Assembly (NCBI GenBank): GCA_009843785.1
Contig: VYCT01000339.1
Span: forward strand, 4,228-68,227
Source of the DNA: Candidatus Poribacteria bacterium
Lineage (GTDB): Bacteria > Poribacteria > WGA-4E > WGA-3G
DNA: 64,000 nucleotides
Direction: 5' to 3'
Position 1 is the stretch's first letter, and the number at the start of each line of letters is the position of its first letter. This document shows, piece by piece, positions 1 to 64,000 of this stretch. The notes beneath the pieces were generated by a model, which saw nothing but the letters and a program-made list of their open reading frames with translations, ran no database searches and was not told where the DNA came from. Made by a program: the position numbers and the translations under genes.

Positions 1-1
1 C

Positions 2-1765
2 GCTGCCAATGAACTATTGGCTTCAACCGATGATAGCGAGACGTGGAACGCATTAGGAACTCGACCTACGGGGAATTCTGTTGAACTCATCGTGATAGAT
101 GCAGCAGATGGACACAACGCACCCGAGCGTGTTACGATGTATCTCGCCCTTTTTAACAGAGGCGTTTTCCGATCTACCGATGCTGGAAAGCATTGGACAC
201 ACGTAAACAGTGGGTTGGCAGGCAGAAAAATTTACAAACTTGCTGCAATTGGAAACACGATTTTTGCCGGTACAGACAGAGGCCTGTACCGGCTCAACTC
301 AGATATTTGGGAGCAATTGCCGATAGATGCGTCCCAGACGATCCATGGCTTAGCGGTCTTTGAAGATAATCTCTATATCGGAATGGGTCCAAGTGTGCCG
401 CGGATCAGGTATGTTAATGGTTTGCGCACAGATAGGATTCTCCGATCAAAAGATTTAGGAGCATCGTGGACTGAGATAACACCTGAAAACGAATTCGGGC
501 TTTTCGCAGTACTCACGGGGAGAGGGCTATTAGTTGTCGGTGAAATGATCTTCGTATATGGGGTTGAACAGTTTCGTTCAAGAGATGGTGGGCAGACTTG
601 GACACAGCTTGGATTTGACGTAAATTCCCTCGCCTACGTAGCACATAATGAAAATACTTTATACAAAACTGGAGAATACGGTATTCATCGTACAACCAAC
701 GGGGGTGAATCGTGGCATCCGTTTATGGATGGGATGATCGGCACGGGTACCCGAGATATGGTGGCGTTCAACGACAATCTCTATGTGCATACTAACAGCG
801 GTATTGTTCAATCCGTTGATAGCGGTGAATCGTGGACAACCATTCCGGTGAATGCCAGCGAGCACGTACGTGAACCGTCAAAAAGGAAGCTGCCTGACAA
901 CAATTTCTATTGGGATTCAAAGTTAGTTATTGCTGACAATGTGCTTTACGGGATTGCGGCTGAAAAAGATAGTCTACGTATCTCGCGTTTATCTGTCAGT
1001 GATAATATGCTTGTGCCAATTCACGGAATACCGGCTTTTGATGGCAAAGATCTGTCCCCTGCGGTGTTGCAAGCGATACAGCAAGCACAAGGCATTGACC
1101 TTTCTGAGGATCCTGAAGCGGTTGAGGAATTGTACCTTATTGAAAACCATGCGAGAGCTGGGGCATTTGCTGTCAGCGGCGATACTTTCTATGTGGAATA
1201 CAAGCGGAAACTCTTCAAATGGAAACCGGGCGACCCTGAATGGAAAAATACCGGTTTAATAGATACTGGGAAACGCCCTAATGACGGTTCAAAAAATGGG
1301 TTCAAATTGGCGGTCTCAGCGGAAACCGTCTACGTCGGTAAGCGAGACGGTAGGCTCTTTCAGTCGCTTGATGGCGGAAACAGTTGGCGCGACATTACAC
1401 CCAGTCTGCCCCTGCGTTTTACTCAGTTCAAGGAGATCGCCTTTGTCGATTCAACGGCTTACGTCGCAACGGACAGCGGTATTCTAACTTCACAAACCGG
1501 CGCACACTGGCGTGTCCTGACCGATACCGCAGGTGAGCGTATCGTTATAGACAGATTTGCCGTTGGTGGCACCAGTGTTTATGGGGTTGGCGATGCCGGT
1601 GTCTATCGTCTGGATGACCGTAGACCATCGAAGCAGATTTATCCAAGCGTACCAGATAAAGTCCTCTCACTCGCCGTTAAGAACGACAAACTTTATATTG
1701 TTACCAGACATCACGGGATGTTTCAGATTCCACTTGAAGAAGGGCAAAGTTTAGTTCAAAAATAA
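2..1765 (+). CDS. BNR/Asp-box repeat protein (sialidase-like beta-propeller). It is 5'-partial: the frame is open to the window start.
   Basis: Repeated S-x-D-x-G-x-T-W motifs (STDAGKHW, SKDLGASW, SRDGGQTW, TTNGGESW, SVDSGESW, SLDGGNSW). The C-terminal ~150 aa are paralogous to the C-terminus of the 9935-12961 protein. There is no in-frame stop upstream of position 17. Confidence 0.75.
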   Translation, partial: AANELLASTDDSETWNALGTRPTGNSVELIVIDAADGHNAPERVTMYLALFNRGVFRSTDAGKHWTHVNSGLAGRKIYKLAAIGNTIFAGTDRGLYRLNSDIWEQLPIDASQTIHGLAVFEDNLYIGMGPSVPRIRYVNGLRTDRILRSKDLGASWTEITPENEFGLFAVLTGRGLLVVGEMIFVYGVEQFRSRDGGQTWTQLGFDVNSLAYVAHNENTLYKTGEYGIHRTTNGGESWHPFMDGMIGTGTRDMVAFNDNLYVHTNSGIVQSVDSGESWTTIPVNASEHVREPSKRKLPDNNFYWDSKLVIADNVLYGIAAEKDSLRISRLSVSDNMLVPIHGIPAFDGKDLSPAVLQAIQQAQGIDLSEDPEAVEELYLIENHARAGAFAVSGDTFYVEYKRKLFKWKPGDPEWKNTGLIDTGKRPNDGSKNGFKLAVSAETVYVGKRDGRLFQSLDGGNSWRDITPSLPLRFTQFKEIAFVDSTAYVATDSGILTSQTGAHWRVLTDTAGERIVIDRFAVGGTSVYGVGDAGVYRLDDRRPSKQIYPSVPDKVLSLAVKNDKLYIVTRHHGMFQIPLEEGQSLVQK

Positions 1766-1797
1766 ATTAGAACTTGGGCAGTTCGCGGAGGTGACGA

Positions 1798-2556
1798 ATG
1801 TTAGTGAAATTTCTAATCATTGTAACAGCCCTGTTTTTATTCACTGTCCCTGTTTTCGCAGGCACATTTTTGGAAACCTTTGATCGCAAAGAGTTGGACG
1901 GATGGCAGGAAATTTGGGTGGATAAGGGACCCGCTGTCTGGGAGATTGTTGATGATCAACTGCACGCAGAAAGTCGTGAGGCATATATTCATTTGCTAAC
2001 AACTGGGGATGACACGTGGGAAGACTACACTGTGGAACTTGATGTTAAGCCGCTAAAAAAGCACGGTATTGGCGGAATCTCAATCGCTGTGCGGGTTGAT
2101 AGAACTTGGTTAGTTTCCTGCGATATTTCTGATCCAGTGATTATAAGGGGGGATGATCCTCCGGTTCAAGAGGAACAAATAAGTTGTGGTGCTACTGGTT
2201 TGCACCGGCCACTGCCACCACGTGCCATTCTTATCGATGAACCGCACCCACTTTTAAGATTAAACAGATGGGCACATCTAAAGTTAAGTGTTGAAGGCGA
2301 TATCTTTACCTTCTGGCTTAATGGTGAGCAGATTATGGCACCTACGCAACTTCTAATTTTCAGGGGGATTGATGTCTTTGCTAAAGCTAATTTTCCAGAC
2401 TTTCAGACCGGCGGTGTCGGTTTTGGGCTCTGGAACTATACGGCAATCTTTGATAATATCACTGTCACGGGTGAGAGCGTTCCAAATGGCGGTGATTTCG
2501 CCGTAACGCCCCAAGAAAAACTGGCGACAACCTGGGGTAACTTGAAGAAATTTTAG
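1798..2556 (+). CDS. Secreted DUF1080/LamG-like (concanavalin-like jelly-roll) protein, paralog 1.
   Basis: Signal peptide, with RBS GGAGGTGA upstream. The GW..W..DG.L motifs and the terminal GGVGFGLWNYTAIFDNITVTG strand are typical of DUF1080-type jelly-rolls. The C-terminal tail is ...FAVTPQEKLATTWGNLKKF. Confidence 0.6.
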   Translation: MLVKFLIIVTALFLFTVPVFAGTFLETFDRKELDGWQEIWVDKGPAVWEIVDDQLHAESREAYIHLLTTGDDTWEDYTVELDVKPLKKHGIGGISIAVRVDRTWLVSCDISDPVIIRGDDPPVQEEQISCGATGLHRPLPPRAILIDEPHPLLRLNRWAHLKLSVEGDIFTFWLNGEQIMAPTQLLIFRGIDVFAKANFPDFQTGGVGFGLWNYTAIFDNITVTGESVPNGGDFAVTPQEKLATTWGNLKKF

Positions 2557-2626
2557 ATACACGGCGAAGCAGCAATCAGAAAATGTTTCTAAGTAGCTGC
2601 CGGATTATAAGGAGGTATTTATTGAT

Positions 2627-3621
2627 ATGAAACGTGTGCAAACTTACGTGGTATTAGGGGTGGTATTGTTAAGCAATCTGTTTGTCGGCGGCGGACAAAC
2701 GGCTGAACGTAATGTCATCTCTTTTATTTCCATAACAGGTGGAGATCGTCTCCTCTATCTCATGAATACCCGAGGCGAGATGCTCCGAAAACCTTTTGTA
2801 ATAGGGCCAATACGTTTGTACGGCCTGAGCTGGGCACCTGATGGACGTGCGTTTGCCTATTACTTAAGGCGAGACGGAAACACTGATATTTATGTGATGG
2901 ATGTCGGGACAAATGAACACCATCAATTGACTTTTGACGGTAGCAGAGATACGTGGCCTGTATGGTCTCCGAATGGGAAGTGGATTGCTTTCGTCTCAGA
3001 GCGTGACGGAAGCAAGGACATCTATAGAATGGATGCAAATGGAAAAATGTGAAGCAACTCACGAACATGGGAAGCTGCGGCAGACCGGCTTGGTCGCCAG
3101 ATAGCCAATCGATTGCGTTTACGTCATCATCCTTTCTTTTTTTAATGGATACCGAGGGTAAAAGATTAAAACGGCTCGTAGCAGCTGACCCGTTCGCGCA
3201 TTGTACGTGGTCTCCAGATAGCAAACAAATTCTTTTTTCCGCAAGCGTTGGTGGATGGGGGAGAGAGGAACTTTTGAGCATCGACGTAAATGGAGCAGGT
3301 CAACATCAACTCACCTGGTTAGATCGACCCGCATCCATCTCCGAACCTATCTGGTCGCCGGATAGGAAATGGATTGCCTATTTTTTGAAAGAAATACTGA
3401 AGTTAGAACCGGTTCTCGGACCTGGAAATTTTGATCTGCCGGTCATCTATGTCATAGATACAGAAAACGATGGACACCCGGAACCGCTTGAATCAACAAA
3501 AAGATTGGCAGCCTATTCGCTGGGGTGGGCACCGGAGGGGTTCCTCTCCGTATCTCCGAGTGCAGAGAAACAGACAACACTCTGGGGGAGACTCAAGCAA
3601 TCCGAAGATGCTTCCAAGTAG
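2627..3621 (+). pseudogene. TolB-like PD40 beta-propeller protein, split by a frameshift at about 3040-3052 (ORFs 2627..3052 and 3049..3621).
   Basis: The two ORFs are collinear with the intact paralog 6642..7634. The run 'aatggaaaaatgtgaagcaactc' here corresponds to 'aatggagagaatgtgaagcaactc' there, a 1-nt loss in an A-run. The signal peptide and WSPDG/DIYVMD PD40 repeats are present. Confidence 0.65.
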
Positions 3622-3801
3622 CTGCAACATTATAGGAGAAAGTAGTTACTTTCAAATAAAGGTGGAATCGGGGTTAGAAACCTCTCCTACGGCGAATGTT
3701 AATGGTGATGCTGTTGTGAATATACAGGACTTGGTGATTGTTGTGAATGCGTTTTAGATGTGATTTATCCTATAAATGTTCGCGTAGAATGGAGGGGACA
3801 A

Positions 3802-4557
3802 ATGTTAGTGAAATTTCTAATCGTTGTAACAGTCCTATTTTTATCTCCTTTATCTATTTTCGCAGGCACATTCCTGGATACCTTTGAGGACGGTAATTTG
3901 GACGGATGGCGGGAACTGGTTCCGTGGGATAGAGTACCGGGGTCTTGGGAGGTCGTTGAGGGTGGACTCCACGGGGCAGGTGATGATATATCTCTGCGTC
4001 TATTCACAACTGGAAATGATACATGGAAGGATTACACAGTCGAATTTGATGTCAGGCTCCTTAAAAGAAGACCCGGTTCCCCACGTATCTCGATTGCGGT
4101 GCGGGTTCAGGAGAAATGGATAGTGCAGTGCGTTATGATGGAGCCAGTAATCGTGTTGCCTGGCGGTGGCAATGTGCCAGAAAAAGGATGGGTGCATTGT
4201 TACGCTGGCAGTTTGAACGGTGGAAAAGTTAAGGGACTTCTCTTGGAACCGCATCCACGTTTAAAATTATTCAGATGGGTACATCTAAAGTTAAGTGCTG
4301 AAGGCAATATCTTCACCTTTTGGATTAATGGTGAGCAAGTTATGGAACCTACAGAACTGCGTGTTCGCAGAGACCGTGAAGGTTTTGAGGACTTTCCTGA
4401 TTTTCAGACCGGGGGTGTCGGTATCGGTCTCGCGAATTGTACAGCGCACTTTGATAACGTCACTGTCACGGGTGAGAGCATTCCCGACAGCGGTGATTTC
4501 GCCGTAACGCCCCAAGCAAAACTTGCCACAACTTGGGGACACTTGAAAAAATTTTAG
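3802..4557 (+). CDS. Secreted DUF1080/LamG-like protein, paralog 2.
   Basis: The start MLVKFLIVV matches the paralog 1 start, with RBS GGAGGGG 6 nt upstream. Same domain organisation; the C-terminal tail is ...FAVTPQAKLATTWGHLKKF. Confidence 0.6.
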   Translation: MLVKFLIVVTVLFLSPLSIFAGTFLDTFEDGNLDGWRELVPWDRVPGSWEVVEGGLHGAGDDISLRLFTTGNDTWKDYTVEFDVRLLKRRPGSPRISIAVRVQEKWIVQCVMMEPVIVLPGGGNVPEKGWVHCYAGSLNGGKVKGLLLEPHPRLKLFRWVHLKLSAEGNIFTFWINGEQVMEPTELRVRRDREGFEDFPDFQTGGVGIGLANCTAHFDNVTVTGESIPDSGDFAVTPQAKLATTWGHLKKF

Positions 4558-4591
4558 CGGCAACGGCGATAGCATTGAGAGGAGAATTATT

Positions 4592-5575
4592 ATGAAAATA
4601 GAACGGACCTATACATTCTTTGGCATAACACTCTTGTTGAGTCTATTTCTTTTCAGCATAAATGCTTGGGCGGATACGTATATCTCCTTTAGTTCCAATC
4701 GGGCTGGAAACTATGATGTCTATGTTATGGATATATTCGGAAACAATCTACGCAACTTGACGAATCACCCCGCTTATGACGGGGACGTAACATGGTCACC
4801 TGACGGAGATTCTTTCGCTTTTGTGTCGAACCGGGATGGACACCGCGATATCTACATTATGGATGTCGATGCGATAGCAACTCGACGATTGACAAATCAT
4901 CCAGAGGAGGCTACCCAACCGGACTGGTCCCCCGATGGAAACTGGATCGTATTCAAATCGGACAGAGCGAGCAGAGAAAACTATGATATCTACAAAATAG
5001 GGGTCAACGGTAGAAATCTACAACGGCTCACTAAACATAAAGCATACGATTCGGCCCCAGCGTGGTCGCCAGATGGGAAACAGATCGCTTTCTCTTCCCA
5101 TCGCGATGGAAGTACGGGTATCTTTATGATGAATGCCGAAGGGAAACATCTCAGGCGCGTTACACAAGCAGAAGTTAGAGCGATATCTCCGAGCTGGTCG
5201 CCAGACGGGAAACAGATCGCTTATTCTGCAAATTTTGCGGGCAGTGGTATCTACGTCCTGGATATGCTTAGGAAAGATTTGCGCCGCGTGACGCCTATGG
5301 GCATTTGGAGTAAGCACCCAGCGTGGTCACCCGATGGGGATTGGGTTGCCTACGATATGGAACCTGAAAAGCAGTGGGGCAACCCGAAGGAGTTGGATCA
5401 AAACATTTATATCGTCGGTGCTGACGGAGGTAGACCTCGCCAAATCACAGTGGATGCGGGGAAAGATCGTGATCCCGCGTGGGTCCCAGAGACGTTTTTC
5501 TCTGTATCCCCGAGCACGGAAAAAAAGACAACGCTCTGGGGTAGACTCAAGCAATCGGAAGATGCTTCCAAGTAG
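4592..5575 (+). CDS. TolB-like PD40 (WD40-like beta-propeller repeat) periplasmic protein.
   Basis: Signal peptide plus repeated '(D)IY.MD..G.N..RLT...A.D..P.WSPDG..IAF' units. The C-terminal tail is FFSVSPSTEKKTTLWGRLKQSEDASK. Confidence 0.7.
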   Translation: MKIERTYTFFGITLLLSLFLFSINAWADTYISFSSNRAGNYDVYVMDIFGNNLRNLTNHPAYDGDVTWSPDGDSFAFVSNRDGHRDIYIMDVDAIATRRLTNHPEEATQPDWSPDGNWIVFKSDRASRENYDIYKIGVNGRNLQRLTKHKAYDSAPAWSPDGKQIAFSSHRDGSTGIFMMNAEGKHLRRVTQAEVRAISPSWSPDGKQIAYSANFAGSGIYVLDMLRKDLRRVTPMGIWSKHPAWSPDGDWVAYDMEPEKQWGNPKELDQNIYIVGADGGRPRQITVDAGKDRDPAWVPETFFSVSPSTEKKTTLWGRLKQSEDASK

Positions 5576-5598
5576 ATACTGCATTATAGGCGGAATTT

Positions 5599-6612
5599 AT
5601 GCGTATGAAACGCACCGGCATTTATGTGGCGTTAGGAATAGCGTTTCTGCTAAATAGCAGTCTGTTCGTCAGTATTGGTTGGACGATTGAAACGGATGTC
5701 ATCTCTTTTGTTACAAGAAAGGACAGGGGGCATTCTATCCAACTCATAAATACTCAAGGCGAATTCCTTCAAAGACTCATGTTAGAAGGATCCATAGCCC
5801 ACTTCACTTGGTCCCCTGATGGACACTCAATTGCTTATAGTTCCAATAGAAATGGGGATCCCGATATTTATGTAATCGATGTGAGAACGAACACGCTTCT
5901 TCAGTTGACCTTCGATGATGAGAAGGATTGGTGGCCCGCGTGGTCCCCGAATGGAAAATGGATCGCATTCGCCTCAAATCGCGCAGGGGAGATAGATCTC
6001 TACAGAATGGACGCAACTGGAGAAAATATGATGCGACTGACGAATCAAGGGAAGTGTAAAAGACCCGTTTGGTCGCCGGATGGTCAATGGATTGCCTTTG
6101 TTTCAAAGTCCGCTCTTTTTGTGATGAGTGCTGAGGGGAGAGGGGTGCGGCGGCTCACAGATACATTTTCCACTGGCTGCACATGGTCGCCGGATGGAAA
6201 AGAGATCGCTTTTGTCCCACGAGCGGATGCTGTCGGGGGCACTGCTCTTTTCAGTATTGATGTAGATAGCAAAAACACGCGCCAACTCACTCGGGTCTAT
6301 AAAGGACTCGTAGCAATCTTTGAACCTGCGTGGTCTTCGAGGGGAAAATGGATCGCCTATCTTTTGGTTCAACCGTTAGAAAAACCCCCCGAAGGGCAAC
6401 TCGGTATCGCAGAAGAGTTTTTTGGTAACTCGGTCATTTGTGTTGTTAATACGGCAGACGTGGACGGTGGCGAACCCCTTGAAGCGACGAGAGAATTGGT
6501 CGGGAGCGATCTTCAATGGGTGCCGGAAAGGTTCCTCTCAGTATCACCGAATACCGAAAAGCAGACAACACTTTGGGGTAACCTTAAGCAAGCAGAGAAC
6601 GCCTCCAAGTAA
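5599..6612 (+). CDS. TolB-like PD40 beta-propeller protein.
   Basis: Signal peptide and PD40 repeats. The C-terminal tail is FLSVSPNTEKQTTLWGNLKQAENASK. Confidence 0.7.
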   Translation: MRMKRTGIYVALGIAFLLNSSLFVSIGWTIETDVISFVTRKDRGHSIQLINTQGEFLQRLMLEGSIAHFTWSPDGHSIAYSSNRNGDPDIYVIDVRTNTLLQLTFDDEKDWWPAWSPNGKWIAFASNRAGEIDLYRMDATGENMMRLTNQGKCKRPVWSPDGQWIAFVSKSALFVMSAEGRGVRRLTDTFSTGCTWSPDGKEIAFVPRADAVGGTALFSIDVDSKNTRQLTRVYKGLVAIFEPAWSSRGKWIAYLLVQPLEKPPEGQLGIAEEFFGNSVICVVNTADVDGGEPLEATRELVGSDLQWVPERFLSVSPNTEKQTTLWGNLKQAENASK

Positions 6613-6641
6613 CTGCCTCGTTATAGGAGGGATTTGTTAAG

Positions 6642-7634
6642 ATGAAATGCATGCGATTTTATGTAGTATTAGGGATGGTGTTATTGCTAAGTAGCGGTCT
6701 GCTCATCCACAGTGGTTGGGCAGATGAAAGGGACATCCTCTCTTTTGTTTCTGAAAAAGGTGGAGACAGTCCTATTATTCTTATGAATACCAGTGGCGCG
6801 ATCCTCGAAAGGTTGGCAACACATCCCGGACAACCATCCGAATTCACTTGGTCGCCGAATGGACGTTCGATTGTCTATGACTCCTGGCACGGTGGAAACT
6901 TCGATATTTATGTGATGGATGTGGAAGCAAATACACACCGTCAGTTGACTCTTGATGGTAGCAGGGACCAGTTGCCTGTATGGTCTCCGAATGGGAAGTG
7001 GATTGCCTTCGTTTCGGACCGTGCTGGGGGCAGAACCCTCTACAGAATGGATGTCAATGGAGAGAATGTGAAGCAACTCATAAACAAGAAAGATTGCCGC
7101 AAACCCGCTTGGTCGCCAGATAGTCAATGGATTGCCTTTGCTGCAGAACACTCTCTTTACGTGATGGATGCTGGCGGTAGAAGGTTGCGGGAACTCACAT
7201 GGACGACACGTTTTTCTGAATGTTCATGGTCACCCGATGGCAAACAGATCGCTTATATGTCAAATGCGCCTAATGGGGGCAGCGAAGTTTTCAGCATTGA
7301 CGTAAATGGAAAGAACCGCCGCCAACTCACGCAGTCGGACGGGCCGACACTCATTTGGGACCCTGTGTGGTCTCCGAGTGGAGAATGGATCGCTTATATC
7401 GTGGGCCAGATTCCAGTAGGCGGTGGGCCGGTAGATCAAATTATGACTAATGGGGTCGTCAGTGTTGTCAATACGATAGACGGTGCCGGTGGGCAACCGA
7501 TTGAGGCAACAAGAGGATTGCCAAAACAGTCTCTTCAGTGGGTGCCAAAACAGTTGCTCTCTGTATCCCCGAGTGCGGAAAAGCAGATAACATTCTGGGG
7601 TAAGCTCAAGCAATCCGAAAATATTGCCAAGTAG
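6642..7634 (+). CDS. TolB-like PD40 beta-propeller protein.
   Basis: Signal peptide and PD40 repeats. The C-terminal tail is LLSVSPSAEKQITFWGKLKQSENIAK. Confidence 0.7.
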   Translation: MKCMRFYVVLGMVLLLSSGLLIHSGWADERDILSFVSEKGGDSPIILMNTSGAILERLATHPGQPSEFTWSPNGRSIVYDSWHGGNFDIYVMDVEANTHRQLTLDGSRDQLPVWSPNGKWIAFVSDRAGGRTLYRMDVNGENVKQLINKKDCRKPAWSPDSQWIAFAAEHSLYVMDAGGRRLRELTWTTRFSECSWSPDGKQIAYMSNAPNGGSEVFSIDVNGKNRRQLTQSDGPTLIWDPVWSPSGEWIAYIVGQIPVGGGPVDQIMTNGVVSVVNTIDGAGGQPIEATRGLPKQSLQWVPKQLLSVSPSAEKQITFWGKLKQSENIAK

Positions 7635-7707
7635 TCGCTGTATATCGGAAAAATTTATTGCGACTTCCACATATCTCTTATATTTTCAACCTATTAAGGA
7701 ACGCACA

Positions 7708-8508
7708 ATGAAATTTGCTATTTTGATTATTGGAGGTATTCTCTTGTTCCAGGCGTTCCCTGTTTCCGCTGGCACGTTCGTTGAGACGTTTGATAACTTT
7801 AACTTAAAGGATTGGGAAGAAGTTAACGAGCGGAATGCTCCCGTTGGAGAATGGTGGGGCATCAATGGTATGCTGCACGCAGAAAACAAGGATAACGCGA
7901 TCCAAATGTTAGCTATAAAAGATGCAGCGTGGCACGATTATGAGGTGGAATTAGACGTAATGCCACTTGACAGACAGGGACGCGGGCACATTGTGCTTGC
8001 TGCACGAGTCAATCAGACGCATGCGATTGTTTTTGCGATTGGCAATATCTTCTGGAACGCACCCGCACCGATAGTTTCAGGCTTCATTTTTAACTTGAAT
8101 ACCGGAAGAAGGGTGGGGTTTCCATTGGTGCTTATGAAAATACAAGATTTGTTCAACGGACGCCCGCAAGGTGAAATTGTGGATGAGCTTTTGCGGGTTG
8201 GTGTGGTTACAGATATATGTACAACAATTTTACCGCATCCCTTTCTTGAAAGAGGGAAGTGGACCCAGTTAAAGCTGCGTATCGTCGATAAAACTTTTAT
8301 GTTCTCAGTTAATGGAGAGGTGGTCTTATATCTCACTTGTCTTTTTGACGGCTTCGCTTTCTTAAAAGAAGACCTTAATGTTGGCAGTGTCGGTTTCGGT
8401 CTTGCAGGCTATACCGCTCGATTTGACAATCTCAAGATCACCGGTGAAGATGTGCCAAATCACGGCAATTTGTCGGTCCAACCCCAAGGCAAATTGGCGG
8501 TGACGTAG
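7708..8508 (+). CDS. Secreted DUF1080/LamG-like protein, paralog 3. Its C-terminal tail is cut short by an in-frame TAG.
   Basis: The start MKFAILIIGG carries a signal peptide, and the jelly-roll terminal strand FGLAGYTARFDNLKITG is present. The sequence reads ...KLAVT* where the paralogs read ...KLATTWGxLKKF. The nucleotides after the stop still encode GQLKSEAF. Confidence 0.55.
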   Translation: MKFAILIIGGILLFQAFPVSAGTFVETFDNFNLKDWEEVNERNAPVGEWWGINGMLHAENKDNAIQMLAIKDAAWHDYEVELDVMPLDRQGRGHIVLAARVNQTHAIVFAIGNIFWNAPAPIVSGFIFNLNTGRRVGFPLVLMKIQDLFNGRPQGEIVDELLRVGVVTDICTTILPHPFLERGKWTQLKLRIVDKTFMFSVNGEVVLYLTCLFDGFAFLKEDLNVGSVGFGLAGYTARFDNLKITGEDVPNHGNLSVQPQGKLAVT

Positions 8509-8657
8509 GGACAACTGAAGTCGGAAGCGTTTTGAACCTGACATGTAACATTTACCACAACCGCAGCTGCTAACGACGCAGTGGGCGAAATTAAAAAGAA
8601 ATAAACTTTCACACCTTACTTTTTGTAAGAAGATGTGTCAAGGAGGAATTCGTTAAA

Positions 8658-9680
8658 ATGAAACATACTTTTCTTTATATAATGTTAGGGGTCACCTTGC
8701 TGGTCAGTAATGTCCTGCTTGTTAGCAATAGCCAGGCAGATAGGACCGGGACAATCTCTTTTGCTTCCTACATCCGAAGCCCTGACCTCTTTCTCATAGA
8801 TAGCACAGGTAAGAATCTTCGAGAACTCACAACCGATGATAGAAATAAGCGTTCACCGACCTGGTCGCCGGACAGACGTTTTTTTGCCTATCAATCCAAA
8901 GACGATAAGGGTCTTGAGATCTATGTGATGGATGTCGAAAGCAAGACATCCCGCCAATTGACAAATCATCCCGGTAGGGACCTGTCGCCTGTGTGGTCCC
9001 CGAATGGCAAATGGATCGCTTTTGTGTCTGACCGAGCCGGTGATCTGGATATCTACAGAATTGATGTAGACGGTTCAAACTTAAAGCGGTTGACAAAACG
9101 TGGAGACAACCAAAATCCCGCTTGGTCACCAAATAGTCAGTGGATCGTCTATGATTCCTATCAAGGCGGAGATCATCGTCCAGGCGGCGTTCCGGGAAGA
9201 CATTTCCTCTATGTAATGAACGCTAATGGGGCAAGATCAAAGCAACTCTTAGAAGATCTAAACATATCCGGATGCACTTGGTCACCTGATGGAAAGCATA
9301 TTGCTTTTGCTTCCGGGAATATAGGCGGTGATGGCGTGAATATCCACATCATTGATGCCAATGGAAATAACCGCCGCACGCTAACCAGAGTGGGTCCAAA
9401 TGCGACAGCGAGAGATCCAGCGTGGTCGCCTGATGGCGAATGGATTGCCTATTTTTTCGTGCGCTTGCCAGTATTGAATCCTGGTCAAGCAATTCCAATC
9501 AATCAGGCTTTTCAAAACAATGTCATCAGTGTCATAAATACTGACGGTAAAGACGCAGAACAACCGCTTGAGGCAACACGCAGACTGTCGACCGGTCCTG
9601 TGTGGGTACCAGAGGTTTTCTTCCCAGTTTCACCGCAACCGCAATCATTACCTACGCAGTGGGGGCACCTAAAAAAGTAG
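8658..9680 (+). CDS. TolB-like PD40 beta-propeller protein, a divergent paralog.
   Basis: Signal peptide and PD40 repeats (WSPDRRFFAY, WSPNGKWIAF and others). The tail is FFPVSPQPQSLPTQWGHLKK. Confidence 0.7.
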   Translation: MKHTFLYIMLGVTLLVSNVLLVSNSQADRTGTISFASYIRSPDLFLIDSTGKNLRELTTDDRNKRSPTWSPDRRFFAYQSKDDKGLEIYVMDVESKTSRQLTNHPGRDLSPVWSPNGKWIAFVSDRAGDLDIYRIDVDGSNLKRLTKRGDNQNPAWSPNSQWIVYDSYQGGDHRPGGVPGRHFLYVMNANGARSKQLLEDLNISGCTWSPDGKHIAFASGNIGGDGVNIHIIDANGNNRRTLTRVGPNATARDPAWSPDGEWIAYFFVRLPVLNPGQAIPINQAFQNNVISVINTDGKDAEQPLEATRRLSTGPVWVPEVFFPVSPQPQSLPTQWGHLKK

Positions 9681-9934
9681 TCGTTTTACGCCTACATAGG
9701 GTTTCCGCAAGCACCGGAACACAATACGTAGGACTCATGGAAAAATTACGTGAGTCCTACCTACGTTTAAAAAACACTTCCGAAAGATCCTATCTTGTCC
9801 AATTTATCTTATCAGAAGCTTTCCAAATCCTCCAGTATCAAATTTTTTCAAATCACGCACCCTTTCCGCCTTAAAATTGTATCATTAACATTTTGAATGT
9901 AAACACAATCACGTTTATACTTTAATCAGGGAGA

Positions 9935-12900
9935 ATGCTGATGGTGGAAAACGATGTTCAACTGATTCACAGAATTTTGTCGGGTGATGAAGCGGCATTT
10001 AGTGCTTTGGTGCGAAAGTACCAAAAGAGCGTTCACGCGCTTGCGTGGCGGAAGGTTGGGGATTTTCACATCGCTGAAGAGATTGCGCAAGATGCCTTCC
10101 TCCAAGCATACAAAAACCTCGCTACGCTGAGGAATCCCAACCAGTTTGCTGGGTGGTTGTATGTCATCGCCAATCGACTTTGCCTGAAGTGGCTCCAAAA
10201 GAAAAAAACGCCGGTACAATCGTTGGAGGGTACGTCTGTGGTAGAAGTAGAGCAATCTTCTTATAAACGTTATGTATCGGAACAGCGGGAGACAGCAGCC
10301 AAGGAACGTCGGCATGAAATCGTTGAGGCACTTTTGGAAACGTTGCCAGAGAGTGAACGCACGGTGGTGACACTCTACTATCTCGGTGAAATGACGGCGA
10401 AGGAGATTGGCAATTTCTTAGGGGTATCGGTGAACACCATTAAAAGTCGGCTTCGCCGGGCCCGAGAACGTTTACAAGCCGAAGAGCACCTGATTAGTGA
10501 AACGCTCGGAAGCGTCCAATTGCCCGCCAATTTCATTGAGCGTATTATGCAGCAAGTTGCCGACATCAAACCGACACCGCCTTCGGCTGGAAAACCGTTG
10601 CTACCCTGGATCGCTTTTGGCACCGCTGCCCTTCTTATAATGCTGATGATCAGTGTCGGTGCCCAATACCTTACGCGCTTTCAGAAACCTTACAACTTGA
10701 ACGCCGAATCGGAAACCACTGTTGAAATCATTGACGCACCTATTGTCCTTGATACGCAGGCGGAACCGGATCTGCGCAACCAAGCCGGACGTTCTGATAC
10801 CACGGGTAGGGACAGCGGTGCCGGTGTGCAAGTTTCAGAACCTGTTGTCCCAGTCGCCGCGCAGATAGAAAAGGGACCCCTGACAACACCACAGCAGTGG
10901 AAACCAGCGAGCGTACCAGCGAGCGGCCCCGTAGGCGGCTTACTGGTAAGTTCAAACGGCGATGTCTACGCCGCTTCGGGTCTCGGTATCTATAGATTAA
11001 CGCCAGACACGCGAGCATGGGCCTTCCTCAGCCCTATCGCTTTGAAGAGCTCTACAACTTTGAAGGCACCCGTTGTAATACCGATGGCGGAGCAAAATGG
11101 GACGCTTTATCTTGTTTCTCATGAAGTCCTTATTTCAACCAATGGAGGCGAGATGTGGGAGCCAGTTGGCACCCTTCCCAAAGGTATTCCTGTCGCATTG
11201 GCAGTAACGGATGAAGCCTTGTACCTCCTGCTGAAAGATAAAGGCGTTTTCCGATCTGAAGATATGGGACAGCAGTGGACACCCCTCGGTGGTGAAGTGA
11301 TGGATAGAAACATCTCTGCTTTGGCGACTATTGAAAACACCGTATTTGTCGGAACAAATCAGGGACTCTACCGTATCAATCCAACGCATAGTTCGGCAAT
11401 GGATATATGGGAAAAATTGCCGCTAACTACCACTAAAGCTATCCACTCCTTAGCAACCGCCGAGAACAACCTCTATGTCGGAACAGGCCCCGACTTAGGT
11501 ACCTCGAAACGCGAGGAAATGCGGGAACAGATGTCCGCCGAGGTATCCGCTGGGCGACCCGTGTGGGAAATTTTCCGGTCAACCGATTTCGGCGATTCAT
11601 GGACCGAAATCACACCGACAAGCGAGCCTGCCTTGACATGGTTCTCGCCGGGCATTAAGGTCCTTACTGCTGGAAAAACGCTTTGGGCATTGGGATACAC
11701 TGGGTTCCAATGCCGATCCACTGATGCTGGCGAAACATGGACAAACCATGGATACAAAAAATTGGATCCGCTTTCAATGATGAATTCGTTTATGCTGAGT
11801 GTTTTTCCTGCCATTGGTGTGGATGAAAATATCCTGTTCAAAGCCAGCCTTTTTGGGCTTATCCGTTCAACCGATGCTGGCGAATCGTGGCATCCGTTTA
11901 TGACAGGCATGGTGGGAACCCAGATATCTAACTTAGTCGCCTTCAAAAACGCACTCTACGCCTATACCGGTACGAATATCGCGAAATCCACCGACGGTGG
12001 GATGTCCTGGAGAAACCTGCGATTCACCCCTGATCAATTAACACCAGAATTAGGATCGGCATGGGAGGTCGGTCTTCTACTCTCTTCTTCGCAGCTGGCA
12101 ATTGCTGACCATAAACTCTACTGCCTCGGCAGCGCAGTTGCCGCAAACATAGAAGAGGCACAGCATCGCATCTTCCATCTTTCCCAGAACGGCGGTGCGC
12201 TGGTACTTATGTCGGAAGCTCCTGTTTTTGGTAAAAATCTTTCTATGGAGCCGCCAAAAACTGCATCACAAGAGAAGTCGGAAAAAAATAGACCCGACGA
12301 TGCTCCTAACGATCCTGAGAAGGCCGATGAATCGACAGACACAACCCGCAATCCCATAGCATCTCACAGCGCGTTTGCAGTCAGCGGCGAAACGTTTTAT
12401 GTGGAATATCAGCGGCGGCTCCTGCGGTGGAGACGCGGCGAACCTGAATGGTTCGACACTGGTCTGGTAGACATCGATCTGCGTGCTAACGATGATGGTC
12501 CCGATCATTTTATTCTGGCTGTTTCAGGTGAAATTGTCTACGTTGGCAAACGTGATGGACATCTGTTTCGATCGCTTGATAGCGGGAACACATGGAAAGA
12601 CCTGACCGCAACGTTGCCACTTCGATTTAAACATTTCAACGATATTGTTTTTGCGGATTCAGCGGTTTATGTCGCCACAGATGCGGGGGTCTTAACATCG
12701 GTGGACGGTGAAAATTGGCGCACAATAACCGATACAGTCGGTACACACACCGTCGTAGACCGAGTTGCCGTAGATGATATAACGATTTATGGTGCTGGCG
12801 ATACAGGTGCTTATCAATTGGATCATCGCGGCAGATGGGAACGGATCTCGCCAGACGTACCAAGCAGCGTCATTTCTGTTGCTGTCAAGGGTAACAGGCT

Positions 12901-12961
12901 TTATATTGTTACCGAACGGAGCGGGATGTTTTATGCCGCGCTTGAGAAGAAAAACGATTGA
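9935..12961 (+). CDS. ECF sigma-70 factor fused through a single transmembrane helix to a large extracytoplasmic BNR/Asp-box repeat domain.
   Basis: The N-terminus has sigma-70 region 2 (FSALVRKYQKSVHALAWRKV...DAFLQAYKNL) and region 4 (TVVTLYYLGEMTAKEIGNFLGVSVNTIKSRLRRARERL). A hydrophobic helix (PLLPWIAFGTAALLIMLMISVGA) follows. Then come BNR motifs (STNGGEMW, STDFGDSW, STDAGETW, STDAGESW, STDGGMSW, SLDSGNTW). The last ~150 aa are paralogous to the end of ORF 2..1765. Confidence 0.7.
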   Translation: MLMVENDVQLIHRILSGDEAAFSALVRKYQKSVHALAWRKVGDFHIAEEIAQDAFLQAYKNLATLRNPNQFAGWLYVIANRLCLKWLQKKKTPVQSLEGTSVVEVEQSSYKRYVSEQRETAAKERRHEIVEALLETLPESERTVVTLYYLGEMTAKEIGNFLGVSVNTIKSRLRRARERLQAEEHLISETLGSVQLPANFIERIMQQVADIKPTPPSAGKPLLPWIAFGTAALLIMLMISVGAQYLTRFQKPYNLNAESETTVEIIDAPIVLDTQAEPDLRNQAGRSDTTGRDSGAGVQVSEPVVPVAAQIEKGPLTTPQQWKPASVPASGPVGGLLVSSNGDVYAASGLGIYRLTPDTRAWAFLSPIALKSSTTLKAPVVIPMAEQNGTLYLVSHEVLISTNGGEMWEPVGTLPKGIPVALAVTDEALYLLLKDKGVFRSEDMGQQWTPLGGEVMDRNISALATIENTVFVGTNQGLYRINPTHSSAMDIWEKLPLTTTKAIHSLATAENNLYVGTGPDLGTSKREEMREQMSAEVSAGRPVWEIFRSTDFGDSWTEITPTSEPALTWFSPGIKVLTAGKTLWALGYTGFQCRSTDAGETWTNHGYKKLDPLSMMNSFMLSVFPAIGVDENILFKASLFGLIRSTDAGESWHPFMTGMVGTQISNLVAFKNALYAYTGTNIAKSTDGGMSWRNLRFTPDQLTPELGSAWEVGLLLSSSQLAIADHKLYCLGSAVAANIEEAQHRIFHLSQNGGALVLMSEAPVFGKNLSMEPPKTASQEKSEKNRPDDAPNDPEKADESTDTTRNPIASHSAFAVSGETFYVEYQRRLLRWRRGEPEWFDTGLVDIDLRANDDGPDHFILAVSGEIVYVGKRDGHLFRSLDSGNTWKDLTATLPLRFKHFNDIVFADSAVYVATDAGVLTSVDGENWRTITDTVGTHTVVDRVAVDDITIYGAGDTGAYQLDHRGRWERISPDVPSSVISVAVKGNRLYIVTERSGMFYAALEKKND

Positions 12962-13141
12962 TAGTCCGAGCAATTCCCCATCAAAAACCGCTTATTCTTC
13001 ATCTCATTCAATTTTTTTTCCCATTATGCACATTTTTGCCCTTCAAATTGTTTCATTAAATCATGACTAAAAGTTTGAGCAATTTAAGGGAAAAATAAAT
13101 TATTTACACCCGAAAGTGTTTTCGGGAAAGGATGTATTCAG

Positions 13142-14770
13142 ATGAAAAAAATAAGCCTTTCAATTTTAACCCTACTCTCCATTTTCACTTTTACTTTACC
13201 TTTTGCCGCTGCCGAAGAGTACTTCCATACTCGGACGCTCAGCGGGCATAGAATTGCTGTCTCTGCAGTGGCATTCAAAGACGATAGCACACTTGTCAGT
13301 GTTGGGACCGATAGTGCCCTTCGCTTTTGGAATCTTGACATGGGGGCACAACACTGGCAGACCGAAGTCGGTCTCTTCTTAATCTCTGACATTGCAATCT
13401 CATCGCATGACTCGCGTTTTGTCGTTTATGCCGGCGGACTCTTTTTCCGCCCTTATATTGGGATGTCCTACACAGATGACGGAGACATAAGAGGTTACCT
13501 CGTGGGACCTACAAACACTGTCAATACGCTATCCTTTAAACCCGGGAGTTTCATCCTTGCCAGCGGGAGCAACGACGACACAATCCGTATCTGGGATTTA
13601 ACATGGGACGCATGGAAAAGTCGACCCGTTCGGACACTGCGGGGGCATGCGAATGATGTCGAGTCGGTTGCGTGGAGTCCTGATGGAACACTGCTCGCCA
13701 GTGGCAGTAGAGACCGGACCGTCCGCTTGTGGAACCCAGATAACGGCACCAATACTGCTATATTTCGCGGACATACGAATACTGTAAACTCAGTTGCGTG
13801 GAGTCCTGATGGAACGCTGTTCGCGAGTGCAAGCAACGATGACACAATCCGTATTTGGGACCCAACCAACACGGATGCCCCACTGCACGTCTTGGAGGGG
13901 CATACCGGGAACGTCAATACGTTGGCATTCCATCCAACCGAGGCAATTCTTGCCAGTGGCAGTAGCGATGATACAATCCGCTTATGGGACTCCACCACTG
14001 GTCTCCACAAAGCCACGCTGAAAGGGCATACCGGTGGTGTTAATACAATAGCGTGGAACTCTGATGGGTCACTTCTTGCGAGTGGCAGTAATGACGACAC
14101 AATCCGCTTGTGGGAGCCACTCGCAGCGGTTGATATAACAGGGGACGGTAGTGTCACATATCTTGACATTATTGAAGTAGGGGAGAACTACGGAAAAACT
14201 GTCGTAAATGGAGCAAACCCACGCGCAGATGTCAACAAAGATGGTATCGTTAATATTGAGGACCTCATTGTTGTTGCTAAGGCAGTGGATTCCCAAGCAC
14301 CCGTAGATTCCCAAGCGGCACCTATGCTTGCACAGCATCCACACGATTTCTCCTTCACCGCGAAAGATGTCCAGCAGTGGATCCAAGACGCACAGGATGT
14401 TGGTGCGAATCCACAGACGATTGCTATCTTAGAACGCTTTTTAGCCGTTGGGACACGGATGGCACAACCAACACCCGAAAAAACAGTTCTCTTGGCGAAC
14501 TACCCCAACCCCTTCAATCCAGAGACCTGGATACCCTATCAGTTGGCACAACCAGCGGAGGTCGCTGTCTTCATTCATACTGCGAACGGTGCTTTGGTCC
14601 GGACGCTGCCATTGGGCGAAATGCCTTCAGGTATCTATCAGAGTAGAGCCCGTGCTGCCTATTGGGATGGTAAGAATGCTCACGGAGAGCCAGTCGCAAG
14701 TGGTGTCTATTTCTATACGCTCAAAGCAGGACAATTTACTGCGACGCGTAAGATGTTGATCCAGAAGTAA
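13142..14770 (+). CDS. Secreted WD40-repeat protein with a dockerin-like pair and a C-terminal T9SS/FlgD-Ig-like sorting domain.
   Basis: Signal peptide. At least six canonical WD40 units (GH..V.S.AWSPDG..LAS.S.D.T.R.W). Dockerin-like calcium-binding repeats (ITGDGSVTYLD...DVNKDGIVNIEDLIVV). The C-terminus is LANYPNPFNPETWIPY...YWDGKN..GEPVASGVYFYTL.AGQFTATRKMLIQK. Confidence 0.75.
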   Translation: MKKISLSILTLLSIFTFTLPFAAAEEYFHTRTLSGHRIAVSAVAFKDDSTLVSVGTDSALRFWNLDMGAQHWQTEVGLFLISDIAISSHDSRFVVYAGGLFFRPYIGMSYTDDGDIRGYLVGPTNTVNTLSFKPGSFILASGSNDDTIRIWDLTWDAWKSRPVRTLRGHANDVESVAWSPDGTLLASGSRDRTVRLWNPDNGTNTAIFRGHTNTVNSVAWSPDGTLFASASNDDTIRIWDPTNTDAPLHVLEGHTGNVNTLAFHPTEAILASGSSDDTIRLWDSTTGLHKATLKGHTGGVNTIAWNSDGSLLASGSNDDTIRLWEPLAAVDITGDGSVTYLDIIEVGENYGKTVVNGANPRADVNKDGIVNIEDLIVVAKAVDSQAPVDSQAAPMLAQHPHDFSFTAKDVQQWIQDAQDVGANPQTIAILERFLAVGTRMAQPTPEKTVLLANYPNPFNPETWIPYQLAQPAEVAVFIHTANGALVRTLPLGEMPSGIYQSRARAAYWDGKNAHGEPVASGVYFYTLKAGQFTATRKMLIQK

Positions 14771-14894
14771 GCAATTCCATGTTTCCAGCAGAGTGGTGAT
14801 TTTCAGGAAATCGCCACTCACTGCAATTAAGAGATTTCGACCAGCCCTTTCGCGCGCGTGTGCTTCGCCACGGTGTTTTGGCAGCGTTGTCGTG

Positions 14895-16346
14895 TTATGG
14901 AAGCAATTTTCGCAACGTCTGAATCAGTGTGCTCTCCGAAAACCATTTGCCCGCCACGCGCCACACACTGCTCGAAAACGTCGGATAGACGTGAATCATC
15001 CCGCTCAATTTTCGCAACGGAATCCCCTGTTGCATCGCCAGCACATATTCATGCACAACCTCACCCGCATTCGCACCGACGAGGTGAACCCCCAATATCT
15101 TTCCCGTCCATCGGCTCGCAATAACTTTACTGAAGCCCTGCGTTTCGCCTTCCGCAACGGCTCTGTCAACGTCGTTTTGATCGAGTGTGAACACGTCAAC
15201 ATCGCTGTATTTCTCACGTGCCTCTGCCTCGGTGAGACCACAGCGTGCCACCTCCGGGTCACAAAAAGTTGTCCACGGCACGACGGCATAATTAATGGTG
15301 TTAGAAAGCGGGAAGAAGATATTCCGGAGGAGCAGCTGCGCTTGGAAAGCAGCGACGTGTGTGAACAGGTAGTGTCCAATCACATCACCTGCAGCATAGA
15401 TGTTCCTGACGCTCGTCTGAAGTCTGTTGTTAACTTCAATCCCGCGGCTGCCGACCTGCACGCCTATTTTCTCGAGTCCTAACCCTTCCACATTCGGCGC
15501 GCGTCCCGCCGCAATCAGGATTTTATCAAAAATCTGTTCGGTTACGCCGTTTTCACTATCGCTGGTGGGAGAGGTGTGTAACCTCGAAAATGTGACATTT
15601 ATAGCGTCTTCATGTTGAACAATCTGCGCGATGTTCGTGTTAAGTCGAATCGCGATCCCTTCTTCATGGAGGTAACCGAGCATCTGCTCAGAGACATCGG
15701 TATCCTCTTTTGTGAGGATACGTTCGCTCCGTTGCGCAATCGTCACATCGGCACCGAGACGGTGAAATGCTTGTCCGAGTTCAATACCAATCGGACCCGC
15801 ACCGACGACGAGCAGCCGTTCCGGGAATTCTGTCAACTCCCAAACGGTTTCGCTATCGAGGTAATCACAAGATGCCAACCCGGGTATCGGGGGGGCTACC
15901 GGACGAGAACCCGTGCTGATCACAAACTTTTTGCTGTTGAGCGTGCGCGTCTCTCCGCTTTCTGTATCTGCCACGACGAAGGTATCGGATGCTTCAAAAT
16001 GCCCGTCTCCAAAGATGACATCGACACCCATTTCGCGGAACCGCTCTGGGTTGTCGTGTTCCTCTTCGATGACGTGTTGCGTCCCTTGCACATAATCCAT
16101 CACGCGATGCCAATTAGGTATGGGGTCTTGCACATCGATACCGTATTTCCCTGCGTTTCTGGTGTAATTCGCGACCTTCGCCGCTTTCAGGAGTGCTTTG
16201 GAAGGCACGCACCCCGTCCAGAGGCAGTCGCCACCGATGCGATGCTTCTCCACAAGTGCGGTTTTTTTGCCTAATTTCGCGCCTGCCACAGCAAGCACAA
16301 GTCCCGCGCTGCCGCCGCCGATGATCGTCAAATCGTACGTATCCAC
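14895..16346 (-). CDS. FAD-dependent pyridine nucleotide-disulfide oxidoreductase, class I (dihydrolipoyl dehydrogenase or mercuric reductase-like).
   Basis: N-terminal FAD-binding GxGxxG (IIGGGSAGL). Redox-active disulfide GGDCLWTGCVPSK. NAD-binding VVGAGPIGIE. C-terminal HVYPTFSS dimerisation motif. Confidence 0.75.
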   Translation of the reverse strand: MDTYDLTIIGGGSAGLVLAVAGAKLGKKTALVEKHRIGGDCLWTGCVPSKALLKAAKVANYTRNAGKYGIDVQDPIPNWHRVMDYVQGTQHVIEEEHDNPERFREMGVDVIFGDGHFEASDTFVVADTESGETRTLNSKKFVISTGSRPVAPPIPGLASCDYLDSETVWELTEFPERLLVVGAGPIGIELGQAFHRLGADVTIAQRSERILTKEDTDVSEQMLGYLHEEGIAIRLNTNIAQIVQHEDAINVTFSRLHTSPTSDSENGVTEQIFDKILIAAGRAPNVEGLGLEKIGVQVGSRGIEVNNRLQTSVRNIYAAGDVIGHYLFTHVAAFQAQLLLRNIFFPLSNTINYAVVPWTTFCDPEVARCGLTEAEAREKYSDVDVFTLDQNDVDRAVAEGETQGFSKVIASRWTGKILGVHLVGANAGEVVHEYVLAMQQGIPLRKLSGMIHVYPTFSSSVWRVAGKWFSESTLIQTLRKLLP

Positions 16347-16350
16347 AATT

Positions 16351-17916
16351 TTATTTTCCCCATGTTGACCGACGCAGCACCCTACCGGGCAGCTGCCCTG
16401 TCACGTTTCCATCTTCGACAACTGAAACGCCGTTGACGAACACCCAGTTTACACCGACGGGCGATTGCACCGGATCAAACCATGTAGATTTATCTGCAAC
16501 GGTCTCTGGATCGAAAACGACGATATCCGCGGCAAGTCCGCGACTGATTTTGCCGCGGTCGAAAATTCGGAAACGTTCCGCAGGGAAACCACTCATCTTG
16601 TAAATCGCTTCTTTCAGCGAGACGAGTTGACGTTCACGCACAAACTTGCCGAGATACTGCACAAAACAGCCATAACTCCGGGGGTGTGGATGTGGAATGT
16701 TATAAACACCATCGCTCGCAATCATCATACGGGGATGGCTTGCCGTCTGATTCAAGATACGTTCGTTTTCTTCAGGCGGTGTCGCCCACGGCATCACAAA
16801 GGTCTCAATCGCGGCTTCTTCGCAGATAAGATCGAAAGCGAATTCCTCGTTAGATTTACCTTCGCTCTTCGCGGCTTCAGCGAGCGTCATCCCGATAAAC
16901 CTACCGGAGCGATTGTAACCCACAATCTGGCTGCCGTCGCGTAATTCGCCTCGCAAGTATGTAATCGACTTTTCTCGGACTTCGGGGTCCTCAAGGCGTG
17001 CTAACATATCATCAGGCGCGCCTGTCTGATATTCCATCGGGAGCATCATTGCAAGATGCGTCATACCAGCGGGATAGAGGTAGGATTCAAAGGTCAAATC
17101 TATCTGTTCCTTCTCAACCCGTTCAAGTATATCAGCGACTTCATCGTCCACGCGTTCATGCGAGATATGCACAGGAATCCCAGCGCGTCGCGCGATCTCA
17201 ATCGTCTCCTCCCACGCCTGTTTTCTCCCGAGGATACGGTATCGGATATGCGCGGCATAGATTGCATCGTAGGTTTGAGCGATACGTGAGAGATACACAA
17301 GTTCTCGCAAATCGGCATTCGCCGAGGGTTGATAGTCGAGTCCTAAGCAGAGACTGCAAGCACCTTCCGCTAACCACCTATGCGTTATGCGTGTCATCGC
17401 TCTCAGTTCATCACTCGTTGCCGGACGCGTATCCCAACCCATTACACCGAGCCGAACAGCGCAGTGCGGTACTTGCGGGTAGAGGTTCGCAGGAATTCGC
17501 CCGGGGAACATATCAAGATACGCTTCAAGGGTCTGCCAGTTGAGCGGCAGTTCAGCATCGCCATAAGCGAATCGTGTGTAGTGCCACAATTCTTTCGCCT
17601 GTTCTGGTGGTAAGGGTGCCCAACCGAAACCATCTGGCGCGGCTAAATGCGTCGTTACACCTTGACTGACAGCCGCGAACTGGTCGCGTCCACCGAGCAG
17701 CGCAATTTCAGAATGCACGTGCACATCGACAAAACCGGGGCAAACAACCTGTCCCTCCGCGGAAATCCGATGTCCTGTTTCCGCTTTAGCAAGGTCGCCG
17801 ATCGCAGCAATCTGGTCGTCCTGAATCCCGATGTCTGCAACAAACGGCTCCCGTTTACCTGTTCCATCAACGATATTTCCGCCTGCAATGATTGTATCAA
17901 ATCTCATAAAATTCAC
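16351..17916 (-). CDS. N-acyl-D-amino-acid deacylase (D-aminoacylase) family amidohydrolase.
   Basis: The N-terminus reads FDTIIAGGNIVDGTG...IAAIG. A metal-binding FVDVHVHSE motif is present. The length is ~520 aa and the C-terminus reads ...NWVFVNGVSVVEDG, typical of Amidohydro_3 D-aminoacylases. Confidence 0.65.
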   Translation of the reverse strand: MNFMRFDTIIAGGNIVDGTGKREPFVADIGIQDDQIAAIGDLAKAETGHRISAEGQVVCPGFVDVHVHSEIALLGGRDQFAAVSQGVTTHLAAPDGFGWAPLPPEQAKELWHYTRFAYGDAELPLNWQTLEAYLDMFPGRIPANLYPQVPHCAVRLGVMGWDTRPATSDELRAMTRITHRWLAEGACSLCLGLDYQPSANADLRELVYLSRIAQTYDAIYAAHIRYRILGRKQAWEETIEIARRAGIPVHISHERVDDEVADILERVEKEQIDLTFESYLYPAGMTHLAMMLPMEYQTGAPDDMLARLEDPEVREKSITYLRGELRDGSQIVGYNRSGRFIGMTLAEAAKSEGKSNEEFAFDLICEEAAIETFVMPWATPPEENERILNQTASHPRMMIASDGVYNIPHPHPRSYGCFVQYLGKFVRERQLVSLKEAIYKMSGFPAERFRIFDRGKISRGLAADIVVFDPETVADKSTWFDPVQSPVGVNWVFVNGVSVVEDGNVTGQLPGRVLRRSTWGK

Positions 17917-18113
17917 CTCTTTTGTTCATTGAGTTTACCATCAAAAACGGTGTCCGTCAACAGGAAATTTCGGCAGAATTGATCTCCAAGTCACAACGCT
18001 TATCCCGATTTCCTTTGACAAAAAACCTGATGCTTGATAGAATAACAAAAAATCGTCATCGGTCTTTAGCCTTGTAAAGGCAATATGCTCGTAACAGTCA
18101 GCAGGAGGAACGC

Positions 18114-18602
18114 ATGCATCAGGCACACACTTGTATGAGAACATTGTTTACAAGTCCATATTCTACATTAGGGATAGCCCTGCTGTCCCTGACGATTGCG
18201 TTGAGTGGTTGTGGTGAGGATCCTTCTGGCGGCAGCGGCTTCACGGATGTCGCACGCGGCGAACCGACTATCGTCGATTCTGCCTTAGCGATTAGTGTCT
18301 TTGACGACAGACCGGACGGGATTACAAACACTTTCTCCATCGAATTCAACGATCAGGTGTATTTATGGCTCTTATGGGCGAATATCACAGAGCAACATAC
18401 AGTTGAAGTTTCGTGGTACTCCCCAGAGGAGGGGCTTGACGATCCACCGTTTTGGGAAGAGAAACAGACCTTTACATCAACAACCGGCGATAAAATTACA
18501 TGGTTTTACATTGATCTACCAGACATTACAGGTGAGTGGTTCGTTGAAGTCTACCTGGATGGCGACCTCTTTGAAAGAAGTCATGTCTTCTGGGTAGAGT
18601 AA
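18114..18602 (+). CDS. Hypothetical lipoprotein.
   Basis: Signal peptide with lipobox LSGC. No recognisable domain. Confidence 0.45.
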   Translation: MHQAHTCMRTLFTSPYSTLGIALLSLTIALSGCGEDPSGGSGFTDVARGEPTIVDSALAISVFDDRPDGITNTFSIEFNDQVYLWLLWANITEQHTVEVSWYSPEEGLDDPPFWEEKQTFTSTTGDKITWFYIDLPDITGEWFVEVYLDGDLFERSHVFWVE

Positions 18603-18632
18603 CCACCTGCCGCACCCAGATGGAGAGCAGTC

Positions 18633-19718
18633 ATGGATAGACTCAGCATCGCACATATCGGCACAGGCAGACGTGGTGCCGGCACCTACCTCCCCCTTAT
18701 CTCAAAGTTAACGGACGACCTCGCGTTGGTCGCTGTTTGCGATCCACGTGAAGAAAGCACTACGGAACAGGGCGAGAAATATAACGTCCCGCACTACACG
18801 AACACTGAGCAGATGTTAGACGAAGTAAAACCTGATATCTGTTCAATCGTGATTACACCGAGCAACAATCATATTCCCGGATTACTCTGCTCCGAACGCG
18901 GTATCAGTTATTGTACGGAAACGCCGATTGATACCGATCTCGGATGGGCCGACAAAATGATCGCTTCCGCACAGCAGAACGGCATAAAACTGGAGGTCAA
19001 CGAAAACTATTATCGTGTACCGACAGAACGGATCAAACGGGAGATGATTCTTGCAGGGGTCTTCGGCAAAGTCAATGTCGCCTACAATGATTTCCGAGGA
19101 CACGGCTATCACGGCATCGGTCTCATCCGCAGCTACGTCGGTTTTGATAACGAACCGGTGCAAGTTTACGGCTTCCGAAAGGGATATGACGTTCAGGAGC
19201 ACGTCTGGCGGAAAGGGCAACCGACGCGCAATACTGAGGATTGGCAACATGCGGTGATTGAATTCGCCGATGGTGCTGTCGGCATCTTCAATTTCAGCGG
19301 GCTCTCTTACGGTTCTCCGCTACGCGGCTTTAACGGTTCTAAATTCTACGCCGAACGCGGGATGTGTTTCCGAAACGATGCTGTCATTTTGAACGACACT
19401 GCCGATGAGCAGCGCGCGATTACGATCGCACGTAGAACCAATACCGTTAACGGCTATGAAACCTTAGCCGCACTTGTCGCCGATACGGACCCTGAAGTGG
19501 TTTGGGAAAACCCGTTGCAAAATTATCCGCTCAGCGACGGTGAAATTACGGTCGCTTCGGAACTGATGAGCCTCGTCAACGCCGTTCGCGATGATATAGA
19601 GCCTGAATACGGGGCATACAACGGGCGTAAGGACCGAGAAATTGATGTCGCAATGGCACGTTCATGGTCAAACAACGGCGCACCTGTTACCTTTCCATTT
19701 GCGTATGAGAAACGTTGA
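18633..19718 (+). CDS. Gfo/Idh/MocA family NAD(P)-dependent oxidoreductase.
   Basis: N-terminal Rossmann motif IAHIGTGRRG, consensus ...ICSIVITPSNNH.., and a 361-aa length. Confidence 0.6.
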   Translation: MDRLSIAHIGTGRRGAGTYLPLISKLTDDLALVAVCDPREESTTEQGEKYNVPHYTNTEQMLDEVKPDICSIVITPSNNHIPGLLCSERGISYCTETPIDTDLGWADKMIASAQQNGIKLEVNENYYRVPTERIKREMILAGVFGKVNVAYNDFRGHGYHGIGLIRSYVGFDNEPVQVYGFRKGYDVQEHVWRKGQPTRNTEDWQHAVIEFADGAVGIFNFSGLSYGSPLRGFNGSKFYAERGMCFRNDAVILNDTADEQRAITIARRTNTVNGYETLAALVADTDPEVVWENPLQNYPLSDGEITVASELMSLVNAVRDDIEPEYGAYNGRKDREIDVAMARSWSNNGAPVTFPFAYEKR

Positions 19719-19910
19719 ACGCGCAAAAATCGCAGCCGAAAAAACCAGCAAAGCACATCTACGCCTTTGCTGACGGCTTTAACCAAGAACTCGCGCCTTA
19801 GCAAAAGTATCTGTAGACGAGTTCTTGGTTAAAATTGAATTTTCCTTGCCGTTTGCGCTCGGATTCTGTATACTTAATTGGGAAAGCACAAAATGCTATA
19901 GGGGTATCGC

Positions 19911-20849
19911 ATGCTAAAAAAAATCCAAGCCGTTTTCGTTTTCCTATTCGTCTTCAGCGGCAGTACGACCTTGATGGGAAATGAAACGGCGAAAACATAT
20001 TTTCCGGGGACGTTTGGCAGCTATTGGGTATATCAAGACCAAGATGGAAATGAATTGACACGCACTGTTGATGAAGGCGAAGAGATTGCTGGTGAAGTGT
20101 ATAACATTTTCATTTACGAACCTGAGATAGAAGATTGGGCAGATTGCGCTTATCACTTTCTGCCTTCCCTGTACAGTGTTAATGATGAAAGTATTACATG
20201 CCTCATCGGCGATGAGATAGGAAAAGTGACGAAGGCACGCCTTATCAAAGAGATGGAAACTTTCACCAAGATGGCGAAGAAATCTGTAGAGGACAACCCG
20301 CCACCCGATGCACCTAATCTCTCCTTTGATATCAATTATGATGTAGAGGTCAAGGCACAGGACCATTTCGTTCTGGTTCCAACCGCCACAACGCCAAACG
20401 AAAAGTGGGATACAACCGAGATAAAAGCGAAAGTCTCAATGCAGTATGACATCCAAGGTGTCCCCGCTGATTTTCTCGGAGCAGATGAGATTCCGAAAAT
20501 TATATTTGACTTTAACATTATTGAAACCGGTAAGATCCTCGGTACAGAAACCGTTGAGACACAGGCGGGTACCTTTGAGGACTGTTTGAAGATTGAATAC
20601 CGCACAGCAACCACAATGGAAGTGTCACCTCTCGAACAACATTCAACGAATGATCCACCTGGCGAATCTGTTACGATCCTCTGGCTCGCGCCTAACGTCG
20701 GGATCGTCAAGTTTCATCAAGAAGCAGAGGATATATTGCTGAAAACGATACCGGCACCTGAATTTCAGTCTTCAACTGCAGTCAAGACCTTTGAATTAAA
20801 GAAATATGAAATCAAATCCGAAGCGTCAGTCAGCAACGAAAGCGATTAA
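19911..20849 (+). CDS. Secreted hypothetical protein, tandem paralog A.
   Basis: Signal peptide. Shared motifs with the next two genes are [54 protein letters not shown] and a C-terminal ...YEIKS followed by an acidic tail. Confidence 0.55.
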   Translation: MLKKIQAVFVFLFVFSGSTTLMGNETAKTYFPGTFGSYWVYQDQDGNELTRTVDEGEEIAGEVYNIFIYEPEIEDWADCAYHFLPSLYSVNDESITCLIGDEIGKVTKARLIKEMETFTKMAKKSVEDNPPPDAPNLSFDINYDVEVKAQDHFVLVPTATTPNEKWDTTEIKAKVSMQYDIQGVPADFLGADEIPKIIFDFNIIETGKILGTETVETQAGTFEDCLKIEYRTATTMEVSPLEQHSTNDPPGESVTILWLAPNVGIVKFHQEAEDILLKTIPAPEFQSSTAVKTFELKKYEIKSEASVSNESD

Positions 20850-20915
20850 TCCTGACCTGTAAATCGCGATTCTCGGCGGTCTGTAAACTTCGCAAAATAG
20901 CAAAAGGAACCTTTC

Positions 20916-21815
20916 ATGTTAAAAAAAATGCGGTACGTTTTCGTTCTCTTATTCATTTTCGGTTTCAGCGCAACATTGATGGGAAATGAGTGGGCGAATT
21001 ACTATTTTCCAGATGCCGTCGACAGCTACTGGACCTATGAAGACCAAGACGGTGAAGAATTAACGCGCTACGCCATAGCACCCCAAGAGATTGATGGCGA
21101 AACCTATCGCGCTTTTAGTTATGACCCCGTCTTGGAGGACTGGACAAAATATCAGTATTATTTTCATCCCTATTTCTACCAAGTCAGTGACGACTGGGTG
21201 GCGTTCTTTGTCGGTGATGATATCGAAAATACGACACGGGCGGTCACAGAGAAGCACTGGAATGAGGCTATGGTCGTGATGAAACAACAGTTGAATAATC
21301 AACTGCCACCCGGCATGACTATTGACCTTAATGTAACATACGAACTTGATATAGAGGCACAAGACTATTTCTATGTTTTGCCAACGCCTGCGACGTTCAA
21401 TGAGGAGTGGGAGGCTTCGCGCGTTGATGTAGAAATGGATTTACAGATTGACATCACAAGCAACGTGGACGGTTTTCCACCAACAAGTCAGATGATCACA
21501 ATGTTCTTAACCCTTGTTGAAACTGCGAATGTAACGGGTACGGAGACGGTCGAGACAGCTGCCGGTACGTTTGAAGATTGCCTCATAATTGAGTATCAAA
21601 TCGATGCCTCAATAAGGACTGAACCGGATCTACCAGAAGTGAAAACTATGTTTCAGGATGTATATAAAGGGGCGTTGACAACGCTCTGGTTCGCTCCGAA
21701 TGTCGGCATTGTTAAAATGCTACAGGAATCCGAAAGTACCGACATCGTTAAAACCATTGAGCTAACGAACTATGAAATCAAATCTACTGAATCAGAAAGC
21801 AGTGAAAGTGATTAA
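20916..21815 (+). CDS. Secreted hypothetical protein, tandem paralog B.
   Basis: Same family as 19911..20849: signal peptide and conserved blocks. Confidence 0.55.
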   Translation: MLKKMRYVFVLLFIFGFSATLMGNEWANYYFPDAVDSYWTYEDQDGEELTRYAIAPQEIDGETYRAFSYDPVLEDWTKYQYYFHPYFYQVSDDWVAFFVGDDIENTTRAVTEKHWNEAMVVMKQQLNNQLPPGMTIDLNVTYELDIEAQDYFYVLPTPATFNEEWEASRVDVEMDLQIDITSNVDGFPPTSQMITMFLTLVETANVTGTETVETAAGTFEDCLIIEYQIDASIRTEPDLPEVKTMFQDVYKGALTTLWFAPNVGIVKMLQESESTDIVKTIELTNYEIKSTESESSESD

Positions 21816-21882
21816 TTCCGCTTTCTGAAGCGTCGCTTTCGGGAACTTGAAAGTTTACCGCGAGTCGCAAAAGGAATCTCTT

Positions 21883-22803
21883 ATGTTAAAAAAGATGCAG
21901 CCTGTTTTTGTCCTTTTACTCATTTTCGGTTTCAGCACGATGTCAGTGGGAAATGAATGGGCAAACTACTATTTTCCAAATGCAGTCGGCAGCTACTGGA
22001 CCTATGAAGACCAAGACGGGAACGAATTAACGCGCTACGCCATAGACCCTGAAGATATTGATGGCGAAACCTATCGCGCCTTCAGTTATGATCCTGCATT
22101 GGAGGATTGGGCGGACTTTGAGCATTACATTCACCCTTATTTTTATCAGATCGGGGACGATTGGGTCGCGTTCTTTGTCGGTACTGAAATTGAGAATGGG
22201 CTTAAAGCAAGCACGGCGCAAGAGATGGAAGAAGCACTTCCAATGCTACGGCAACAAATGCTCGGCGATGCCCCTGAAGGGGTCTCCCTTGACTTAAATT
22301 ACGATATTGAGGTGGTCTCAGCAGATTACTTCTATCTGCTACCGACCCCTGTTACCTACAATGAAGAGTGGACAGCACTGGAGTTAAATGTCGGCCTCAC
22401 CCTCACAATGGATATCCAAGGGGCACCTATGGAAATACCAGGCGGCGCACCGACTATCAAGACCCATAGCACCATCGTTGAGACTGGTGTCATCACTGGC
22501 ACAGAAACCGTTGAAACAGCTGCTGGCACCTTTGAGGACTGCTTGATCATTGAATACCAAACCGACGAAACGATTCAAGTATCTATATCTGTGCCTGGAG
22601 CGCCGCAGCAAGAACCGGAAGAACGAAAAGGGACGACCGTAACAACAATCTGGTTGGCACCTAACGTCGGGATCGTCAAATTCAGTCATGAGCATCCGGA
22701 GTCTGACGCAGCAAAGGAGGAGCTCGGATTGGAACCCGATGGAGAGAGTACCCACGAACTAACGAACTATGAGATCAAAGGTTCGCCTTCGGAGGATGAA
22801 TGA
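21883..22803 (+). CDS. Secreted hypothetical protein, tandem paralog C.
   Basis: The start MLKKMQPVF matches paralogs A and B. Same conserved blocks. The end overlaps the hemB start by 4 nt. Confidence 0.55.
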
Positions 22804-23777
22804 GCACCTTCCCTGTCTATCGCCCGAGACGCCTGCGGGCAAATGAAAACCTGCGCCGACTCGTCCGCGAAACGGCACTCTCTGTCAACGACCTCATTTA
22901 TCCGATGTTCGTTGTTCATGGACATAATACGGCAACCGAAATTTCTGCAATGCCCGGATGCTACCAATACTCGGTTGATAGGCTCATCATCGCAGCCAAG
23001 GAACTGGCTGCACTCGGAATTCCCGGCACAATTCTGTTCGGCATTCCAGCAGCGAAAGATCCACTCGGCACTGAGGCTTATGCCGATGACGGTATCATTC
23101 AACTCGCAGTCCGAGCGATCAAAGATGCCGTGCCTGACCTGCTTGTGATGACAGATGTCTGTCTCTGTGAATACACCGATCATGGGCATTGTGGTGTCAT
23201 TGAAGATAACGAAGTGCAAAACGATCCGACGCTGGCACTGCTCGTTAAAGAGAGCCTCTCACACGCTCGGGCGGGTGCCGATGTCATTGCGCCATCGGAT
23301 ATGATGGACGGTCGCGTCGGCGCAATTCGAGAAGCATTAGACGAAAACGGGTATGAGAATATACCCATTATGGCATACGCCGCGAAATATGCATCCGCAT
23401 TTTACGGACCCTTTCGCGAAGCCGCGGAATCCGCTCCACAATTTGGGGACCGCCGCGCCTATCAGATGGACCCAGCGAATGCAGAGGAAGCACTACGGGA
23501 AGTCGCATTGGATATTCAGGAGGGCGCGGACATTCTTATGGTGAAACCCGCGCTCTCTTATTTGGATGTTATCCATCAGGTCAAAACAGAATTTCAGGTG
23601 CCTGTTGCTGCCTATAACGTCAGTGGAGAATATGCTATGGTGAAAGCAGCAGCACAGAACGGTTGGATTGACGAGGAGCGAGTCGCATTGGAACTTTTAA
23701 CGAGCATCAAGCGCGCCGGCGCAGATATGATTTTAACCTATTTTGCTAAGTCGGTTGTGGAATGGCTCAACAATTAG
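22800..23777 (+). CDS. hemB: Porphobilinogen synthase (delta-aminolevulinate dehydratase).
   Basis: The N-terminus YRPRRLR...[17 protein letters not shown] and the Zn-site [14 protein letters not shown] are both present. The active-site lysine region MVKPAL is present. The length is 325 aa. Confidence 0.9.
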
Positions 23778-24041
23778 GAATCATAGTTGATCATCCGTTA
23801 TGCGTCTTTAGTTATGCAAAGAACGCAATAAAGAGATGTGGTTTCTTGAGTCCTATAGGGACGGTCTATTTATAGATACGTGTGTCCCGCTCATCTTCAG
23901 TCCTGTCAGAGCGGCATGTTTATAGATGCTCATGTAACTTCACCAAAAACCCGTTTTTGACAGGGGTCCCCACCCGTTACTGGGAAGGGGCGGAAAAAAC
24001 GGAGCAGAAACCTAATAGTTAAAAAAATTGGAGGGAACGCT

Positions 24042-25328
24042 TTGGAGAGCAGTAAATCCTTAGCCGCATGGCAAAAATCACAACAATTTATCCCCGGTGG
24101 GGTCAACAGCCCTGTCCGAAATTTCAGCAAAGTCGGCGGGCATCCCCGTTTTATCGCACGTGGCGAAGGTTCAAAAATATACGATATCGATGGAAACGCA
24201 TATATTGACTATGTTGCTTCTTGGGGGCCCTTAGTTTTAGGGCATGCGCATCCGAACATTGCGGAGGCTATCAGTGCAGCAGCGTTGAACGGCACCAGCT
24301 TTGGCGCGCCAACGACCTTAGAAACAGAACTCGCCGAAACCATTGTCAACGCTGTGCCTTCGATTGAAAAGGTGCGTCTCGTCAATTCCGGGACCGAAGC
24401 CACAATGAGCGCGATCCGCCTCGCACGCGGGTATACCGGTCGCGATAAAATCCTCAAAATTGACGGATGCTATCACGGTCATGTGGACTATCTCCTGGCA
24501 AAAGCCGGTTCTGGAGTCGCAACGTTTGGACTTTCTGATAGCGGCGGCGTGCCGGAAGATTTCGCACGCAATACGCTCACTGTCCCCTTTAACAATCCCG
24601 ACGCTGTCCGCGAAGCAGTAGAAGCCAATCCAGACGAAATCGCCTGTCTCATTCTCGAACCGATTATGGGCAATATGGGTATCATCCCACCGCATGACGG
24701 ATACCTCAATCAACTCCGTCAGATCACCGAAGAGCACGGTATTGTACTCATCTTCGACGAGGTTATCACTGGCTTTCGGGTGGCTTATGGCGGCGCCCAA
24801 ACTTACTATAACGTCACACCTGATATGACCTGTTTAGGGAAGATTATCGGTGGCGGTTTGCCCGTTGGGGCATACGGCGGAAAACGGGACATCATGCAGT
24901 GTGTTGCTCCAGAAGGCGATGTCTATCAGGCAGGGACCTTGTCCGGCAATCCGTTAGCCGTTACCGCGGGTATAACAACGCTCAAAAGGCTTGCTGAACC
25001 GGGCACTTATGAACAACTTGAGACGCGGGCTGCAGCGCTTGCAGAAGGACTCGCTGAAGCAACCCAAAAACACGATATTGATGCTTGGCATAGCCGCGTC
25101 GGTTCGATGCTGATGTTCTACTTCACACCGGAGACCGTTACGGATGCTGATGGCGCACGCACAGCGGATACCGAACGTTTTGCACACTACTTCTGGGGAC
25201 TCGTACAACGCGGGGTCTATGTCGCACCCTCCCAATTCGAGGCGGGGTTCGTCTCTTTAGTCCATTCTGAAGACGATATCAACAAAACCGTTCAAGCCGC
25301 AACACAGGTATTGGCGGATCTCGTTTAG
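24042..25328 (+). CDS. hemL: Glutamate-1-semialdehyde 2,1-aminomutase.
   Basis: The HemL signature S..L...A...[32 protein letters not shown] is present, with class-III aminotransferase features. Confidence 0.9.
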
Positions 25329-25453
25329 GAGTTGTCAGTGGTCAGTTCGGTTTTTCTACGAAAAACCTTCAGTTTTCAGTGGTTACCAGTTACCAGATGT
25401 GTCCTTTCTGGCAACTGGACACTGGCAACTTCTTTACTGATAACTATTACATT

Positions 25454-26437
25454 ATGTCCAGTTTTGATCAAATCGTTGAATTAATTGCCGATGATCTCAG
25501 TGCTATTGAGGTGAAACTCACGGAACACACCGCCAGCGAGTATAGTTTCGTCGATATGGCAGTCCAGCATGTTGTAGAAGGCGGTGGCAAACGGCTCCGT
25601 CCTATCCTTGTTGTGCTTTCTGCCAAAGTCTGCGGATATGAAGGGAACGATGCGCACACGCTTGCCGCTGTCGTTGAACTCATCCATGTCGCATCGCTTG
25701 TTCATGACGATGTGCTTGATGAAGCCGCGATCCGGCGTGGACGTGAGACGTTACAGACGAAATGGGGCAATAAAGTCGCTGTCCTCGTCGGAGATTATCT
25801 CCATGCGCGTGTGCTCTCTATGCTCGTCTCCCGCCGTGCCGACGATCCCGCGATGGCGATCCTCGCCGATACCACGCAGGCAATGTGCGAAGGTGAAGTT
25901 ATCCATGCATATAAGAGCGGTGATTTTGACATCTCCGAAGCCGAGTACCTCAAAATCATCAGTTTCAAGACCGGTAAATTGATCGCTGCGTCCTGCACCC
26001 TCGGCGCACACCTCCGAAACCCAACAGACACACAGCAGGTTGAGGCACTCACAATCTACGGACAGCATATTGGGACGGCTTTCCAAATTGTCGATGATGT
26101 GCTTGATTTCACAGAGGATGCTGATAAATTAGGAAAAAACACATTCGGCGACCTCCGTGAAGGAAAACTCACTTTTCCAATCATTTATGCCCGAACGGTT
26201 TGTGATGATGATGAAAAGCAGATGTTGGAAAAAGTCCTGAATCCTAACACCGACGAAGCCGAGGCGATCGCCTTTGTTGAAGCTCTGTTCCAACGGTATG
26301 GTGTCGAGACGCACTGTTTGAAGGTTGCCCAAGACTATGCCGACCGTGCTAAGGCAGCATTGACAGACTTACCAGAGACACCTGCCCGCGTCGCACTCGA
26401 ACAACTCGCAGACTACGTCGTCTCACGCGAATCATGA
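25454..26437 (+). CDS. trans-Polyprenyl diphosphate synthase (IspB/HepT-like).
   Basis: Two DDxxD motifs are present: LVHDDVLDEA with RRG following, and FQIVDDVLDF. The GDL and KLGKN blocks are also present. Confidence 0.75.
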   Translation: MSSFDQIVELIADDLSAIEVKLTEHTASEYSFVDMAVQHVVEGGGKRLRPILVVLSAKVCGYEGNDAHTLAAVVELIHVASLVHDDVLDEAAIRRGRETLQTKWGNKVAVLVGDYLHARVLSMLVSRRADDPAMAILADTTQAMCEGEVIHAYKSGDFDISEAEYLKIISFKTGKLIAASCTLGAHLRNPTDTQQVEALTIYGQHIGTAFQIVDDVLDFTEDADKLGKNTFGDLREGKLTFPIIYARTVCDDDEKQMLEKVLNPNTDEAEAIAFVEALFQRYGVETHCLKVAQDYADRAKAALTDLPETPARVALEQLADYVVSRES

Positions 26438-26591
26438 GGATGGCTATTAGTTTTAATCAAGAACGCGATTTCCGATATTTAAAAATATGCGCGTGTTCTT
26501 GGTTAAAGAAACCAGCGGCTGTCGGTTAAAGAGATTTTGATTAATCAGACCCCCTCTTAACTGACAACTGAAAACTGATAACTATAATAAA

Positions 26592-27779
26592 ATGTTTTAT
26601 CCTGTGCACGTAAACCTTCAAAACTGGAAATGCCTTGTCGTAGGGGGCGGGACCGTTGCTGAGCGTAAAGTTGTCGCTATGCTCATCAGCGGTGGTGATG
26701 TTACTGTGATTAGTCCTGATGCAACCGAATTGCTAACCTACCTCGCACAGAGCGGCACGATTCGCTGGCACAAACGGCAATTGAAAGCAAGTGACACGCA
26801 CGGCTATTTTCTCGTCTGTGCCGCCACTGATTTCACGGATATTAATACGGCTGTTTTTGAGGAAGCATACGAGGAACACAAAATTCGTTTAGTTAACGTC
26901 GTTGACGTTATCCCACAATGCACCTTCGCCGCCGCCTCTGTTGTAACGGATGGCGAGTTAATGCTCAGTATATCCACGAGTGGTAAAAGCCCCGCGACGA
27001 GTCGCCGCATCCGCGAATATTTTGAAGAGGTCTTACATACTTCTTCCTTATACACACTCGGATATGAAGATGGAGTGCCGGTGACAATTGAGAATCAAGG
27101 GCTGCCTTATCCCGTCTATCTGTTATTAGAAGGTCGTCTCTGTATTGTCTTATGTGAAGAAAGAACACCAGAAATTAAACGTCGTATCTCATTGTTAGAT
27201 CAGTGTGGTGCGTCTGTGTTATGTTCGACACCCGACGAAATGAAACCGCAGCACCTTGAAGATGCGTTCCTTGTGATCGCAGACAACCCCGCCGTTGTAA
27301 ATACATCTTGTGGGAGTGATACCGCGTTCATTCGTGAATATCTTGAGGAACCGAGTGTTGGCACCCACTTCACCCCTGATCTCGTGATAGATGACAATCT
27401 GATAATTAGCGTATCGGCGCGGAGCAGCGCGGGCATTGGCAAGGTGGAACGCCTGCTTAAAAGGCTCTCAAACCAGTTTGAAAACAACGGCTACGGCGCA
27501 TTTATCGAGTTCCTTGGGACGCGTCGTTCTGAGATTCTCAAGGCTTTTCCAACGCCTAAGAAACGCGCCAACTTCTTTGAAGTGCTTATCGACACCGTAG
27601 AAGATTCGATATCGGGGTTACAAACCCCTCCTACAACATGCTGTCTCGGTCTCACAAACCCTAAGTGTTCTGCTGAATGCCTTTTCAACTGGGTTCGGCA
27701 CGGCAATTTGGAACGCGCCGATACCGTTACAAGAAACCTATTGGAGCTGCATAGCGGCGATAGAATGGGCGCCCAATAG
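26592..27779 (+). CDS. SirC/CysG-N-like precorrin-2 dehydrogenase / sirohydrochlorin ferrochelatase, with a degenerate second copy of the domain.
   Basis: The N-terminus FYPVHVNLQNWKCLVVGGGTVAERK...GGDVTVISPD is the siroheme-synthase Rossmann fold. The second half (LPYPVYLLLEGRLCIVLCEE...) resembles the first but lacks GGG. It sits in the heme cluster. Confidence 0.6.
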   Translation: MFYPVHVNLQNWKCLVVGGGTVAERKVVAMLISGGDVTVISPDATELLTYLAQSGTIRWHKRQLKASDTHGYFLVCAATDFTDINTAVFEEAYEEHKIRLVNVVDVIPQCTFAAASVVTDGELMLSISTSGKSPATSRRIREYFEEVLHTSSLYTLGYEDGVPVTIENQGLPYPVYLLLEGRLCIVLCEERTPEIKRRISLLDQCGASVLCSTPDEMKPQHLEDAFLVIADNPAVVNTSCGSDTAFIREYLEEPSVGTHFTPDLVIDDNLIISVSARSSAGIGKVERLLKRLSNQFENNGYGAFIEFLGTRRSEILKAFPTPKKRANFFEVLIDTVEDSISGLQTPPTTCCLGLTNPKCSAECLFNWVRHGNLERADTVTRNLLELHSGDRMGAQ

Positions 27780-27907
27780 ACGCACCGCTGGTGAGATTAG
27801 CAAACCTCCCCAGCAATGTCCAGAACAGTTTAATCGAATCGAAAACCGGTTGTGGTTCTCACTGCGAAGCAGGACAAAACCGAGCGGAAACCTCCATATT
27901 TAAAAAT

Positions 27908-28750
27908 ATGATCAATTTTCTCTTTCTTCTTACACTTCTCATATACTTAGCAGCAAGCATTTTTCAGACGCTCTCGCTGGCTATCAGTAACCGGAGCGAA
28001 GCCGCTATCCTCCGTCCAACGATTGAGCGAATCGCTTTTTGGGGAACCAGTATCGGTTTCGCTTTTCTGAGCCTCTTTATTGCCTTATGGTGGTTAACAC
28101 AAGGGCATTTTCCGATGACGCACTGGACCGATTCCACAGCCTTCTTTGCTTGGGCTATCACACTCATCTATCTCATCATCGTGCGTCTGACGCATCTCCG
28201 CACACTCGGCAGTTTTGTGATGCCTGTTGCGTTTATTGCTATACTTATCTCGTATAGTTTCGCCACACACACGGCTGCGCTCCCAGAACCGTTGCAAAAC
28301 TATTGGCTACTGGCACACACCGCCCTCATTTTCCTTGGCTACGCCGCGTTCATCGCTGCCTTTGGGTTTGGATTGATGTATTTGATAGCCGAGCGGAAAA
28401 TCCGCAAAAAAACGGACACACTTCTTGACAATCTCCTCCCTTCTCTCGGTGTTTCTGATGAACTTGGGTACCGTTGCACGATTCTCGGCGTGATTCTGCT
28501 CACAATGGGGGTCATTGTCGGGAGCCTCTGGACCCAGTATATCCGGGATGTCCCGTGGAGATGGCTTGATGCGAAAGTAATTTCCACCCTCATGACATGG
28601 TTTATCTATGTGCTCCAGATCGGGCTTCGTCAATTCTGGGGGTGGCACGGACGAAGAGCGGCGTACGCTGCAATTCTGGGTTTCGTTGCTGTCCTCTGCA
28701 CTTACGTCGGCGTGGACCTCTTTTTGGACAGCATGCATACGTATCGCTGA
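27908..28750 (+). CDS. Cytochrome c assembly protein family member (CcsA/HemX-like polytopic membrane protein).
   Basis: Eight predicted transmembrane segments. W-rich and WLAHTALIFLGYAAF motifs. The position immediately upstream of hemA recalls Bacillus hemX. Confidence 0.6.
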   Translation: MINFLFLLTLLIYLAASIFQTLSLAISNRSEAAILRPTIERIAFWGTSIGFAFLSLFIALWWLTQGHFPMTHWTDSTAFFAWAITLIYLIIVRLTHLRTLGSFVMPVAFIAILISYSFATHTAALPEPLQNYWLLAHTALIFLGYAAFIAAFGFGLMYLIAERKIRKKTDTLLDNLLPSLGVSDELGYRCTILGVILLTMGVIVGSLWTQYIRDVPWRWLDAKVISTLMTWFIYVLQIGLRQFWGWHGRRAAYAAILGFVAVLCTYVGVDLFLDSMHTYR

Positions 28751-28879
28751 TTTTCTGAGGTAGCAGCCGTTTTGAATCGCGACTGCGCAACTTCCAAATT
28801 TGACACAATAGCGGATATGTGATATAATTTACGAAACGTGTCAACAACATTTCAGTTTTTAGATCTTTTGGTTAGAGGA

Positions 28880-30181
28880 ATGAACCAGATCGTCTCCATC
28901 GGAACGAGCCATCATGTCGCCCCGATTGAATTCAGGGAAAAACTGGCGTTTTCCGAAGCACAACTTACTGAATCGCTCCAGCACCTTCGTGAATCTTATC
29001 AGATTCACGAGGCAGTAATTCTCTCTACCTGTAACCGGGTAGAAGTCTACGCTGTTGTGAATTCAGTGCGAACGGCTGATGCTGCCGCCAAAATGTTGGT
29101 TGAGTTCCTTTCCCACTACCACTATATTGGGGTGGAGCCCCTGAAAAAATGGACGTATCTCCATCATAACTTGGAGACAATCCAACACCTTTTCAGAGTA
29201 ACAGCGAGCCTTGATTCTATGGTGGTCGGTGAATCCCAAATATTGGGACAGGTCAAGACCGCTTACGATACCTCGCGGGAAGCCGGTGGTGGCGGCTCAA
29301 TTCTCAATCGTCTTTTTACCAAGGCTTTCAGTGTGGGTAAACGGATCCGCTCCGAGACAACTATCGCCACTGGTGCTGTTTCTATTAGTTACGCCGCCGT
29401 TGAACTCGCCAAAAAGATTTTTAATACACTTCAAGGCAAGACTGTTGCGATTCTCGGGGCAGGTGAAATGAGTGAACTGACCGCAAAGCATCTCGTTTCA
29501 AATGGTGTTTCTAATGTGATTGTTGCAAATCGCACATACGAACGTGCTGTCAAAGTTGCAGACAAGTTTAACGGTACACCCATCGCTTATGATAGCAACC
29601 TCGATTTCCTTATTGATGCCGACATTGTTATTAGTTCTACCGATGCCCCCGATTATCTTATCAAACGACAGCCCCTCGCTCATATCATGCGGAAACGCAA
29701 GCACCGGTATATGTTTCTCATTGACATCGCTGTACCACGCGATATAGACCCCGATGTGAGTAAGATTGATCACGCCTTCCTTTACAATATTGACGACCTT
29801 GAAGCCGTTGTCGCCTCCAACCTCAAGGATCGGCAGCAAGAAGCAAACCGGGCAGAGCAGATCGTCGCCGAAGAAGCGAAGCGGTTCTACGACCAATTGC
29901 AAATCTTTCAGGTCAACCCTACTATTAAAGCACTCCATCAGCAGTTTCGAGAGATCGCTGACACTGAATTGCAAGCGTGTTTCTATAAAACAACACTTTC
30001 GGATCAAGAGGAAGCGGCTGTCGCTTCGATGACGCAAGCGATTGTCAAAAAACTGCTCCACCATCCCATGCAAAATCTACGCTGTGCTGTCAACGATGGA
30101 GATGCCGACCACGGGCAGTACATCCAAGCTTTGCAGGAATTGTTCGCCTTGGATGTTAACGATGATAACTCAGATGTGTAA
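28880..30181 (+). CDS. hemA: Glutamyl-tRNA reductase.
   Basis: Active-site motif STCNRVEVY. A SLDSMVVGE.QILGQVK block. NADPH-binding GAGEMSE.TAKHL. Confidence 0.9.
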   Translation: MNQIVSIGTSHHVAPIEFREKLAFSEAQLTESLQHLRESYQIHEAVILSTCNRVEVYAVVNSVRTADAAAKMLVEFLSHYHYIGVEPLKKWTYLHHNLETIQHLFRVTASLDSMVVGESQILGQVKTAYDTSREAGGGGSILNRLFTKAFSVGKRIRSETTIATGAVSISYAAVELAKKIFNTLQGKTVAILGAGEMSELTAKHLVSNGVSNVIVANRTYERAVKVADKFNGTPIAYDSNLDFLIDADIVISSTDAPDYLIKRQPLAHIMRKRKHRYMFLIDIAVPRDIDPDVSKIDHAFLYNIDDLEAVVASNLKDRQQEANRAEQIVAEEAKRFYDQLQIFQVNPTIKALHQQFREIADTELQACFYKTTLSDQEEAAVASMTQAIVKKLLHHPMQNLRCAVNDGDADHGQYIQALQELFALDVNDDNSDV

Positions 30182-30284
30182 GGTGAATCCCGTCAAGAGC
30201 AACATAACTTCACGCAAACCCCGTTTTGATAAGGTTCCCCACCCGTTACTGGGAAGCGGAGAAAAAACCGAGCGGAACCCCGAT

Positions 30285-31199
30285 ATTTATAGTAAAGCTT
30301 TTAATTAATTATACACTTTTATAATTTCATCAATAGATTTTTCAGCGTTGTATTGACGTATCCGCTTAATGTTGGCGAAATCTTTCTCAATGGGATTCAA
30401 CTCCGGTGAGTAAGGTGGTAAAAACAATAAACTCGCACCGCAGGTCTCGATCAAGGCTGCTGTCTGTGAACCTTTGTGGAAAGAGGCATTATCCATAATT
30501 ACAACGTGGTTGTCATCAAGCATAGGACACAACATCTTTGAAAGCCATGTGTTGAACGCAATCGCATCGCAACTGCCTTCAAAAAGCACAGGTGCCGTGA
30601 AACACCCCTCAAGGCGTGCAGCAATCAAGGTCGTCTGCCTATAGTGATTACTTGGCACTTTATCTTCAACACAGACGCCTTTGGGCGCATAAGCATACCG
30701 ACGGAAATCCGTTGCGGTGAAACCACTCTCATCAATATAAACAGGCTTTTTACCATGCTTTTGCGTTTCTTGGTGAAGTGCTGCGAGATACTCTTGCCGC
30801 TTTACCGGACACTGTTCTTTGTAAGTTTGCGTTTTTTTTTTCGCGTGATATTGAGTTTGGATAGGGCATAAAAGATGCAGTATGTAGAAACCCCGAAGTG
30901 TTTGGCACGTTCGGCGAGAGGGCTATCCGGAAAATCGGAGACGTGTTGCTCAAGGGCATCGTAATCAATGTGTCGGGGACCCTTGGGACCCGGTTTCTGA
31001 AGGGCAAAAGGGTCTTCAGCTTCTAACCAATTATAGATCGTCCTTCTTGAGACACAAAAGATCCGTTCAGCGGCGGCTTTACTACCACCGTCATTGATGA
31101 AATCAAGAACGCGTTTGCGTAAATCTGTTGAGTATGCCATAATCATAAACAATAACATAAATCTCATAAAATGTAAACTTATTTTCATAATCTACTATA
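30285..31199 (-). mobile_element. IS630/Tc1-mariner family insertion sequence with a frameshifted transposase.
   Basis: ORF 30802..31137 (-) encodes the HTH N-terminus (MAYSTDLRKRVLDFI...TIYNW). ORF 30305..30658 (-) encodes the DDE C-terminus (VVIMDNASFHK...LPPYSPELNPIE). They are separated by an out-of-frame segment containing an A10/T10 run at 30831-30840. Imperfect terminal inverted repeats TATAGTA...ACA(C/T)TTTTAT sit at both ends and are flanked by TA. Confidence 0.7.
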
Positions 31200-31348
31200 A
31201 TGTCCTCGGTACCCTGTATATACTCGTCTCCTTCAGTTGTTGGAAACTCAGGAATATGCACCGGTGCCTCATCAGCGACCCCGTTTGGCAGACAAAGTGC
31301 CAATCCGAGTAGTAAAATGAGTGCTCTTTTGCGCAAAATGTTCCTCAT
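31200..31348 (-). pseudogene. 5' remnant of a secreted trypsin-like protease paralog, truncated by the IS630 insertion.
   Basis: A signal peptide plus ...IPEFPTTEGDEYIQGTEDIIVDYE aligns with residues 30-60 of the 31390..33666 protease (IPEGLLEGDFEFPTADGAAYIQGNAEF). The reading frame runs into the IS end. Confidence 0.55.
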
Positions 31349-31389
31349 TATTTTCTCTCCACAAATCGTGATTCAACACGGTGGTCCCT

Positions 31390-33666
31390 TTACTTGATTA
31401 TCAAGAGTTTCCGCGTGGCGGTGAAGTCGCCTGCGGTGAGGGTGTAGAAATAGACACCACTCGCGACAGGTTCACCGTGTCGGTTTTTACCATCCCAATA
31501 CGCGGCACGCCCGCGGCTTTGATAAACACCGGCAGGCTGATGCCCTAACGTCAACGTCCGCACCACGCTGCCGCGGACATCGTAGATCGTCAAGGTTACT
31601 TTCGCATCGGTTGCCAAGTGATACGGTATCCACGTTTCAGGGTTGAACGGGTTCGGATAGTTCGGTAACAGTGCCGATGTCTCCGGTATCGCCTTCATTT
31701 CTGTGAGCAGCTGCAGCAGCTCTTCAAGGACTACCGGTATTCCTTTTTCAAGGCGCACATCGCTGGTCGCGAGACGCTTCGCATCGGTCAGCGCAGCAGT
31801 AACATTGCGGTATGTGAGGTTCCCACGCGATAAAGCGTTCGGGGCTCCTGCGACAGCTTCAATCTCCGCTGCCTGTTCTGCGACCACCGCCAACACGGCT
31901 TCTATCTCTTCTAGCGAAAACCCTTGGGTAGTGCTGTTGGCAGCATCAATCCCTTGAGCGACCGCGGTAAGGTCTAAGATGTCAACCACCGCATCGGCAT
32001 TGACATCTGCGGGGAGGCTGATCCCTACTGGCACTTGCGTTCCATAAAAGAGTGCGACAATCGCAAGGTCTATGGTGTTCACCTGCCCATCGTCGTTGAC
32101 ATCCAAAGGAGAGCCAGGGGGCGGAACAGGAGGTTCAACCGGGGGCTCTTGACCTATCACGGTAATGGTAAAGTTCAAAGAATCAGAATTATTCCCGGCA
32201 TCCATAGTGGTGTACGTCGCGTTGGTGGTGCCGACTGTAGTAGGCGTGCCGGTAAGTAACCGCGTTGCTGCATTAAAGTCGAGCCCGTTGGGTATTGGCG
32301 AGAGCGTGTAGCGATACGGGGCGATGCCGCCTGTTGCCGCAGGCAACGCCAGTGGCGTGATAAGCGTGTCAACCGGGAACGTCTGATCCGCAATCGTAGG
32401 TGGATTGAAGATCAGCGGTGGCGTGGTTGACGGCTGAACGGTAACTTTGACACCCGTGGAGTAGTTATTGTTCGTAAAGGCTTCATTGGCAACAAGGTCG
32501 ACACCTGCACCGTAGTAGGATGTGCCGGCGGAAGGTGCAGTGACCGTAAAACTCACTTCGCTTGTAGCAGCAGGTGCCAGCGCATCCATAGGTCTTGAAC
32601 CGAGCTCGATATCAAAGGGTGTAATGCTGTTATCAAAAGACTGATAAAACCACAAGTTTGTTGGGGACGCAGCGACACCACCCCTGTTTCTGACGATAAC
32701 CGACAGCGTAAAACTTGCACCAGGAATGGGGGCATCCGTGTTCACCCAGACGGCTTCAACAACCAAATCGGATGCAGTTTCGGCAGGTGCAGGTAAATGC
32801 TGCTCGATTTCAGGCAGAATATGCGACATCAAACTGCCGGCATTAAAAAGCGGCTCACCGGTAAACCGATTGGTCCAAGCACTATGATGAATCCCGATAA
32901 CGCCTGTTCCATCACGCAGGAAAACCGGCGAACCGGAGGCACCACCCTCAGAGTCTGCAAGGTAAGCGAATATGAAGGGCAACTCGGCGGTGAAAGCCGG
33001 TGGCAAATCCACGATTTCCGTGTTGTTCCGGACAATCTCTTTCGACCTACCAGCAGGATGCGAAATCAGTTTCACACTCTGATCTGAATCCACACGGGTC
33101 GTGGTATCCAGTTCGAGCCATCCATAAGTATTCCCGAGGGGTCTATCCAGTCTGAGAAGGGCGTAGTCCTTAAGTTCATCCATCTGTACAATGCCAGACA
33201 CACGCGCTGTGAGACCACCGAGCGTCTCATCCACCTCTTCCTCCTGATAATAATCCATGAAAATGGCGGCACCTTCAAGCGGGAGGAGACCGTCCTCGTC
33301 ATGAATACAGTGGTGGTTCGTCATGAACAGATCGGGACCTACGAGGAAACCGGTACAAATAAAACCCCGCAGACCGTCCCGACTCGGGATAAAAAACAAG
33401 CCGACTTTGCGTCCGAGAATGTAGTCCCGACTGTTTGGCGGGAAGTCCCGCATCTTTTCAAAATCATTGGTCCCGAATATTATATTGGGTACTCTTTGAA
33501 ATTCGGCGTTGCCTTGTATATACGCTGCGCCATCAGCGGTTGGGAATTCAAAGTCGCCTTCAAGTAAGCCTTCTGGAATAGCAAACCCGTTTGTGACACC
33601 AAGTGAAACCAAACCTAAAATTACGATTAAAAACAGAATGTGGGATTTTCTAAACTTTCTAAGCAC
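31390..33666 (-). CDS. Secreted trypsin-like (S1, V8/glutamyl-endopeptidase-like) serine protease with Ig-like domains, a dockerin repeat pair and a T9SS/FlgD-Ig-like C-terminal domain.
   Basis: Signal peptide. A His block (TGFLVGPDLFMTNHHC) and a Ser block (GGASGSPVF). Dockerin repeats (DVNDDGQVNTIDLAIV..., DVNADAVVDILDLTAV). The C-terminus is LLPNYPNPFNPETWIPY...YWDGKNRHGEPVASGVYFYTLTAGDFTATRKLLIIK. Confidence 0.75.
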   Translation of the reverse strand: MLRKFRKSHILFLIVILGLVSLGVTNGFAIPEGLLEGDFEFPTADGAAYIQGNAEFQRVPNIIFGTNDFEKMRDFPPNSRDYILGRKVGLFFIPSRDGLRGFICTGFLVGPDLFMTNHHCIHDEDGLLPLEGAAIFMDYYQEEEVDETLGGLTARVSGIVQMDELKDYALLRLDRPLGNTYGWLELDTTTRVDSDQSVKLISHPAGRSKEIVRNNTEIVDLPPAFTAELPFIFAYLADSEGGASGSPVFLRDGTGVIGIHHSAWTNRFTGEPLFNAGSLMSHILPEIEQHLPAPAETASDLVVEAVWVNTDAPIPGASFTLSVIVRNRGGVAASPTNLWFYQSFDNSITPFDIELGSRPMDALAPAATSEVSFTVTAPSAGTSYYGAGVDLVANEAFTNNNYSTGVKVTVQPSTTPPLIFNPPTIADQTFPVDTLITPLALPAATGGIAPYRYTLSPIPNGLDFNAATRLLTGTPTTVGTTNATYTTMDAGNNSDSLNFTITVIGQEPPVEPPVPPPGSPLDVNDDGQVNTIDLAIVALFYGTQVPVGISLPADVNADAVVDILDLTAVAQGIDAANSTTQGFSLEEIEAVLAVVAEQAAEIEAVAGAPNALSRGNLTYRNVTAALTDAKRLATSDVRLEKGIPVVLEELLQLLTEMKAIPETSALLPNYPNPFNPETWIPYHLATDAKVTLTIYDVRGSVVRTLTLGHQPAGVYQSRGRAAYWDGKNRHGEPVASGVYFYTLTAGDFTATRKLLIIK

Positions 33667-34126
33667 AGTTAACTCCTTACTTTAGTAAATATAAGCTGCT
33701 ATAAGCTGCTATAAGCTGCATAAATTTTGTGTTTTTACGCTGTGAGTTTGCATCGTCTCTCTGTTGCATCGTTTCCGATTCCACTCGGTGGTGGTAGAGA
33801 CCTGCCTTGCGGCAGGGTGGAATTCTCTACCAACGATGCTGTTCATAGCATAGCACACGTTAAAATAAAATCAAGTTTTTTTTGATTTTACTATTGAAAC
33901 CGAACCGACGCAGCTAACGTTTATTGAAGTGTTGCAGGTTTGAAGTCCTGCAACATTGCAATCTATCAATCTTGAAATCCTGCAGAGAAGTAACCAGTGG
34001 CCAGTAACCAGTTAAAGAGTGCCTCGCAGTGAGAGTTGTGGCAATAACTAAAATGTTCCCGACACAAGGTCTTAACTGGTAACTCGTAACTGGAAACTGG
34101 TAACTCTAAAAAAGGAAATTTAAAAT

Positions 34127-34747
34127 ATGAAGACGTTAGCTGTTCTTTCCCGGAAAGGTGGCACCGGCAAGACGACCCTCGCGATCCATCTCGCCGTCGC
34201 CGCTGAACGCGCCGGACATACGACTATTCTTATCGATCTCGACCCACAAGCCTCCGCGGCGAAATGGAACGACCATCGCGAAGGCGATACACCTTTTGTC
34301 GTGACGGCGCCCCCATCACGCTTAACAGAAGTTTTGAACAAAGCCGCGGACGGCGGCGCAACCCTCGCAATCTTGGATACCGCACCGCACACCGAGATCG
34401 CCGCACTGGATGCCGCAAGCGTCGCAGAGATGGCGTTGATCCCATGCAAACCGGCACTCATCGACCTACAGGCGATTACCTCAACCATCAATGTGATCCG
34501 TCTCGCGAACGTGCCGGCACGGATCGTTTTCAACGCTGTCCCCGCCAGAGGTGACCGTGTCGATCAGGCGCGTGAAGCCGTCAAAGTCTTTGATGTGCCG
34601 TGCGCGCCGTGTGAAGTCGGGAATCGAATCGCTTTTAGCGATTCCTATAACGCCGGACTCACCGCACAGGAATACGAACCGCGCGGAAAAGCGAGTCGTG
34701 AAATCAGAGAACTTTATACTTACATATCAACCGAAATGGGGGTATAA
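34127..34747 (+). CDS. parA: ParA/Soj-family partition ATPase (small type Ib).
   Basis: Deviant Walker A motif KGGTGKTT, an IDLDPQ block, and a 206-aa length. Confidence 0.8.
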   Translation: MKTLAVLSRKGGTGKTTLAIHLAVAAERAGHTTILIDLDPQASAAKWNDHREGDTPFVVTAPPSRLTEVLNKAADGGATLAILDTAPHTEIAALDAASVAEMALIPCKPALIDLQAITSTINVIRLANVPARIVFNAVPARGDRVDQAREAVKVFDVPCAPCEVGNRIAFSDSYNAGLTAQEYEPRGKASREIRELYTYISTEMGV

Positions 34748-34868
34748 TAGGAGGAGTTACCAGTTACCAGTTACCAGTTACAAAAAGAGATGTGTGTTTG
34801 CTTGGGTGTTTCCCTGAGGTTCATCTGAAACCTCTTTAACTGGCCACTGGATACTGGATACTGATAAT

Positions 34869-35135
34869 ATGGCAAAGAAACCGAATCTCGCAGAAGCTTT
34901 TAAAGTCGATGAAAACGAGTTACAACCGAAACCTGAACTCCAAGTCGTTGAACCTCAGCCGAAGCCTACCGCGAAAGCGGCAGCGAAAAAGAAGCATATC
35001 GGCGGCTATTTTCCACCCGATGTCTACACACAGATGAAAATCCTCTGTGCTGAGACGGGTATGACGACCCAGGAGATATTGACGGAGGGCCTCAACGCCG
35101 TCTTTCGGATGCACGATAAACCACCGATAGCGTGA
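34869..35135 (+). CDS. ParG-like ribbon-helix-helix centromere-binding protein, partner of ParA.
   Basis: A basic, flexible, Lys- and Pro-rich N-terminus. The C-terminal RHH reads KHIGGYFPPDVYTQMKILCAETGMTTQEILTEGLNAVF. It sits directly downstream of parA. Confidence 0.55.
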   Translation: MAKKPNLAEAFKVDENELQPKPELQVVEPQPKPTAKAAAKKKHIGGYFPPDVYTQMKILCAETGMTTQEILTEGLNAVFRMHDKPPIA

Positions 35136-35159
35136 AGTAGTTATCAGTACGATTTTTTT

Positions 35160-35300
35160 TCAAAAAATTTTTCAGTTTGCCTCGCAGTGAGAGTACTCGG
35201 TTAAGAGAGACGCTCTATATCAAGTTTCCCTCTTAACCGATAACCGATAACCGATAACTGACAACTATTCCTCCGACAACCGATAACCGATAACCATTAA
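35160..35300. repeat. Array of 7-bp direct repeats (CCGATAA x3, CTGACAA, CCGACAA, CCGATAA x2, CCATTAA) downstream of the par genes; candidate centromere or operator.
   Basis: Tandem heptamers are visible directly in the sequence. The preceding core 'GCCTCGCAGTGAGAG' also occurs at 34020. Confidence 0.5.
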
Positions 35301-35302
35301 CT

Positions 35303-35503
35303 ATGATTTCTGAAACTTATTGGACAATTTTAGAGCATGCGAACCGCGAGTTAGCGTTGCGTTTTGAGAAACTCAAGAAAGCGCGCGCCACCGGTGATCC
35401 GGAAGGCATCAAACAGGCGCGGATGGAGTATCTACGGGCGTTGCAGGTACTCTATACCGATGCGCAGAGTGCCGTCTCGCAGCCGATGCGTTTTAAGTCG
35501 TAA
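35303..35503 (+). CDS. Hypothetical small protein.
   Basis: ORF with an ATG directly after the repeat array. No domain recognised. Confidence 0.35.
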   Translation: MISETYWTILEHANRELALRFEKLKKARATGDPEGIKQARMEYLRALQVLYTDAQSAVSQPMRFKS

Positions 35504-35784
35504 CAGGCTGCTCCGACTCGTCGGCTGATAGTTCAAAAAAGGGTTGTCAATTTTTCGCAAAACTGATACACTCAATAAATCCAGTTTTGGGTGGCACTAC
35601 GAAGCGTACCGCTCGGTATGTCTGCCACCCTCCCACCTTTGTAGGGAAATATAACTGGAGACTGGAAAATCCTTAAACAATCTTTGTATAATTTACACTA
35701 TAGATTCCATCTACAATATGTTGGACTCTACACCACTGAATCTTGCTTGAAATAGAATCAGCACGAGAGCAAAAGGAGGTTCAC

Positions 35785-36081
35785 ATGACTGACAACACAC
35801 GCAACGAAATTGCGCGTCACAGTTTAGAAATACTCAAGTTGGCTGTACTGGAGGTATTATATCAACACACCGGACCGCATAAGGGTTGCATGAGCGCGGC
35901 TGACATTCGCGAAAAACTTAAAATACAGCGTCCAAAATACGCAGCGGGCAGCGTCAACGATCTGTTTCACGGCACGCTTTCATATTTGAAAGATGACAAG
36001 TATGCCGACCATATTTACAGGGACGCATGGCGGATCACAGAGCTGGGAATATCGGTTATTGAAAAGGAAAACGCGTTATGA
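35785..36081 (+). CDS. Hypothetical protein, possibly winged-helix.
   Basis: ORF with RBS AAGGAGG upstream of MTDNTRNE. Confidence 0.4.
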   Translation: MTDNTRNEIARHSLEILKLAVLEVLYQHTGPHKGCMSAADIREKLKIQRPKYAAGSVNDLFHGTLSYLKDDKYADHIYRDAWRITELGISVIEKENAL

Positions 36082-36114
36082 TGTAAACTGGATATCCTTA
36101 AAGTGATATAGGAG

Positions 36115-37413
36115 ATGTATGCGTTTATGGAAACTGTGATGAAAAAGGCATTTGACCGAGATACGGGCCGATACTACATGGTAGCAATGCCAGGCCCCGC
36201 AACCGTTAGACAGAATATCCTTGATCTTGAGTATCCTGAAGACGGAATCAGCGTTAAGGATGCGTCAATTATATTAGCCGAGAAGCTTAACCTTTCTGAC
36301 GAACAGAAAAATGCAAGGAATAGTTCCAACCTCAATGTGTTTCGTTACAGTGTGGTTGCCCCACAATTTAAATGGCTCTTAGAGGCGGGTGAACTCGAAC
36401 AACCCGGAGGCCCCAGAACCCTCTACTTTCCAGCTATAAGCAGCTCGGATTCATCAGATAGTACGCTTCGTGAAACCTCTCCTGATCCTGAACCTGAATG
36501 GGCATCTTCTCCAGAATCGGTGAAGAGAACAGCGGTGGACCCTGATACAAACGAAGAATACGAGGTACCCTTACCACCAACTTCTGTTGTCAAAGAAGCA
36601 CTTCTTGATTTTGACTATCCAGCGAGTGGAATTCAGATTAAGGATATTGCAGAGGCATTGGCTGACCAATTAGAACTCACCGATAAGCAGAGAGAGGCCA
36701 AGAATACATACGGTCTGGTTTGGCGATTTCATGTAAATATCACAGCAAATGACTTAGTAAACTCGGGGCAACTTTTGAAACTAAGGCGTGGATGGATTAT
36801 CAATCCTGAACAGCCGGACGTGGAGACTCCAGAAGATGCTGATGGTGACTCCGCATTTTCTGATGGAGATACGCCGTCTCCCGAAGCTGTCATTGATCGG
36901 AATTATCGAAAACACCGAGACGGATTGAAGGCAGAGCTTCGAGAAAAAATTATGGCCAGCGATCCAGGTTTTTTTGAGAAACTGGTTCTTTGCCTTCTCG
37001 TTGAGATGGGGTATGGTCGTTCGCGGGCAGATGCTGAAGTCTTAGGACGTAGTGGTGATGGGGGTATTGACGGTATTATTAAAGAAGATGAACTCGGACT
37101 TTCTCTGATTTATATTCAGGCAAAGCGGCAGGAGGGCAATGTATCAGTCTCTCAAGTCCGAGATTTTACTGGAGCATTAGATTGTAAAGGTGCCCAGAAA
37201 GGGATATTCATCACAACTTCAAATTTTACTCAGCCTACTAAAGATTTTGTAGAAGAAGTACGCTCTAGGAGGATTATCCTTATCGATGGCGATCAACTTG
37301 TGGAGCGGATGATTGACCATGACTTAGGTGTTTCCTTAGGGATCTTTTACCAGCTCAGAGAGGTGGATCCGGGTTACTTTTCTATAGATGATGAGGAAAT
37401 AAATGATGAATGA
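36115..37413 (+). CDS. Mrr-family type IV (modification-dependent) restriction endonuclease with two N-terminal Mrr_N winged-helix domains.
   Basis: The C-terminal Mrr_cat block reads GYGRSRADAEVLGRSGDGGIDGIIKEDELGLSLIYIQAKRQEGNVSVSQVRDFTGAL...GIFITTSNF (PD-(D/E)xK with D...QAK). There are two ~90-aa N-terminal repeats (DLEYPEDGISVKD... and DFDYPASGIQIKD...). Confidence 0.75.
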   Translation: MYAFMETVMKKAFDRDTGRYYMVAMPGPATVRQNILDLEYPEDGISVKDASIILAEKLNLSDEQKNARNSSNLNVFRYSVVAPQFKWLLEAGELEQPGGPRTLYFPAISSSDSSDSTLRETSPDPEPEWASSPESVKRTAVDPDTNEEYEVPLPPTSVVKEALLDFDYPASGIQIKDIAEALADQLELTDKQREAKNTYGLVWRFHVNITANDLVNSGQLLKLRRGWIINPEQPDVETPEDADGDSAFSDGDTPSPEAVIDRNYRKHRDGLKAELREKIMASDPGFFEKLVLCLLVEMGYGRSRADAEVLGRSGDGGIDGIIKEDELGLSLIYIQAKRQEGNVSVSQVRDFTGALDCKGAQKGIFITTSNFTQPTKDFVEEVRSRRIILIDGDQLVERMIDHDLGVSLGIFYQLREVDPGYFSIDDEEINDE

Positions 37414-37454
37414 AACAACAACCCTGTTTGTATGAATCATAGGCGTAATTTTTA

Positions 37455-38117
37455 ATGAAGATAATACCAGACAGATTTGTATACCCGACACGCGATTTTA
37501 ATGTAGTAGGTTTTGAAATCAGTCCGACTGAAGATAAGGAACGTATTGACCAGGCTTTTGTGGAAGCATCCGAACACGGAGGTGACCCTCGCGACACGTC
37601 CGGAAAAATGCGGACTAAAGATGAACGCTTGAGAAAACGCTATTTGGGTGCTTTAACTGAGAATTTACTTGTTGAATATTTGCAGTCTGAACTTGGGGAT
37701 GGTGTGTGTGTCGTAAAAAAACCATTTGAGACGTATGAAAAACATGTAGACATAGAAATACATTGGGATGAAAATATGACACCTCTTGAGGTCAGGTCGT
37801 CATTTTACTATGCAACTTACCTACGTAATGTTATCGGTACACATTTCAAAACCCTTGGTCCCTACAGTACAGCCCGTAAACCTGGTGAGACTGTGAAGGG
37901 CTTTTATTTGCAAGGGGTACTTAGGCAGCAGTTTAACATTGAAGATGACCATACACTTTACTTTACTGGCGGTGCTCCAGGTGATTGGTTTTTAGAAAAA
38001 GGAGTCGTAAGTACTCTTAAACAAGACAGTGCTGAGTATTTGGTTTTGCCTATGCTTGAAGGCATGGATGCTACGGAGATTGTGAATGCGATAAAGAGTA
38101 TCATCCATGGAGTTTAA
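37455..38117 (+). CDS. Hypothetical protein, a candidate restriction endonuclease partner of the adjacent methyltransferase.
   Basis: Its stop is 2 nt before the methyltransferase start (operon-like). It is AT-rich. A possible D..E block (HVDIEIHWDE) is present. No firm motif. Confidence 0.3.
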   Translation: MKIIPDRFVYPTRDFNVVGFEISPTEDKERIDQAFVEASEHGGDPRDTSGKMRTKDERLRKRYLGALTENLLVEYLQSELGDGVCVVKKPFETYEKHVDIEIHWDENMTPLEVRSSFYYATYLRNVIGTHFKTLGPYSTARKPGETVKGFYLQGVLRQQFNIEDDHTLYFTGGAPGDWFLEKGVVSTLKQDSAEYLVLPMLEGMDATEIVNAIKSIIHGV

Positions 38118-38119
38118 AA

Positions 38120-39604
38120 ATGAATGTTGAAAACAGAACTATTTTTGAAGGTGATAATCTACATATCCTGCGAGGGTTTGATTCTGAGACGATAGACCTT
38201 ATTTATTTGGATCCGCCCTTTAATTCCAATCGGACGTATGAAGCTCCGATCGGAAGCGAGGCTGCTGGTGCAGCGTTCAAAGACGCTTGGACATTAAGTG
38301 ATTTGGATAATGCTTGGCACGGCGAACTTGCTGAGCATGAACCTGCACTCTATTCTTCTATTAGTGCTGCTGAATTTAGCCATAGCAAGTCTATGAAAGC
38401 TTACCTTATCATGATGGGCATCCGAATGCTGGAACTGCGACGTGTGCTGAAACCAGATGGAGGCATCTATCTGCACTGTGATTCGACAGCAAGCCACTAT
38501 CTGAAAACGATGATGGATAGTATTTTCGGAAGAAATAACTTTAGATCTGAAATTACATGGAAGCGCACAACATCTACGCAAAAAGGATCTCAGCATCGTA
38601 GTATGCGGTGGGGCAATAACGCTGATGTACTCTTGTTTTATGCGATGTCTCGATCTACGTCATTGTGTCCTGAAAGGGAACTCACAGAATCTGAAATCTT
38701 GGAAAAATTCAAACATATTGACGAAAATGGTCAGCGATATTATGACGACTCAGCTCATATTTGGCGAACCCCAAATATGGGAGAGCGTCCAAACCTTTGT
38801 TATGAATGGCGTGGCTTTGTGAACCCACATATAGCTGGATGGAGGTTGAGCAGAGAGCGTTTGGAAGAAGAATATCAAAAAGGGAACATCGTTATTCGTC
38901 CTGATGGGAAATTGGAACGTCGGAAGTATCTTAAAGACTACAAAGGTGCTTCCTATGGTAATATCTGGGATGATATACTACCGCCCGGGCAAGGCGAACG
39001 CACTGGTTACCCAACTCAAAAGCCTCTCGAACTTTTAAAGCGTATTATCAGGGCGAGCAGTAAACCTAATGATATTGTTCTTGATCCATTCTGTGGGTGT
39101 GCAACAACTTGTATCGCAGCGGAAGCCGAGCAGAGACAATGGATCGGTATTGATCTAAGCCCCAAAGCTGTAGAACTTGTAAAATTTCGTCTGGAGCACG
39201 AATTGAAACTTACGGAAGATGGGGATATGCTCGGGGACAAGGTTATACACCGGACGGACATACCTACTCGCTTGGTGCCAGAAGAACCGCGTCAGATACA
39301 TGCTGATACCTTGTTCGGTATTCAAGACGTAGTGGGACAGGCTTTATCGCAAGTTGAACTCCGGCAGTATCGATCATATAAGCATACATTGTATGGACTT
39401 CAGGAAGGCAAATGCAATGGGTGTGAAGTGCTGTTCCCGTTTAGGAACCTGACAATTGACCATATCATTCCGCGCTCCAGAGGTGGCACTGATGACCCTG
39501 ATAATCTCCAGTTGTTGTGTGCCGCGTGCAACTCCACGAAAGGTGATCGGACGCAAGCGTATTTGATACAGGCGTTAAAAGAACAGGGCGTTCGTCGCGA
39601 GTGA
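38120..39604 (+). CDS. DNA methyltransferase (beta-class N6-adenine/N4-cytosine, DPPF motif) fused to a C-terminal HNH endonuclease domain.
   Basis: Motif IV LIYLDPPFNSNRTYEA sits near the N-terminus. Motif I LDPFCGCATTCIAAE sits near residue 315. The C-terminus reads CNGCEVLF...LTIDHIIPRSRGGTDDPDNLQLLCAACNSTKGDR, an HNH with C-x2-C ... C-x2-C. Confidence 0.75.
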   Translation: MNVENRTIFEGDNLHILRGFDSETIDLIYLDPPFNSNRTYEAPIGSEAAGAAFKDAWTLSDLDNAWHGELAEHEPALYSSISAAEFSHSKSMKAYLIMMGIRMLELRRVLKPDGGIYLHCDSTASHYLKTMMDSIFGRNNFRSEITWKRTTSTQKGSQHRSMRWGNNADVLLFYAMSRSTSLCPERELTESEILEKFKHIDENGQRYYDDSAHIWRTPNMGERPNLCYEWRGFVNPHIAGWRLSRERLEEEYQKGNIVIRPDGKLERRKYLKDYKGASYGNIWDDILPPGQGERTGYPTQKPLELLKRIIRASSKPNDIVLDPFCGCATTCIAAEAEQRQWIGIDLSPKAVELVKFRLEHELKLTEDGDMLGDKVIHRTDIPTRLVPEEPRQIHADTLFGIQDVVGQALSQVELRQYRSYKHTLYGLQEGKCNGCEVLFPFRNLTIDHIIPRSRGGTDDPDNLQLLCAACNSTKGDRTQAYLIQALKEQGVRRE

Positions 39605-39779
39605 AGATGAAGTGCCAACGTTTATTCAGACCGAATATTAGCAAAGTTAAGACAAGTGTTGTTGGTCGCATTCAACGGGTCTCAAAGCACCTAACGCCGA
39701 GCAGTGTGTCAGAATCTTGGTTTAGAGGGTGGTCTGAATTTCCGATGGCAGTACAAACAAATTCTGGAGGATTTAGTTT

Positions 39780-40763
39780 ATGGAAATTACGTTAAAGGCA
39801 TTGCCAGACCAAGAGACTGTCCCATACGTGCAGGCTATTACCAATAATCAGCAATGCAACTCTTGTAACCAAACTCTTACGTTTGACGAAAGCTACAGAA
39901 TAATTGATAACAGCGTTTTATTCTATAGGGAACCTTATTTCACCTGCGGATGTAAGCAATTTATTTGGGTCTCGTTTCTTCAATCCGATTCAGAGTATAT
40001 CAGTGACCCCAGAGAACTCTCTAATCTAATCAATCCTGAAACACACTCAAAAGCGAAGGTTGTAAAAGTTTCACGTGCGGATATTAGATTTCTTAAAGAA
40101 GACCTAAAAAGCAATAATATCCAACCAATAGACAATTACAATTCACTATACAAATCAGTAATCACCCTTTCTATGCAGATTCAACTCACCTTTATATTGA
40201 AGCCTGAAGCATTTTTTCATGTAGATTTTTGGGAAACAGAAAGGACCGGACTGTCAGATTTCATAAATAATATTATTCGTAATTCAGGCAATTTATTTTG
40301 GTTGGAAGTTAAACGCCTTCTACTGATAGAGAGTACCAGATTAATCGGGAACTTAGTTGACAAGAGAACTTCAGATACTTTCAATCTTAATGTGCTAAAA
40401 AAGAAATACCCTAATATTTCCTCACTTAAAAAGCTATCAGACGAATTCGATTGCAAAAAAGGAAAATATTATAAAATTCGCCGGTTTAGGAATAAATGGT
40501 TATCCCATACAGAAGCAAAATATAAGACAGCCAGCGAAGATGAACCTAATCAAAAATTATTGGCGGAATGCTTAGAGGATATAATAGTATCCGTTAACGA
40601 TATAAGCCAAGCCATGGGGCTTACATTCACAATAGAACATATTCAACTCGATACACGCACAGAGCAACGCGATTCCCTGTTATCAGTGTTAGGAAAAATC
40701 AATTATGCCTTGGACACCGAAAGAAGAGAGGGCGAGAACAATGCCGGTACTAACAATCAATGA
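39780..40763 (+). CDS. Hypothetical AT-rich protein with N-terminal Cys motifs and a possible C-terminal HEPN-like R-x5-H motif; a candidate Abi-type defense gene.
   Basis: CNSCNQ and CGCKQ zinc-ribbon-like pairs are present. 'RFRNKWLSH' fits Rx4-6H. It has the lowest GC in the window and sits between the restriction-modification genes and the integrase. Confidence 0.35.
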   Translation: MEITLKALPDQETVPYVQAITNNQQCNSCNQTLTFDESYRIIDNSVLFYREPYFTCGCKQFIWVSFLQSDSEYISDPRELSNLINPETHSKAKVVKVSRADIRFLKEDLKSNNIQPIDNYNSLYKSVITLSMQIQLTFILKPEAFFHVDFWETERTGLSDFINNIIRNSGNLFWLEVKRLLLIESTRLIGNLVDKRTSDTFNLNVLKKKYPNISSLKKLSDEFDCKKGKYYKIRRFRNKWLSHTEAKYKTASEDEPNQKLLAECLEDIIVSVNDISQAMGLTFTIEHIQLDTRTEQRDSLLSVLGKINYALDTERREGENNAGTNNQ

Positions 40764-40875
40764 CATAGAAGTTGGCATGAAATTTAGGTGCCTATCGCCA
40801 GTTCACGTCCGTCCTTATCCGCGTTGACGAGAGTTGTTGTGGTTTTCAACCTCTTACAGAGAAGGATGATGCTAT

Positions 40876-41619
40876 ATGAAAGGCACAAGACCCCTCGATA
40901 ACGACGAGATCAGACAAGTTGCCGCATGCTTTGACGGCAGCTTTGAAATCCGTAACCGCGGGCTTTTCATGCTCGGCGTAAGTACTGGCGGACGTATCTC
41001 CGAATTGCTCAGCCTACGCGTCGGGGATGTCTACCAAAACAAGCGTCCCGTGACCGATCTCCTTTTCGATAAATCCGTCGTCAAGGGGGGTGAGGTTTCC
41101 AGAGCTGTACCCGTCAACAGCGATGGTCGACGCGCCATAGAAGACCTGATCGCTTGGCACGGCGAGCGATACCAGAACGCCGACAAAGATCGTCCGCTAT
41201 TCCCATCGAGGAATGGGCAGGGCGAGAAACGGATGTCGCGCCGAACCGCACACGATGTTTTGAAACGTGCTTTTGAGGCAGCAGGGCTGAACGGTCATCT
41301 CGCGACGCACAGTTTGCGAAAGAGTTTCGCTCAACGGCTCTATGATCGCACCGGTGATATTTTTGCCGTGCAAGAGATGTTAGGGCATAAATCTGTCACG
41401 ACGACCCAGAAATACTTGGGCGTGAATTACGCGAACATCAAGGAAGCCGTAGAGGAGATGGCGGTTGCCAGTGAGCTGCACATTAGCGGACTTTTGGGCA
41501 GTGCAATCAAAAAAGAGAAGGACGAAACCCTGTTCCTCGAACTCGCACTCCGCGGGTACGACCTCTCCAATTTGCGAGATGACAACGAAACTACAGCCGA
41601 AATCGTCAGGATCAGTTAA
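40876..41619 (+). CDS. Tyrosine-type site-specific recombinase (integrase), a short form with the catalytic domain only.
   Basis: Box I reads RNRGLFMLGVSTGGRISELLSLRVGDV. Box II reads HSLRKSFAQRLYDRTGDIFAVQEMLGHKSVTTTQKYL (R..H..R..Y). At 247 aa it lacks the usual N-terminal core-binding domain. Confidence 0.8.
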   Translation: MKGTRPLDNDEIRQVAACFDGSFEIRNRGLFMLGVSTGGRISELLSLRVGDVYQNKRPVTDLLFDKSVVKGGEVSRAVPVNSDGRRAIEDLIAWHGERYQNADKDRPLFPSRNGQGEKRMSRRTAHDVLKRAFEAAGLNGHLATHSLRKSFAQRLYDRTGDIFAVQEMLGHKSVTTTQKYLGVNYANIKEAVEEMAVASELHISGLLGSAIKKEKDETLFLELALRGYDLSNLRDDNETTAEIVRIS

Positions 41620-42265
41620 ACCGTCCAATCAACCCCATAGAAGACCCACCCACAATCCCTGCAGTGCGCGCCGATATTAAGGTGCTTGTCTCTCGTCCGA
41701 CGGTTGCTTTGACTTGACCGCTACGGCAGGCGAAATACGGCATGGCGAAGACATGCAGAGATGAAAAATACGAAAGTCGCTACGCTCCATTTTTCACCAC
41801 TGCCGCCAGCCAATACCGCGCTGCCTCCGCTACAGTTTCTGCTCGTGCAACGTCCCAGTAAACGCCGAAGTGCGCATTTTTTAAAGATAAGGCACGCCCT
41901 GCACCTTTCGCAATTTTCGCAGCCTGTCGCAGCATTTCGCAGCTTGCGTCGGTAAGGACAGATATTATTCAACCTCCAACAGAAAACAAAAACAAAGAGT
42001 TGTAATCCGAGCGGTTTTCTGGGTTTTCTGTCCGCAAGCAAGCGAAAGGATAGGGAAGAGTTCAAATAACGCTTGCTTGCTGCGTTTAGATAAATTGAAG
42101 TTGCTAATTTGGGCAGGATAGAAAGCACAGGGCTTTCACCGCGGTGCGCGTTTGGGTATCAGATCAGCGCAAGCCTAAGCGGAATTTAGGCATAAACCGG
42201 TCGTTTGGGCAAAAAAAATGCGCATTCTTGCCGAAAAAAACGCAAATTTTTTAGCAATTTTATTT

Positions 42266-42294
42266 GACTTTTATTGGTTTATGTGGTATAATAT
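42266..42294 (+). promoter_or_regulatory. Strong sigma-70-like promoter (TTGACT, 17-nt spacer, TATAAT) driving the early-gene block that starts at 42414.
   Basis: 'ttgacttttattggtttatgtggtataat' is followed by ~110 nt of leader and then the RBS GAGGT with ATG at 42414. Confidence 0.5.
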
Positions 42295-42413
42295 ATATAA
42301 GAAAAACGGCAGGGGTTCACCGCTAAATGATTCCCCTACCGACTAAATCCACGACTTGCGTCGCTTGCTTTAATTATACCTCGCAATGCGGCGAAAGTCA
42401 AACTTTATGAGGT

Positions 42414-42791
42414 ATGATGATGATAGAAATCACATTGCACGGGCGAAACGGTGTCCGTACAATCCAAATCAAACCCCGCGGTTTCCCAACGCGCCATGTG
42501 CGTACAAGACAGGTGGCCGCGCCTGTTTCCCCAATTCCCCCGCCTCCCGAACCGCCACCGGTACCAGCTTGCCCAGTGCTCGCAGCATTCCACACGCTGC
42601 AGCGCGTCGTCGGTGGCAACGGCTACTTCATCCTTGATGAAATCTTTAGGGTCGTCCGTCAAGAGGGTGCCTCGCTCTCCCGCGATGCGCTCCTCGAAAC
42701 GCTCCGGTCTTACTACCGAGACGGCAAAATCGCGTTCCGGCAGGGCTACGGCTCGCAACTCCAGTTTGCGCTGAAGGGGGAAACAGTATGA
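42414..42791 (+). CDS. Hypothetical protein, Pro-rich.
   Basis: ORF with an RBS, downstream of the promoter. Confidence 0.4.
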   Translation: MMMIEITLHGRNGVRTIQIKPRGFPTRHVRTRQVAAPVSPIPPPPEPPPVPACPVLAAFHTLQRVVGGNGYFILDEIFRVVRQEGASLSRDALLETLRSYYRDGKIAFRQGYGSQLQFALKGETV

Positions 42792-43084
42792 AAAAAACGT
42801 TGTCCCCGGATGCCCTCGCTGAACTGGCGCGGGTATACCTCAAATCCGCTTGGATCGCAGCCCCGCAATGGGACTTGCTGAAAAAGCGATGGGTCCGTAT
42901 TTCACCACACGGCACTGCAACCTCGAGTTGCGGTGTCCCGGACTTCACCGGCATCCCGAAAACCGATGCTGACATCAAACCACATCAACGGTTGATGTGG
43001 CGACGGTGCCAACGGTGCCATCTCATCCGTCCGTGGGGTGGTTGCTATCGGAATTCAACGCCCTATGTAGAACCCTGGAGGTAA
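42788..43084 (+). CDS. Hypothetical protein.
   Basis: ORF overlapping the previous stop by 4 nt (operon-like). Confidence 0.4.
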   Translation: MKKTLSPDALAELARVYLKSAWIAAPQWDLLKKRWVRISPHGTATSSCGVPDFTGIPKTDADIKPHQRLMWRRCQRCHLIRPWGGCYRNSTPYVEPWR

Positions 43085-43390
43085 ATGATGAAGCATACAC
43101 CGAATCCTCGGCACCGGTACCATCGGAAGTGCCAGTGCGCTCCGTGCCGGAAAGTCCGGTATGTCCTGATGGGTCTTGAACCCCGCGAGCGGATGTCCGT
43201 AAACGAACTGCGAATCCTTCTGAACGCGTGCCACGATTACGGCACCGTTCATGAAGGCGATTTCCCAACCCTTGAAGCACTTGTCCAAGCACAGGCGGAG
43301 TGCCGGCTGCGCGCAACGGATATGCACAGCTCCGGTGAAATCCTGATTATCGGTCGGGATGCCTGCTACGTCACCTTCAAGGTTGACTAA
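43085..43390 (+). CDS. Hypothetical protein with a Cys/His cluster.
   Basis: The ORF starts at the upstream stop. HRKCQCAPCRK may bind zinc. Confidence 0.4.
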   Translation: MMKHTPNPRHRYHRKCQCAPCRKVRYVLMGLEPRERMSVNELRILLNACHDYGTVHEGDFPTLEALVQAQAECRLRATDMHSSGEILIIGRDACYVTFKVD

Positions 43391-43497
43391 ATAGTCACCA
43401 GTTACCAGTGGCTGTAGGGGCGAGGTAACCTCGCCCTTACAAGAAGTTTCTTTTCTGGTAACTGGTAACTGGAAACTGGAAACTATAAAAAGGAGAT

Positions 43498-43812
43498 ATG
43501 GCAGTGATCGATCTTCAAAAGAAAATCACACAAGCCGAATACGAGGCGAACAAAGCAGCGATTACCGCTGCGGTTGCCGCGCAGGATGCCGAGTTTATCC
43601 GTCAAGAGTTGCGGATGACAAACTGGACAGTGTTCCATCGCGACGAACTCGGTATCATTGCTGAATGTAAACCGACGCAAGCGATGTGGCAGTTGTGGCG
43701 TAGGGATCGGATCCAGATTGACAAAAGGGCATTACAGATAACCAAAAGAGACGGCGGTTGGATCGTTCAATGCTACGACAATGAACTTTCCGAGTTGCTG
43801 ATTAACGCCTAA
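43498..43812 (+). CDS. Hypothetical protein.
   Basis: ORF preceded by a heptamer-repeat element and 'TATAAAAAGGAGAT'. Confidence 0.45.
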   Translation: MAVIDLQKKITQAEYEANKAAITAAVAAQDAEFIRQELRMTNWTVFHRDELGIIAECKPTQAMWQLWRRDRIQIDKRALQITKRDGGWIVQCYDNELSELLINA

Positions 43813-43919
43813 AAACCGAGTAGCAGTCACCAGTTACCAGTCACCAGTGGCCAGTTAAAAGAGGTTTCCTCGCTGGCAACTGGTAACTGGCAACCACTAT
43901 AAAAAGGAGATACACATAT

Positions 43920-44249
43920 ATGTGCACCATTCAAGCTAAAAACGATGCTTTCCGAAAAGCCGTCATGTTCGCGCCCCATCCCGACGGTAAAGCCGTTATG
44001 ACCCCCGGTGTGGCGCGTCTCGGCAGCGCGGTGTGTGCTCGGATTTACAAGCAGATCGCCGAGTTCGATGACTTTACCGAGGACAATGACCCCTACGAGG
44101 ATCACGATTTTGGGAGTATCCAACCGCAAGGACTTCCCAAGATATTCTGGAAAATAGACTATTATGAGGATGCCGATATGGAATACGGGGCAGAGGATAA
44201 ACTGAACGCCTACCGCGTCCTTGTTATCATGCTTTCAGAGGAGTATTAG
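43920..44249 (+). CDS. Hypothetical protein.
   Basis: ORF preceded by a heptamer-repeat element and 'TATAAAAAGGAGAT'. Confidence 0.45.
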   Translation: MCTIQAKNDAFRKAVMFAPHPDGKAVMTPGVARLGSAVCARIYKQIAEFDDFTEDNDPYEDHDFGSIQPQGLPKIFWKIDYYEDADMEYGAEDKLNAYRVLVIMLSEEY

Positions 44250-44250
44250 C

Positions 44251-44445
44251 ATGAGGGAGACCCTCAATTTCTATTTCACGAACCCCAAACCGACACCGCT
44301 GCGTCCGATAGAGATCGAAAACCACCGAAAGGTTATCTGCCTGCTCCAGCGACGTGGCGTTGATAACGCGCACCGGCTCAGTTATGATGCAGGTAGAGAA
44401 TTGCTGGCGAAACTCATAGCCGTTGAGGTCCGCGAGAAAGAATAA
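44251..44445 (+). CDS. Hypothetical small protein.
   Basis: ORF; the start MRETLNFYF comes 2 nt after the upstream stop. Confidence 0.35.
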   Translation: MRETLNFYFTNPKPTPLRPIEIENHRKVICLLQRRGVDNAHRLSYDAGRELLAKLIAVEVREKE

Positions 44446-44862
44446 ATGGAGGCAGGGGCGGATAATGCTGCCCCTGATATTTTGATGCCCAAGAATTTTA
44501 ACTACTACAAGATGGGCGCGGTTGCCTATCTTTTCATAAACGAACCGGATAAAACCGTGAAGGAGATCGCCGATGCGGTTGGTATCCGCGAGAATACTGT
44601 CCACCAATGGCAAGCGAAAGGCGAATGGGACAAGGCGCTCGATGCGTTCAACTTCACCGGCGATAGAAGCCTCCGCAGGAAAGCCGCTCGCGATCTTGAA
44701 CGTGAGAGTAGCGACGTGATCGCCTTGGCGGAATCGATGTACCGTGAGGCGCGTGATACGGGGATGAACAAGGGACAGGCATCCAAGCATACCGCTAAAA
44801 TCGTCAATGTTTCTGAAAAAACCATCTTTAACTGGCGCAAGCGGTTTGCATGGGATGAGTAG
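44446..44862 (+). CDS. HTH-domain protein (two helix-turn-helix-like segments); a putative transcriptional regulator.
   Basis: VKEIADAVGIRENTVHQWQAKG and VSEKTIFNWRKRF resemble HTH_23/28-type motifs. Confidence 0.4.
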   Translation: MEAGADNAAPDILMPKNFNYYKMGAVAYLFINEPDKTVKEIADAVGIRENTVHQWQAKGEWDKALDAFNFTGDRSLRRKAARDLERESSDVIALAESMYREARDTGMNKGQASKHTAKIVNVSEKTIFNWRKRFAWDE

Positions 44863-45038
44863 GCTTCGTCATTTGACGAAGGGATGAGTTATAGACTGTA
44901 GCGCGTAATGAAGCAGATCGCTTATGGGGTTTTTGCTGGGGTGTTTCTTCAAGTACGCCGCAAAATGGAGCGCGGATCTACGGAGAGGCACTTCATTCAT
45001 CAAACTGACTTGACCGAACCGCAAGGAAAGTTAAAAAA

Positions 45039-45236
45039 ATGAAAGAAGATCGACACATCTACATGTTCACGCCTGCCGGTTGGCAACATCTTGAGACCGG
45101 CAAAGTTGTCGAGTCTGGCGGCATTCCGCTCGACGCAGAAGATGTTCAACGGCTCAAAGAATTGTATCTCGAAGAAGAAGTTAACAGTGACCAGTCACCA
45201 GTTACCAGAGAAGAAAAGCGTTCGTCAGGTGAATAA
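45039..45236 (+). CDS. Hypothetical small acidic protein.
   Basis: ORF preceded by a conserved ~75-bp promoter-like element that is repeated at 63715. Confidence 0.4.
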   Translation: MKEDRHIYMFTPAGWQHLETGKVVESGGIPLDAEDVQRLKELYLEEEVNSDQSPVTREEKRSSGE

Positions 45237-45317
45237 GTTTCCAGTTTCCAGTTTCCAGAAAGAAATGTTTGGAGAATCACAAACCCTCTTAACTGGTTAC
45301 TGGTGACTCATATAAGT

Positions 45318-45581
45318 CTATCGCGATCGGAACTTCCGCCCCCGCTTGCGTCTCGGTTTAGCGGTGATGGGGTTCTGTTCTTGTGCTGCACGGAAAGCGA
45401 CTTTTTTCTCGAAAGCTTCGCGATCTCGCCGCTCACGCGCAAGTTTCCGCCGCCGCTGGAATTGCGGACTCGCATAGTATTCTTCCTGCGTTATCTTACG
45501 AGGTGCAGGGTCAACTTTTTTTTCTTCGACCGTTAGCAGCAGTTCTTCTGGGCTTATGATTCTATTTCCGTGTTTATCCAT
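45318..45581 (-). CDS. Hypothetical basic protein.
   Basis: ORF, Lys/Arg-rich. Confidence 0.3.
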   Translation of the reverse strand: MDKHGNRIISPEELLLTVEEKKVDPAPRKITQEEYYASPQFQRRRKLARERRDREAFEKKVAFRAAQEQNPITAKPRRKRGRKFRSR

Positions 45582-46015
45582 CTGTTACCTGCCATTTTCT
45601 ATAGGACTTTATATCACTCTGTATCCACGTCACAATATGCCGGACGGCTCTATACACCCTAACAAAAAAACCTTTTCTTTTCGGATTCCGCCACGGCGCA
45701 GGCTGTAGTGATAAATGCCAACCTGCTTGTAGAAGTTTGTATGGCTGAATGAGCCCGTAACACAATAGGAAAGCGAGTAAGTTCGTTTCACGGGTAAAGA
45801 AATAATAGCGATTTCTAACTGTGAATGCAATAGAGCTGAAAAAAGGGTTTTCGTTTGACATGATATTCCTTTGAAAATGTGTGGCACCGGATATGCAGTC
45901 CACACACGACAGCAGCCATAGTGAGGTTCGCGGCATATCCCGCTCGCCTCTGCGAAAGTCATCCGATCACTATCATCGTGATGGGATGCTTTCGCTGGCT
46001 TTTTTAAATGACTCC

Positions 46016-46837
46016 CTAAAATGACAGTTTGACTGCGGCAAGGGTTGCCAATTCGGTTTCAATCGCATCGTTGAACGTCTGCAGCCCGAAATTCGCGCCG
46101 ATTTCAAGGTTGATATTATCGCGCAGCTCGAAACTCGTAGATGGCGTGATAATCAACTGGTGCACCGGGTTGTCACCCGCGCCTGCTAATTCCGGCATCA
46201 AGCGGACACCCAGACTCACATCGTAGGGCAGATGGACTTCCGTTGACAGTAGCAGATTGACACTGTTCCCGGCTTTGAAAGACAATCCACTCGGCGGCGG
46301 ATGCAAGGTTTCAAGATCGCGTCCGTCAAGTGCGTTCGGATCGTAGCCGAGATTTTCAAGATCGTCCCGCGCATTCGGGGGTCCGAAAGGACCGGCGTTA
46401 CGACCGAACACGCCGATGGAAATAGGGAATTTGGCGTTTCCGTGTTCAAGCTGCACCTCAATTGCCAAGCCGACATCTGCTTGCCGACCGAGATCACGGA
46501 CCGTCGGTCCCTTGAAAACACCGTCTGTGAAGACTTTAAACTGGAAAACGTTCCGGTTGGGAGACCCAACCCCTACGGGAAAATTGATTTCGGCGTGATA
46601 CTTACCGCGGACAACATTGCCGCCGCCTTGTGCGATCGCGGAGACATGCCCATTCTTAAACGGCACTGCACCGAGCGCGCCCCACCCGCGGTTACCGGCA
46701 ATCTCGTTAAATGTGATAGCAACGCTCGTGTCGTCAACTTCTGACGGCAGCTGCGCATGCGCGAGCGCACCGTAAAACATCACAAGCCCGACAATCATTG
46801 CTGCCCAAAGCCAAAGTCTCGTCTTCTGGAAAAACAT
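46016..46837 (-). CDS. Putative outer-membrane beta-barrel protein (moron).
   Basis: Signal peptide (LWLWAAMIVGLVMFYGALAHA), alternating amphipathic strands, and a C-terminal ...AAVKLSF with a terminal Phe. Confidence 0.45.
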   Translation of the reverse strand: MFFQKTRLWLWAAMIVGLVMFYGALAHAQLPSEVDDTSVAITFNEIAGNRGWGALGAVPFKNGHVSAIAQGGGNVVRGKYHAEINFPVGVGSPNRNVFQFKVFTDGVFKGPTVRDLGRQADVGLAIEVQLEHGNAKFPISIGVFGRNAGPFGPPNARDDLENLGYDPNALDGRDLETLHPPPSGLSFKAGNSVNLLLSTEVHLPYDVSLGVRLMPELAGAGDNPVHQLIITPSTSFELRDNINLEIGANFGLQTFNDAIETELATLAAVKLSF

Positions 46838-46979
46838 GAGTTTTAACTCCTTTTTTTAAAGTTGCCAGTTACGAGTTACCAGTTTCCAGTTAAGACCTTG
46901 TGGCGGTTACCTTTCCTGTTACTGCTACAAGAAACCTCTTTTACTGGTTACTGGACACTGGTTACTGGAAACTATTCTA

Positions 46980-47483
46980 CTATACATTTTCTGACGCGTG
47001 GTACCGGTGTACCACGACCACTCTAAACCTAATTATCTCAAATTTGGAGATAGTGCCTTCGCTACCTCGCCAACTCACAATACGTGTTCTTTCTGGGTTG
47101 ACACCTTCGACACCCAGCGTCGGGTTGCTATTAATAATCTGTCCGATCGAATAGTGGATGTCGGATGCCTGTTCTGTCAGGTCTTTCGCATCTGGACCTG
47201 TTTCCTCCTTCATCACGGCAGTGACCGCGATGGGAAAAACTTCGTCGATATAACCGATAACGTCTGAATCCGGTGCAGAACCGCCATCGCCATAAGTGAG
47301 CAGCAGTGCCGGCAGTGCTTCTTGCTGGTCTAACGCCGTCCAATGCACAAACCGTTTCTGAACTGTCTTGACATGTATCGGAAACCCTGAATCCTCTTTC
47401 GTGAGTTGCTTAAACAATCCTTCGAGGGCGTTGATAATCTTTGCTCGGCGGTGTGTGCCGATTACTTGTGCTTGTTCCATCAA
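46980..47483 (-). CDS. Hypothetical protein.
   Basis: ORF in the minus-strand late block. Confidence 0.4.
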   Translation of the reverse strand: MMEQAQVIGTHRRAKIINALEGLFKQLTKEDSGFPIHVKTVQKRFVHWTALDQQEALPALLLTYGDGGSAPDSDVIGYIDEVFPIAVTAVMKEETGPDAKDLTEQASDIHYSIGQIINSNPTLGVEGVNPERTRIVSWRGSEGTISKFEIIRFRVVVVHRYHASENV

Positions 47484-47526
47484 TTATCTACCTCATTTTA
47501 GATCTTAGGGCGAGGACTATCACCCT

Positions 47527-47721
47527 TTATGCTTTACCGCCAATCTCAAGCGTGACCCATTCTTGGTCGAGAAGCTCACACAAGTCAATAATAGCGGCAC
47601 GCTGCCCAGTGGAATCCATCGGTATGTCGAGCGTCAACGTGGCGAATTCCGGGTCTTTGATGTCGCCTTCTTTGTCAAATTTGACAGGCGTTATCTGAAT
47701 CTTTTTGAGTTTGGCATCCAT
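47527..47721 (-). CDS. Hypothetical small protein.
   Basis: ORF. Confidence 0.3.
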   Translation of the reverse strand: MDAKLKKIQITPVKFDKEGDIKDPEFATLTLDIPMDSTGQRAAIIDLCELLDQEWVTLEIGGKA

Positions 47722-47824
47722 TCTGGACTCCTTGGCGTAATAGTTGTTGGTGGTTGGTTAAGAGGATTCTGATTTAATCCAAAACCTCTTAACTTATAAC
47801 TTATAACCAATAACTATTAACCAC

Positions 47825-48481
47825 TCATTTTCGTTCATTGATCGTAACTTTGACGAGGTCATTGTCAACATATTTCAGGCTCTCAAGTAACCCTTTGGTT
47901 CTTGGGTCTACGTTGCCCGAAATAACCACTTCAACAGTCGCCACAGGCTCCACCGTTTCCGGTTCGGGTTCGGGTTCCGGTTCTGGAAACGTGGCATCAT
48001 CGACTTCGGTCGCCACCTTTTCTACAACTTCTTCGGAGACCTGTTCAAAGATCGCTTCAGCGGGAGCCTCATGCCCATTGATGACCGTTTCAACCGCTTC
48101 TTCTGTGATTTCGGTAGGCGTTTCTAATTTCTGAGTCGCGTCTACCGCTGCCTGTAAGGGTGAGTCGGCAGCGTCCGCAGCAGCCTTGAATACCCGCTCG
48201 GTTGGAGTGAGTTCACCTTCGTCTACTTCTCGCGAATGTGCGTCATCTGCGGTTAATTGTTCATGCTCACCGAGGCGCGCTGCAATCTGTTCGAGACGTT
48301 TTTCAAGTCCGCCGATCTGCTTCATTGCGCCGTCAACACCTTCTTCAAGTTGCTCAAATTTCGGTTCGATCTGGCTAATATTCACTTTCAAAACCTCCGT
48401 TTCAGTAAAGAAGTTAGCAGTTTTTCCAGTTACCAGTTTCCAGTTACCAGAAAAGAGAAAGAAACACCCAAGCAAAAACAC
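47825..48481 (-). CDS. Hypothetical acidic coiled-coil protein with a PEPEPEPE repeat.
   Basis: The N-terminal coiled coil (IEPKFEQLEEGVDG...LEKRLEQIAARL) is paralogous to the N-terminus of 48513..49235. Confidence 0.45.
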   Translation of the reverse strand: MFLLGCFFLFSGNWKLVTGKTANFFTETEVLKVNISQIEPKFEQLEEGVDGAMKQIGGLEKRLEQIAARLGEHEQLTADDAHSREVDEGELTPTERVFKAAADAADSPLQAAVDATQKLETPTEITEEAVETVINGHEAPAEAIFEQVSEEVVEKVATEVDDATFPEPEPEPEPETVEPVATVEVVISGNVDPRTKGLLESLKYVDNDLVKVTINERK

Positions 48482-48512
48482 TCTTAACTGGGTACTGTCA
48501 CACTGGTTACTG

Positions 48513-49235
48513 TTAGCTGATAATCATACTCGCATTGTACATGTTGTAATTGTTGTGTTCCTCGGTGCCAGGCTTGAAACTTACCGGCTCGACGAACTGG
48601 TCTGTTTGGGGCTCAATAAAAACGACATCAACAGACGCGCCGTCCTGAATGATCGCGATGTTGAACGCGTGTTCACCGGACGCAGATAGCACGCGACCGA
48701 CGGAGTTGATACCGAGATCGCAACACCGCGTGGCGAACTTCCGCGCGATGTCCTCACAATCGTAATCTTCCGCCTGCCACTCGATTTTATCCACTTCGGT
48801 TTCCGCTAATACCCGGTTGAGCATGTCGCGGGTCAGCACAGTGTACTTCGCGTCGGTCAATTTGAACGGCTGGACGCGCTTGATGTCCCCCGTCTCAATC
48901 TCCATTTCCTCGCTGCGACAAAAGTCCCGGTTGCCATCGCGGATACAGACCTTGTGCAACAAAGCTTGTCCGACCACACCGGCATCATAAACCTTCATGT
49001 CAGCCTGAATATCCGCTTTAAGACCTGCATGAGCGTCCGCTTTTTGCGCTGACGGAAACGTGGCCTCATTCGGTGATTCTGCCTCCCCGGTTTCTGTCGC
49101 GCGACGCTGCGATGTTTGTGGTGTTGAAATGATCTGATCCGGTTGACGCTCGCCATGGGTGTGCTGATCTGCTTCAAGTGCTGTCAGCCGACCCTCTATG
49201 TCGTCAAAACGCGGCTCAATATCTTGGACTCTCAC
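48513..49235 (-). CDS. Hypothetical protein, coiled-coil N-terminus.
   Basis: The N-terminus (VQDIEPRFDDIEGRLTALEADQ) is paralogous to that of 47825..48481. Confidence 0.45.
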   Translation of the reverse strand: MRVQDIEPRFDDIEGRLTALEADQHTHGERQPDQIISTPQTSQRRATETGEAESPNEATFPSAQKADAHAGLKADIQADMKVYDAGVVGQALLHKVCIRDGNRDFCRSEEMEIETGDIKRVQPFKLTDAKYTVLTRDMLNRVLAETEVDKIEWQAEDYDCEDIARKFATRCCDLGINSVGRVLSASGEHAFNIAIIQDGASVDVVFIEPQTDQFVEPVSFKPGTEEHNNYNMYNASMIIS

Positions 49236-49819
49236 TTTTTTTTTATCCTCCTTGTGAGCTCTGCGAGGAGCTTTTCGTCTGGGACGTGTCCCAACGTTGT
49301 TTCTGTCGGTTGTGGCGCCGTAGCAGGGGTTCCATATTCTCTGAAGTACCCGTTCCGCATGGCAAACGATGCGCGTTCCCAGCGTTGGGGGGTCTGCCGT
49401 GCTGCAAGCGAGTTCATCATCTCCTCTGCGGCTGTGCTGAAGTCCCTCGCTTTCACGGCGGCGATAAACTTCTTGAACTTCCTGAAACCGGCACCGCCGA
49501 CTTGGAACACCATTGACAGAATCACGGCACGCCGGGTTTCTCCTAACGCTTCTAACTCGTCCGGCATGAATGTGGGTTGAACATCCTCTAAAGCGTCCCC
49601 TACATCTATGTCAAAGAGGGCATCGCACTGCGCATCGGTGAGCGATAAGGTATGCACAGTATCGAGGGTGTAGTCGCCGAGTATCCGTGCCTCCTCGTCG
49701 GTCTGTTCGATTTCGAGGTTATGACCGATACCGATGTGCCATATCCCTTCAACTCGATGTGCTTGCGGGTTATAGCCTTCCTCGTCTTTCAAAAGTTGCC
49801 GCAGTAAAGTGTTATCCAT
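49232..49819 (-). CDS. T4-type lysozyme (GH24 endolysin).
   Basis: Collinear with T4 lysozyme: LLKDEEGY...[12 protein letters not shown] matches [39 protein letters not shown] matches [31 protein letters not shown]...[20 protein letters not shown] matches RRAAINMVFQMGETGVAGF...[20 protein letters not shown]. Confidence 0.8.
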   Translation of the reverse strand: [195 protein letters not shown]

Positions 49820-50033
49820 TGGGTTTGTTTTCTCCGTTGTTGGTACTTTTCGTGTAGATATACGCGAAAATACCGGTTACGATATTCGTCAGCACAAGCC
49901 GCACGGCTGTCGTGTGTGATGCGGAGGCGAATTCAGGGCTTTTGTAGCACCAGTATTCAAAAACGATCCACATCCCAAACGACAAGCCTAAGAGTAGCGT
50001 CTGCTGTATCTCGTCCCAAGTTTCCTTCCTCAT
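49812..50033 (-). CDS. Small two-transmembrane membrane protein, holin-like.
   Basis: 73 aa with two hydrophobic helices. The ORF overlaps the lysozyme start. Confidence 0.4.
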   Translation of the reverse strand: MRKETWDEIQQTLLLGLSFGMWIVFEYWCYKSPEFASASHTTAVRLVLTNIVTGIFAYIYTKSTNNGENKPNG

Positions 50034-50044
50034 TTTTATCCCTC

Positions 50045-50395
50045 CTATTCTATAAACTCCGCATCCGTTTTGCGTGCAATCGCTTTCAATGCCCGCATGA
50101 GTTCTTTATGTTCCGCAGAGACTTTCACCCTGCAGTCGGTTATCATCGCCGCTAATTCCCGATGCGATTCGTCTTCCTTCTGTTGAAAGTCCACGAGCGC
50201 GTCGCGGTAAGATTGGATAACTTCAAAGAACTTCTCATCGCGTTCTTTGATGGTTTGCAGGAACATTTGTCGTTCGGCAGCATGCTCTTTTAAGAGTTTC
50301 GGGAGCAGGACGACTGCAGCAAACATCAGGATCGCTACATACCCTATCTGAATAAGACTGCCGGAGTTTGATTGTAAAAGCGATAAGAAATCCAT
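50045..50395 (-). CDS. Membrane-anchored coiled-coil protein (holin or spanin-like).
   Basis: N-terminal transmembrane segment (IQIGYVAILMFAAVVLL) followed by a charged helix. It lies in the lysis cassette. Confidence 0.35.
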   Translation of the reverse strand: MDFLSLLQSNSGSLIQIGYVAILMFAAVVLLPKLLKEHAAERQMFLQTIKERDEKFFEVIQSYRDALVDFQQKEDESHRELAAMITDCRVKVSAEHKELMRALKAIARKTDAEFIE

Positions 50396-50989
50396 CTATT
50401 TCCCCCAATCCCAGTTCGGCTTCGTGCCACCGTGATATGGCTTGGCATGCTCGTACTGGATAAGTAGTGAAGCGATGTCGATCTCGCCAACCGCGACATC
50501 CGCGATGGTGCGTCCGGCGTATTTGCCGTGTTCGGGATCTGTGAGCGAGATTTTGTTGCTGTTGTTTGTGATGATGTCGATGAGTGTTTGCCGTGCTGCG
50601 AGTGCGGCGGCTTTTTCTCGTTCACGCGAGGCTTCCGATCGCAGGCTGCCATCCGCGTTTTTTGTGGATGTCCGTTTCTCTGGCGTATCGATGCCGGCAA
50701 TGCGGATGTCGGTGACGACGTATACACCGTCATCGTCGATGATGATCCCTGGCCATTTCAGTCCTGTCTCATCCGAAGCGAAGGCGTGATCTAAAACCTT
50801 TACACGCACATCTTTGATGGTATCTCCGTCATAGACCTGTGCTTGTGGATCGGTGACAATACAGTTCCATTGCTGCGGTGCATCTCCCCAAACATGGAGG
50901 ACACCGTACATCAGCGCGGTGCCGAGCATCGCCAGCAGTGAACCGAATAAAATTACGTAGAGGAACGTTCTAAAATTTGGGTTTTGCAT
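50396..50989 (-). CDS. Membrane-anchored staphylococcal-nuclease-like thermonuclease.
   Basis: N-terminal transmembrane segment. The SNase blocks YDGDTIKDVRV and RIAGIDTPE (the RL.GIDTPE motif) are present. HGKYAGRTIADV and the YEHAKPY..GGT block are also present. Confidence 0.65.
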   Translation of the reverse strand: MQNPNFRTFLYVILFGSLLAMLGTALMYGVLHVWGDAPQQWNCIVTDPQAQVYDGDTIKDVRVKVLDHAFASDETGLKWPGIIIDDDGVYVVTDIRIAGIDTPEKRTSTKNADGSLRSEASREREKAAALAARQTLIDIITNNSNKISLTDPEHGKYAGRTIADVAVGEIDIASLLIQYEHAKPYHGGTKPNWDWGK

Positions 50990-51131
50990 CTCGTGTCTCC
51001 TTTCTGTCTTTTTGTATGGATTGGCGAATACGACGCTTCATAACCCGCTTGGACAAAAACTGTTTTAATAAGCGTTCGATGTTCACGATGATTTTCTGCA
51101 GCAGATGTTCCCGCATTCGCCTACCCTCCAT

Positions 51132-51641
51132 CTAAAAAAGATTTCCTTCGATTTCGGCGATCTCCTCACGCACCCATTTCTCTGTGAGCTTCTCGATATT
51201 TTCATCGAGCCGTCCGCCGACCGTAATGAGATCAAAAACGGGCCGCGAAGGTAACCGCTCGGTCCCAAGTTCGTGCTGCTCCGGGTAATTCTCACCGTAG
51301 ACAGCTTCAAAATACCCGCCATCGATACCCCAAATCATCTCGCTCGGTCCGAAATGCGCGATGTTACCAGGGTGCGCAGTACTCGTAGCAGCCTGAATAT
51401 AGTTGTCGTCGCGACGCAAGATCGTTTTCCCTGGATGCGTGATCGCCTTCTCTGCGGCATAAGCCGGATGCAAAGCCGGCCACTCACCACGACCCTCCGT
51501 CTCAAAAACTTCTGCGATCTCACCGGCGACTAACGGCGCAATGAAATCTGAGAACAACCGCGTCCGATCTGTGAGTCGATGCTCAAGCTGGGTAACGTAC
51601 GCCTGTAGTCTCGATAACCCGTCGATTTGTATGTCAATCAT
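51132..51641 (-). CDS. Hypothetical phage protein (possibly virion morphogenesis).
   Basis: ORF in the late block. No firm motif. Confidence 0.4.
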   Translation of the reverse strand: MIDIQIDGLSRLQAYVTQLEHRLTDRTRLFSDFIAPLVAGEIAEVFETEGRGEWPALHPAYAAEKAITHPGKTILRRDDNYIQAATSTAHPGNIAHFGPSEMIWGIDGGYFEAVYGENYPEQHELGTERLPSRPVFDLITVGGRLDENIEKLTEKWVREEIAEIEGNLF

Positions 51642-51733
51642 TTATAGTGTCCAGTAATCAGTGTTCGTAGGGGTTGGGTTTCCCAACCCGTGCGGACGAG
51701 GCAACCTCGCCCCTACGGTAACTGGTAACTTCC

Positions 51734-52051
51734 TCACGGTATCTCATCCCCGCGGAGTTCCAGTATCATCGTCCCACCGAGCGGACGGACACGATGCACC
51801 GTCAATTCGCTGTCATCTGCACGCCGTAGAATATCGCCACCGATGATGTCCGGGTTCGGTTTTTCGAGCAACGCTGCCCAGCCGGTACCACCAATCGCGA
51901 CACCGGAACTTGTCAATCGAATCAGATCGCTTTCAGGTGCGATCAGACACACAACATCTTCAGCGATCGTCATCACGTTACTGCGGACAACGGCATCTTG
52001 ACGGACGACGGTCACTTCCTCTTTGAGTTGGGGCGGTATTCTAAATCGCAT
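51734..52051 (-). CDS. Hypothetical phage protein.
   Basis: The start is placed at MRFRIPPQL, with RBS AGGTGA 6 nt upstream. The longer ORF listed would overlap the upstream gene by 110 nt. Confidence 0.4.
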   Translation of the reverse strand: MRFRIPPQLKEEVTVVRQDAVVRSNVMTIAEDVVCLIAPESDLIRLTSSGVAIGGTGWAALLEKPNPDIIGGDILRRADDSELTVHRVRPLGGTMILELRGDEIP

Positions 52052-52055
52052 ATTT

Positions 52056-52553
52056 TCACCTATCCGTGTAGACCCGCCTGTGAGGATAGCGCGGTGTTTT
52101 GACTTCCGATCGTTCTGTGCCAACACCACCGAACGGGTTACGACGTTTACGTTGCGTTGACGCACTCCCAGCAGCAGCGGCGTTCTCTATGATGTCGTTC
52201 ACGAGTTCGTCTGCTTCAGCGAGATGGAACGCGCGTTTCTCTTGCCAGTCGATTTGCTGAACCTCGGTCGCAACTTGGATCAATGTCTGCCGTAACTGCT
52301 GCGGTGCTGTGAGACACAAGACTGCGGCACACTCGTGCATCATCGCGAGTCTCGCATCCTCAAGACCGTCACCTGTCAGACTATCGACATCAATACCAGC
52401 AGCGTTCAACCGTTTGCGTACCTTGCGTTCTGCCTCCGGCGCGAAAGGGCGTTGCGATAGATAGTCGTCTGAGATATGCTCCGCGGTGACATCTGGCGCA
52501 ATTAGCCCTCGCACGCCGTCATAGTGTTGGGAAGTCAAGACAGTTGCTGCCAT
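52056..52553 (-). CDS. Hypothetical phage protein (head-tail adaptor-like by position).
   Basis: ORF directly downstream of the putative capsid gene. Confidence 0.4.
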   Translation of the reverse strand: MAATVLTSQHYDGVRGLIAPDVTAEHISDDYLSQRPFAPEAERKVRKRLNAAGIDVDSLTGDGLEDARLAMMHECAAVLCLTAPQQLRQTLIQVATEVQQIDWQEKRAFHLAEADELVNDIIENAAAAGSASTQRKRRNPFGGVGTERSEVKTPRYPHRRVYTDR

Positions 52554-52669
52554 CCGTTGTTCCTTTTAAGAGTTGTCCAGTGTGCTAAAGTCTGTCCAGT
52601 GAGCTAAAGTTGAAAGAGGGATCCTCATAACTTCACAACTTTGAAACTCTCGGACACTATCAAACTTTC

Positions 52670-54061
52670 TTATTCCGCATCGACGACTTTCAGAATGTCG
52701 GTGCCGGCGTGGCTACTCGGGAGTCCGCCCATCTGGATGATATAGCATGCCTTCTTCGGCTGATACGAGATCCAGCCCCAAATCTCGGAGCAGACGATGT
52801 ACTCAACCTGTTTCAGCATATCCCGCGTGGTTTCGATGATGTCGGTGTTCATTTGCGTGACGAACTCAATCGCTTTCCGTAAGTCGTAAGCGATATAGGC
52901 GTTGTATTTGCCGCCGCGTGTCGACGTGCCGTTGGACTGGAACCACTGCAACCGGTCTTTCAACTTTTCGTGCCAACCGATGCCGATACCCTGAGACAGC
53001 TGGTTCATGATGCGAAATGCACCGCCAAAACCGCTCAGCACGGCGTTATCGCGTTCGATCAATGCCGTCATCATCACATTCGTACCGGCGATCTTCGCGA
53101 GTTGGATGTCGGTAATATCGTCCTCGTAACCGAGACCGGATGTCATCATGTAGGACCGCTTGAACTTTTTCTGGAGGGTCAACCAGGCTTTCGGGGTCAT
53201 GGTTGTTGCATCGGCATCCAGATCGGTCAACGGGATAAGCGTGCCACCGAGATTGTCGCCACCGGCACCTTTTAGCATCACTTCAAGCCCTTCGTCAACT
53301 TTCGCCATCGTCCGCTGCACTGCGATTTCTTCTACGTGTTCCATCGCTTTATCGATAAACTCGACTTCCCGCAAATGCTCATACGTGAACGGAATCGCGA
53401 GCATCCGTTTTTTCGGACGGATCGGACGTTCAGAGGTCCCGAAGGTTACCATGGGTGGATCGGAGGCAGGGGTTCGGCGTTCTTCACGGAAAGCGTCTTC
53501 GTCGTATTCCAGGATGGTGGCGCGATAGTCGCTTTTGCTTGTCTCTGCGAACCGGCTCGTGAGTTCTTCCAAACGGATGTCCACTTCGACATCCTGATCC
53601 CAGTGTGCCATCGCATCGTAAAACGGCGTGAGTGTAGAGCCGGGCTCGGTGTCATAGACACTGTTAAATGTACCTGCCCGTTCCCAGCGGGCGCGACGGT
53701 CCGCTTTCCGTGCTGCAGCGGCGACTTGCGGGGCATAACTTACGCTTCGGTAAGCATTCAAACACATCTCTTTGAGTACGAATTCTTTCGCAGGATCGCC
53801 AACCACATCCTCGCACCGTGTGGGCCAGATACCCGCGGCGGGATTACACACTGTCGTCATATCGAGGTCGTCTTGGATGACTTCCATTGCGGAGAGCCGT
53901 TCATCGTCAGGACCGAGTTCGCCATCCTTTTCTGGATCGTATTGGGTATCGGCATACGCCGAAAACGGCATCCCCGCATCCGCAGCTTCTTCAACGAACT
54001 TTGTCCGCTCGGACTCGTTATTGACGCGCTGCGTGAGTTCTCGTGTTGTTAATAAAGCCAT
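52670..54061 (-). CDS. Putative major capsid protein.
   Basis: A 463-aa ORF downstream of the portal, protease/scaffold and decoration-like genes, in the canonical head-module order. The call is by position only. Confidence 0.4.
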   Translation of the reverse strand: MALLTTRELTQRVNNESERTKFVEEAADAGMPFSAYADTQYDPEKDGELGPDDERLSAMEVIQDDLDMTTVCNPAAGIWPTRCEDVVGDPAKEFVLKEMCLNAYRSVSYAPQVAAAARKADRRARWERAGTFNSVYDTEPGSTLTPFYDAMAHWDQDVEVDIRLEELTSRFAETSKSDYRATILEYDEDAFREERRTPASDPPMVTFGTSERPIRPKKRMLAIPFTYEHLREVEFIDKAMEHVEEIAVQRTMAKVDEGLEVMLKGAGGDNLGGTLIPLTDLDADATTMTPKAWLTLQKKFKRSYMMTSGLGYEDDITDIQLAKIAGTNVMMTALIERDNAVLSGFGGAFRIMNQLSQGIGIGWHEKLKDRLQWFQSNGTSTRGGKYNAYIAYDLRKAIEFVTQMNTDIIETTRDMLKQVEYIVCSEIWGWISYQPKKACYIIQMGGLPSSHAGTDILKVVDAE

Positions 54062-54315
54062 TTTTTCTCCTTAGGAGCAGTTTCCAGTGTCCAGTGTCCA
54101 GTTTCCAGTTATAAGACAAAGCCATCTTTTACTGGTTACAGATAACTATTTACCGGTTACTTCTGTCAAAGCATCTATAGCGTTGAATATGCATTCATGC
54201 TACAATATGCTAATTCTTCAATTTGAAGTTTTCAGTGTCCAGTGTCCAGTGTCCAGTTAAAGAGATATTAGATTCACCAAATTCCTCTTAACTGGTTACT
54301 GGTTACTGGTTACTC

Positions 54316-54852
54316 TTATGCACCCAGCGCAACAAGCGTATGTGTCGTGTCGGAATTGATGACACTGCCTTTACCTTTCACTGCAGCAACCAAGTCACTC
54401 ACTGTTGCAGAGACGGAATTGATCTGCGTCCGTGCGGCGTTATGCGCAGTGCGTCTCTTCGTGTCACTATCTACGTCCCCATCTGCTGCGATAGCGGTGA
54501 TATCCGAAGGTAACGCTGCTGGTGCAGAGACAGCTTTAACGTGCCCTTTCGCTCTGTTAGCACCGAGCGCACCGACAAGCTTATTGCCGCGTGCGACAGT
54601 CTGATTCTCGCCTAACGGGAGATTTAATCCGCCGAACATATAGGCACCGGTGAATTTGTGGTCGTCGTCAACACTGATCACTTTGCCATCAATCTCGTCG
54701 CCATCCCCAACGAGTTCACCTTTCCCATCGGCGTTGATCTTGAACGCTTTACCGACGGCATCAGACCGGTTCGGTTTCGTTGCGTCGTACTGGATCGTGT
54801 CGCCATCCCCTTGGAAGGTGGTGGTGACTAAAAACGGGTGTTCCTTTAGCAT
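54316..54852 (-). CDS. Putative head decoration or minor capsid protein.
   Basis: A 178-aa Gly/Ala/Asp-rich protein between the protease/scaffold and the putative major capsid protein, as with lambda gpD. Confidence 0.3.
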   Translation of the reverse strand: MLKEHPFLVTTTFQGDGDTIQYDATKPNRSDAVGKAFKINADGKGELVGDGDEIDGKVISVDDDHKFTGAYMFGGLNLPLGENQTVARGNKLVGALGANRAKGHVKAVSAPAALPSDITAIAADGDVDSDTKRRTAHNAARTQINSVSATVSDLVAAVKGKGSVINSDTTHTLVALGA

Positions 54853-54952
54853 TGTCTAATCTCCTTGTTTTGTCGTGTGATTGGAAGATTGGAAGTCCTG
54901 GGTTGGAAGATTGGGCACCCATCCTTCCCCCCTTCCATCCATCCACTCCCCG

Positions 54953-56050
54953 CTATCTTCTTCTTCCGCGCCGTCTCCGATCGCGCGTACTTGCCTGCGT
55001 TTTCTCCGGTGGTGGTTGGTGGTCGTCGGTTGTGCTTCGACCTTCCGGCAGTTTGGTATCACCGATTTTCTTGTTGCTTTCGATCGCTTTTTCCAGCTTA
55101 TCGAGCGGCAGATCGGCGTAATACTCGCGGTGGTATTCCTCATCAAAATCGTCACCGTGCGCACGGACACCCTGTTTGATGCCTTCGTCCACGCGTGCTT
55201 GCCGATACGCTTTACCGTCTTCTGCATCAAGCGTCAGGTCTGCGATTTCGTCTTTCTGTTCCTCAACTTTCTCGCGTAGACTGGTGAGTTCGGCTTCCAG
55301 CGTCTCAACAACGGCATCCGGTTCGTCCGTAGTCTTGATGTTCGGGATGTCCAGTTTCTCGCGTAATTGCGCGATCCATTCTTGGTCTGTCATTAGGAGT
55401 TCCTCCATGAAACTGCGCATCTCGCGTTTTTTCTCGATGGCAGTGTTGCGGTTAGACCCGAACTCAACGAGGCTGACCTCTTTAAGCCGGGCATCATAGA
55501 CGGTATACGTGGCTTTTACCTGCTTACCGTCAATTTCATACATCTTCCCCGGTTTGTATGGGGATTTCTCAGCATTCGCGTCCGGTTCATAATCCCAAAA
55601 GGAATACCTGCGGATCGGTTTCTTAGAGATGTTACAAATCTCACGTGCATCATAAAAACCGATGGACACTTGGTTGACCAGTTCGTGTTCAATGGCACGG
55701 ATGAGCTGCTCGCTGGACTTGAATTCGCGAGAGCCCTCGTATTCCATGTTCTTGAGGATATAGAAGTCTATGAAGAGCTCATTTTTATCTGTCAACACGG
55801 CATTCGCAGAGCGTCCATAGCCGAAAGACCGATAGGTGTGATGGTCTTTGAGTGCCACGCCGGGTTTCGTTTTCGCGTCTTTTTCATAGTTGCGGAGCGT
55901 CGTTTCTGGATCCATGATGGAGTTATGCCGATCCAATTTATCGTTGCTCGCCAGCACCCGAATCCAGTATTTATCGTCGTCATCTTCGGGCAATTCCGCG
56001 CCCATCGCGCGCGTCTGTATGATGCCAGGTATATAGCGTACATCTTCCAC
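54953..56050 (-). CDS. Putative prohead protease (HK97/S78-like) fused to an acidic coiled-coil scaffold domain.
   Basis: The N-terminus has WIRVLASNDKLDRHNSIMDPET...DHH...GYG. The C-terminal ~150 aa are strongly acidic with heptad repeats. The gene lies directly downstream of the portal. Confidence 0.4.
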   Translation of the reverse strand: MEDVRYIPGIIQTRAMGAELPEDDDDKYWIRVLASNDKLDRHNSIMDPETTLRNYEKDAKTKPGVALKDHHTYRSFGYGRSANAVLTDKNELFIDFYILKNMEYEGSREFKSSEQLIRAIEHELVNQVSIGFYDAREICNISKKPIRRYSFWDYEPDANAEKSPYKPGKMYEIDGKQVKATYTVYDARLKEVSLVEFGSNRNTAIEKKREMRSFMEELLMTDQEWIAQLREKLDIPNIKTTDEPDAVVETLEAELTSLREKVEEQKDEIADLTLDAEDGKAYRQARVDEGIKQGVRAHGDDFDEEYHREYYADLPLDKLEKAIESNKKIGDTKLPEGRSTTDDHQPPPEKTQASTRDRRRRGRRR

Positions 56051-56054
56051 AGTG

Positions 56055-58340
56055 TTAGTCTCCTTTCTGAATTGTATATGGTGCCCATTTCGCTGCGTTG
56101 GCTATGCAGCTATCACAGTGTTTCGCTGCGACGTTCAAGAGCCAGAACGCCTCGATCGTGTCTTTTTTCTCGTCAATTTCCCACCGGCACCGGCACCGTG
56201 CCCTACAAATTTGGCTACCGTCCGCGGGGTATTCCGGCAGTTCTATGTCAAAACTCGCCGCTTTCGCCTGTTCATGCGCACGGGTTGACGATTCCATATA
56301 GAGTTCCGATCGGGCAGTGATCTGATTCGCACTCAGCCTACCCGCACGGACCTCCTCGCCAAACTGCTGCAAGTAGTCAAACTGGTCTTTGATGATTTCA
56401 GAGAGCGCATCCAGATCGGTTTGAAACATAGCGTTCCGACCGCCACGTGCGAGCATATATTGGGCGTTATTCACATCGCGTATCCGTTTCCGCATCTCAT
56501 GCACCCATTCCTGGACGGTGATCCGCGAGTTGATGAGGTTATCCGTCAGCTCGCTGAACGTGTCGCGCTTCAAATCAACAAAATCGTCACGCAACCGTAG
56601 CACTGTGTTAGCGGAGACCGTCTTTTTCGTCTTGGCATTCCGATACCGTTTCGTCAACTGGTTCCAGACCCAATCCCCTTTTTTCACAGTATCAATCGCA
56701 TCGGTTTGCGTCATGCCGGTCACCCTGGCGTTCAACAGATTCTTGTAGTCGGGTAGCACGTCCTCAAAAGATTCGATCGCACTTTCAAGGAACGCCGCAG
56801 TCACTTCAAAATTGGATGGCACGACAGGGAGCGGATCTTCTGAACCGTCTGGGCTAATTGTTGCGGCTCTTTGGTCGTCACTTTCACTGCTACATTCTGG
56901 GCAGTCGCGATCCGAACAGAGACGCTCATGTTCACGGTTACTGGTAACTGGCAACTGGTAACTGGCGACTTCTTTACTGCGCATCCCGGAGGAATGCTTG
57001 TTCTTTTCTGCCTTGTACTTGTTGACGGCTTCCTCATAAGTTTTGTCATCGATGCCCTCCATATCGCGTAGCTCTTTGAGTTTCTGGAGGTTCTCAATTT
57101 TGATACCCTCCGCCTCTGCGATCGCCTTAACATCTTCAGGGTCGGGTGTGTTCTCGAAAGAGAACATCACCTTACCTTTGACACCTTCGGCGCGCAGGAC
57201 ATACCCCAATTCTGTTGAGAGTGTCCCCGCAACTGTTGACTGGATACTGGATATATCGATCCGGTAATCCTTGCGTTGTTCACGGGCATGCGTCTCAGCG
57301 ACGTTCTCGTTAGAATGCTGCTTAATCGGCGTTGACCCGGTGGCACGACCGACACGCCGATCATATAACCGCATCAGCCCGTCCACTAACCCAAAAAACG
57401 AGCTTTGCATCTGTCCGCCGGTGGGCATGTTCACTTTCACGATGTCCAAGTGACCGTACCCTTCGTTCGGCTTGAGGTTAGAATACATCTGATTCACACC
57501 GTTAATAAAATCTTGGATGAATTCGTCTTCTGCATCGACATCACCGATAATCTCTGGCGGCATGAAGTCTTTGAGCTTCTCGCTGTCGATCTCAAAATCT
57601 GCACGTGCCCAGCCTTGTGATTCCAGGACCCTTCTAAAATCGTTCATGACACCGAGCATCCGGACGACATCCAAAGGTGCGGATTCCAGCATCGACTTGC
57701 CAAACGGTTCATTCGGTCCAGCGTTGAACGGTACGTACATGACTGTCGGATCCTCGTGTAGATACACCCATTTCCCTTTCTGCCATTGACCGAGCAGCCA
57801 CTCGTCTTCGACTCTATGGAAACGCGCAACATACGGATCCATCACTGCGATGTCTATCGCCATATCTGCGGATTCGTTGAGTTCGAGTTCAATGAACATG
57901 GCACCGCCTTTATAGATACCGGCGAAAATCCGATCCAAAATCACATCAAAATCGTGGTGTTTCGTCTCCAGCCGTGCGATAAAGTCGTCTATAACCGGTG
58001 TCGCACTTTCGGGTTCGACTTGGTAATACCACGATTCATTACAGTTCCGCAGAAAGTCTTTGTACGCCTTGTTCACCTCTGGGCTGATGCTTGTCACGAC
58101 TTTCATGAACTGATCGACAGGCAGATGCAACAGCTCTTCTTCTGTCCAGTTCTTCAACTGGAAGACACTCCGGGTGCGTTCCGGCGGTGCGACATGGTAG
58201 AGCGTCTGTGACTTGAACGGGTCCTGCATGGAGACCCGACCGCCAGCGAGTGCCCGTGTGTTCCGGGAACGTGCAACTGCTTCCGGGTCTCTACCGAAGA
58301 TGCGCTTATTCAAGTCTTGAAGTGTCCGTTGTAGATTCAT
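56055..58340 (-). CDS. Putative portal protein, possibly with a C-terminal Mu-F-like head morphogenesis extension.
   Basis: A 761-aa ORF immediately downstream of TerL and upstream of the protease. It contains a heptamer-repeat insertion (VASYQLPVTSN) and a Cys-rich C-terminus. Confidence 0.4.
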   Translation of the reverse strand: MNLQRTLQDLNKRIFGRDPEAVARSRNTRALAGGRVSMQDPFKSQTLYHVAPPERTRSVFQLKNWTEEELLHLPVDQFMKVVTSISPEVNKAYKDFLRNCNESWYYQVEPESATPVIDDFIARLETKHHDFDVILDRIFAGIYKGGAMFIELELNESADMAIDIAVMDPYVARFHRVEDEWLLGQWQKGKWVYLHEDPTVMYVPFNAGPNEPFGKSMLESAPLDVVRMLGVMNDFRRVLESQGWARADFEIDSEKLKDFMPPEIIGDVDAEDEFIQDFINGVNQMYSNLKPNEGYGHLDIVKVNMPTGGQMQSSFFGLVDGLMRLYDRRVGRATGSTPIKQHSNENVAETHAREQRKDYRIDISSIQSTVAGTLSTELGYVLRAEGVKGKVMFSFENTPDPEDVKAIAEAEGIKIENLQKLKELRDMEGIDDKTYEEAVNKYKAEKNKHSSGMRSKEVASYQLPVTSNREHERLCSDRDCPECSSESDDQRAATISPDGSEDPLPVVPSNFEVTAAFLESAIESFEDVLPDYKNLLNARVTGMTQTDAIDTVKKGDWVWNQLTKRYRNAKTKKTVSANTVLRLRDDFVDLKRDTFSELTDNLINSRITVQEWVHEMRKRIRDVNNAQYMLARGGRNAMFQTDLDALSEIIKDQFDYLQQFGEEVRAGRLSANQITARSELYMESSTRAHEQAKAASFDIELPEYPADGSQICRARCRCRWEIDEKKDTIEAFWLLNVAAKHCDSCIANAAKWAPYTIQKGD

Positions 58341-58597
58341 TTAATTTTCTCGTCTGTTAGCATCTCCTCGAGAAGTTTCCAGAAAGACATCGGGATGTGG
58401 GTATGTTGCTCACGCTTTGTTGCCATGTTGCCCTTCGTCGCATTAAAATGCTTTTTGATTTTGCGACAATGCTGAACAGCGGCGTGTACCTCTTCCAAAC
58501 TTACTTTTCCTTCGGATATGTATTCAATTTTCAATTTGGATTGCATCTCACCTCCGCATGGTGACGCTGCCGTGAACGACGCGTCCGGAGCCAACAC
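58337..58597 (-). CDS. Hypothetical small protein between TerL and the portal.
   Basis: ORF overlapping both neighbouring genes by a few nt. Confidence 0.35.
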   Translation of the reverse strand: MLAPDASFTAASPCGGEMQSKLKIEYISEGKVSLEEVHAAVQHCRKIKKHFNATKGNMATKREQHTHIPMSFWKLLEEMLTDEKIK

Positions 58598-59990
58598 TCT
58601 GTTTCTTTTTCAGGCTTTGCACCAAATAACTCGTGCCATCGACACCGTGATTGTCACCCACAGTATCCTCATCGTCCTTATTTGTGCCTTTGCGTTTCTC
58701 GTTGTAGCTCAGACTCAAGAATTCGTCAGTGACTTCGACCGGACGGTATTCGTCTCTGAGGTCTTGATCGGGTGGATGTACCAACCTATCTCGCAAGAAC
58801 ATAAGTGAGGGTTGACCATCGCGTTGAACTTTTAACCGGTCCTGTATCCCCTGAATTTGTGCGATTCTATTTTTTACCGGTTCATTGACACGGAACCCTG
58901 CCCGTTGGAGTTGCTCCACGCCTTCTTGGTCTTCGCTATCAACCGCGGCATACGTGATACGGTCGTAGTGATCGCAGTTATCTTTTATCAACTCTATCAG
59001 TTCAGGCTTGATGAGTCCGGTCTTATAGATTTCCTTGTAAGCGTACAATTTATCGTCTGGCGACCGTGCCCACCAGATCACGCTTGCGGGATTGCGATAC
59101 CCCCAGTCCACACTCAGATACCGTTTCCAGTTCGGCATGATCGTTACATCAACGATATGCGTTTCCGGTTCAAACTTCTGAAAAACTAACCCTTCACCCG
59201 ATGCCCAGAGACCGAGAAACCCACGTTTGAAGCGTAAGCCCTCAAGGTTCTTGAGTTTCTCAACACGCCGTAAACCCGGTACTGTGAACATATCCATTAT
59301 CTTGTTCAGCAGTTTCGGATCGGGGTCGTTCTCAAACGCACGTTTGAACGCTTTCAGTCGATCGGACTTCTGATCGGGAATAATCTCAGGATTGTCCAAA
59401 AACGACATCCTGAAATAGTCCAGTTTTTTGTCCTTCGCCTGTTGGCGAATCCAGTGATGCGGCACATTCGGGTTACAATCACCGACAAGGGTTGCAATCG
59501 GCATCGTGCCGGCACGTTCCGAGACACGGGCTGTGAGTTCGTCCCACGCGTCAAAAGGTACAAGTTCGGCTTGGTTGACAAACCCTGCATCAAAGAAATC
59601 GGATAACAGGTTCTGCGGTTTATCTAACCCGTTCATGTAGATGCGGGTGCCGGTTTCGTATTCAAAGAACTCCGGACGCTCGCCACCAAATCGCGTCACA
59701 CGGGTCGGATTCGGATCATCACGGCTTGTCGGCTTGTATCCCAACAATTTCTCGTAACTCGGAATGATGTTCCGATACACACGGTTCAAACTCCGATGCA
59801 CAAACGTCATTCGGGAGCCGGGATACTTGATTGCCATTGCGTGCATGTAGGCGATGAGACCGTAGGTTTTACCAGCGTCGTAAGTCCCACCAGCGATTTT
59901 CACGCTTGCACGTGTATCCCATAAATCCCACATGCGGGCATACGGACGATAATGCCCATGACCATACCCGATAACAGATCGTTTCTGCAT
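58548..59990 (-). CDS. Terminase large subunit.
   Basis: N-terminal ATPase Walker A block (VKIAGGTYDAGKTYG). C-terminal RNaseH-like nuclease block (YLSVDWGYRNPASVIWWARSPDDKLYAYKEIY). Confidence 0.65.
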   Translation of the reverse strand: MQKRSVIGYGHGHYRPYARMWDLWDTRASVKIAGGTYDAGKTYGLIAYMHAMAIKYPGSRMTFVHRSLNRVYRNIIPSYEKLLGYKPTSRDDPNPTRVTRFGGERPEFFEYETGTRIYMNGLDKPQNLLSDFFDAGFVNQAELVPFDAWDELTARVSERAGTMPIATLVGDCNPNVPHHWIRQQAKDKKLDYFRMSFLDNPEIIPDQKSDRLKAFKRAFENDPDPKLLNKIMDMFTVPGLRRVEKLKNLEGLRFKRGFLGLWASGEGLVFQKFEPETHIVDVTIMPNWKRYLSVDWGYRNPASVIWWARSPDDKLYAYKEIYKTGLIKPELIELIKDNCDHYDRITYAAVDSEDQEGVEQLQRAGFRVNEPVKNRIAQIQGIQDRLKVQRDGQPSLMFLRDRLVHPPDQDLRDEYRPVEVTDEFLSLSYNEKRKGTNKDDEDTVGDNHGVDGTSYLVQSLKKKQSVGSGRVVHGSVTMRR

Positions 59991-59993
59991 GCG

Positions 59994-60644
59994 TCAAACC
60001 GTTATCTCCTTTTCCTCTTCCTCGGAGAGCTCCTCAAGCGTTGGGAAATTATCAATCAGTTGCTTCGTTTCGAGATCGAAACTTCCAATAACGCTGACTT
60101 GCTCCTCAACCGGTGCATCCTTAAGTGCCGCTTTCTGTTTTGCTTCAGTCTTGGCTTTCGCATCCTCTTGCGCTTGACGGCTGTTTGTATCGTAACCGTG
60201 ATGCTCCAGATTCCAGCGTTTCATTAACTTATCGGCGATCATGGTGAGCCACTTGAAGTTCTCGATAAAGAGAAGCTGCTTTTCAAAATCTATCTTGTTG
60301 GAAGCTATGTTTTGGAGTACCCAGACCTGAAAGATCGCTAACACTTCGTCATAGGTATTTATCAGGGTGTTGATGGTTTTCTCGTTGTCCTCCGCTGAGC
60401 GTGCGTCACTGGAAAACTTTTTGCGTCTTTCATGGAACTGTGTTTGTGTGTCTGTGGGGGCATCTGCTAATAGATAAACGCCCCGCTTCGGCCTCTCAAG
60501 GGTGTGATCTTTTGTCAAAATACCGAGTCGTTTTTTTATGTTACCTTCTGTGTGTTGCGGGAGCGCGTCGAAAATTTCGCTCGTACGCATTTTACCTTTT
60601 TCTCTAAGCAACACTACGATATTTTTATCAACTGGACTTGCCAT
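59994..60644 (-). CDS. Winged-helix DNA-binding protein immediately upstream of TerL: a candidate terminase small subunit, or alternatively an iteron-binding Rep/repressor.
   Basis: N-terminal winged-helix (VVLLREKGKMRTSEIFDALPQ...KKRLGILTKDHTLERPKRGVYLL). Acidic C-terminus. Five 22-bp direct repeats lie 13-120 bp upstream of its start. Confidence 0.45.
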   Translation of the reverse strand: MASPVDKNIVVLLREKGKMRTSEIFDALPQHTEGNIKKRLGILTKDHTLERPKRGVYLLADAPTDTQTQFHERRKKFSSDARSAEDNEKTINTLINTYDEVLAIFQVWVLQNIASNKIDFEKQLLFIENFKWLTMIADKLMKRWNLEHHGYDTNSRQAQEDAKAKTEAKQKAALKDAPVEEQVSVIGSFDLETKQLIDNFPTLEELSEEEEKEITV

Positions 60645-60656
60645 TTTTTGTTCCTT

Positions 60657-60779
60657 CGGAGACGGTTTAGATACTTTTTAGAGACGGTTTAGATACCCTT
60701 CGGAGACGGTTTAGATACCCTTCGGAGACGGTTTAGATACTTTTTAGAGACGGTTTAGATACTTTTCAGATATTATCTG
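60657..60779. repeat. Five tandem 22-23-bp direct repeats (C/A)GGAGACGGTTTAGATAC(TTTTT/CCTT), followed by the palindrome CAGATA-T-TATCTG.
   Basis: Seen directly in the sequence. Candidate TerS recognition (pac/cosB-like) repeats, or iterons/operators. Confidence 0.8.
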
Positions 60780-60819
60780 GGCATCGTCAAATGACGAAGC
60801 GAATCTTGCTACTCATAAT

Positions 60820-60900
60820 TATAATGTGGAGCGCGTGGTGTCTATAAGGGGAATTCGGTAGGAAAGCAATACATAAGCAATACATAAACAATACATTTGA
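60820..60900. repeat. Left copy of an ~80-bp imperfect inverted-repeat pair. It contains three CAATACATAA(G/A) tandem units.
   Basis: 'ATAATTATAATGTGGAGCGCGTGGTGTCTATAAGGGGAATTCGGTAGGAAAGCAATACATAAGCAATACATAAACAATAC' is about 90% identical to the reverse complement of 62530-62612. Confidence 0.8.
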
Positions 60901-61093
60901 GAAAATAAGGGGTCAGGGGCGTTGAAAGGATATGCTACTTATGCTATAATATGTATTAGAAGTGTCCAGTGACCAGTGGCCAGTCACCAGTCAATAATTT
61001 GTGTCCGGAACATTTCTTGTCACTGCCACATCACACCTCTTTCACTGGTTACTGGTTACTGGTAACTGGTAACTCCAAAAAAAGGAGACAGCA

Positions 61094-61390
61094 TTGGGAA
61101 CTAACAGACTAAAACCCGTTACTTTTAAGATGACACAGCAGCAACTCGACTGGCTTGAACAGGAGAGCGAAAAAACTGGCTTGAATAAAGTCGAAATCGT
61201 CCGGCGCGCACTCGACGATTATAAAGATGTTCAAGCGGAGAAAGAGAAATCCGAATACTTCACGCCGCAACAACGGCAGAATATCAAAGTAATGGCACGC
61301 ATGCAGTGTATCTCTGAAACAGAGGTAATCCGCAGGGCAGTTAACAGAGAAACCCGTGTTGTGTCAAAATTAAAGAAAAGGAGGACATAG
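61094..61390 (+). CDS. Tandem ribbon-helix-helix (CopG/Arc-like) DNA-binding protein.
   Basis: Two RHH units: KPVTFKMTQQQLDWLEQESEKTGLNKVEIVRRAL and TPQQRQNIKVMARMQCISETEVIRRAV. Confidence 0.5.
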   Translation: MGTNRLKPVTFKMTQQQLDWLEQESEKTGLNKVEIVRRALDDYKDVQAEKEKSEYFTPQQRQNIKVMARMQCISETEVIRRAVNRETRVVSKLKKRRT

Positions 61391-61689
61391 TGGAAAACCG
61401 AATGAACGTCCCGGAAGTCTATGAACCGAAACTCCCAAAGAAGGTAGCGGAATACGTTGCTAAGAAAAAGGCAGCCGCGGAAACCTCGGAAGGGCAGACG
61501 ATCTGGTACCAGTGTGTTGACACACCCCACTATTGGGCGAAAGGTGGGCATAAAGGTTGTGAGCAGGAGGGTACGCTCCAAGTGGAAGCCGTGCTCACGG
61601 ATCCCAATAACGAGGGCGCGCTCATGGTTACCTTTGAAGATAACCGACTCTTTACCATCCAAGACAGCGCAATGCTACCCGCAAAGTAA
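61390..61689 (+). CDS. Hypothetical protein.
   Basis: ORF overlapping the upstream stop (ATGA). Confidence 0.4.
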   Translation: MENRMNVPEVYEPKLPKKVAEYVAKKKAAAETSEGQTIWYQCVDTPHYWAKGGHKGCEQEGTLQVEAVLTDPNNEGALMVTFEDNRLFTIQDSAMLPAK

Positions 61690-61815
61690 AGGTAAGAAGT
61701 TTGCAAGTGTTCTAAAGTTTGTAAGTGCCTAAAGTTAAAAAGAGGTTTCTGACAACTTCTCAACTTTAGTTCACTTTAGATACACTTTACAGACTTTTTT
61801 AAAGGAGACAACACA

Positions 61816-62364
61816 TTGGACGACATCCGCACCCAACTCCCCGAATGCCCGCTCGAGTATGAAGTACCATACATCCCAGCCACACACGCAGCACTCGTTA
61901 TCCGTATCAACGCCGCAGACATCGACTGGCAAGAGAAGATGTTACCTTGGACCCTCGCCAGTCTGATTAACAACACCGATCTCATCATGATAGGTGTACA
62001 TCTCTATATAGTGTGCGAGGACGGAGTCCCCGAAGACCGCATCAAAAACGCACTGAAAAACTTTGACCTACCCGAAAGGTCGATCATTGACTCGGCAGCG
62101 GCAGCAATAGTACTCGTTGAGGATGGACACCACAATAGAACTTACGACGCTGTAGCCACTACGAATATCAACTACTGGGCATTCCGAGATGAGAGCAACA
62201 CCCACAAACTCATCTTCTCAGAATTACGGAGCATCGAGCCGTATCCTTCTATTTCAGAGGTATCCCCAAACCCGATGCTCTATGATATGACGCACTGCAC
62301 ACCGGCGCAATTCCGACACGCCATCAAACACCTCCTGGGCGCACAACTCGCGATGAAGATATGA
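61816..62364 (+). CDS. Hypothetical protein.
   Basis: ORF preceded by AAAGGAGACAACACATTG, the same RBS context as at 61094. Confidence 0.4.
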   Translation: MDDIRTQLPECPLEYEVPYIPATHAALVIRINAADIDWQEKMLPWTLASLINNTDLIMIGVHLYIVCEDGVPEDRIKNALKNFDLPERSIIDSAAAAIVLVEDGHHNRTYDAVATTNINYWAFRDESNTHKLIFSELRSIEPYPSISEVSPNPMLYDMTHCTPAQFRHAIKHLLGAQLAMKI

Positions 62365-62529
62365 GTAGTTACCCGTTTCCAGTTTTCAGTTACCAGTTAC
62401 CAGAAAAGAAAGTTTGCAAATGTTCTAAAGTTTCAAAGTTGCGAAGTTATGAGGCTCCCTCTTTCAACTTTAGCTCACTTTACGGACTTTAGCACACTGG
62501 ACAACTTTACCCCACTGGTCACTGGCGAC

Positions 62530-62612
62530 TGGTAACTGAAAACGTATTGTTTATGTATTGCTTATGTATTGCTTTCCGTCCGAATTCCCCTTATAGACAC
62601 CACCCACGCCAT
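62530..62612. repeat. Right copy of the ~80-bp inverted-repeat pair.
   Basis: It is the reverse complement of 60820-60900, with a few mismatches. Confidence 0.8.
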
Positions 62613-62779
62613 ATTATAATTGACTAAAATAGTCTACGAAAAAGGAAGTTACCAGTAACCAGTTACCAGTAACCAGTAACAAGAGGTTTTTGATAGTTAC
62701 AGGGTTTCCTCTTTAACTGACAACTGAAAGATTTTTTTCGGAGAAAAAAATCGTACTGACAACTGTTAACTATTAAAAG

Positions 62780-63082
62780 ATGGCGAAAGTTATCCTGAAA
62801 ACCGATCAAACCCATACGGCGGATGCCGATATCCTCGGCACGGACGCGTATGGCGAATACCAGCTCTTTTGTGATACCTACACCGCATCGGAGATTTATG
62901 TGCAAGTCCGACGCGAAGGCGGCACTTGGAAAAACGCACGCTACAACGGCAACGACATCAAACTCACAGCGGAAGGTGATGTACTGGATATAACTGTCAA
63001 GAAGGGCTTCGATTACCGGCTCTTCACGGAAACTGCCGGTGCCGAAGTCTGGATCGCGAAAGACGATCCACATGGGAGTTAA
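62780..63082 (+). CDS. Hypothetical protein.
   Basis: ORF with an upstream heptamer-repeat element and the RBS-like AAAAGATGG. Confidence 0.4.
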   Translation: MAKVILKTDQTHTADADILGTDAYGEYQLFCDTYTASEIYVQVRREGGTWKNARYNGNDIKLTAEGDVLDITVKKGFDYRLFTETAGAEVWIAKDDPHGS

Positions 63083-63085
63083 ACG

Positions 63086-63634
63086 ATGATACGTGGCGGA
63101 ATCGTTGGCGGACTTTACGGTAAAGGCGGCGGTGGTGGGAAAAATCCTGTCGCTTACTACTACGGCAAAAGCCAGACCAAACGCGTCGGTCAGAACTATA
63201 CACCCGGCGGAAGTGGGGCCGGTAGGCTCGCTGAATTTAAAGCAACCGCGGATGAAGTTTACGACGGCGGAAAATCCGATCTCCTCACAATCCTTGACGC
63301 CAGCGATGTCGCCAATCTCGATATAACAGGTGCAGCGAATAACACTGTCTTGCAATTCCCCGAAGGACGCTACGACCTCCTGTTTGAAGGCTATTCTGCA
63401 AGCGCGTCCCAGGTTGGATTCAGAGTCGAATTGCGAAAGGTCCAAGCGAACACCGACGACATAGAGATGACACATACGACAGGCTGGACAGGAGGCGCGT
63501 CCCCCGCCAACACAACGTATCATCTCGAATATCCTGATCTTGTCGTTGACGCTACAGAACACTTTTATTTTCTGTTCCCCGTCCACGGCGACCGAGCGAG
63601 AAGCCATTTCCTACGCATCGAGAAAGTCGGGTAG
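63086..63634 (+). CDS. Hypothetical Gly-rich protein (possibly structural).
   Basis: The ORF begins 4 nt after the upstream stop. Its first 12 codons are duplicated at 63648-63683. Confidence 0.4.
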   Translation: MIRGGIVGGLYGKGGGGGKNPVAYYYGKSQTKRVGQNYTPGGSGAGRLAEFKATADEVYDGGKSDLLTILDASDVANLDITGAANNTVLQFPEGRYDLLFEGYSASASQVGFRVELRKVQANTDDIEMTHTTGWTGGASPANTTYHLEYPDLVVDATEHFYFLFPVHGDRARSHFLRIEKVG

Positions 63635-63783
63635 GCGGCGGGGCAAATGATACGTGGCGAGATCGTTGGTGGGCTTTACGTCTGAATTCAAAACCTGTAG
63701 CCCGTAATGAAATGGAGGGCGGCTCTACGGAGATGCACTTCATTTATCAAATTGACTTGACCGAACCGCAAGGAAAATTAAAA

Positions 63784-64000
63784 ATGAAAGAACGCATCTC
63801 TTCAAATGTACCGAGACAGACGAAGCTACGCGTCCAGAAAGCCGCGAAGGCGTTAGGGCTTTCAGAATCCAAATTCATCGAGCAAGCCGTCGCAACCGAT
63901 CTCGATAAACTCAATATACGGATGCAAACGCACGAGGCACGCAGACAACGCGACTGTTTTAAAGCGAAATACAAAGAGGCCCAGGAGCACCTCACCGCGG
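63784..64000 (+). CDS. Ribbon-helix-helix (CopG/ParD-like) protein, 3'-partial at the window end.
   Basis: MKERISSNVPRQTKLRVQKAAKALGLSESKFIEQAV fits a beta-strand followed by helices. It is preceded by the same ~75-bp element as ORF 45039. Confidence 0.45.
   Translation, partial: MKERISSNVPRQTKLRVQKAAKALGLSESKFIEQAVATDLDKLNIRMQTHEARRQRDCFKAKYKEAQEHLTA

Follow-up and report, generated by a model that had tools for sequence, protein, structure and literature searches.

Why do two unrelated families of exported proteins, alternating in a tandem gene array of a Candidatus Poribacteria bacterium, end in the same short peptide? The array lies at positions 1798-9680 of the stretch of DNA analysed here (the window, 64,000 nucleotides). 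A first-pass annotation, made from the sequence alone, had proposed that this tail is a recognition tag for a dedicated protease, transporter or anchoring enzyme. It had added that the proposal would fail if the tail were restricted to the one array, matched a known domain boundary, or proved to be the last beta-strand of both folds.

An array of tailed jelly-roll and propeller genes

By Pfam, the D genes of the array belong to PF06439 (DUF1080/3keto-disac_hyd) and the P genes, with which they alternate, to PD40. The features of the array and its flanks are as follows.

17-1765, + strand: upstream flank, C-terminal part of an ECF-sigma/TM/BNR-Sortilin-like propeller fusion that runs off the window start; no tag
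1798-2556, + strand: D1, secreted DUF1080/concanavalin-like jelly-roll; tag 2491-2553, GDFAVTPQEKLATTWGNLKKF
2570-2596, + strand: relic of a PD40-type tail end (QQSENVSK, then stop) and shared spacer, directly past the D1 stop codon
2627-3621, + strand: P2, PD40 propeller, in ORFs 2627-3052 and 3049-3621; tag 3544-3618, LSVSPSAEKQTTLWGRLKQSEDASK
3802-4557, + strand: D3, DUF1080 paralogue; tag 4492-4554, GDFAVTPQAKLATTWGHLKKF
4592-5575, + strand: P4, PD40 (TolB-like) propeller; tag 5498-5572, FSVSPSTEKKTTLWGRLKQSEDASK
5599-6612, + strand: P5, PD40 propeller; tag 6535-6609, LSVSPNTEKQTTLWGNLKQAENASK
6642-7634, + strand: P6, PD40 propeller; tag 7557-7631, LSVSPSAEKQITFWGKLKQSENIAK
7708-8508, + strand: D7, DUF1080 paralogue, readable to 8535; tail GNLSVQPQGKLAVT, then a stop, then GQLKSEAF
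8555-8605, + strand: remnant tag of the P8 subtype from a PD40 gene since lost, in the spacer between D7 and P8, PQPQLLTTQWAKLKRNK
8658-9680, + strand: P8, PD40 propeller; divergent tag 9621-9677, FPVSPQPQSLPTQWGHLKK
9935-12961, + strand: downstream flank, a second ECF-sigma (r2+r4)/TM/BNR-Sortilin-like propeller fusion of 1008 aa; no tag

The family assignments are supported by a PF06439 match on D1 (2.5e-10, residues 26-223), whose model resembles DUF1080/CBM66 structures in Foldseek, and by a PD40 match on P4 (1.5e-52); the match of P4 to the NCBIfam TolB propeller model fell under that model's cutoff. D3 starts at the ATG at 3802, matching the start of D1. All eight array proteins carry typical Sec-type N-termini, and their tails read h-h-x-V-x-P-x2-3-K-x-[TA]-T-x-W-G-x-L-K followed by 1-9 polar residues. 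Thus, the first-pass claim of a shared tail on eight proteins with signal peptides held, with the qualification that two genes, P2 and D7, are damaged. Its single regular expression for all tails held only in part, as it fits the PD40 type, and the DUF1080 type is one residue shorter between P and K. The shared ends exceed chance: a six-frame scan of the 64 kb for WG.[LIVM][KR] gave nine matches, seven of which are array gene ends.

P2 is broken by a frameshift near 3046-3052, a split also found in the independent assemblies L001 and L002. The D7 tag (8464-8505) is cut by a TAG at 8506-8508, exactly at the invariant Trp codon, and its remainder is still legible past the stop (GQLKSEAF, then a second stop, 8509-8535). 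Three D7 orthologues (P0009, P0019 and P0053) have W in this position and read KLAVTWGQ[LI]K. The end of the D7 tag has been lost in this strain, indicating that not every copy needs it. The P8 tag represents a divergent subtype without the Lys before TxW, which also occurs in P0063 and P0101.

Distribution and conservation of the tail

A tail profile search recovered 147 cluster representatives among 1.84 billion proteins, with the motif 1-11 residues from the C-terminus in 143 of them. We also ran a back-translated tail pattern over 185,579 species genomes, which gave more than 119 matches; 118 of 119 were genuine ORF ends and 108 came from genomes labelled Poribacteria, a deep-ocean Poribacteria MAG being among the genomes matched. 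Restriction to a single array, the first of the refuting outcomes, is therefore not the case. The final Lys is followed by 1-5 residues (mode 3) in 181 non-identical genomic tails, and by 1-9, rarely more, when profile matches and genomic tails are taken together.

The carriers cover at least eight Pfam-distinct folds, fall into 30 BLAST components, and are domain proteins of 215-1681 aa. The tail follows PF06439, PD40, Laminin_G_3, Kelch, CBM9_1 and F5_F8_type_C domains, and is also found on LTD-containing proteins (968-1681 aa), an ankyrin protein, and several families without a Pfam match. Most carriers are non-catalytic binding modules, namely lectin-like jelly-rolls and beta-propellers. 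Nearly all carriers have signal peptides. A signal-peptide rule was passed by 123 of 151 complete carriers, compared to 136 of 456 neighbouring genes. The rule is crude, and the N-termini of all 15 failing carriers that we inspected still resemble signal peptides. We conclude that the tail is modular, strictly C-terminal, carried by exported proteins and restricted to Poribacteria.

The general consensus spans ~22 residues, h-h-[AP]-V-[ED]-[PA]-x-x-K-L-[TA]-T-T-W-G-x-[LI]-K-x(1-5), and the PD40 subtype reads V-S-P-S-x-E-K-Q-T-T-L-W-G-R-L-K-Q... Conservation peaks in the distal K-L-T-T-T-W-G-x-L-K, where K, L, T, T, W, G and K are near-invariant, and V-[ED]-P is conserved at the junction between domain and tail. 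Positions outside the search pattern are conserved as well (V 91%, E/D 67%, P/A 87%). The paralogues D1 and D3 agree at 55% over the body and 90% over the tail, and P4 and P2 at 38% and 88%, respectively. The tail is kept in 119 of 120 close D1 homologues and in 114 of 119 P5 homologues. Across ~180 tails, the third codon positions have 1.8-2.0 bits of entropy, compared to 0-0.4 bits for the first and second positions of the conserved residues. The third positions are thus free to vary, which shows that selection acts on the protein. Since the D-type and P-type tails also differ at the DNA level, the first-pass claim of protein-level conservation, as opposed to a recent DNA copy, held.

The tail has a net charge of ~ +2, with Lys/Arg on either side of the core. 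In the general type the final residue is mostly R, Q, K or N (R > Q > K), and F or Y is final in just 20 of 179 tallied tails. PD40-subtype tails usually end in Lys; in Lpp-like attachment an L,D-transpeptidase cross-links a C-terminal Lys to peptidoglycan, a chemistry that cannot be read from sequence.

Structure of the tail and comparison with known signals

In the AlphaFold (AF2) models, residue 225 is the last of the D1 jelly-roll, and the P5 propeller stops at about residue 314. Confidence is low for the tails beyond them (231-252 in D1, 315-337 in P5), with pLDDT <50 in both and a range of 31-42. With very low confidence, AF2 puts WGxLK in a weak helix. The hydrophobic moment of the tail core shows a beta periodicity at 160 degrees (z=+13.8), and at the helical angle of 100 degrees it lies below shuffled sequences (z=-2.8), although this statistic rests on essentially one motif and not on independent samples. 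No TM helix was found in the tail, K-L-[TA]-T-T-W-G-x-[LI]-K being polar without a hydrophobic run, as the first-pass annotation had stated. The models predict that the tail lies outside both the jelly-roll and the propeller folds. They contradict the possibility that it is the last beta-strand of both, as does its presence on at least eight unrelated folds.

Searches with Pfam and NCBIfam gave no match on the tail at E<=1, none of the NCBIfam sorting-signal models match it, the PDB holds nothing matching it, and a literature search found the motif strings in no paper. The tail therefore matches no known domain boundary or sorting signal in these sources, and is undescribed by any model or paper.

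The closest comparison within the window is the T9SS CTD (TIGR04183-type/FlgD_ig-like, genes 13142-14770 and 31390-33666), detected as PF13860. Like the tail, it is a modular C-terminal addition to unrelated Sec-exported families and is limited to certain lineages. However, the CTD is a folded beta-sandwich of about 80-100 aa that Pfam recognises (roughly 90 aa in the window), whereas the tail is ~22 aa, predicted to be disordered and without a model. The two never occur on the same gene among those sampled. We rejected the tail as a T9SS type A/B or FlgD_ig-like CTD because of its length, the lack of an HMM match, pLDDT <50 and the absence of a sandwich, in agreement with the first-pass view that the two are distinct. 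The PEP-CTERM/exosortase, LPXTG/sortase and GlyGly-CTERM/rhombosortase signals are likewise short C-terminal tags on unrelated secreted proteins of one lineage. The V-[ED]-P of the tail recalls PEP, and a basic C-terminal end is common to the tail and these tripartite signals, but their defining hydrophobic TM helix is missing. PEP-CTERM, in which a hydrophobic TM helix of about 20 residues lies between PEP and an Arg/Lys cluster, was rejected because the segment between V-[ED]-P and the basic end has no hydrophobic run and there is no NCBIfam match, and an LPXTG/sortase signal because the tail has neither LPXTG nor a TM helix.

Other candidates fared no better. An outer-membrane beta-signal (BAM) was rejected since a terminal aromatic residue is rare and the carriers are soluble jelly-rolls and propellers. 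A T1SS C-terminal signal, uncleaved and about 50-60 aa long, was rejected since the carriers have Sec signal peptides and no RTX repeats were found with Pfam. An encapsulin cargo-loading or BMC encapsulation peptide, which marks cytosolic cargo and in the BMC case forms an amphipathic alpha-helix, was rejected since signal peptides are present and the helical moment lies below shuffled sequences. Dockerin-cohesin pairs and peptide-in-groove docking (the TolB-box on PD40, PTS1 on TPR receptors) show how a C-terminal module can tie diverse proteins to a common scaffold or receptor, and the tail carriers often sit beside propeller and TPR genes. A dockerin, at about 60-70 aa, is a folded Ca-binding domain, and dockerins are present separately in this genome; the tail has no known receptor and no binding data.

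Proposed role of the tail and rival explanations

There is good support for the tail as a modular tag; its role is inferred. On balance, we favour, by a modest margin, the reading that it is a new, phylum-specific tag, recognised after the protein has left through Sec and used to sort or anchor it. In this reading, the signal peptide would take the protein through Sec, leaving the unstructured, net-cationic tail, which lacks a membrane-spanning segment, joined to the folded domain by a flexible junction. The T-rich core, possibly shaped as a V-E-P-x-G turn followed by a K-L-T-T-T-W strand, would then adopt an extended strand or hairpin and dock with an envelope factor that acts in trans and is common to all carriers. 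This factor would sort or tether them to a single destination, the cell surface or outer envelope being the likeliest. The trans-acting reader, the beta-strand docking and the sorting or anchoring role are all inferred, without experimental or proteomic data. To our knowledge there is no precedent for such a mechanism, known bacterial C-terminal sorting signals having a TM helix or a folded domain. Our survey of the neighbourhoods of 119 tag loci found no universal partner gene and no cognate protease, transporter or receptor, so that the first-pass proposal of a tag for such an enzyme remains an inference.

A bolder reading, towards which we remain slightly sceptical, is that this is the first bacterial C-terminal sorting or anchoring signal without a TM helix or folded domain, read by an envelope machine, as yet unknown and specific to Poribacteria, that puts a large repertoire of lectin-like and propeller proteins on display at the cell surface. 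Poribacteria are an uncultivated phylum that is dominant in many sponge microbiomes, and surface display, if true, could matter for glycan or host recognition in the symbiosis. Lineage-specific C-terminal tags have repeatedly led to sorting machines (sortase, exosortase, archaeosortase, rhombosortase and T9SS). A large group of exported proteins that had gone unrecognised (LamG, DUF1080, PD40, Kelch, CBM9-like and F5/8-C among them) bears the tag, and its 30-position profile defines candidate envelope or surface proteins in Poribacteria. It also provides a concrete bait for the cognate reader, by phylogenetic profiling or peptide pull-down; should the reader be new, the range of known bacterial protein-sorting types would widen. 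The short peptide may itself be usable as a targeting or docking tag.

Among the rivals to the sorting or anchoring tag, a signal for outer-membrane translocation that is cleaved off, working as a T9SS CTD in miniature or in the manner of the curli N22 peptide, remains possible. Periplasmic intermediates would be passed to a dedicated outer-membrane channel and the tail then removed, for example near the V-E-P junction. The strictly C-terminal, phylum-specific placement on Sec-exported proteins and the conserved V-[ED]-P at the junction are in keeping with this, as is the separate FlgD_ig/T9SS-like CTD on other secreted proteins of the same genome, the two signals never being found together. 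However, no channel or peptidase gene is linked to the carriers, the cargo consists mostly of small binding modules and not enzymes, and conservation is strongest in the distal K-L-T-T-T-W-G-x-L-K rather than at the putative cleavage site. We consider it unlikely that the tail is instead a docking peptide among co-encoded proteins, inserting into a beta-propeller or TPR partner and building multi-subunit lectin complexes or head-to-tail chains. Candidate partners would be the PD40 proteins themselves, FG-GAP/UnbV_ASPIC proteins, BamB-like PQQ_2 propellers and secreted TPR proteins. In support, the array alternates between D and P genes; carriers of four different families in other Poribacteria lie directly downstream of an FG-GAP_3+UnbV_ASPIC gene, itself often preceded by a secreted TPR gene; and a PQQ_2 propeller precedes CBM9-like carriers. 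Disordered Trp-containing peptides are known to bind the TolB propeller (colicin TolB boxes). Yet such neighbours occur at only about 20% of the sampled loci, many of which are orthologous and so represent about 4-5 independent associations, and a propeller or TPR gene is absent near most LamG carriers. One invariant tag on more than eight families favours one common reader over many local partners.

The remaining rivals are weaker. A cationic interfacial anchor, binding membrane, LPS or anionic polysaccharide directly without a protein partner, would suit the net charge of ~ +2, the invariant Trp and the Lys/Arg beside the core. It is very unlikely, as helical amphipathicity is absent (z=-2.8) and binding to lipids or glycans normally calls for far less specificity than is seen in the near-invariant K, L, T, T, W, G and K. 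We can all but dismiss a peptide acting in cis through nascent-chain arrest or termination pausing, as in MifM, SecM or TnaC, and coupling export to translation of the next gene in the array. Like the tail, MifM and SecM have near-C-terminal, Trp-containing motifs in exported proteins. Tail stretches such as K-L-T-T-T-W... and ...QSEDASK bear a superficial likeness to MifM, and the next gene follows after only a short spacer. MifM depends on R69, I70, W73 and a downstream DEED sequence, with 16 residues from W73 to the arrest site (PMC4423224). In the tail, the distance from Trp to the stop is variable and, in the common type, much under 16 residues, so that the spacing is not fixed, and neither a C-terminal Pro nor an acidic block is conserved. 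Known arrest peptides are encoded by short leader ORFs dedicated to them, upstream of the regulated gene, whereas the tail is carried by large functional proteins (215-1681 aa) at many loci, several of those sampled being followed by a gene on the other strand. Just as remote is the possibility that the tail is not an independent element but the last beta-strand of each fold, or DNA recently copied by gene conversion or as a 3' repeat. Against it, AF2 puts the tail outside both folds, the same tail occurs on at least eight unrelated folds, third codon positions are near-random across 180 tails, and the D-type and P-type DNA differ. In its favour, gene 3' ends and intergenic spacers within the array are repeated at the DNA level. 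The claim that the array grew by tandem duplication accordingly held, and is refined by two spacers that retain remnants of PD40 3' ends since lost, the remnant at 2570-2596 aligning with the spacers of P2, P4 and P5 and with the final ~45 nt of these genes.

The tagged array and its history

The eight array proteins end in what is very likely a real, modular C-terminal tag, specific to Poribacteria, selected at the protein level and borne by exported proteins. Their genes are co-directional on the forward strand between 1798 and 9680, and all eight products (8/8) have typical Sec signal peptides at the N-terminus. The D genes match Pfam PF06439 (DUF1080/3-keto-disaccharide hydrolase, a concanavalin-like jelly-roll) and the P genes match Pfam PD40 repeats, with the TolB propeller model scoring below cutoff.

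Genes of the tagged array
D1, 1798-2556, + strand, PF06439
P2, 2627-3052 and 3049-3621, + strand, PD40 repeats
D3, 3802-4557, + strand, PF06439
P4, 4592-5575, + strand, PD40 repeats
P5, 5599-6612, + strand, PD40 repeats
P6, 6642-7634, + strand, PD40 repeats
D7, 7708-8508, + strand, PF06439
P8, 8658-9680, + strand, PD40 repeats

The first-pass annotation had claimed that these proteins share one C-terminal motif, which held for all eight with three corrections. In D7, where orthologues have the tag's invariant Trp (TGG), there is a TAG stop at 8506-8508. The truncation costs the last 8 residues. What follows the TAG can still be read as the rest of the tag, and an independent assembly (L001) has the same TAG. 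A frameshift at 3046-3052 divides P2 into two ORFs (141 aa and 190 aa). Since the split was found again in independent assemblies from other samples, P2 is probably a genuine pseudogene, or else the shift is programmed or tolerated. The P8 tail is a divergent subtype. Among the array paralogues, tails are better conserved than bodies (D1/D3 identity, 55% in the body versus 90% in the tail; P4/P2, 38% versus 88%). A six-frame scan of the whole 64 kb with WG.[LIVM][KR] did not find the motif outside the array. Proteins identical to those of the array occur on metagenome contigs, and the nearest named homologues are from Candidatus Poribacteria.

Repeated 3' ends and spacers, and array growth by tandem duplication, had also been proposed. 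The repeats held for the P genes, and together with two PD40 relics they support tandem duplication, to which gene loss must be added:

2570-2596, 'QQSENVSK*', directly after the D1 stop, a lost PD40 3' end
8555-8605, 'PQPQLLTTQWAKLKRNK', between D7 and P8, a lost PD40 3' end

With these PD40-type tag ends, the spacers document gene loss within the array and suggest recombination at the level of the tag. An alternating D-P unit is conceivable as the original state and is consistent with the data. The P2-D3 spacer contains a dockerin-like fragment (3686-3757, PTANVNGDAVVNIQDLVIVVNAF), the remnant of a different type of gene.

Spread and anatomy of the tag

Confinement of the tail to a single array would have counted against a sorting tag, and was ruled out by a profile search and a genome scan. 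A first protein-database search with a 40-aa tail alignment returned only fragments of 53-74 aa. An exhaustive search of 1.84 billion cluster representatives with a 30-position tail profile (E<=1e-3) gave 147 matches. The motif ends 1-11 residues from the C-terminus in 143 of these; the other four comprise three with a longer post-motif extension and one low-complexity false positive. For the genome scan, the back-translated pattern K-L-[AT]-T-T-W-G-x-h-K was run against one genome per species from 185,579 bacterial and archaeal species. At least 119 stretches matched, against a chance expectation, by our own estimate, of ~13 for the whole collection. Genomes labelled Poribacteria contributed 108 of the 119 (single-cell genomes, sponge MAGs and a 3000-m ocean MAG) and 'uncultured bacterium' MAGs nine; one came from a sponge-derived 'Pseudomonadota' bin (L043, RHO2_bin_21) and one from a 'Deltaproteobacteria' bin (L108, Meg22). 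The sole stretch not at an ORF end was the Synechococcus match. The tags on L043 and L108 look genuine although their contigs were binned outside Poribacteria, which may reflect mis-binning or a tag that reaches beyond the phylum. In all, 199 tail-bearing ORFs were found in the 8-kb loci, often 2-4 in tandem. An apparent ECF sigma-DUF1080 carrier fusion (P0048) was left out of the evidence because gene calling may have merged two adjacent genes.

A consensus was built on 181 non-identical genomic tails. It starts with a hydrophobic pair, [AP], V (91%), E/D (67%), P/A (87%) and two variable positions (often G/D/N). The core is K (95%), L (89%), T/A (93%), T (95%), T (91%), W (100%) and G (94%), and the end is a variable position, L/I (93%) and K (100%), followed by 1-5 residues (mode 3) rich in R, S, Q and K. 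Because V, E/D and P did not enter into the scan pattern, finding them conserved counts as independent evidence. In the PD40 subtype, P is followed by an additional residue, the core reads K-Q-T-T-L-W-G, and the extension is longer and usually Lys-final. The tail has a net charge of ~+2 and no hydrophobic membrane-spanning stretch. The hydrophobic moment of the core has beta-strand periodicity (160 degrees, z=+13.8 versus shuffles) and no helical periodicity (100 degrees, z=-2.8 versus shuffles), a statistic that covers one motif and not independent samples. In a comparison of 180 distinct tail DNAs, entropy is 1.8-2.0 bits at third codon positions and 0-0.4 bits at the first and second positions of conserved residues. 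This excludes a DNA/RNA element or recent copying as the cause, and bears out the earlier proposal of protein-level conservation.

Carrier proteins and their gene neighbours

The carriers include PF06439 (DUF1080), PD40, Laminin_G_3 (the largest group, 83 ORFs), Kelch, CBM9_1 and F5_F8_type_C proteins, together with LTD-containing proteins (968-1681 aa), an ankyrin protein and several families without a Pfam match. By BLAST, the sampled carriers fall into 30 components, of which 16 have at least two tagged members. The tail is kept in 119/120 D1 homologues and 114/119 P5 homologues. A crude N-terminal hydrophobic rule was passed by 123/151 complete carriers and by 136/456 neighbouring genes, and all 15 of the carrier misses examined also resemble signal peptides; from sequence alone, we infer that the carriers are very likely exported. 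That the tail might simply be the last beta-strand of both folds is contradicted by structure prediction, which places it outside them. In the D1 model (53-sequence alignment, mean pLDDT 77), which resembles DUF1080/CBM66 structures, the last jelly-roll residue is 225, and pLDDT is 31-40 over residues 231-252. In the P5 model (59 sequences, mean pLDDT 81), the propeller extends to ~residue 314, its last confident strand including 'WVP', and residues 315-337 have pLDDT <50.

We clustered 987 ORFs from 119 loci plus the window, and found no protease or transporter consistently adjacent to carriers. Recurrent neighbours were FG-GAP/UnbV_ASPIC (15 loci), Gfo/Idh/MocA (13), PhyH (11), ECF sigma (11) and TPR (11) genes, in part reflecting orthologous synteny with housekeeping genes. 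Against a rough, untested guess of the genomic background, the frequency of the ECF-sigma association did not seem out of line, and it was therefore not taken as an enrichment. The most suggestive order is operon-like: a secreted TPR gene, an FG-GAP_3+UnbV_ASPIC (CRTAC1-like) gene, then 1-4 tagged genes. Four different carrier families lie directly downstream of a secreted FG-GAP_3+UnbV_ASPIC gene, often with a secreted TPR gene before it (FG-GAP_3+UnbV_ASPIC loci: L087, L094, L064, L105, L023, L032, L014, L050, L083, L104, L113, L089, L072). Both proteins are possible partners or readers of the tag. CBM9-like carriers (L044, L068, L078, L115) come after a BamB-like PQQ_2 propeller, which has a TM segment at its N-terminus; the conserved module around them also has a DUF3500 gene, an ECF sigma factor, a zf-HC2 anti-sigma factor and a TPR protein. 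As many loci are orthologous and share housekeeping neighbours, only ~4-5 associations are independent, and TPR, FG-GAP or PQQ_2-type neighbours are missing at ~80% of loci. The pattern may be a lead; it is not a finding.

Large fusions of an ECF sigma factor (regions 2+4), a TM segment and a BNR/Sortilin-like beta-propeller (~700 aa) bracket the array, and a third, of 978 aa, adjoins carriers in another Poribacteria genome. They could be one-component sigma/anti-sigma sensors:

17-1765, ECF-sigma/propeller fusion
9935-12961, ECF-sigma/propeller fusion
L072:4308-7244, - strand, ECF-sigma/propeller fusion

The rest of the window, with unrelated metabolism genes and a mobile-element or prophage-like block (~34000-64000), contained no reader candidate. 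The block has a long series of minus-strand ORFs without a Pfam match, as well as:

34127-34747, ParA
36115-37413, Mrr-like nuclease
38120-39604, N6/N4 methyltransferase with HNH
40876-41619, integrase
49232-49819, lysozyme-like gene

Known signals and possible roles

No Pfam or NCBIfam model matched the tail at E<=1 (18 proteins tested), so that no known domain or sorting-signal model accounts for it. Searching PDB sequences with the tail profile yielded only chance matches and no relative. The literature searched contained neither the motif strings nor anything relevant on Poribacteria with sorting, LamG or T9SS. The tail fails a defining feature of each of the T9SS CTD, PEP-CTERM, LPXTG, the OMP beta-signal, the T1SS signal, encapsulin/BMC peptides and arrest peptides. 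Encapsulin/BMC targeting was rejected on account of the carriers' signal peptides, and an amphipathic-helix anchor on account of the hydrophobic moment; MifM-like arrest was rejected on comparison with MifM (PMC4423224).

We infer that the tag is read in trans, since it is near-invariant on unrelated folds, fixed near the C-terminus and disordered. An extended strand or hairpin of the tail would dock onto a common reader, resulting in sorting or tethering at the envelope. We favour this mechanism by a modest margin, as an inference, because the cargoes are mainly non-catalytic binding modules that need placement to be useful, and because the core has beta character without membrane-anchor character. 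A cleaved outer-membrane translocation signal is a possible but rather unlikely role for a tail on such apparently exported proteins. It is also unlikely that carriers dock onto each other or onto co-encoded proteins of the propeller or TPR type; the operon-like loci suggest such partners, which most loci do not have. Direct lipid or glycan binding by this positively charged tail without a membrane-spanning stretch is more doubtful still. A translational arrest peptide is all but excluded: the tail resembles MifM (R69, I70, W73 and DEED), but its spacing to the stop is variable and short, undermining the likeness. A fold element or DNA copy can be dismissed with similar confidence, being already contradicted by the models and the codon entropy. 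Lineage-specific C-terminal tags are already known as a general idea. The novelty of this particular tag lies in its being short, without a TM helix and not a folded domain, in its restriction to a single candidate phylum and in its absence from the family databases and literature searched. We lean slightly against its reporting a categorically new sorting route.

The tag had been held distinct from a T9SS CTD elsewhere in the window, and this stood: the two never occur together in the sample. The FlgD_ig/T9SS-like CTD is absent from all sampled tagged proteins, and the CTD proteins of the same genome lack the tag. We also rejected the tail as the N-terminal part of such a CTD, as 143/147 matches have the motif no more than 11 residues from the C-terminus with no CTD after it, and the sampled CTD proteins lack it. 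The two CTD proteins in the window are secreted and combine a dockerin repeat with the CTD (NYPNPFNPETWIPY...), one with WD40 repeats as its basis, the other with trypsin, CARDB and He_PIG domains:

13142-14770, dockerin/CTD protein
31390-33666, - strand, dockerin/CTD protein

Their CTD is likely a second, separate type of C-terminal signal in this genome.

Follow-up and report, generated by a model that had tools for sequence, protein, structure and literature searches.

Fusions of an ECF sigma factor to a membrane-spanning extension form a recognised class that has hardly been studied; the mechanism has been characterised experimentally in IutY alone, with partial genetic support for ECF52 SCO4117. 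IutY from Pseudomonas putida (ECF243) is the only case in which regulated intramembrane proteolysis, involving Prc and RseP, has been shown (PMC8999054). IutY is a sigma/anti-sigma hybrid that serves cell-surface signalling. Its single chain runs from an N-terminal ECF sigma domain through one transmembrane (TM) helix to a C-terminal part outside the cytoplasm, and includes a FecR-type anti-sigma region and a FecR periplasmic domain, with a TonB-dependent receptor as partner. In the actinobacterial groups ECF48, ECF52 (SCO4117 of Streptomyces coelicolor) and ECF53, for which proteolytic activation has been proposed (PMC5826349, PMC8999054), an ECF sigma factor is joined to TM helices and an extracytoplasmic extension of at most about 400 residues; in SCO4117 a carbohydrate-binding domain forms its end. 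Between sigma and TM these groups have a ZAS-like zinc-finger anti-sigma domain, and there is a proline-rich region. The ECF57 and ECF01-Gob proteins of Planctomycetes bear large beta-propeller (WD40-like) extensions and occur as several paralogs per genome, ECF57 averaging 5.3 copies per planctomycete genome (PMC7826278). In ECF57, two conserved Cys residues link sigma2 and sigma4, and regulation is through protein interaction (PMC8999054).

The window analysed here, a stretch of 64,000 nucleotides from a contig (VYCT01000339.1) of a sponge symbiont, a Candidatus Poribacteria bacterium, encodes a protein of related design, which we call fusion B (Table 1). From N- to C-terminus come sigma2, sigma4, a 37-residue linker, a TM helix, a conserved juxtamembrane segment and an Asp-box ectodomain of 14 blades. 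The first-pass annotation had proposed an ECF sigma factor, one TM helix and an Asp-box propeller on one chain, and Pfam, NCBIfam, hydropathy and a structural model all bear this out. A GGGAGA ribosome-binding site stands directly 5' of the ATG, and the frame of 1008 codons has no internal stop in the ORF list or the translation. We regard as negligible the chance that the gene is an artefact of a sequencing frameshift, of misassembly or of read-through from separate sigma and anti-sigma genes. The overlapping contig L001 is identical (100%) to window positions 1..12556, thus covering the first 2622 nt of fusion B, and adds 4227 nt on the upstream side; the linker and TM helix stay in frame and are conserved across the family. 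Upwards of 110 protein clusters with 55-95% identity, drawn from independent assemblies that include complete chromosomes, have the same length and domain order, and with the intact ORF and the L001 identity this excludes frameshift and misassembly.

Table 1. Features of the fusion B locus, in window coordinates
Feature	Position	Strand	Evidence or remarks
Paralog A, 3' 587 codons	2..1765	+	full gene at L001 3065..5992, 975 aa
Block of nine co-oriented signal-peptide-protein genes	1798..9680	+	Pfam, gene spacing, signal peptides
10-bp inverted repeat (GTAGGACTCA ... TGAGTCCTAC)	9728..9760	.	read from sequence
ECF-type promoter-like motif of fusion B	9854..9889	+	PWM 46.9; upstream of 26/30 family genes
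Fusion B, ECF sigma / TM / tandem Asp-box propeller, 1008 aa	9935..12961	+	ORF list, translation, Pfam, NCBIfam, clusters
Sigma-70 region 2, aa 25-91	10007..10207	+	PF04542 at aa 25-91, 49.7 bits (cutoff 24); conservation 0.69
Sigma-70 region 4, aa 128-183	10316..10483	+	PF08281 at aa 128-180, 56.5 bits (cutoff 25.7); conservation 0.75, the protein's maximum
Cytoplasmic juxtamembrane linker, aa 184-220	10484..10594	+	conservation 0.58; pLDDT <50; no Pfam match at E<=10
Single transmembrane helix, aa 221-246	10595..10672	+	hydropathy peak 2.13; alignment columns
Extracytoplasmic juxtamembrane segment, aa 247-290	10673..10804	+	conservation 0.55; disordered in model
Ectodomain blades 1-9, aa 321-766, six Asp boxes	10895..12232	+	AlphaFold strand pattern; Foldseek GH74 match
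Variable disordered acidic insert, aa 767-811	12233..12367	+	pLDDT <50; conservation 0.17
Ectodomain blades 10-14, aa 812-1008	12368..12958	+	pLDDT ~90; conservation 0.53; 55% identity to paralog A
Second promoter-like motif GCACA-N17-GTTTC	13025..13060	+	PWM 36.1; 81 nt upstream of WD40 gene
WD40 gene, secreted 542-aa protein, predicted target	13142..14770	+	Pfam WD40 223 bits; TIGR04183

The N-terminus of fusion B exceeds the cutoffs of the Pfam models for sigma-70 region 2 (Sigma70_r2) and region 4 (Sigma70_r4_2), as the sigma assignment in the first-pass annotation demanded, and also that of PF07638 (Sigma70_ECF, aa 9-184); NCBIfam TIGR02937 (sigma70-ECF) reaches 96.5 bits (cutoff 42.9). 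Regions 2 and 4 are connected by a short linker (aa 96-127), as is characteristic of the ECF group (group 4), and neither Pfam nor NCBIfam gives a match to region 1 or region 3. All NCBIfam equivalog models (SigW, RpoE and others) fall below their cutoffs. In an alignment of 32 divergent family members, from which all conservation values are taken, regions 4 and 2 are the best-conserved parts of the whole protein (0.75 and 0.69 versus 0.42 for the N-terminal propeller), from which we conclude that the sigma domain is, as judged by conservation, functional rather than vestigial.

The linker and what follows it set fusion B apart from the systems described above. Only 37 residues, below the size of a class I anti-sigma domain, run from region 4 to the TM helix; they carry the conserved motif LGS.QLP..F.E.IM..V..IKP, contain neither Cys nor HxxxCxxC, and have no confident fold in the AlphaFold model. 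Pfam matches no anti-sigma family (FecR, zf-HC2, RskA or other) anywhere in fusion B, and a scan of aa 176-300 in three family members at E<=10 returned none, the sole hit being an irrelevant DUF3094 (E 0.017). The earlier view that sigma and anti-sigma-like functions reside on one chain is thus not supported in that wording, no anti-sigma element being recognisable in this short, Cys-free linker, and we conclude that fusion B is a membrane-tethered sigma factor and not a demonstrable sigma/anti-sigma hybrid. It shares with the hybrids the succession of sigma, TM helix and extracytoplasmic domain but lacks a recognisable anti-sigma domain. Whereas IutY has its FecR regions, fusion B has the 37-residue linker and a tandem Asp-box propeller, and the window ORFs scanned include no TonB-dependent receptor gene. 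In contrast to ECF48, ECF52 and ECF53, it has no zinc finger, there being no Cys in aa 184-220, its extension spans about 825 residues and 14 blades, and its host belongs to the Poribacteria. With ECF57, compared here by its published description, it shares a propeller extension, but the sigma part holds one Cys, the invariant C83, instead of two; the other Cys residues of fusion B are at aa 593 and 730.

One segment alone, at about aa 220-246, rises above a Kyte-Doolittle mean of 1.6, and the family alignment shows Pro221, Pro224 and Gly242 of the TM helix to be invariant. The juxtamembrane segment beyond it, with the consensus RFQKPYNLNA.SETTVEIIDAPIVLD..., may be where a site-1 protease docks or cuts. 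Linker, TM helix and juxtamembrane segment are all more conserved among the 32 members than the N-terminal propeller (for the juxtamembrane segment, 0.55 versus 0.42), and the last is also retained in sigma-WD40 fusions.

Fusion B is not alone in the genome. The first-pass annotation had noted C-terminal paralogy, over about 150 residues, to the truncated ORF at the start of the window; the similarity is real and reaches further (41% identity over 630 aa, E=1e-147). The surmise that this upstream protein is itself a second fusion proved correct once the sequence was extended on L001, where paralog A is complete as a 975-residue sigma/TM/BNR fusion (3065..5992), 48% identical to fusion B over its full length. 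Among the 150 best ectodomain representatives at 50% identity, 46 contain sigma aa 1-187, nearly all followed by a TM segment at about aa 218-245. All named family members are from Candidatus Poribacteria; for 10 divergent representatives, one cluster name was returned, 'sigma-70 family RNA polymerase sigma factor [Candidatus Poribacteria bacterium]'. Up to four paralogs of the family stand in tandem, and the first 350 or so residues make up a reusable module that is also joined to WD40 propellers (L038), sister genes that echo the WD40-like extensions of ECF57 and ECF01-Gob. The most distant sigma-BNR fusions are P0188, P0214, P0237 and P0257. Literature searches on Poribacteria with sigma or ECF, and on sigma factors with BNR, found no published description of the sigma-BNR family, and we conclude that fusion B belongs to an expanded, paralog-rich and hitherto undescribed family of the Poribacteria.

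Forms of the ectodomain without sigma also exist, and two of them, P0150 and P0208, were examined as possible ancestral, unfused anti-sigma partners. They were rejected in this role: neither has a sigma gene upstream, and remnants of sigma-4 (..RLKKEEPM.. and ..KKEEDM..) directly abut their start codons, so that they look like truncated derivatives.

The ectodomain contains seven Asp boxes of the form S-x-[DN]-x-G-x-x-[WFY] (aa 401, 441, 549, 595, 645, 685 and 880). The BNR model PF02012 scores 30.2 bits, over its cutoff of 27, and PF15899 scores 25.3, just under 27; DUF6242 and Sortilin-Vps10 are matched as well, and Pfam gives no match to Reg_prop or Y_Y_Y domains in fusion B. The AlphaFold model, of moderate quality (mean pLDDT 64.6, pTM 0.55), shows 14 four-stranded blades, of which blades 10-14 are the part of the sensor with the best model and the highest conservation. 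With this model, the top 22 Foldseek matches are all GH74 proteins (E down to 1.9e-20, target-normalised TM 0.33-0.62), followed by the periplasmic glycan-sensing domains of the Bacteroides hybrid two-component systems (HTCS) BT4663 and BT4673 (E 6e-17, TM 0.30). The sensor of about 690 residues is modelled as two seven-bladed Asp-box beta-propellers with a GH74-like fold, sharing its tandem propeller architecture with both groups at a sequence identity of 10-16%. The likeness to GH74 is one of fold and not of sequence homology: a phmmer search of all PDB sequences with the ectodomain turned up nothing but designed 'Cake' propellers (E about 1e-3), GH74 chains being absent at E<=1. GH74 and HTCS domains bind oligosaccharides between propellers, and in GH74 enzymes this cleft holds a pair of catalytic Asp residues. 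A glycan ligand for the sensor is a guess, and nothing indicates sialic acid.

These matches raise the alternative that the propeller is mainly an envelope enzyme or binding protein, such as a GH74-like hydrolase, and the sigma domain a secondary reporter of turnover or non-functional. GH74 xyloglucanases are the best structural matches (E 2e-20, TM 0.53-0.62), the NCBIfam model 'F510_1955 family glycosylhydrolase' gives a match, sub-threshold at 108.7 bits against a cutoff of 175, and the ectodomain also occurs without sigma. We nevertheless consider this account very unlikely, because the identity to GH74 in the fold alignments is just 13-16% and no GH74 structure is found by sequence, conservation peaks in the sigma domain, for which there is also a matching, conserved promoter, both sigma-less forms examined seem truncated, and the N-terminal module is found on non-enzymatic WD40 propellers too.

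The promoter-like motif of fusion B consists of a −35-like GCACC (9857-9861), a 17-nt spacer and a −10-like GTATC (9879-9883), and ends 45 nt before the ATG. The position weight matrix (PWM) has only two matches in the window, upstream of fusion B and of the adjacent WD40 gene, at scores well above the maximum of 12.9 reached over 20 window shuffles. The motif precedes 26 of the 30 family genes examined, and its matches across loci are all on the coding strand (44/44), all but three of them 3-170 nt ahead of an ORF. A conserved −35/−10 pair some 16-17 nt apart, in front of the sigma factor's own gene, is the layout expected of an ECF promoter, and the variant in distant paralogs, GCAAC-N17-CGTCTA, has the classic ECF AAC/CGT pattern. 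A generic scan of positions 1..15000 for sigma-70 promoters and terminators gave no excess over shuffles. We therefore predict, from these sequence features, that the motif is the ECF-type promoter of fusion B and of the WD40 gene.

Besides a signal peptide, the WD40 protein has a T9SS type A sorting domain (TIGR04183, 26.4 bits, cutoff 23). Its gene also follows fusion B in 11 other Poribacteria loci, and its orthologs carry the motif in 10 further loci, with the −10 TGTATCA in nine and AGTATCT in one (L018). The −10 element varies with the paralog: TGTATCA is shared by fusion B and the adjacent WD40 gene (nine loci), and (A/T)GTCTCT by paralog A and the PD40 genes. The motif of paralog A itself is at L001 2956 (−10 AGTCTCT). 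Between the two fusions lies a block of three DUF1080 (3-keto-disaccharide-hydrolase-like) and six PD40 propeller ORFs, which begins 32 nt past the stop codon of paralog A and so is probably the operon or regulon of paralog A. PD40 genes of the block have the A-type motif in other genomes (L013 4589, L016 119); the one at 8658 lacks it in this genome, and its L013 ortholog has it. The order DUF1080/PD40 block, B, WD40 gene recurs in at least nine further Poribacteria loci. The inverted repeat between the PD40 block and the fusion B promoter, also present in L011 and L013, probably ends the upstream transcription unit. Fusion B probably switches on its own gene and the neighbouring genes for secreted repeat proteins.

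With IutY adopted, by analogy, as the mechanistic model, we propose that fusion B is a one-component transmembrane signalling sigma factor, silenced by tethering and freed by regulated intramembrane proteolysis, a reading to which we give a probability of roughly 0.6. The tether would keep sigma from RNA polymerase and from promoters until the propeller perceived a ligand, perhaps a glycan, perhaps a partner protein, and the juxtamembrane segment was exposed to a site-1 protease; an RseP-type site-2 protease would next cut within the Pro/Gly-containing helix, and the freed sigma would turn on its own promoter, in positive feedback, together with a small regulon nearby, made up of genes for secreted beta-propeller proteins. 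Release of this kind fits the conservation of linker, TM helix and juxtamembrane segment, their retention when the ectodomain is exchanged for WD40, and the invariant Pro221, Pro224 and Gly242. Paralogs would combine nearly the same sigma and −35 with another sensor and another −10 (GTATC for B, GTCTC for A), and because they differ in these two respects each sensor seems to control the genes next to it. After the site-2 cut, an Ala-rich stub could, by analogy with the RseA/RsiW paradigm from which ClpXP degradation is extrapolated, send sigma to ClpXP and make the output transient or null. Pfam scanning of 48 window ORFs and two L001 ORFs found no gene for an M50, rhomboid, S41, DegS-type or PDZ protease, the sole protease being a secreted trypsin-like protein (31390..33666). 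Site-1 and site-2 proteases are usually unlinked to their targets, however, so that the lack of such a gene nearby is uninformative.

Alternatively, sigma might be active while tethered, in the manner of ToxR or CadC, a ligand altering oligomerisation or conformation and RNA polymerase being recruited near the membrane with no proteolysis. With no anti-sigma domain, the core-binding surfaces are not obviously blocked; the predicted targets are secreted, and their co-translational export could draw the DNA to the membrane; and the conserved linker may act as a spacer and not as something to be cleaved. Against this, we know of no sigma factor that works while anchored in the membrane, a holoenzyme of about 400 kDa would have to fit on a 37-residue tether at the membrane, proteolytic release is what activates IutY, the only TM-fused sigma factor to have been characterised, and the conserved juxtamembrane segment and the Pro/Gly residues of the helix suit a protease substrate better. 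On balance we think activity in the tethered state unlikely and retain proteolytic release as the working model for fusion B.

To the fused sigma factors already known, the family adds at least 40 clusters at 50% identity with no anti-sigma domain, exchangeable sensors and a predictable promoter and local regulon. These properties make it a clean system in which to study whether membrane tethering alone silences a sigma factor and how paralogs whose sigma domains are about 74% identical avoid cross-talk, and a compact sigma-TM cassette that accepts different ectodomains could be useful in synthetic biology. The 'eukaryote-like' secreted repeat proteins (WD40 with a T9SS tail, PD40, DUF1080) have long been suspected of a part in sponge symbiosis, and the family offers a testable regulatory link to these proteins, which are characteristic of Poribacteria. 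The Poribacteria literature searched makes no mention of a regulator for them (PMC3909097). More tentatively, it is possible that Poribacteria run insulated single-protein signalling lines, in which a cassette of roughly 290 residues (sigma, linker, TM helix and juxtamembrane segment) that dispenses with an anti-sigma domain and takes different propellers (GH74-like Asp-box or WD40), in arrays of up to four and with paralog-specific −10 elements, has secreted repeat proteins as its outputs. If this is true, these proteins would be the first identified regulators of symbiosis factors and natural sensor-swappable sigma factors.

The open reading frame at 9935..12961 (+), fusion B, encodes 1008 residues with no internal stop, as given by mechanical ORF listing and translation, and a GGGAGA ribosome-binding site can be read immediately 5' of its ATG. 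Pfam assigns ECF sigma factor regions 2 and 4 to the N-terminus (see the table), and the NCBIfam sigma70-ECF model TIGR02937 reaches 96.5 bits, well over its cutoff of 42.9; for the named NCBIfam equivalogs (SigW, RpoE and others) all scores are below cutoff. Kyte-Doolittle analysis with a 19-residue window reveals one hydrophobic segment only, with a peak of 2.13, and residues Pro221, Pro224 and Gly242, within or beside this helix, are invariant in the family alignment. The remainder of the chain contains seven Asp-box motifs and also matches the BNR, DUF6242 and Sortilin-Vps10 models of Pfam. The ORF, the Pfam matches, the hydropathy and the Asp boxes thus bear out the first-pass annotation, which had proposed a fusion of ECF sigma factor, transmembrane (TM) helix and BNR propeller on a single chain at these coordinates.

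That annotation had also noted paralogy over ~150 residues with the truncated upstream ORF 2..1765. The relationship is far more extensive, spanning 630 residues of the fusion B ectodomain at 41% identity (E 1e-147). Look-up of the neighbouring DUF1080 protein led to a contig, L001, which is 100% identical to window 1..12556 and adds 4227 nt upstream. On L001 this gene, paralog A, is complete, and its 975-aa product comprises Sigma70_r2 and r4, one TM helix and a BNR propeller; the suspicion that the upstream protein is a second fusion is therefore confirmed. Further upstream, L001 61..2929 holds a gene for a Type_ISP_C-domain protein and then two ORFs (230 and 491 aa) that match nothing in Pfam. 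The reverse complement of L001 1-53 recurs with 100% identity at window 30287-30339, 30 kb away in the window, as a short repeat or else through an artefact at the end of the assembly.

All 30 related loci in species-representative genomes come from Candidatus Poribacteria MAGs, single-cell genomes or uncultured-bacterium MAGs, and the source names of homologs likewise point to Candidatus Poribacteria. At least 110 of the best 120 clusters at 90% identity are full-length (~976-1020 aa) and share the Pfam set of fusion B, the most divergent of them at 54-55% identity. An exhaustive ectodomain-only search of 50%-identity representatives gave 19,632 matches at E<=1e-3, of which 147 reach E<=1e-30. 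The sigma domain is present in 46 of the best 150 of these; among the same 150, essentially all proteins of 950-1045 aa have sigma at aa 1-187 and a TM helix at ~aa 218-245, and most of the others are fragments or very long multi-repeat proteins. Tandem paralogs number two in the window, and loci L027, L028 and L030 have three or four of them in a row. The full-length clusters with a common Pfam set rule out a sequencing or assembly artefact, and fusion B is a real, well-conserved feature. In some Poribacteria genomes (the same three loci, and also L025, L033 and L034), three or four fusion genes lie head to tail within 15 kb.

Features of the window and of the fusion proteins. Conservation is the fraction of the majority residue in 32 divergent family members; aa positions refer to fusion B.
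Feature	Position	Conservation	A vs B identity	Remarks
Putative promoter motif	9854 (+)			PWM 46.9; ends 45 nt before fusion B
Putative promoter motif	13025 (+)			PWM 36.1; ends 81 nt before next gene
Sigma70_ECF	aa 9-184			Pfam, above gathering score
Sigma70_r2 (sigma2)	aa 25-91	0.69		Pfam, above gathering score
Sigma70_r4_2 (sigma4)	aa 128-180	0.75		Pfam, above gathering score
Sigma part			74%	
Cytoplasmic linker		0.58		
TM helix	~aa 220-246	0.56		
Linker and TM			62-69%	
Extracytoplasmic juxtamembrane segment		0.55		RFQKPY..SE.TVEI.DAPIVLD
N-terminal propeller		0.42	37%	
Insert	aa 767-811	0.17		
C-terminal propeller		0.53	55%	
Asp-box motifs	aa 401, 441, 549, 595, 645, 685, 880			
WG.LK-type tails	2515-2556, 3580-3621, 4516-4557, 5534-5575, 6571-6612, 7593-7634, 9639-9680			3' ends of seven genes
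Inverted repeat	9728-9760			perfect, 10 bp, 13-nt loop (GTAGGACTCA...TGAGTCCTAC)
DUF3108-like genes	19911..22803			three consecutive paralogs (312, 299, 318 aa), the domain C-terminal in each
Tetrapyrrole/haem-related cluster	22800..30181			ALAD, class-III aminotransferase (GSA-AT-like), polyprenyl synthetase, NAD_binding_7 protein (sirohaem-synthase-like), cytochrome c assembly protein, glutamyl-tRNA reductase
Mobile-element-like island	36115..41619			lower GC (0.43-0.46); Mrr-type restriction endonuclease, N6/N4 DNA methylase fused to HNH nuclease, phage-type integrase
Co-oriented ORF run	44227..60644 (-)			long; strong negative AT skew

Only 37 residues, none of them Cys, separate region 4 from the TM helix in fusion B. 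Anti-sigma families of Pfam give no match on the whole of fusion B, nor, at E<=10, on aa 176-300 in three members of the family. The proposal that sigma and anti-sigma-like functions share one chain is therefore unsupported: the linker is conserved yet it is not an anti-sigma domain. At locus L038, the same N-terminal cassette (aa 1-356, 48% identity) carries WD40 propellers in place of BNR. The conserved unit is thus a cassette of sigma, linker, TM helix and juxtamembrane segment, and the sensors attached to it appear exchangeable. Sigma-WD40 fusions, plain WD40 genes and a truncated sigma-less BNR copy are interleaved at L038.

Two sigma-less family proteins, P0150 and P0208, start with a Met right after region 4. 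Because region 4 remnants lie immediately 5' of both start codons, they appear to be truncated derivatives and not ancestral anti-sigma partners. The internal Met start of the sigma-less members is conserved directly 3' of region 4 at L036 3970-4003 and L038 3941-4005, where the K-K-E-E codons just before it read AAGGAGGA and so form a strong ribosome-binding site; any intact paralog that contains AAGGAGGA might therefore also start translation internally and make a TM-propeller protein that lacks sigma. Fusion B has no Met at this position.

Fusion B was modelled with AlphaFold2 from a 61-sequence alignment (mean pLDDT 64.6, pTM 0.55). The sigma helices have pLDDT ~72, and residues 184-319, covering the linker, TM helix and juxtamembrane region, fall below 50. 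Fourteen four-stranded blades are built from residues 320-766 and 812-1005, with pLDDT ~90 in the last five, and the variable insert is disordered. The first-ranked Foldseek matches in the PDB are GH74 xyloglucanases (2cn3, 6p2l and others; E ~2e-20, target-normalised TM 0.53-0.62, identity 13-16%), followed by the periplasmic glycan-sensor domains of the Bacteroides hybrid two-component systems (HTCS) BT4663/BT4673 (E ~6e-17, TM 0.30). By fold, the blades and this ranking thus make the predicted ectodomain a tandem of seven-bladed Asp-box propellers that is GH74-like. The xyloglucanase matches might invite a reading of the propeller as first of all an enzyme, which we consider very improbable: GH74 gives no match to the ectodomain at the sequence level, and nothing indicates that it is an enzyme. 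An oligosaccharide ligand is plausible because the modelled fold is GH74-like and HTCS-like; specificity for sialic acid is without any support.

An oriented motif, TATGCACCCTTT-N12-TGTATCATTAAT, lies upstream of 26 of 30 family genes and reads GCACC, a 17-nt spacer and GTATC; in paralogs that are more distant it takes the form GCAAC-N17-CGTCTA, which is the AAC/CGT pattern classic for ECF factors. The -10 variants are GTATC, GTCTC, GGTCT, GTGTC and CGTCT. A PWM built from the sites upstream of family genes, with WD40 orthologs left out, matches the 64-kb window at two positions only, the maximum over 20 shuffles being 12.9. It also matches L001 at position 2956, upstream of paralog A. The WD40 gene downstream of fusion B, 13142..14770 (+), encodes a protein that has a signal peptide as well as a T9SS type A sorting domain, and its orthologs in 10 further loci have the motif with scores of 38.7-44.6. 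Their -10 element is TGTATCA, as in fusion B, in nine of the ten (AGTATCT in L018), and (A/T)GTCTCT is that of the paralog A promoter and of PD40 genes of A's block in other genomes. Across all loci, 44 of 44 motif matches are on the coding strand.

Between paralog A and fusion B lies a DUF1080/PD40 block (1798..9680) of nine ORFs, all starting with signal peptides. It begins 32 nt 3' of the paralog A stop and so is probably co-transcribed with A. The order block, fusion B, WD40 gene recurs in at least nine further Poribacteria loci, and fusion B with the WD40 gene in 11. We infer from sequence comparison that each fusion activates its own gene and a small local regulon of secreted propeller and lectin-like proteins that is specific to the paralog. 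L011 and L013 have conserved the inverted repeat that lies between the PD40 block and fusion B; it was not called by the terminator scan because A-rich, not T-rich, sequence follows.

W-G-x-[LIV]-K occurs seven times in window ORFs of 90 aa or longer, each time within the final 16 residues of a DUF1080 or PD40 protein encoded between the sigma fusions. The tails follow the consensus V(S/T)P-x3-K-x-(T/A)T-x-WG-x-LK, every protein bearing one has a signal peptide, and the tail may be a C-terminal tag for sorting or anchoring; no known tag could be matched to it, and three tail-bearing proteins give no NCBIfam sorting-domain match. ORFs 2627..3052 and 3049..3621 (141 and 190 aa) overlap by 4 nt, the first with the signal peptide and the second with the WG.LK tail, which suggests a single PD40 propeller gene that a frameshift has broken in two; L011 has the same split. 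The third DUF1080 gene, 7624..8508, ends '...QPQGKLAVT*', its tag stopping just before the WG.LK part, and its called TTG start seems doubtful since a Met inside the ORF is where the signal peptide starts (MKFAILIIGG). The WD40 propeller 13142..14770 and the trypsin-like protease 31390..33666 (-), which also has CARDB and He_PIG domains, are secreted proteins with dockerin-like segments and the T9SS type A sorting domain (TIGR04183 above cutoff). Structural T9SS genes were reported missing in Poribacteria in a single-cell study (PMC3909097), so these proteins have no explained export route.

Elsewhere, 14 of the 15 ORFs tested in the minus-strand run (including those of 760, 479 and 462 aa) have no Pfam match, the exception being a phage lysozyme; the run is likely a prophage or another ORFan element adjoining the integrase.

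The family has in common its architecture, a conserved cassette, the absence of an anti-sigma domain and the promoter motif. For its mode of action we favour, with a probability of about 0.6, a sigma factor that would be silent as long as it is tethered at the membrane. A signal at the propeller would allow site-1 cleavage near the conserved juxtamembrane segment, the helix would then be cut by an RseP-type protease, and the freed sigma would switch on its own gene and neighbours. These steps are drawn by analogy from IutY, which is released by Prc and RseP, and from the release proposed for ECF48/52/53 (PMC8999054, PMC5826349). The main rival, in which the sigma acts while tethered and is never released, departs from that analogy and seems unlikely to us. 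No proteolysis gene occurs among the window ORFs scanned; because such proteases are usually not linked to the sigma gene, this is not informative.

With proteolytic release, fusion B would work like the fused sigma/TM extension class (IutY/ECF243, ECF52, ECF48, ECF53), but it lacks the anti-sigma domain that defines this class and so is not filed there. It also resembles ECF57/ECF01-Gob, multi-copy Planctomycetes factors with a WD40-like extension, but two Cys are described there and the sigma part of fusion B has one. Database annotation of members is limited to 'sigma-70 family RNA polymerase sigma factor' or 'hypothetical protein', and our literature search found no paper joining Poribacteria with ECF sigma factors; the single-cell genomics paper reports T9SS tails on WD40 proteins and mentions neither sigma factors nor transcription (PMC3909097). 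Experimental proof of anti-sigma-free tethering, of sensor swapping and of control over symbiosis-type secreted proteins would raise the significance of the finding.

Follow-up and report, generated by a model that had tools for sequence, protein, structure and literature searches.

A prophage defence hotspot in a sponge-symbiotic poribacterium and a new protein family associated with restriction-modification enzymes

The P2/P4 cargo loci of E. coli are hotspots for defence genes in prophages and satellites. Canonical type III restriction-modification (R-M) systems, such as the EcoP15I-like Mod2Res1 enzymes, consist of two genes. PrrC, a HEPN RNase acting as an anticodon nuclease and equipped with an NTPase sensor domain, is embedded in the type Ic R-M locus EcoprrI. 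The window analysed here, 64,000 nucleotides in all, belongs to the chromosome of a Candidatus Poribacteria bacterium, a sponge symbiont, and carries an integrated temperate tailed phage whose backbone encodes the large terminase, portal, head protease and major head protein. As in the P2/P4 loci, a hotspot lies at a fixed site of a conserved temperate-phage backbone, related phages differ in their cargo there or have none, and the cargo is low in GC and composed of defence modules (Table 1). Unlike with the P2/P4 loci, the present host, a sponge symbiont, is uncultivated, and cargo occurs on either side of a short integrase.

Table 1. Features of the hotspot and its flanks (positions in the window)
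Feature	Position	Strand	Remarks
Left-flank phage backbone	34127..35503	+	ParA 34127-34747, RHH protein 34869-35135, orf66 35303-35503
Low-GC cargo block	35504..40875	+	5,372 bp, 42.6% GC; absent from L031 and L033
Promoter-like site at left edge of block	35663..35692	+	TGGAAA-18-TATAAT, 10/12; consensus scan only, weak
orf112, small protein inside insert	35743..36081	+	faint Mrr_N match (E = 0.07)
Mrr-type type IV (modification-dependent) restriction endonuclease	36115..37413	+	PF04471 8.7e-34; PADLOC mREase_IV 6e-50
X, 220-aa PD-(D/E)XK-fold protein, undescribed R-M-associated family	37455..38117	+	
MTase-HNH: beta-class N6/N4 DNA methyltransferase (DPPF) with C-terminal zinc-finger HNH nuclease	38120..39604	+	PF01555 3.8e-43; PF01844 and PF14279 5e-15
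IS3-family insertion-sequence end scar	39603..39700	.	between MTase-HNH and HEPN genes
Zinc-ribbon and AbiU2-type HEPN protein, predicted abortive-infection RNase	39780..40763	+	
Tyrosine recombinase, short (247 aa)	40876..41619	+	PF00589 4e-32, catalytic domain only
Mostly non-coding backbone region, 794 bp	41620..42413	.	divergent strong promoter-like sites

The cargo block is a discrete insertion between orf66 and the integrase. Its left flank, where ParA and the RHH protein match the Pfam families CbiA/ParA and Antitox_RHH and genes have a GC3 of 0.55-0.60, is collinear with positions 248-1432 of the sister phage L031 at 83-92% nucleotide identity. In both L031 and a second sister phage, L033, the integrase comes directly after orf66; in L031 the orf66 block ends at 1432 and the integrase match starts at 1443. 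L033 has the same junction, yet downstream of the integrase it holds other cargo of about 6.7 kb, including an MTase-HNH gene with an internal deletion. This agrees with an earlier note on this DNA, which had proposed a horizontally acquired defence hotspot inside a mobile element; the comparison covers three phages and thus only a small part of the hotspot's diversity. Between 36,115 and 40,763 the GC content is 42.4%, the lowest of any stretch of such length within the window (mean 48.7%, sd 2.1). The island genes have a mean GC3 of 0.40; it is 0.57 in 21 genes of the phage backbone (Mann-Whitney p = 3e-5) and 0.49 in 23 chromosomal genes (p = 6e-4). CCAGTnn heptamer arrays, a mark of the backbone intergenic regions, do not occur between 35,654 and 43,398. 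Promoter-like sites in the region are, in total, not above shuffle expectation. The small orf112 has no BLASTP match to Mrr; the cargo of L033 includes a homolog with 40% identity.

The right-hand limit is set by the integrase, which belongs to the conserved phage backbone and stands outside the island: its protein is 84% identical in L031 and 81% in L033, and its GC content (53.4%) and GC3 (0.60) are high. The earlier note had described five AT-rich plus-strand genes as an island running from 36,115 to 41,619 and ending with this gene. All five reading frames exist on that strand and the low-GC unit is real, but only four of the genes are low in GC, the integrase has to be removed, and the true start lies further left, taking in orf112. 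The non-coding stretch after the integrase, put at about 780 bp, is indeed present, but measures 794 bp and is partly conserved in L031, which holds about 1.3 kb of extra DNA there. It contains two sigma-70-like sites (TTGACT-17-TATAAT, 11/12 each), at 42264-42292 on the plus strand and at 42401-42373 on the minus strand, and matches no Rfam family.

The block is assembled from separately mobile defence modules. Its Mrr segment is shared with loci L001 and L010, X and the MTase-HNH together with L009 and L010, X alone with L004 and L005, the MTase-HNH alone with L011-L014 (the match starting exactly at 38,120), and the HEPN gene with L030 and L003. The IS3-end scar is 79-82% identical to segments that border the HEPN gene in L030 and L003, where its counterpart abuts a transposase C-terminus (...RPHSALGYLTP(V/M)EF*); a structure test of the scar was negative (z = -0.75). 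Since L003 and L030 have the HEPN gene but neither X nor the MTase-HNH, and L009 and L010 have X with the MTase-HNH but no HEPN gene, the suggestion that the two uncharacterised proteins form parts of one system does not hold. Neither protein matches phage structural or early protein families.

Like E. coli Mrr, the first large gene of the block encodes an Mrr_cat domain (PF04471, 116 bits) with a D...QxK motif (D319...Q335-A-K337), preceded by DNA-reading domains of the Mrr_N type. Unlike in E. coli, the N-terminal domain is tandemly duplicated, as had been noted before: residues ~6-80 and ~134-207 are 40% identical (E = 4e-18). This protein would be a type IV enzyme cutting modified DNA, the two winged-helix-like domains presumably reading the modification. 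L010 and L001 carry orthologs of 72-77% identity in the vicinity of X.

The 327-aa protein at the other end of the block has the predicted CxxC...CxC pairs and Rx5H motif (R237-N-K-W-L-S-H243), the former conserved and R237, N238 and H243 near-invariant in a family with just 8 representative clusters in a set of 1.84 billion proteins. It had been thought to lack a recognisable family, but 4 of 10 divergent relatives match PF18734 (HEPN_AbiU2; best E = 7e-9), while the window protein itself stays below the gathering score (E = 0.01, 15.7 bits vs 26.8). With lactococcal AbiU2 it shares an Rx4-6H motif in which a polar residue follows the R, an all-helical C-terminal region and a location beside an R-M operon, a setting already described for AbiU2 HEPN genes (PMC3710099). 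It differs from AbiU2 in its N-terminal zinc-ribbon-like domain. The predicted structure of the protein is of low confidence (pLDDT 39). Judged by these motifs and relatives, it is a rare, divergent AbiU2-type HEPN of a known kind and, as its family suggests, may form a second defence line, as an RNase that shuts down infected cells.

The MTase-HNH gene encodes an abundant fusion family with a beta-class order of motifs (DPPF at residues 31-34 preceding FCGCATT at residue 324), a methyltransferase domain (PF01555, 148 bits; PADLOC MTase_II, 1e-57) and an intact C-terminal HNH domain (PF01844, 56 bits); the earlier note had named this fusion correctly. Like type III Mod of the EcoP15I kind it is beta-class, with 23% identity across the whole catalytic and recognition region; unlike type III systems, the window holds no Res helicase-nuclease, and the fused HNH takes the nuclease role. 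The methyltransferase would recognise its site through a target-recognition domain and methylate host DNA, and the HNH would cut unmethylated invader DNA. That the block instead serves the DNA metabolism of the phage, the methyltransferase shielding phage DNA against restriction by the host while the HNH helps terminase cutting, might be suggested by its location in a phage and by the terminase-adjacent HNH nucleases and phage-borne orphan methyltransferases described as common in PMC3592412. This is highly implausible: the block is absent from two otherwise collinear sister phages and is thus dispensable for the phage life cycle, its distance from the large terminase gene is about 19 kb, the MTase-HNH is flanked by Mrr and the HEPN gene, and its close homologs reside in chromosomal defence islands rather than phages, with none found in IMG/VR.

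X ends 2 nt before the ATG of the methyltransferase at 38,120, with a GGAG upstream, so the coupling of the two genes claimed in the earlier note is confirmed. Its nuclease fold is predicted with confidence and the core has the canonical layout: E69 on helix 55-80, D99 just before strand 100-104, and E112 and R114 on strand 107-117. These four residues are invariant in relatives of only 24-32% identity; about 16 are invariant from bacteria to archaea, including the full acidic triad and K142/E145/K148. The closest solved folds are the archaeal Holliday-junction resolvase Hjc, the fusellovirus D212 nuclease and I-Ssp6803I, at only 10-14% sequence identity; no PDB chain is matched at the sequence level. 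X differs from all three in an extra N-terminal segment of ~55 residues, extra C-terminal strands, ExR in place of ExK, and an R-M rather than recombination context. As the canonical lysine of (D/E)xK is an invariant arginine, any catalysis by X is putative. A dN/dS of 0.21-0.40 shows that X is a functional gene under purifying selection, stronger in the core (0.15-0.17) than in the N-terminal 60 residues (0.41-0.45).

X always adjoins an R-M methyltransferase, and three kinds of R-M enzyme serve as partners, although only ~40 sequences of the family are known, mostly from sponge metagenomes, and the context statistics are small. It lies immediately upstream of the MTase-HNH gene in the window and in L009 and L010. 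In L001, L002, L004-L008 and L016/L017 it lies between Mod and Res, in L018 beside Mod-Res, and on plasmids of M. jannaschii and T. barophilus it follows MmeI/Eco57I-type enzymes. The type III partners are bona fide by PADLOC (Mod 8e-183, Res 6e-241), so these relatives sit inside mod-res operons of EcoP15I-like kind; in contrast to the canonical two genes, the order is Mod-X-Res, which was not found in the literature searched.

The earlier note had taken X for a candidate restriction endonuclease. An ordinary sequence-specific type II enzyme, cognate to the MTase-HNH and, in type III and MmeI-like loci, a second endonuclease sharing the protection of the resident methyltransferase, is the main rival explanation, though on balance rather unlikely. 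It accords with the coupled position directly upstream of the methyltransferase, with the faster evolution of X, typical of type II endonucleases, and with other MTase-HNH loci, whose upstream genes are different and unannotated, as is usual where a variable endonuclease is paired with a conserved methyltransferase. Against it, X is 45-70% identical across three unrelated methyltransferase lineages (the beta-class fusion, type III Mod and the gamma-class MmeI-like enzyme), so a cognate endonuclease would need one shared target site. Between the window and L004, X is 70% identical beside methyltransferases of only 23% identity, and in type III loci its divergence is uniform (37-59% identity) and does not track the recognition domain of Mod, which as a whole stays at 62-88%; both point to a protein without specificity of its own. 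The constant Mod-X-Res order, with an 11-32 nt overlap of the Res start, suggests a subunit rather than a hitch-hiker, and the arginine in the motif is likewise unfavourable. Complete type III operons house members of this family, which makes it unlikely that X is nothing more than the endonuclease of a two-gene type II system.

A role outside the cutting machinery, either as a latent toxic nuclease checked by the R-M complex and freed when a phage inhibits restriction, following the logic of PrrC in EcoprrI, or as a catalytically dead adaptor or regulator timing restriction against methylation, is improbable. Like PrrC, X is an extra nuclease-like gene that separates the modification gene from the restriction gene in a complete operon, and there is well-established precedent for PrrC-like guards housed in R-M loci. 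(PMC3710099 discusses PrrC.) X occurs in otherwise complete R-M operons of three kinds in which nucleases are already present. The raised dN/dS, chiefly in the N-terminal 60 residues, would fit an arms-race interface; the tandem duplication of X in L001 also speaks for this role, and the change from K to R is compatible with loss of standard catalysis. However, X is a small protein of PD-(D/E)XK fold without a PrrC-like sensor or NTPase domain, and the ~16 invariant residues argue for an active enzyme over a scaffold.

Most likely, X is an accessory nuclease subunit of R-M enzymes that are guided by their methyltransferase. It would be made in step with the methyltransferase through tight translational coupling and would most likely dock on a methyltransferase-centred complex, as a nuclease lacking its own sequence specificity that could, for example, cut the second strand. 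In type III systems, where they lie between Mod and Res, and in archaea, where they follow the MmeI-like enzymes, its relatives would likewise act as a third subunit. It speaks against this reading that every type III partner retains a nuclease domain (PF19778, or a PDF...VETKG motif in L018) and that the archaeal partners have an N-terminal PD...E-A-E motif, so the need for a second nuclease is not obvious. X is not obligatory for the MTase-HNH, as this family is far commoner and elsewhere has unrelated upstream genes or none. Taken as a whole, separately mobile defence modules with X as an accessory nuclease provide the probable explanation of the block, and the region is an ordinary prophage defence hotspot with one new R-M-associated family.

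The sequence after 33.7 kb is a tailed prophage within the Candidatus Poribacteria chromosome. Up to that point the window is chromosomal, with heme-biosynthesis genes and a T9SS-tailed protease, and beyond it lies the phage backbone listed below together with the cargo genes. A 41.7 kb IMG/VR contig from a sister phage (L031) is collinear with the window prophage at 83–92% nucleotide identity and continues for about 14 kb after the point that corresponds to window position 64,000; the prophage must therefore run off the window. Whole-window scans gave no tRNA genes and no Rfam families, and a plasmid search with this region returned no near-identical match. In another sister element (L033), the T9SS-tailed trypsin-like protease gene and the adjoining ParA are contiguous as they are here (L033 2,493–5,772 against window 31,390–34,749, 72% nucleotide identity). 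Either related prophages share one site in the chromosome, or the element includes the protease gene.

Features of the prophage backbone and of the cargo block between orf66 and the integrase
Feature	Position	Strand	Evidence or remark
ParA and RHH protein	34.1–35.1 kb		prophage backbone, family scans
orf112	35,743–36,081	+	
Mrr-type type IV endonuclease	36,115–37,413	+	PF04471, 116.5 bits (cut-off 21); PADLOC mREase_IV, 6e-50
Protein X, 220 aa	37,455–38,117	+	
Beta-class N6A/N4C DNA methyltransferase with C-terminal zinc-finger HNH (MTase-HNH)	38,120–39,604	+	PF01555, 148 bits
IS3-family element terminal region	39,603–39,700		between the MTase-HNH and HEPN genes
HEPN gene, 327 aa	39,780–40,763	+	
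Tyrosine recombinase (integrase), 247 aa	40,876–41,619	+	PF00589, 111.8 bits; catalytic domain only
Small terminase	44.4 kb		prophage backbone
Major head protein, head protease, portal, large terminase	52.7–60.0 kb		prophage backbone

The limits of the cargo block are set by the sister phages. L031 carries ParA, RHH and orf66, and there about 10 nt separate orf66 from the integrase; the orf66–integrase spacing in the window is 5,372 bp. Homology between the two breaks off at 35,503, where orf66 has its stop codon, and restarts at the integrase ATG (40,876), and L033 has the same orf66–integrase junction as L031. These junctions define an inserted island of 35,504–40,875, which includes orf112, and assign the integrase to the backbone. 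Neither att-like direct repeats nor a target-site duplication were found at the island junctions. The integrase retains the catalytic residues R...HxxR...H...Y, read in the sequence as R40, H154-S-L-R157, H181 and Y190. It lacks the N-terminal SAM-like core-binding domain of phage integrases, for which there is no room as the Pfam match begins at residue 7 of 247, and this short length is kept in the sister phages (248–249 aa).

An earlier note had described five AT-rich genes, ending with the integrase, as a horizontally acquired defence hotspot with two proteins of no known family. All five plus-strand ORFs are present with exactly those coordinates, and family scans agree with the Mrr, MTase-HNH and integrase assignments made for three of them. 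The AT-richness is real for four. At 42.4%, the G+C content of 36,115–40,763 is the lowest of all stretches of the same length in the window (mean 48.7%, sd 2.1), and the mean gene GC3 of the island is 0.40, whereas 21 genes of the phage backbone have a mean of 0.57 (p = 3e-5) and 23 chromosomal genes one of 0.49 (p = 6e-4). The integrase lies outside the dip (53.4% G+C, GC3 0.60), and because it resembles the backbone in composition and directly follows orf66 in both sister phages, it drops out of the island, while the unit begins earlier than proposed, at 35,504.

Acquisition at a hotspot is borne out, since one backbone position holds different cargo, or none, in related phages. L031 has nothing upstream of the integrase and about 1.3 kb of extra DNA downstream; the window has 5.4 kb upstream; and L033 has an unrelated cargo of about 6.7 kb downstream, with an APRT-like gene, a membrane protein and a TPR protein, in which there are also a homolog of orf112 and the remnant of an MTase-HNH with an internal deletion; a repeated integrase 3' end marks its boundary. 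Cargo thus varies on either side of the integrase. That the whole block serves some phage-housekeeping role is very improbable. Defence cargo in prophage hotspots is a known pattern, and the island as a whole fits it and is in itself ordinary. Two details of L033 deserve record. The last ~100 bp of its integrase gene (6,405–7,154) are duplicated 6.7 kb downstream (13,878–13,978), bracketing the foreign cargo, as if this had inserted into the 3' end of the integrase gene. Its MTase-HNH gene (9,101–9,383) is cut down to residues 1–29 fused to 430–494, and looks like a decayed form of the same module.

The prophage also carries several kinds of repeat. Many intergenic regions between 33,983 and 62,690 contain arrays of three or four tandem CCAGTnn heptamers, with an inverted array (nnACTGG) some 40–90 nt downstream (for example, 33994/34089, 34760/34840, 43398/43455, 43830/43873, 46879/46944, 48426/48482, 54084/54125, 54239/54292, 60966/61045 and 62652). 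All but one of 32 two-unit matches fall within 33,994–62,676, and shuffles predict 0.16 for the whole window. Arrays are absent between 35,654 and 43,398 and present in L031, and may serve this group of phages as operators, terminators or centromere-like sites. A 75-nt module occurs at 44,963–45,037 and 63,710–63,784 (92% identity), with a partial copy at 41,709–41,737 and another in L031 (169–269). Its last part, an RBS-like AAGGAAA..TTAAAAA, immediately precedes genes, the L031 copy lying directly upstream of ParA, and is probably a repeated promoter or 5'-UTR element. A reading of this repeat and the L031 layout as attL/attR was rejected, because the phage continues past the window end (for ~14 kb beyond the corresponding point in L031). 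At 60,653–60,792, between a 216-aa gene adjoining the large terminase gene and the next gene, there is a tandem array in an 11-nt register, with units such as GGTTTAGATAC, CCTTCGGAGAC and TTTTTAGAGAC. In the gap after the integrase, two sigma-70 promoter-like sites (TTGACT-17-TATAAT, 11/12) face each other at 42,264–42,292 (+) and 42,401–42,373 (−), resembling a lysis–lysogeny switch region; it is in this gap that L031 has its extra ~1.3 kb.

Nucleotide comparison of the island with the gathered loci shows that it is a mosaic of separately shared segments. The Mrr segment (about 36,080–37,390) is 80–85% identical to L001 and L010, and the segment with X plus MTase-HNH (37,440–39,610) is 80–85% identical to L009 and L010. 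X by itself (37,454–38,125) is 74% identical to the type III restriction-modification (R-M) loci L004 and L005, the MTase-HNH by itself is shared with L011–L014 from exactly its ATG (75–83%), and the HEPN segment (39,756–40,772) matches L030 at 91% identity and L003 at 75%. In the last two loci the counterpart of 39,603–39,700 abuts a transposase C-terminus (...RPHSALGYLTPxEF*). An attC-like site or a small antitoxin gene had been considered for this HEPN-linked segment of about 100 bp, and both were rejected, as it folds no better than shuffled sequences and is an IS3-family end. The 64-aa ORF at 39,601–39,795 is therefore probably spurious.

The Mrr endonuclease has its catalytic D...(E/Q)xK, read in the translation as D319...Q335-A-K337, and would be expected from its sequence to cut modified DNA. 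Its N-terminal part consists of two copies of one domain, which match each other with 40% identity over 75 residues (E = 4e-18), and only the second copy is seen by Mrr_N (PF14338), at 25.3 bits and so under the gathering score of 29.5. Double-N-domain Mrr proteins (72–77% identity) are encoded in the window, in L010 (6,256–7,635) and in L001 (10,424–11,601), in each case within a few kb of an R-M module containing X, and the three loci cover both kinds of context. L004 has a ScoMcrA-like type IV gene near its X locus. This proximity could be a functional pairing, or just the sharing of defence islands.

The 327-aa protein had been held to belong to no recognisable family and to be a possible partner of X in one system; the evidence speaks against both views. 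It has no significant match in Pfam, NCBIfam, PADLOC or PHROGs, the sole exception being a sub-threshold hit to HEPN_AbiU2 (PF18734; 15.7 bits vs a cut-off of 26.8, E = 0.01). That model is matched by four of ten family members, the best at E = 7.3e-9. The family is rare: 5.8 billion clusters contain only 18 close relatives, a profile search across 1.84 billion proteins gives 8 representative clusters, and the plasmid and phage collections have no relative. Members are just 22–30% identical, and keep an N-terminal CxxC...CxC and the motif R237-N-x4-H243, the arginine being near-invariant. A survey of HEPN proteins defines the RNase site as Rx4-6H with a polar residue after the arginine, and lists AbiU2 as conserving the motif and as found in R-M operons (PMC3710099); the window protein conforms, with R237-N-K-W-L-S-H243. 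An AF2 model was unusable (pLDDT 39). The HEPN homolog stands alone beside a transposase fragment in L003, and in L030 its neighbours are a UDG gene and a type ISP-like enzyme. From these sequence features we conclude that the protein is probably an autonomous, rare AbiU2 kind of HEPN with a zinc ribbon, and presumably an abortive-infection RNase, which would serve the island as a back-up suicide enzyme.

In the MTase-HNH, the motif order is that of the beta class, with DPPF (residues 31–34) preceding FCGCATT at residue 324. The HNH domain is intact (residues 432–485; PF01844 55.7 bits, PF14279 55.6 bits), with CxxC...DH...N...CxxC visible. Such an enzyme would mark self DNA and cut unmarked DNA. 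No close relative was found in IMG/VR, and a literature search on MTase-HNH fusions turned up nothing specific. The fusion family is much larger than that of X, and elsewhere it has unrelated upstream neighbours or none; the upstream partners in L011 and L013, for instance, are unrelated to X (hhalign probability below 1%).

Protein X itself has no significant match in Pfam, NCBIfam, PADLOC or PHROGs, and none among PDB sequences, even by profile search. Thirty-four relatives of 220–226 aa were collected, none of which is annotated; sponge or marine metagenomes are the source of almost all. An alignment-pattern scan of GTDB representative genomes was empty, a hand-made motif scan of the same genomes gave 9 matches that were all due to chance by tblastn, no relatives were found in IMG/VR or among GenBank phages, and a scan of JGI metagenomes added only 4 loci. 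An AlphaFold model built from the relatives' alignment (pLDDT 86, pTM 0.84) predicts the alpha-beta-beta-beta-alpha-beta core of the PD-(D/E)XK nuclease superfamily, with E69 on the first helix of the core, D99 immediately ahead of its second strand, and E112-V-R114 on the third strand. E69, D99 and E112 are invariant, as are K142 and K148 elsewhere in the protein. In the model the layout of the core is canonical except that the usual lysine is replaced by an equally invariant arginine, R114.

Three gene contexts are seen. In the first, X precedes the MTase-HNH (window, where the two are translationally coupled, L009 and L010); the flanks differ each time, so that the pair is a unit. In the second, X lies between the methyltransferase (mod) and helicase-nuclease (res) genes of type III R-M systems (L001, L002, L004–L008 and L016/L017), overlapping the res start by 11–32 nt, while in L018 it is divergent from, and adjoins, mod-res. 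Mod and Res in these loci are type III subunits of the textbook kind (PADLOC 8e-183 and 6e-241) and keep their own nuclease domains. The third is archaeal: relatives 24–32% identical to X (E about 4e-10) are encoded on plasmids of Methanocaldococcus jannaschii and Thermococcus barophilus, where they follow or overlap the end of MmeI/Eco57I-type enzymes of 1,178–1,199 aa, and keep E69, H97, D99, E112, R114, K142, E145 and K148. Although Res is present beside X's relatives, no Res-like ORF (SF2 helicase plus endonuclease) occurs at 33–45 kb of the window, and the module there is consequently not a type III system.

Some loci show further variation. L001 has two tandem X paralogs between mod and res (4,164–4,841 and 4,927–5,601, 72% identical), which suggests possible heterodimers or ongoing diversification. 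The Res of L018 (310–2,838, minus strand, 842 aa) belongs to another lineage without a PF19778 match, but a PDF...VETKG nuclease motif is clear close to the C-terminus. The archaeal MmeI-like partners (L019 3,455–4,354 and L020 3,237–4,136) share an N-terminal PD(Y)...E-A-E where D...ExK would be usual, possibly a variant or weakened nuclease site, which may bear on the presence of X. The idea that X stands in for a missing partner nuclease was rejected, given that the partners retain nuclease motifs.

Between the window and the type III locus L004, X is 70% identical and the methyltransferases 23%. Within the type III loci it is X that diverges (37–59% identity, against 72–86% for Mod and 70–88% for Res), uniformly along its length, and the recognition region of Mod is not hypervariable. 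X is under purifying selection, with dN/dS of 0.21–0.40 vs 0.05–0.15 in its partners; the N-terminal 60 residues have 0.41–0.45 and the core 0.15–0.17. X is therefore a functional, selected and fast-evolving gene that moves between R-M systems, and target recognition lies in the methyltransferase. That X is a plain type II endonuclease is unlikely, chiefly since X is promiscuous across unrelated methyltransferases. A type II endonuclease would be expected to share a site with its methyltransferase and to co-vary with it, and indirect evidence from sequence speaks against this for X: proteins of the family at 45–70% identity pair with methyltransferases that are 23% identical or of a different class, and do not track the Mod recognition domain.

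In the preferred explanation, which is more likely than not, X would dock on the methyltransferase-centred complex as an accessory nuclease that contributes no specificity. Its main weakness lies in the nuclease that each partner already possesses and in the replacement of the lysine by arginine. A more novel reading, at somewhat less than even chances, is that X is an unrecognised conserved third component of methyltransferase-guided restriction enzymes (type III Mod-Res, MmeI-like type IIL and MTase-HNH) in Bacteria as well as Archaea. On this view a small PD-(D/E)XK protein whose active site is an unusual ExR would either complete double-strand cleavage from a single recognition complex, or act as a fast-evolving guard firing on R-M inhibition. 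A guard toxin pure and simple, or an inactive adaptor, is a still less probable identity for X than an endonuclease of type II. PrrC lies inside the EcoprrI R-M locus, and this is the arrangement nearest in logic to mod-X-res, but X is unrelated to PrrC as a protein. Literature searches yielded no description of the X family or of a gene lying between mod and res.

The Mrr, MTase-HNH and AbiU2-type HEPN proteins are of known kinds, while X is a new R-M-associated family, and the value of the island lies in X because it is wedged into otherwise complete R-M operons of three architectures in two domains of life. The window and its sister phages provide a clean natural pair with and without cargo, in a phylum that has almost no genetics. 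X is presently annotated as 'hypothetical' and passed over by tools of the PADLOC type; if it is a genuine subunit or guard, the annotation of such systems would change, and Mod-X-Res would become a tractable three-gene model for the recruitment of extra effectors by R-M enzymes. Should X be the proposed third component, in either mode, the textbook account of type III systems as two-gene systems would fall short for a whole lineage.
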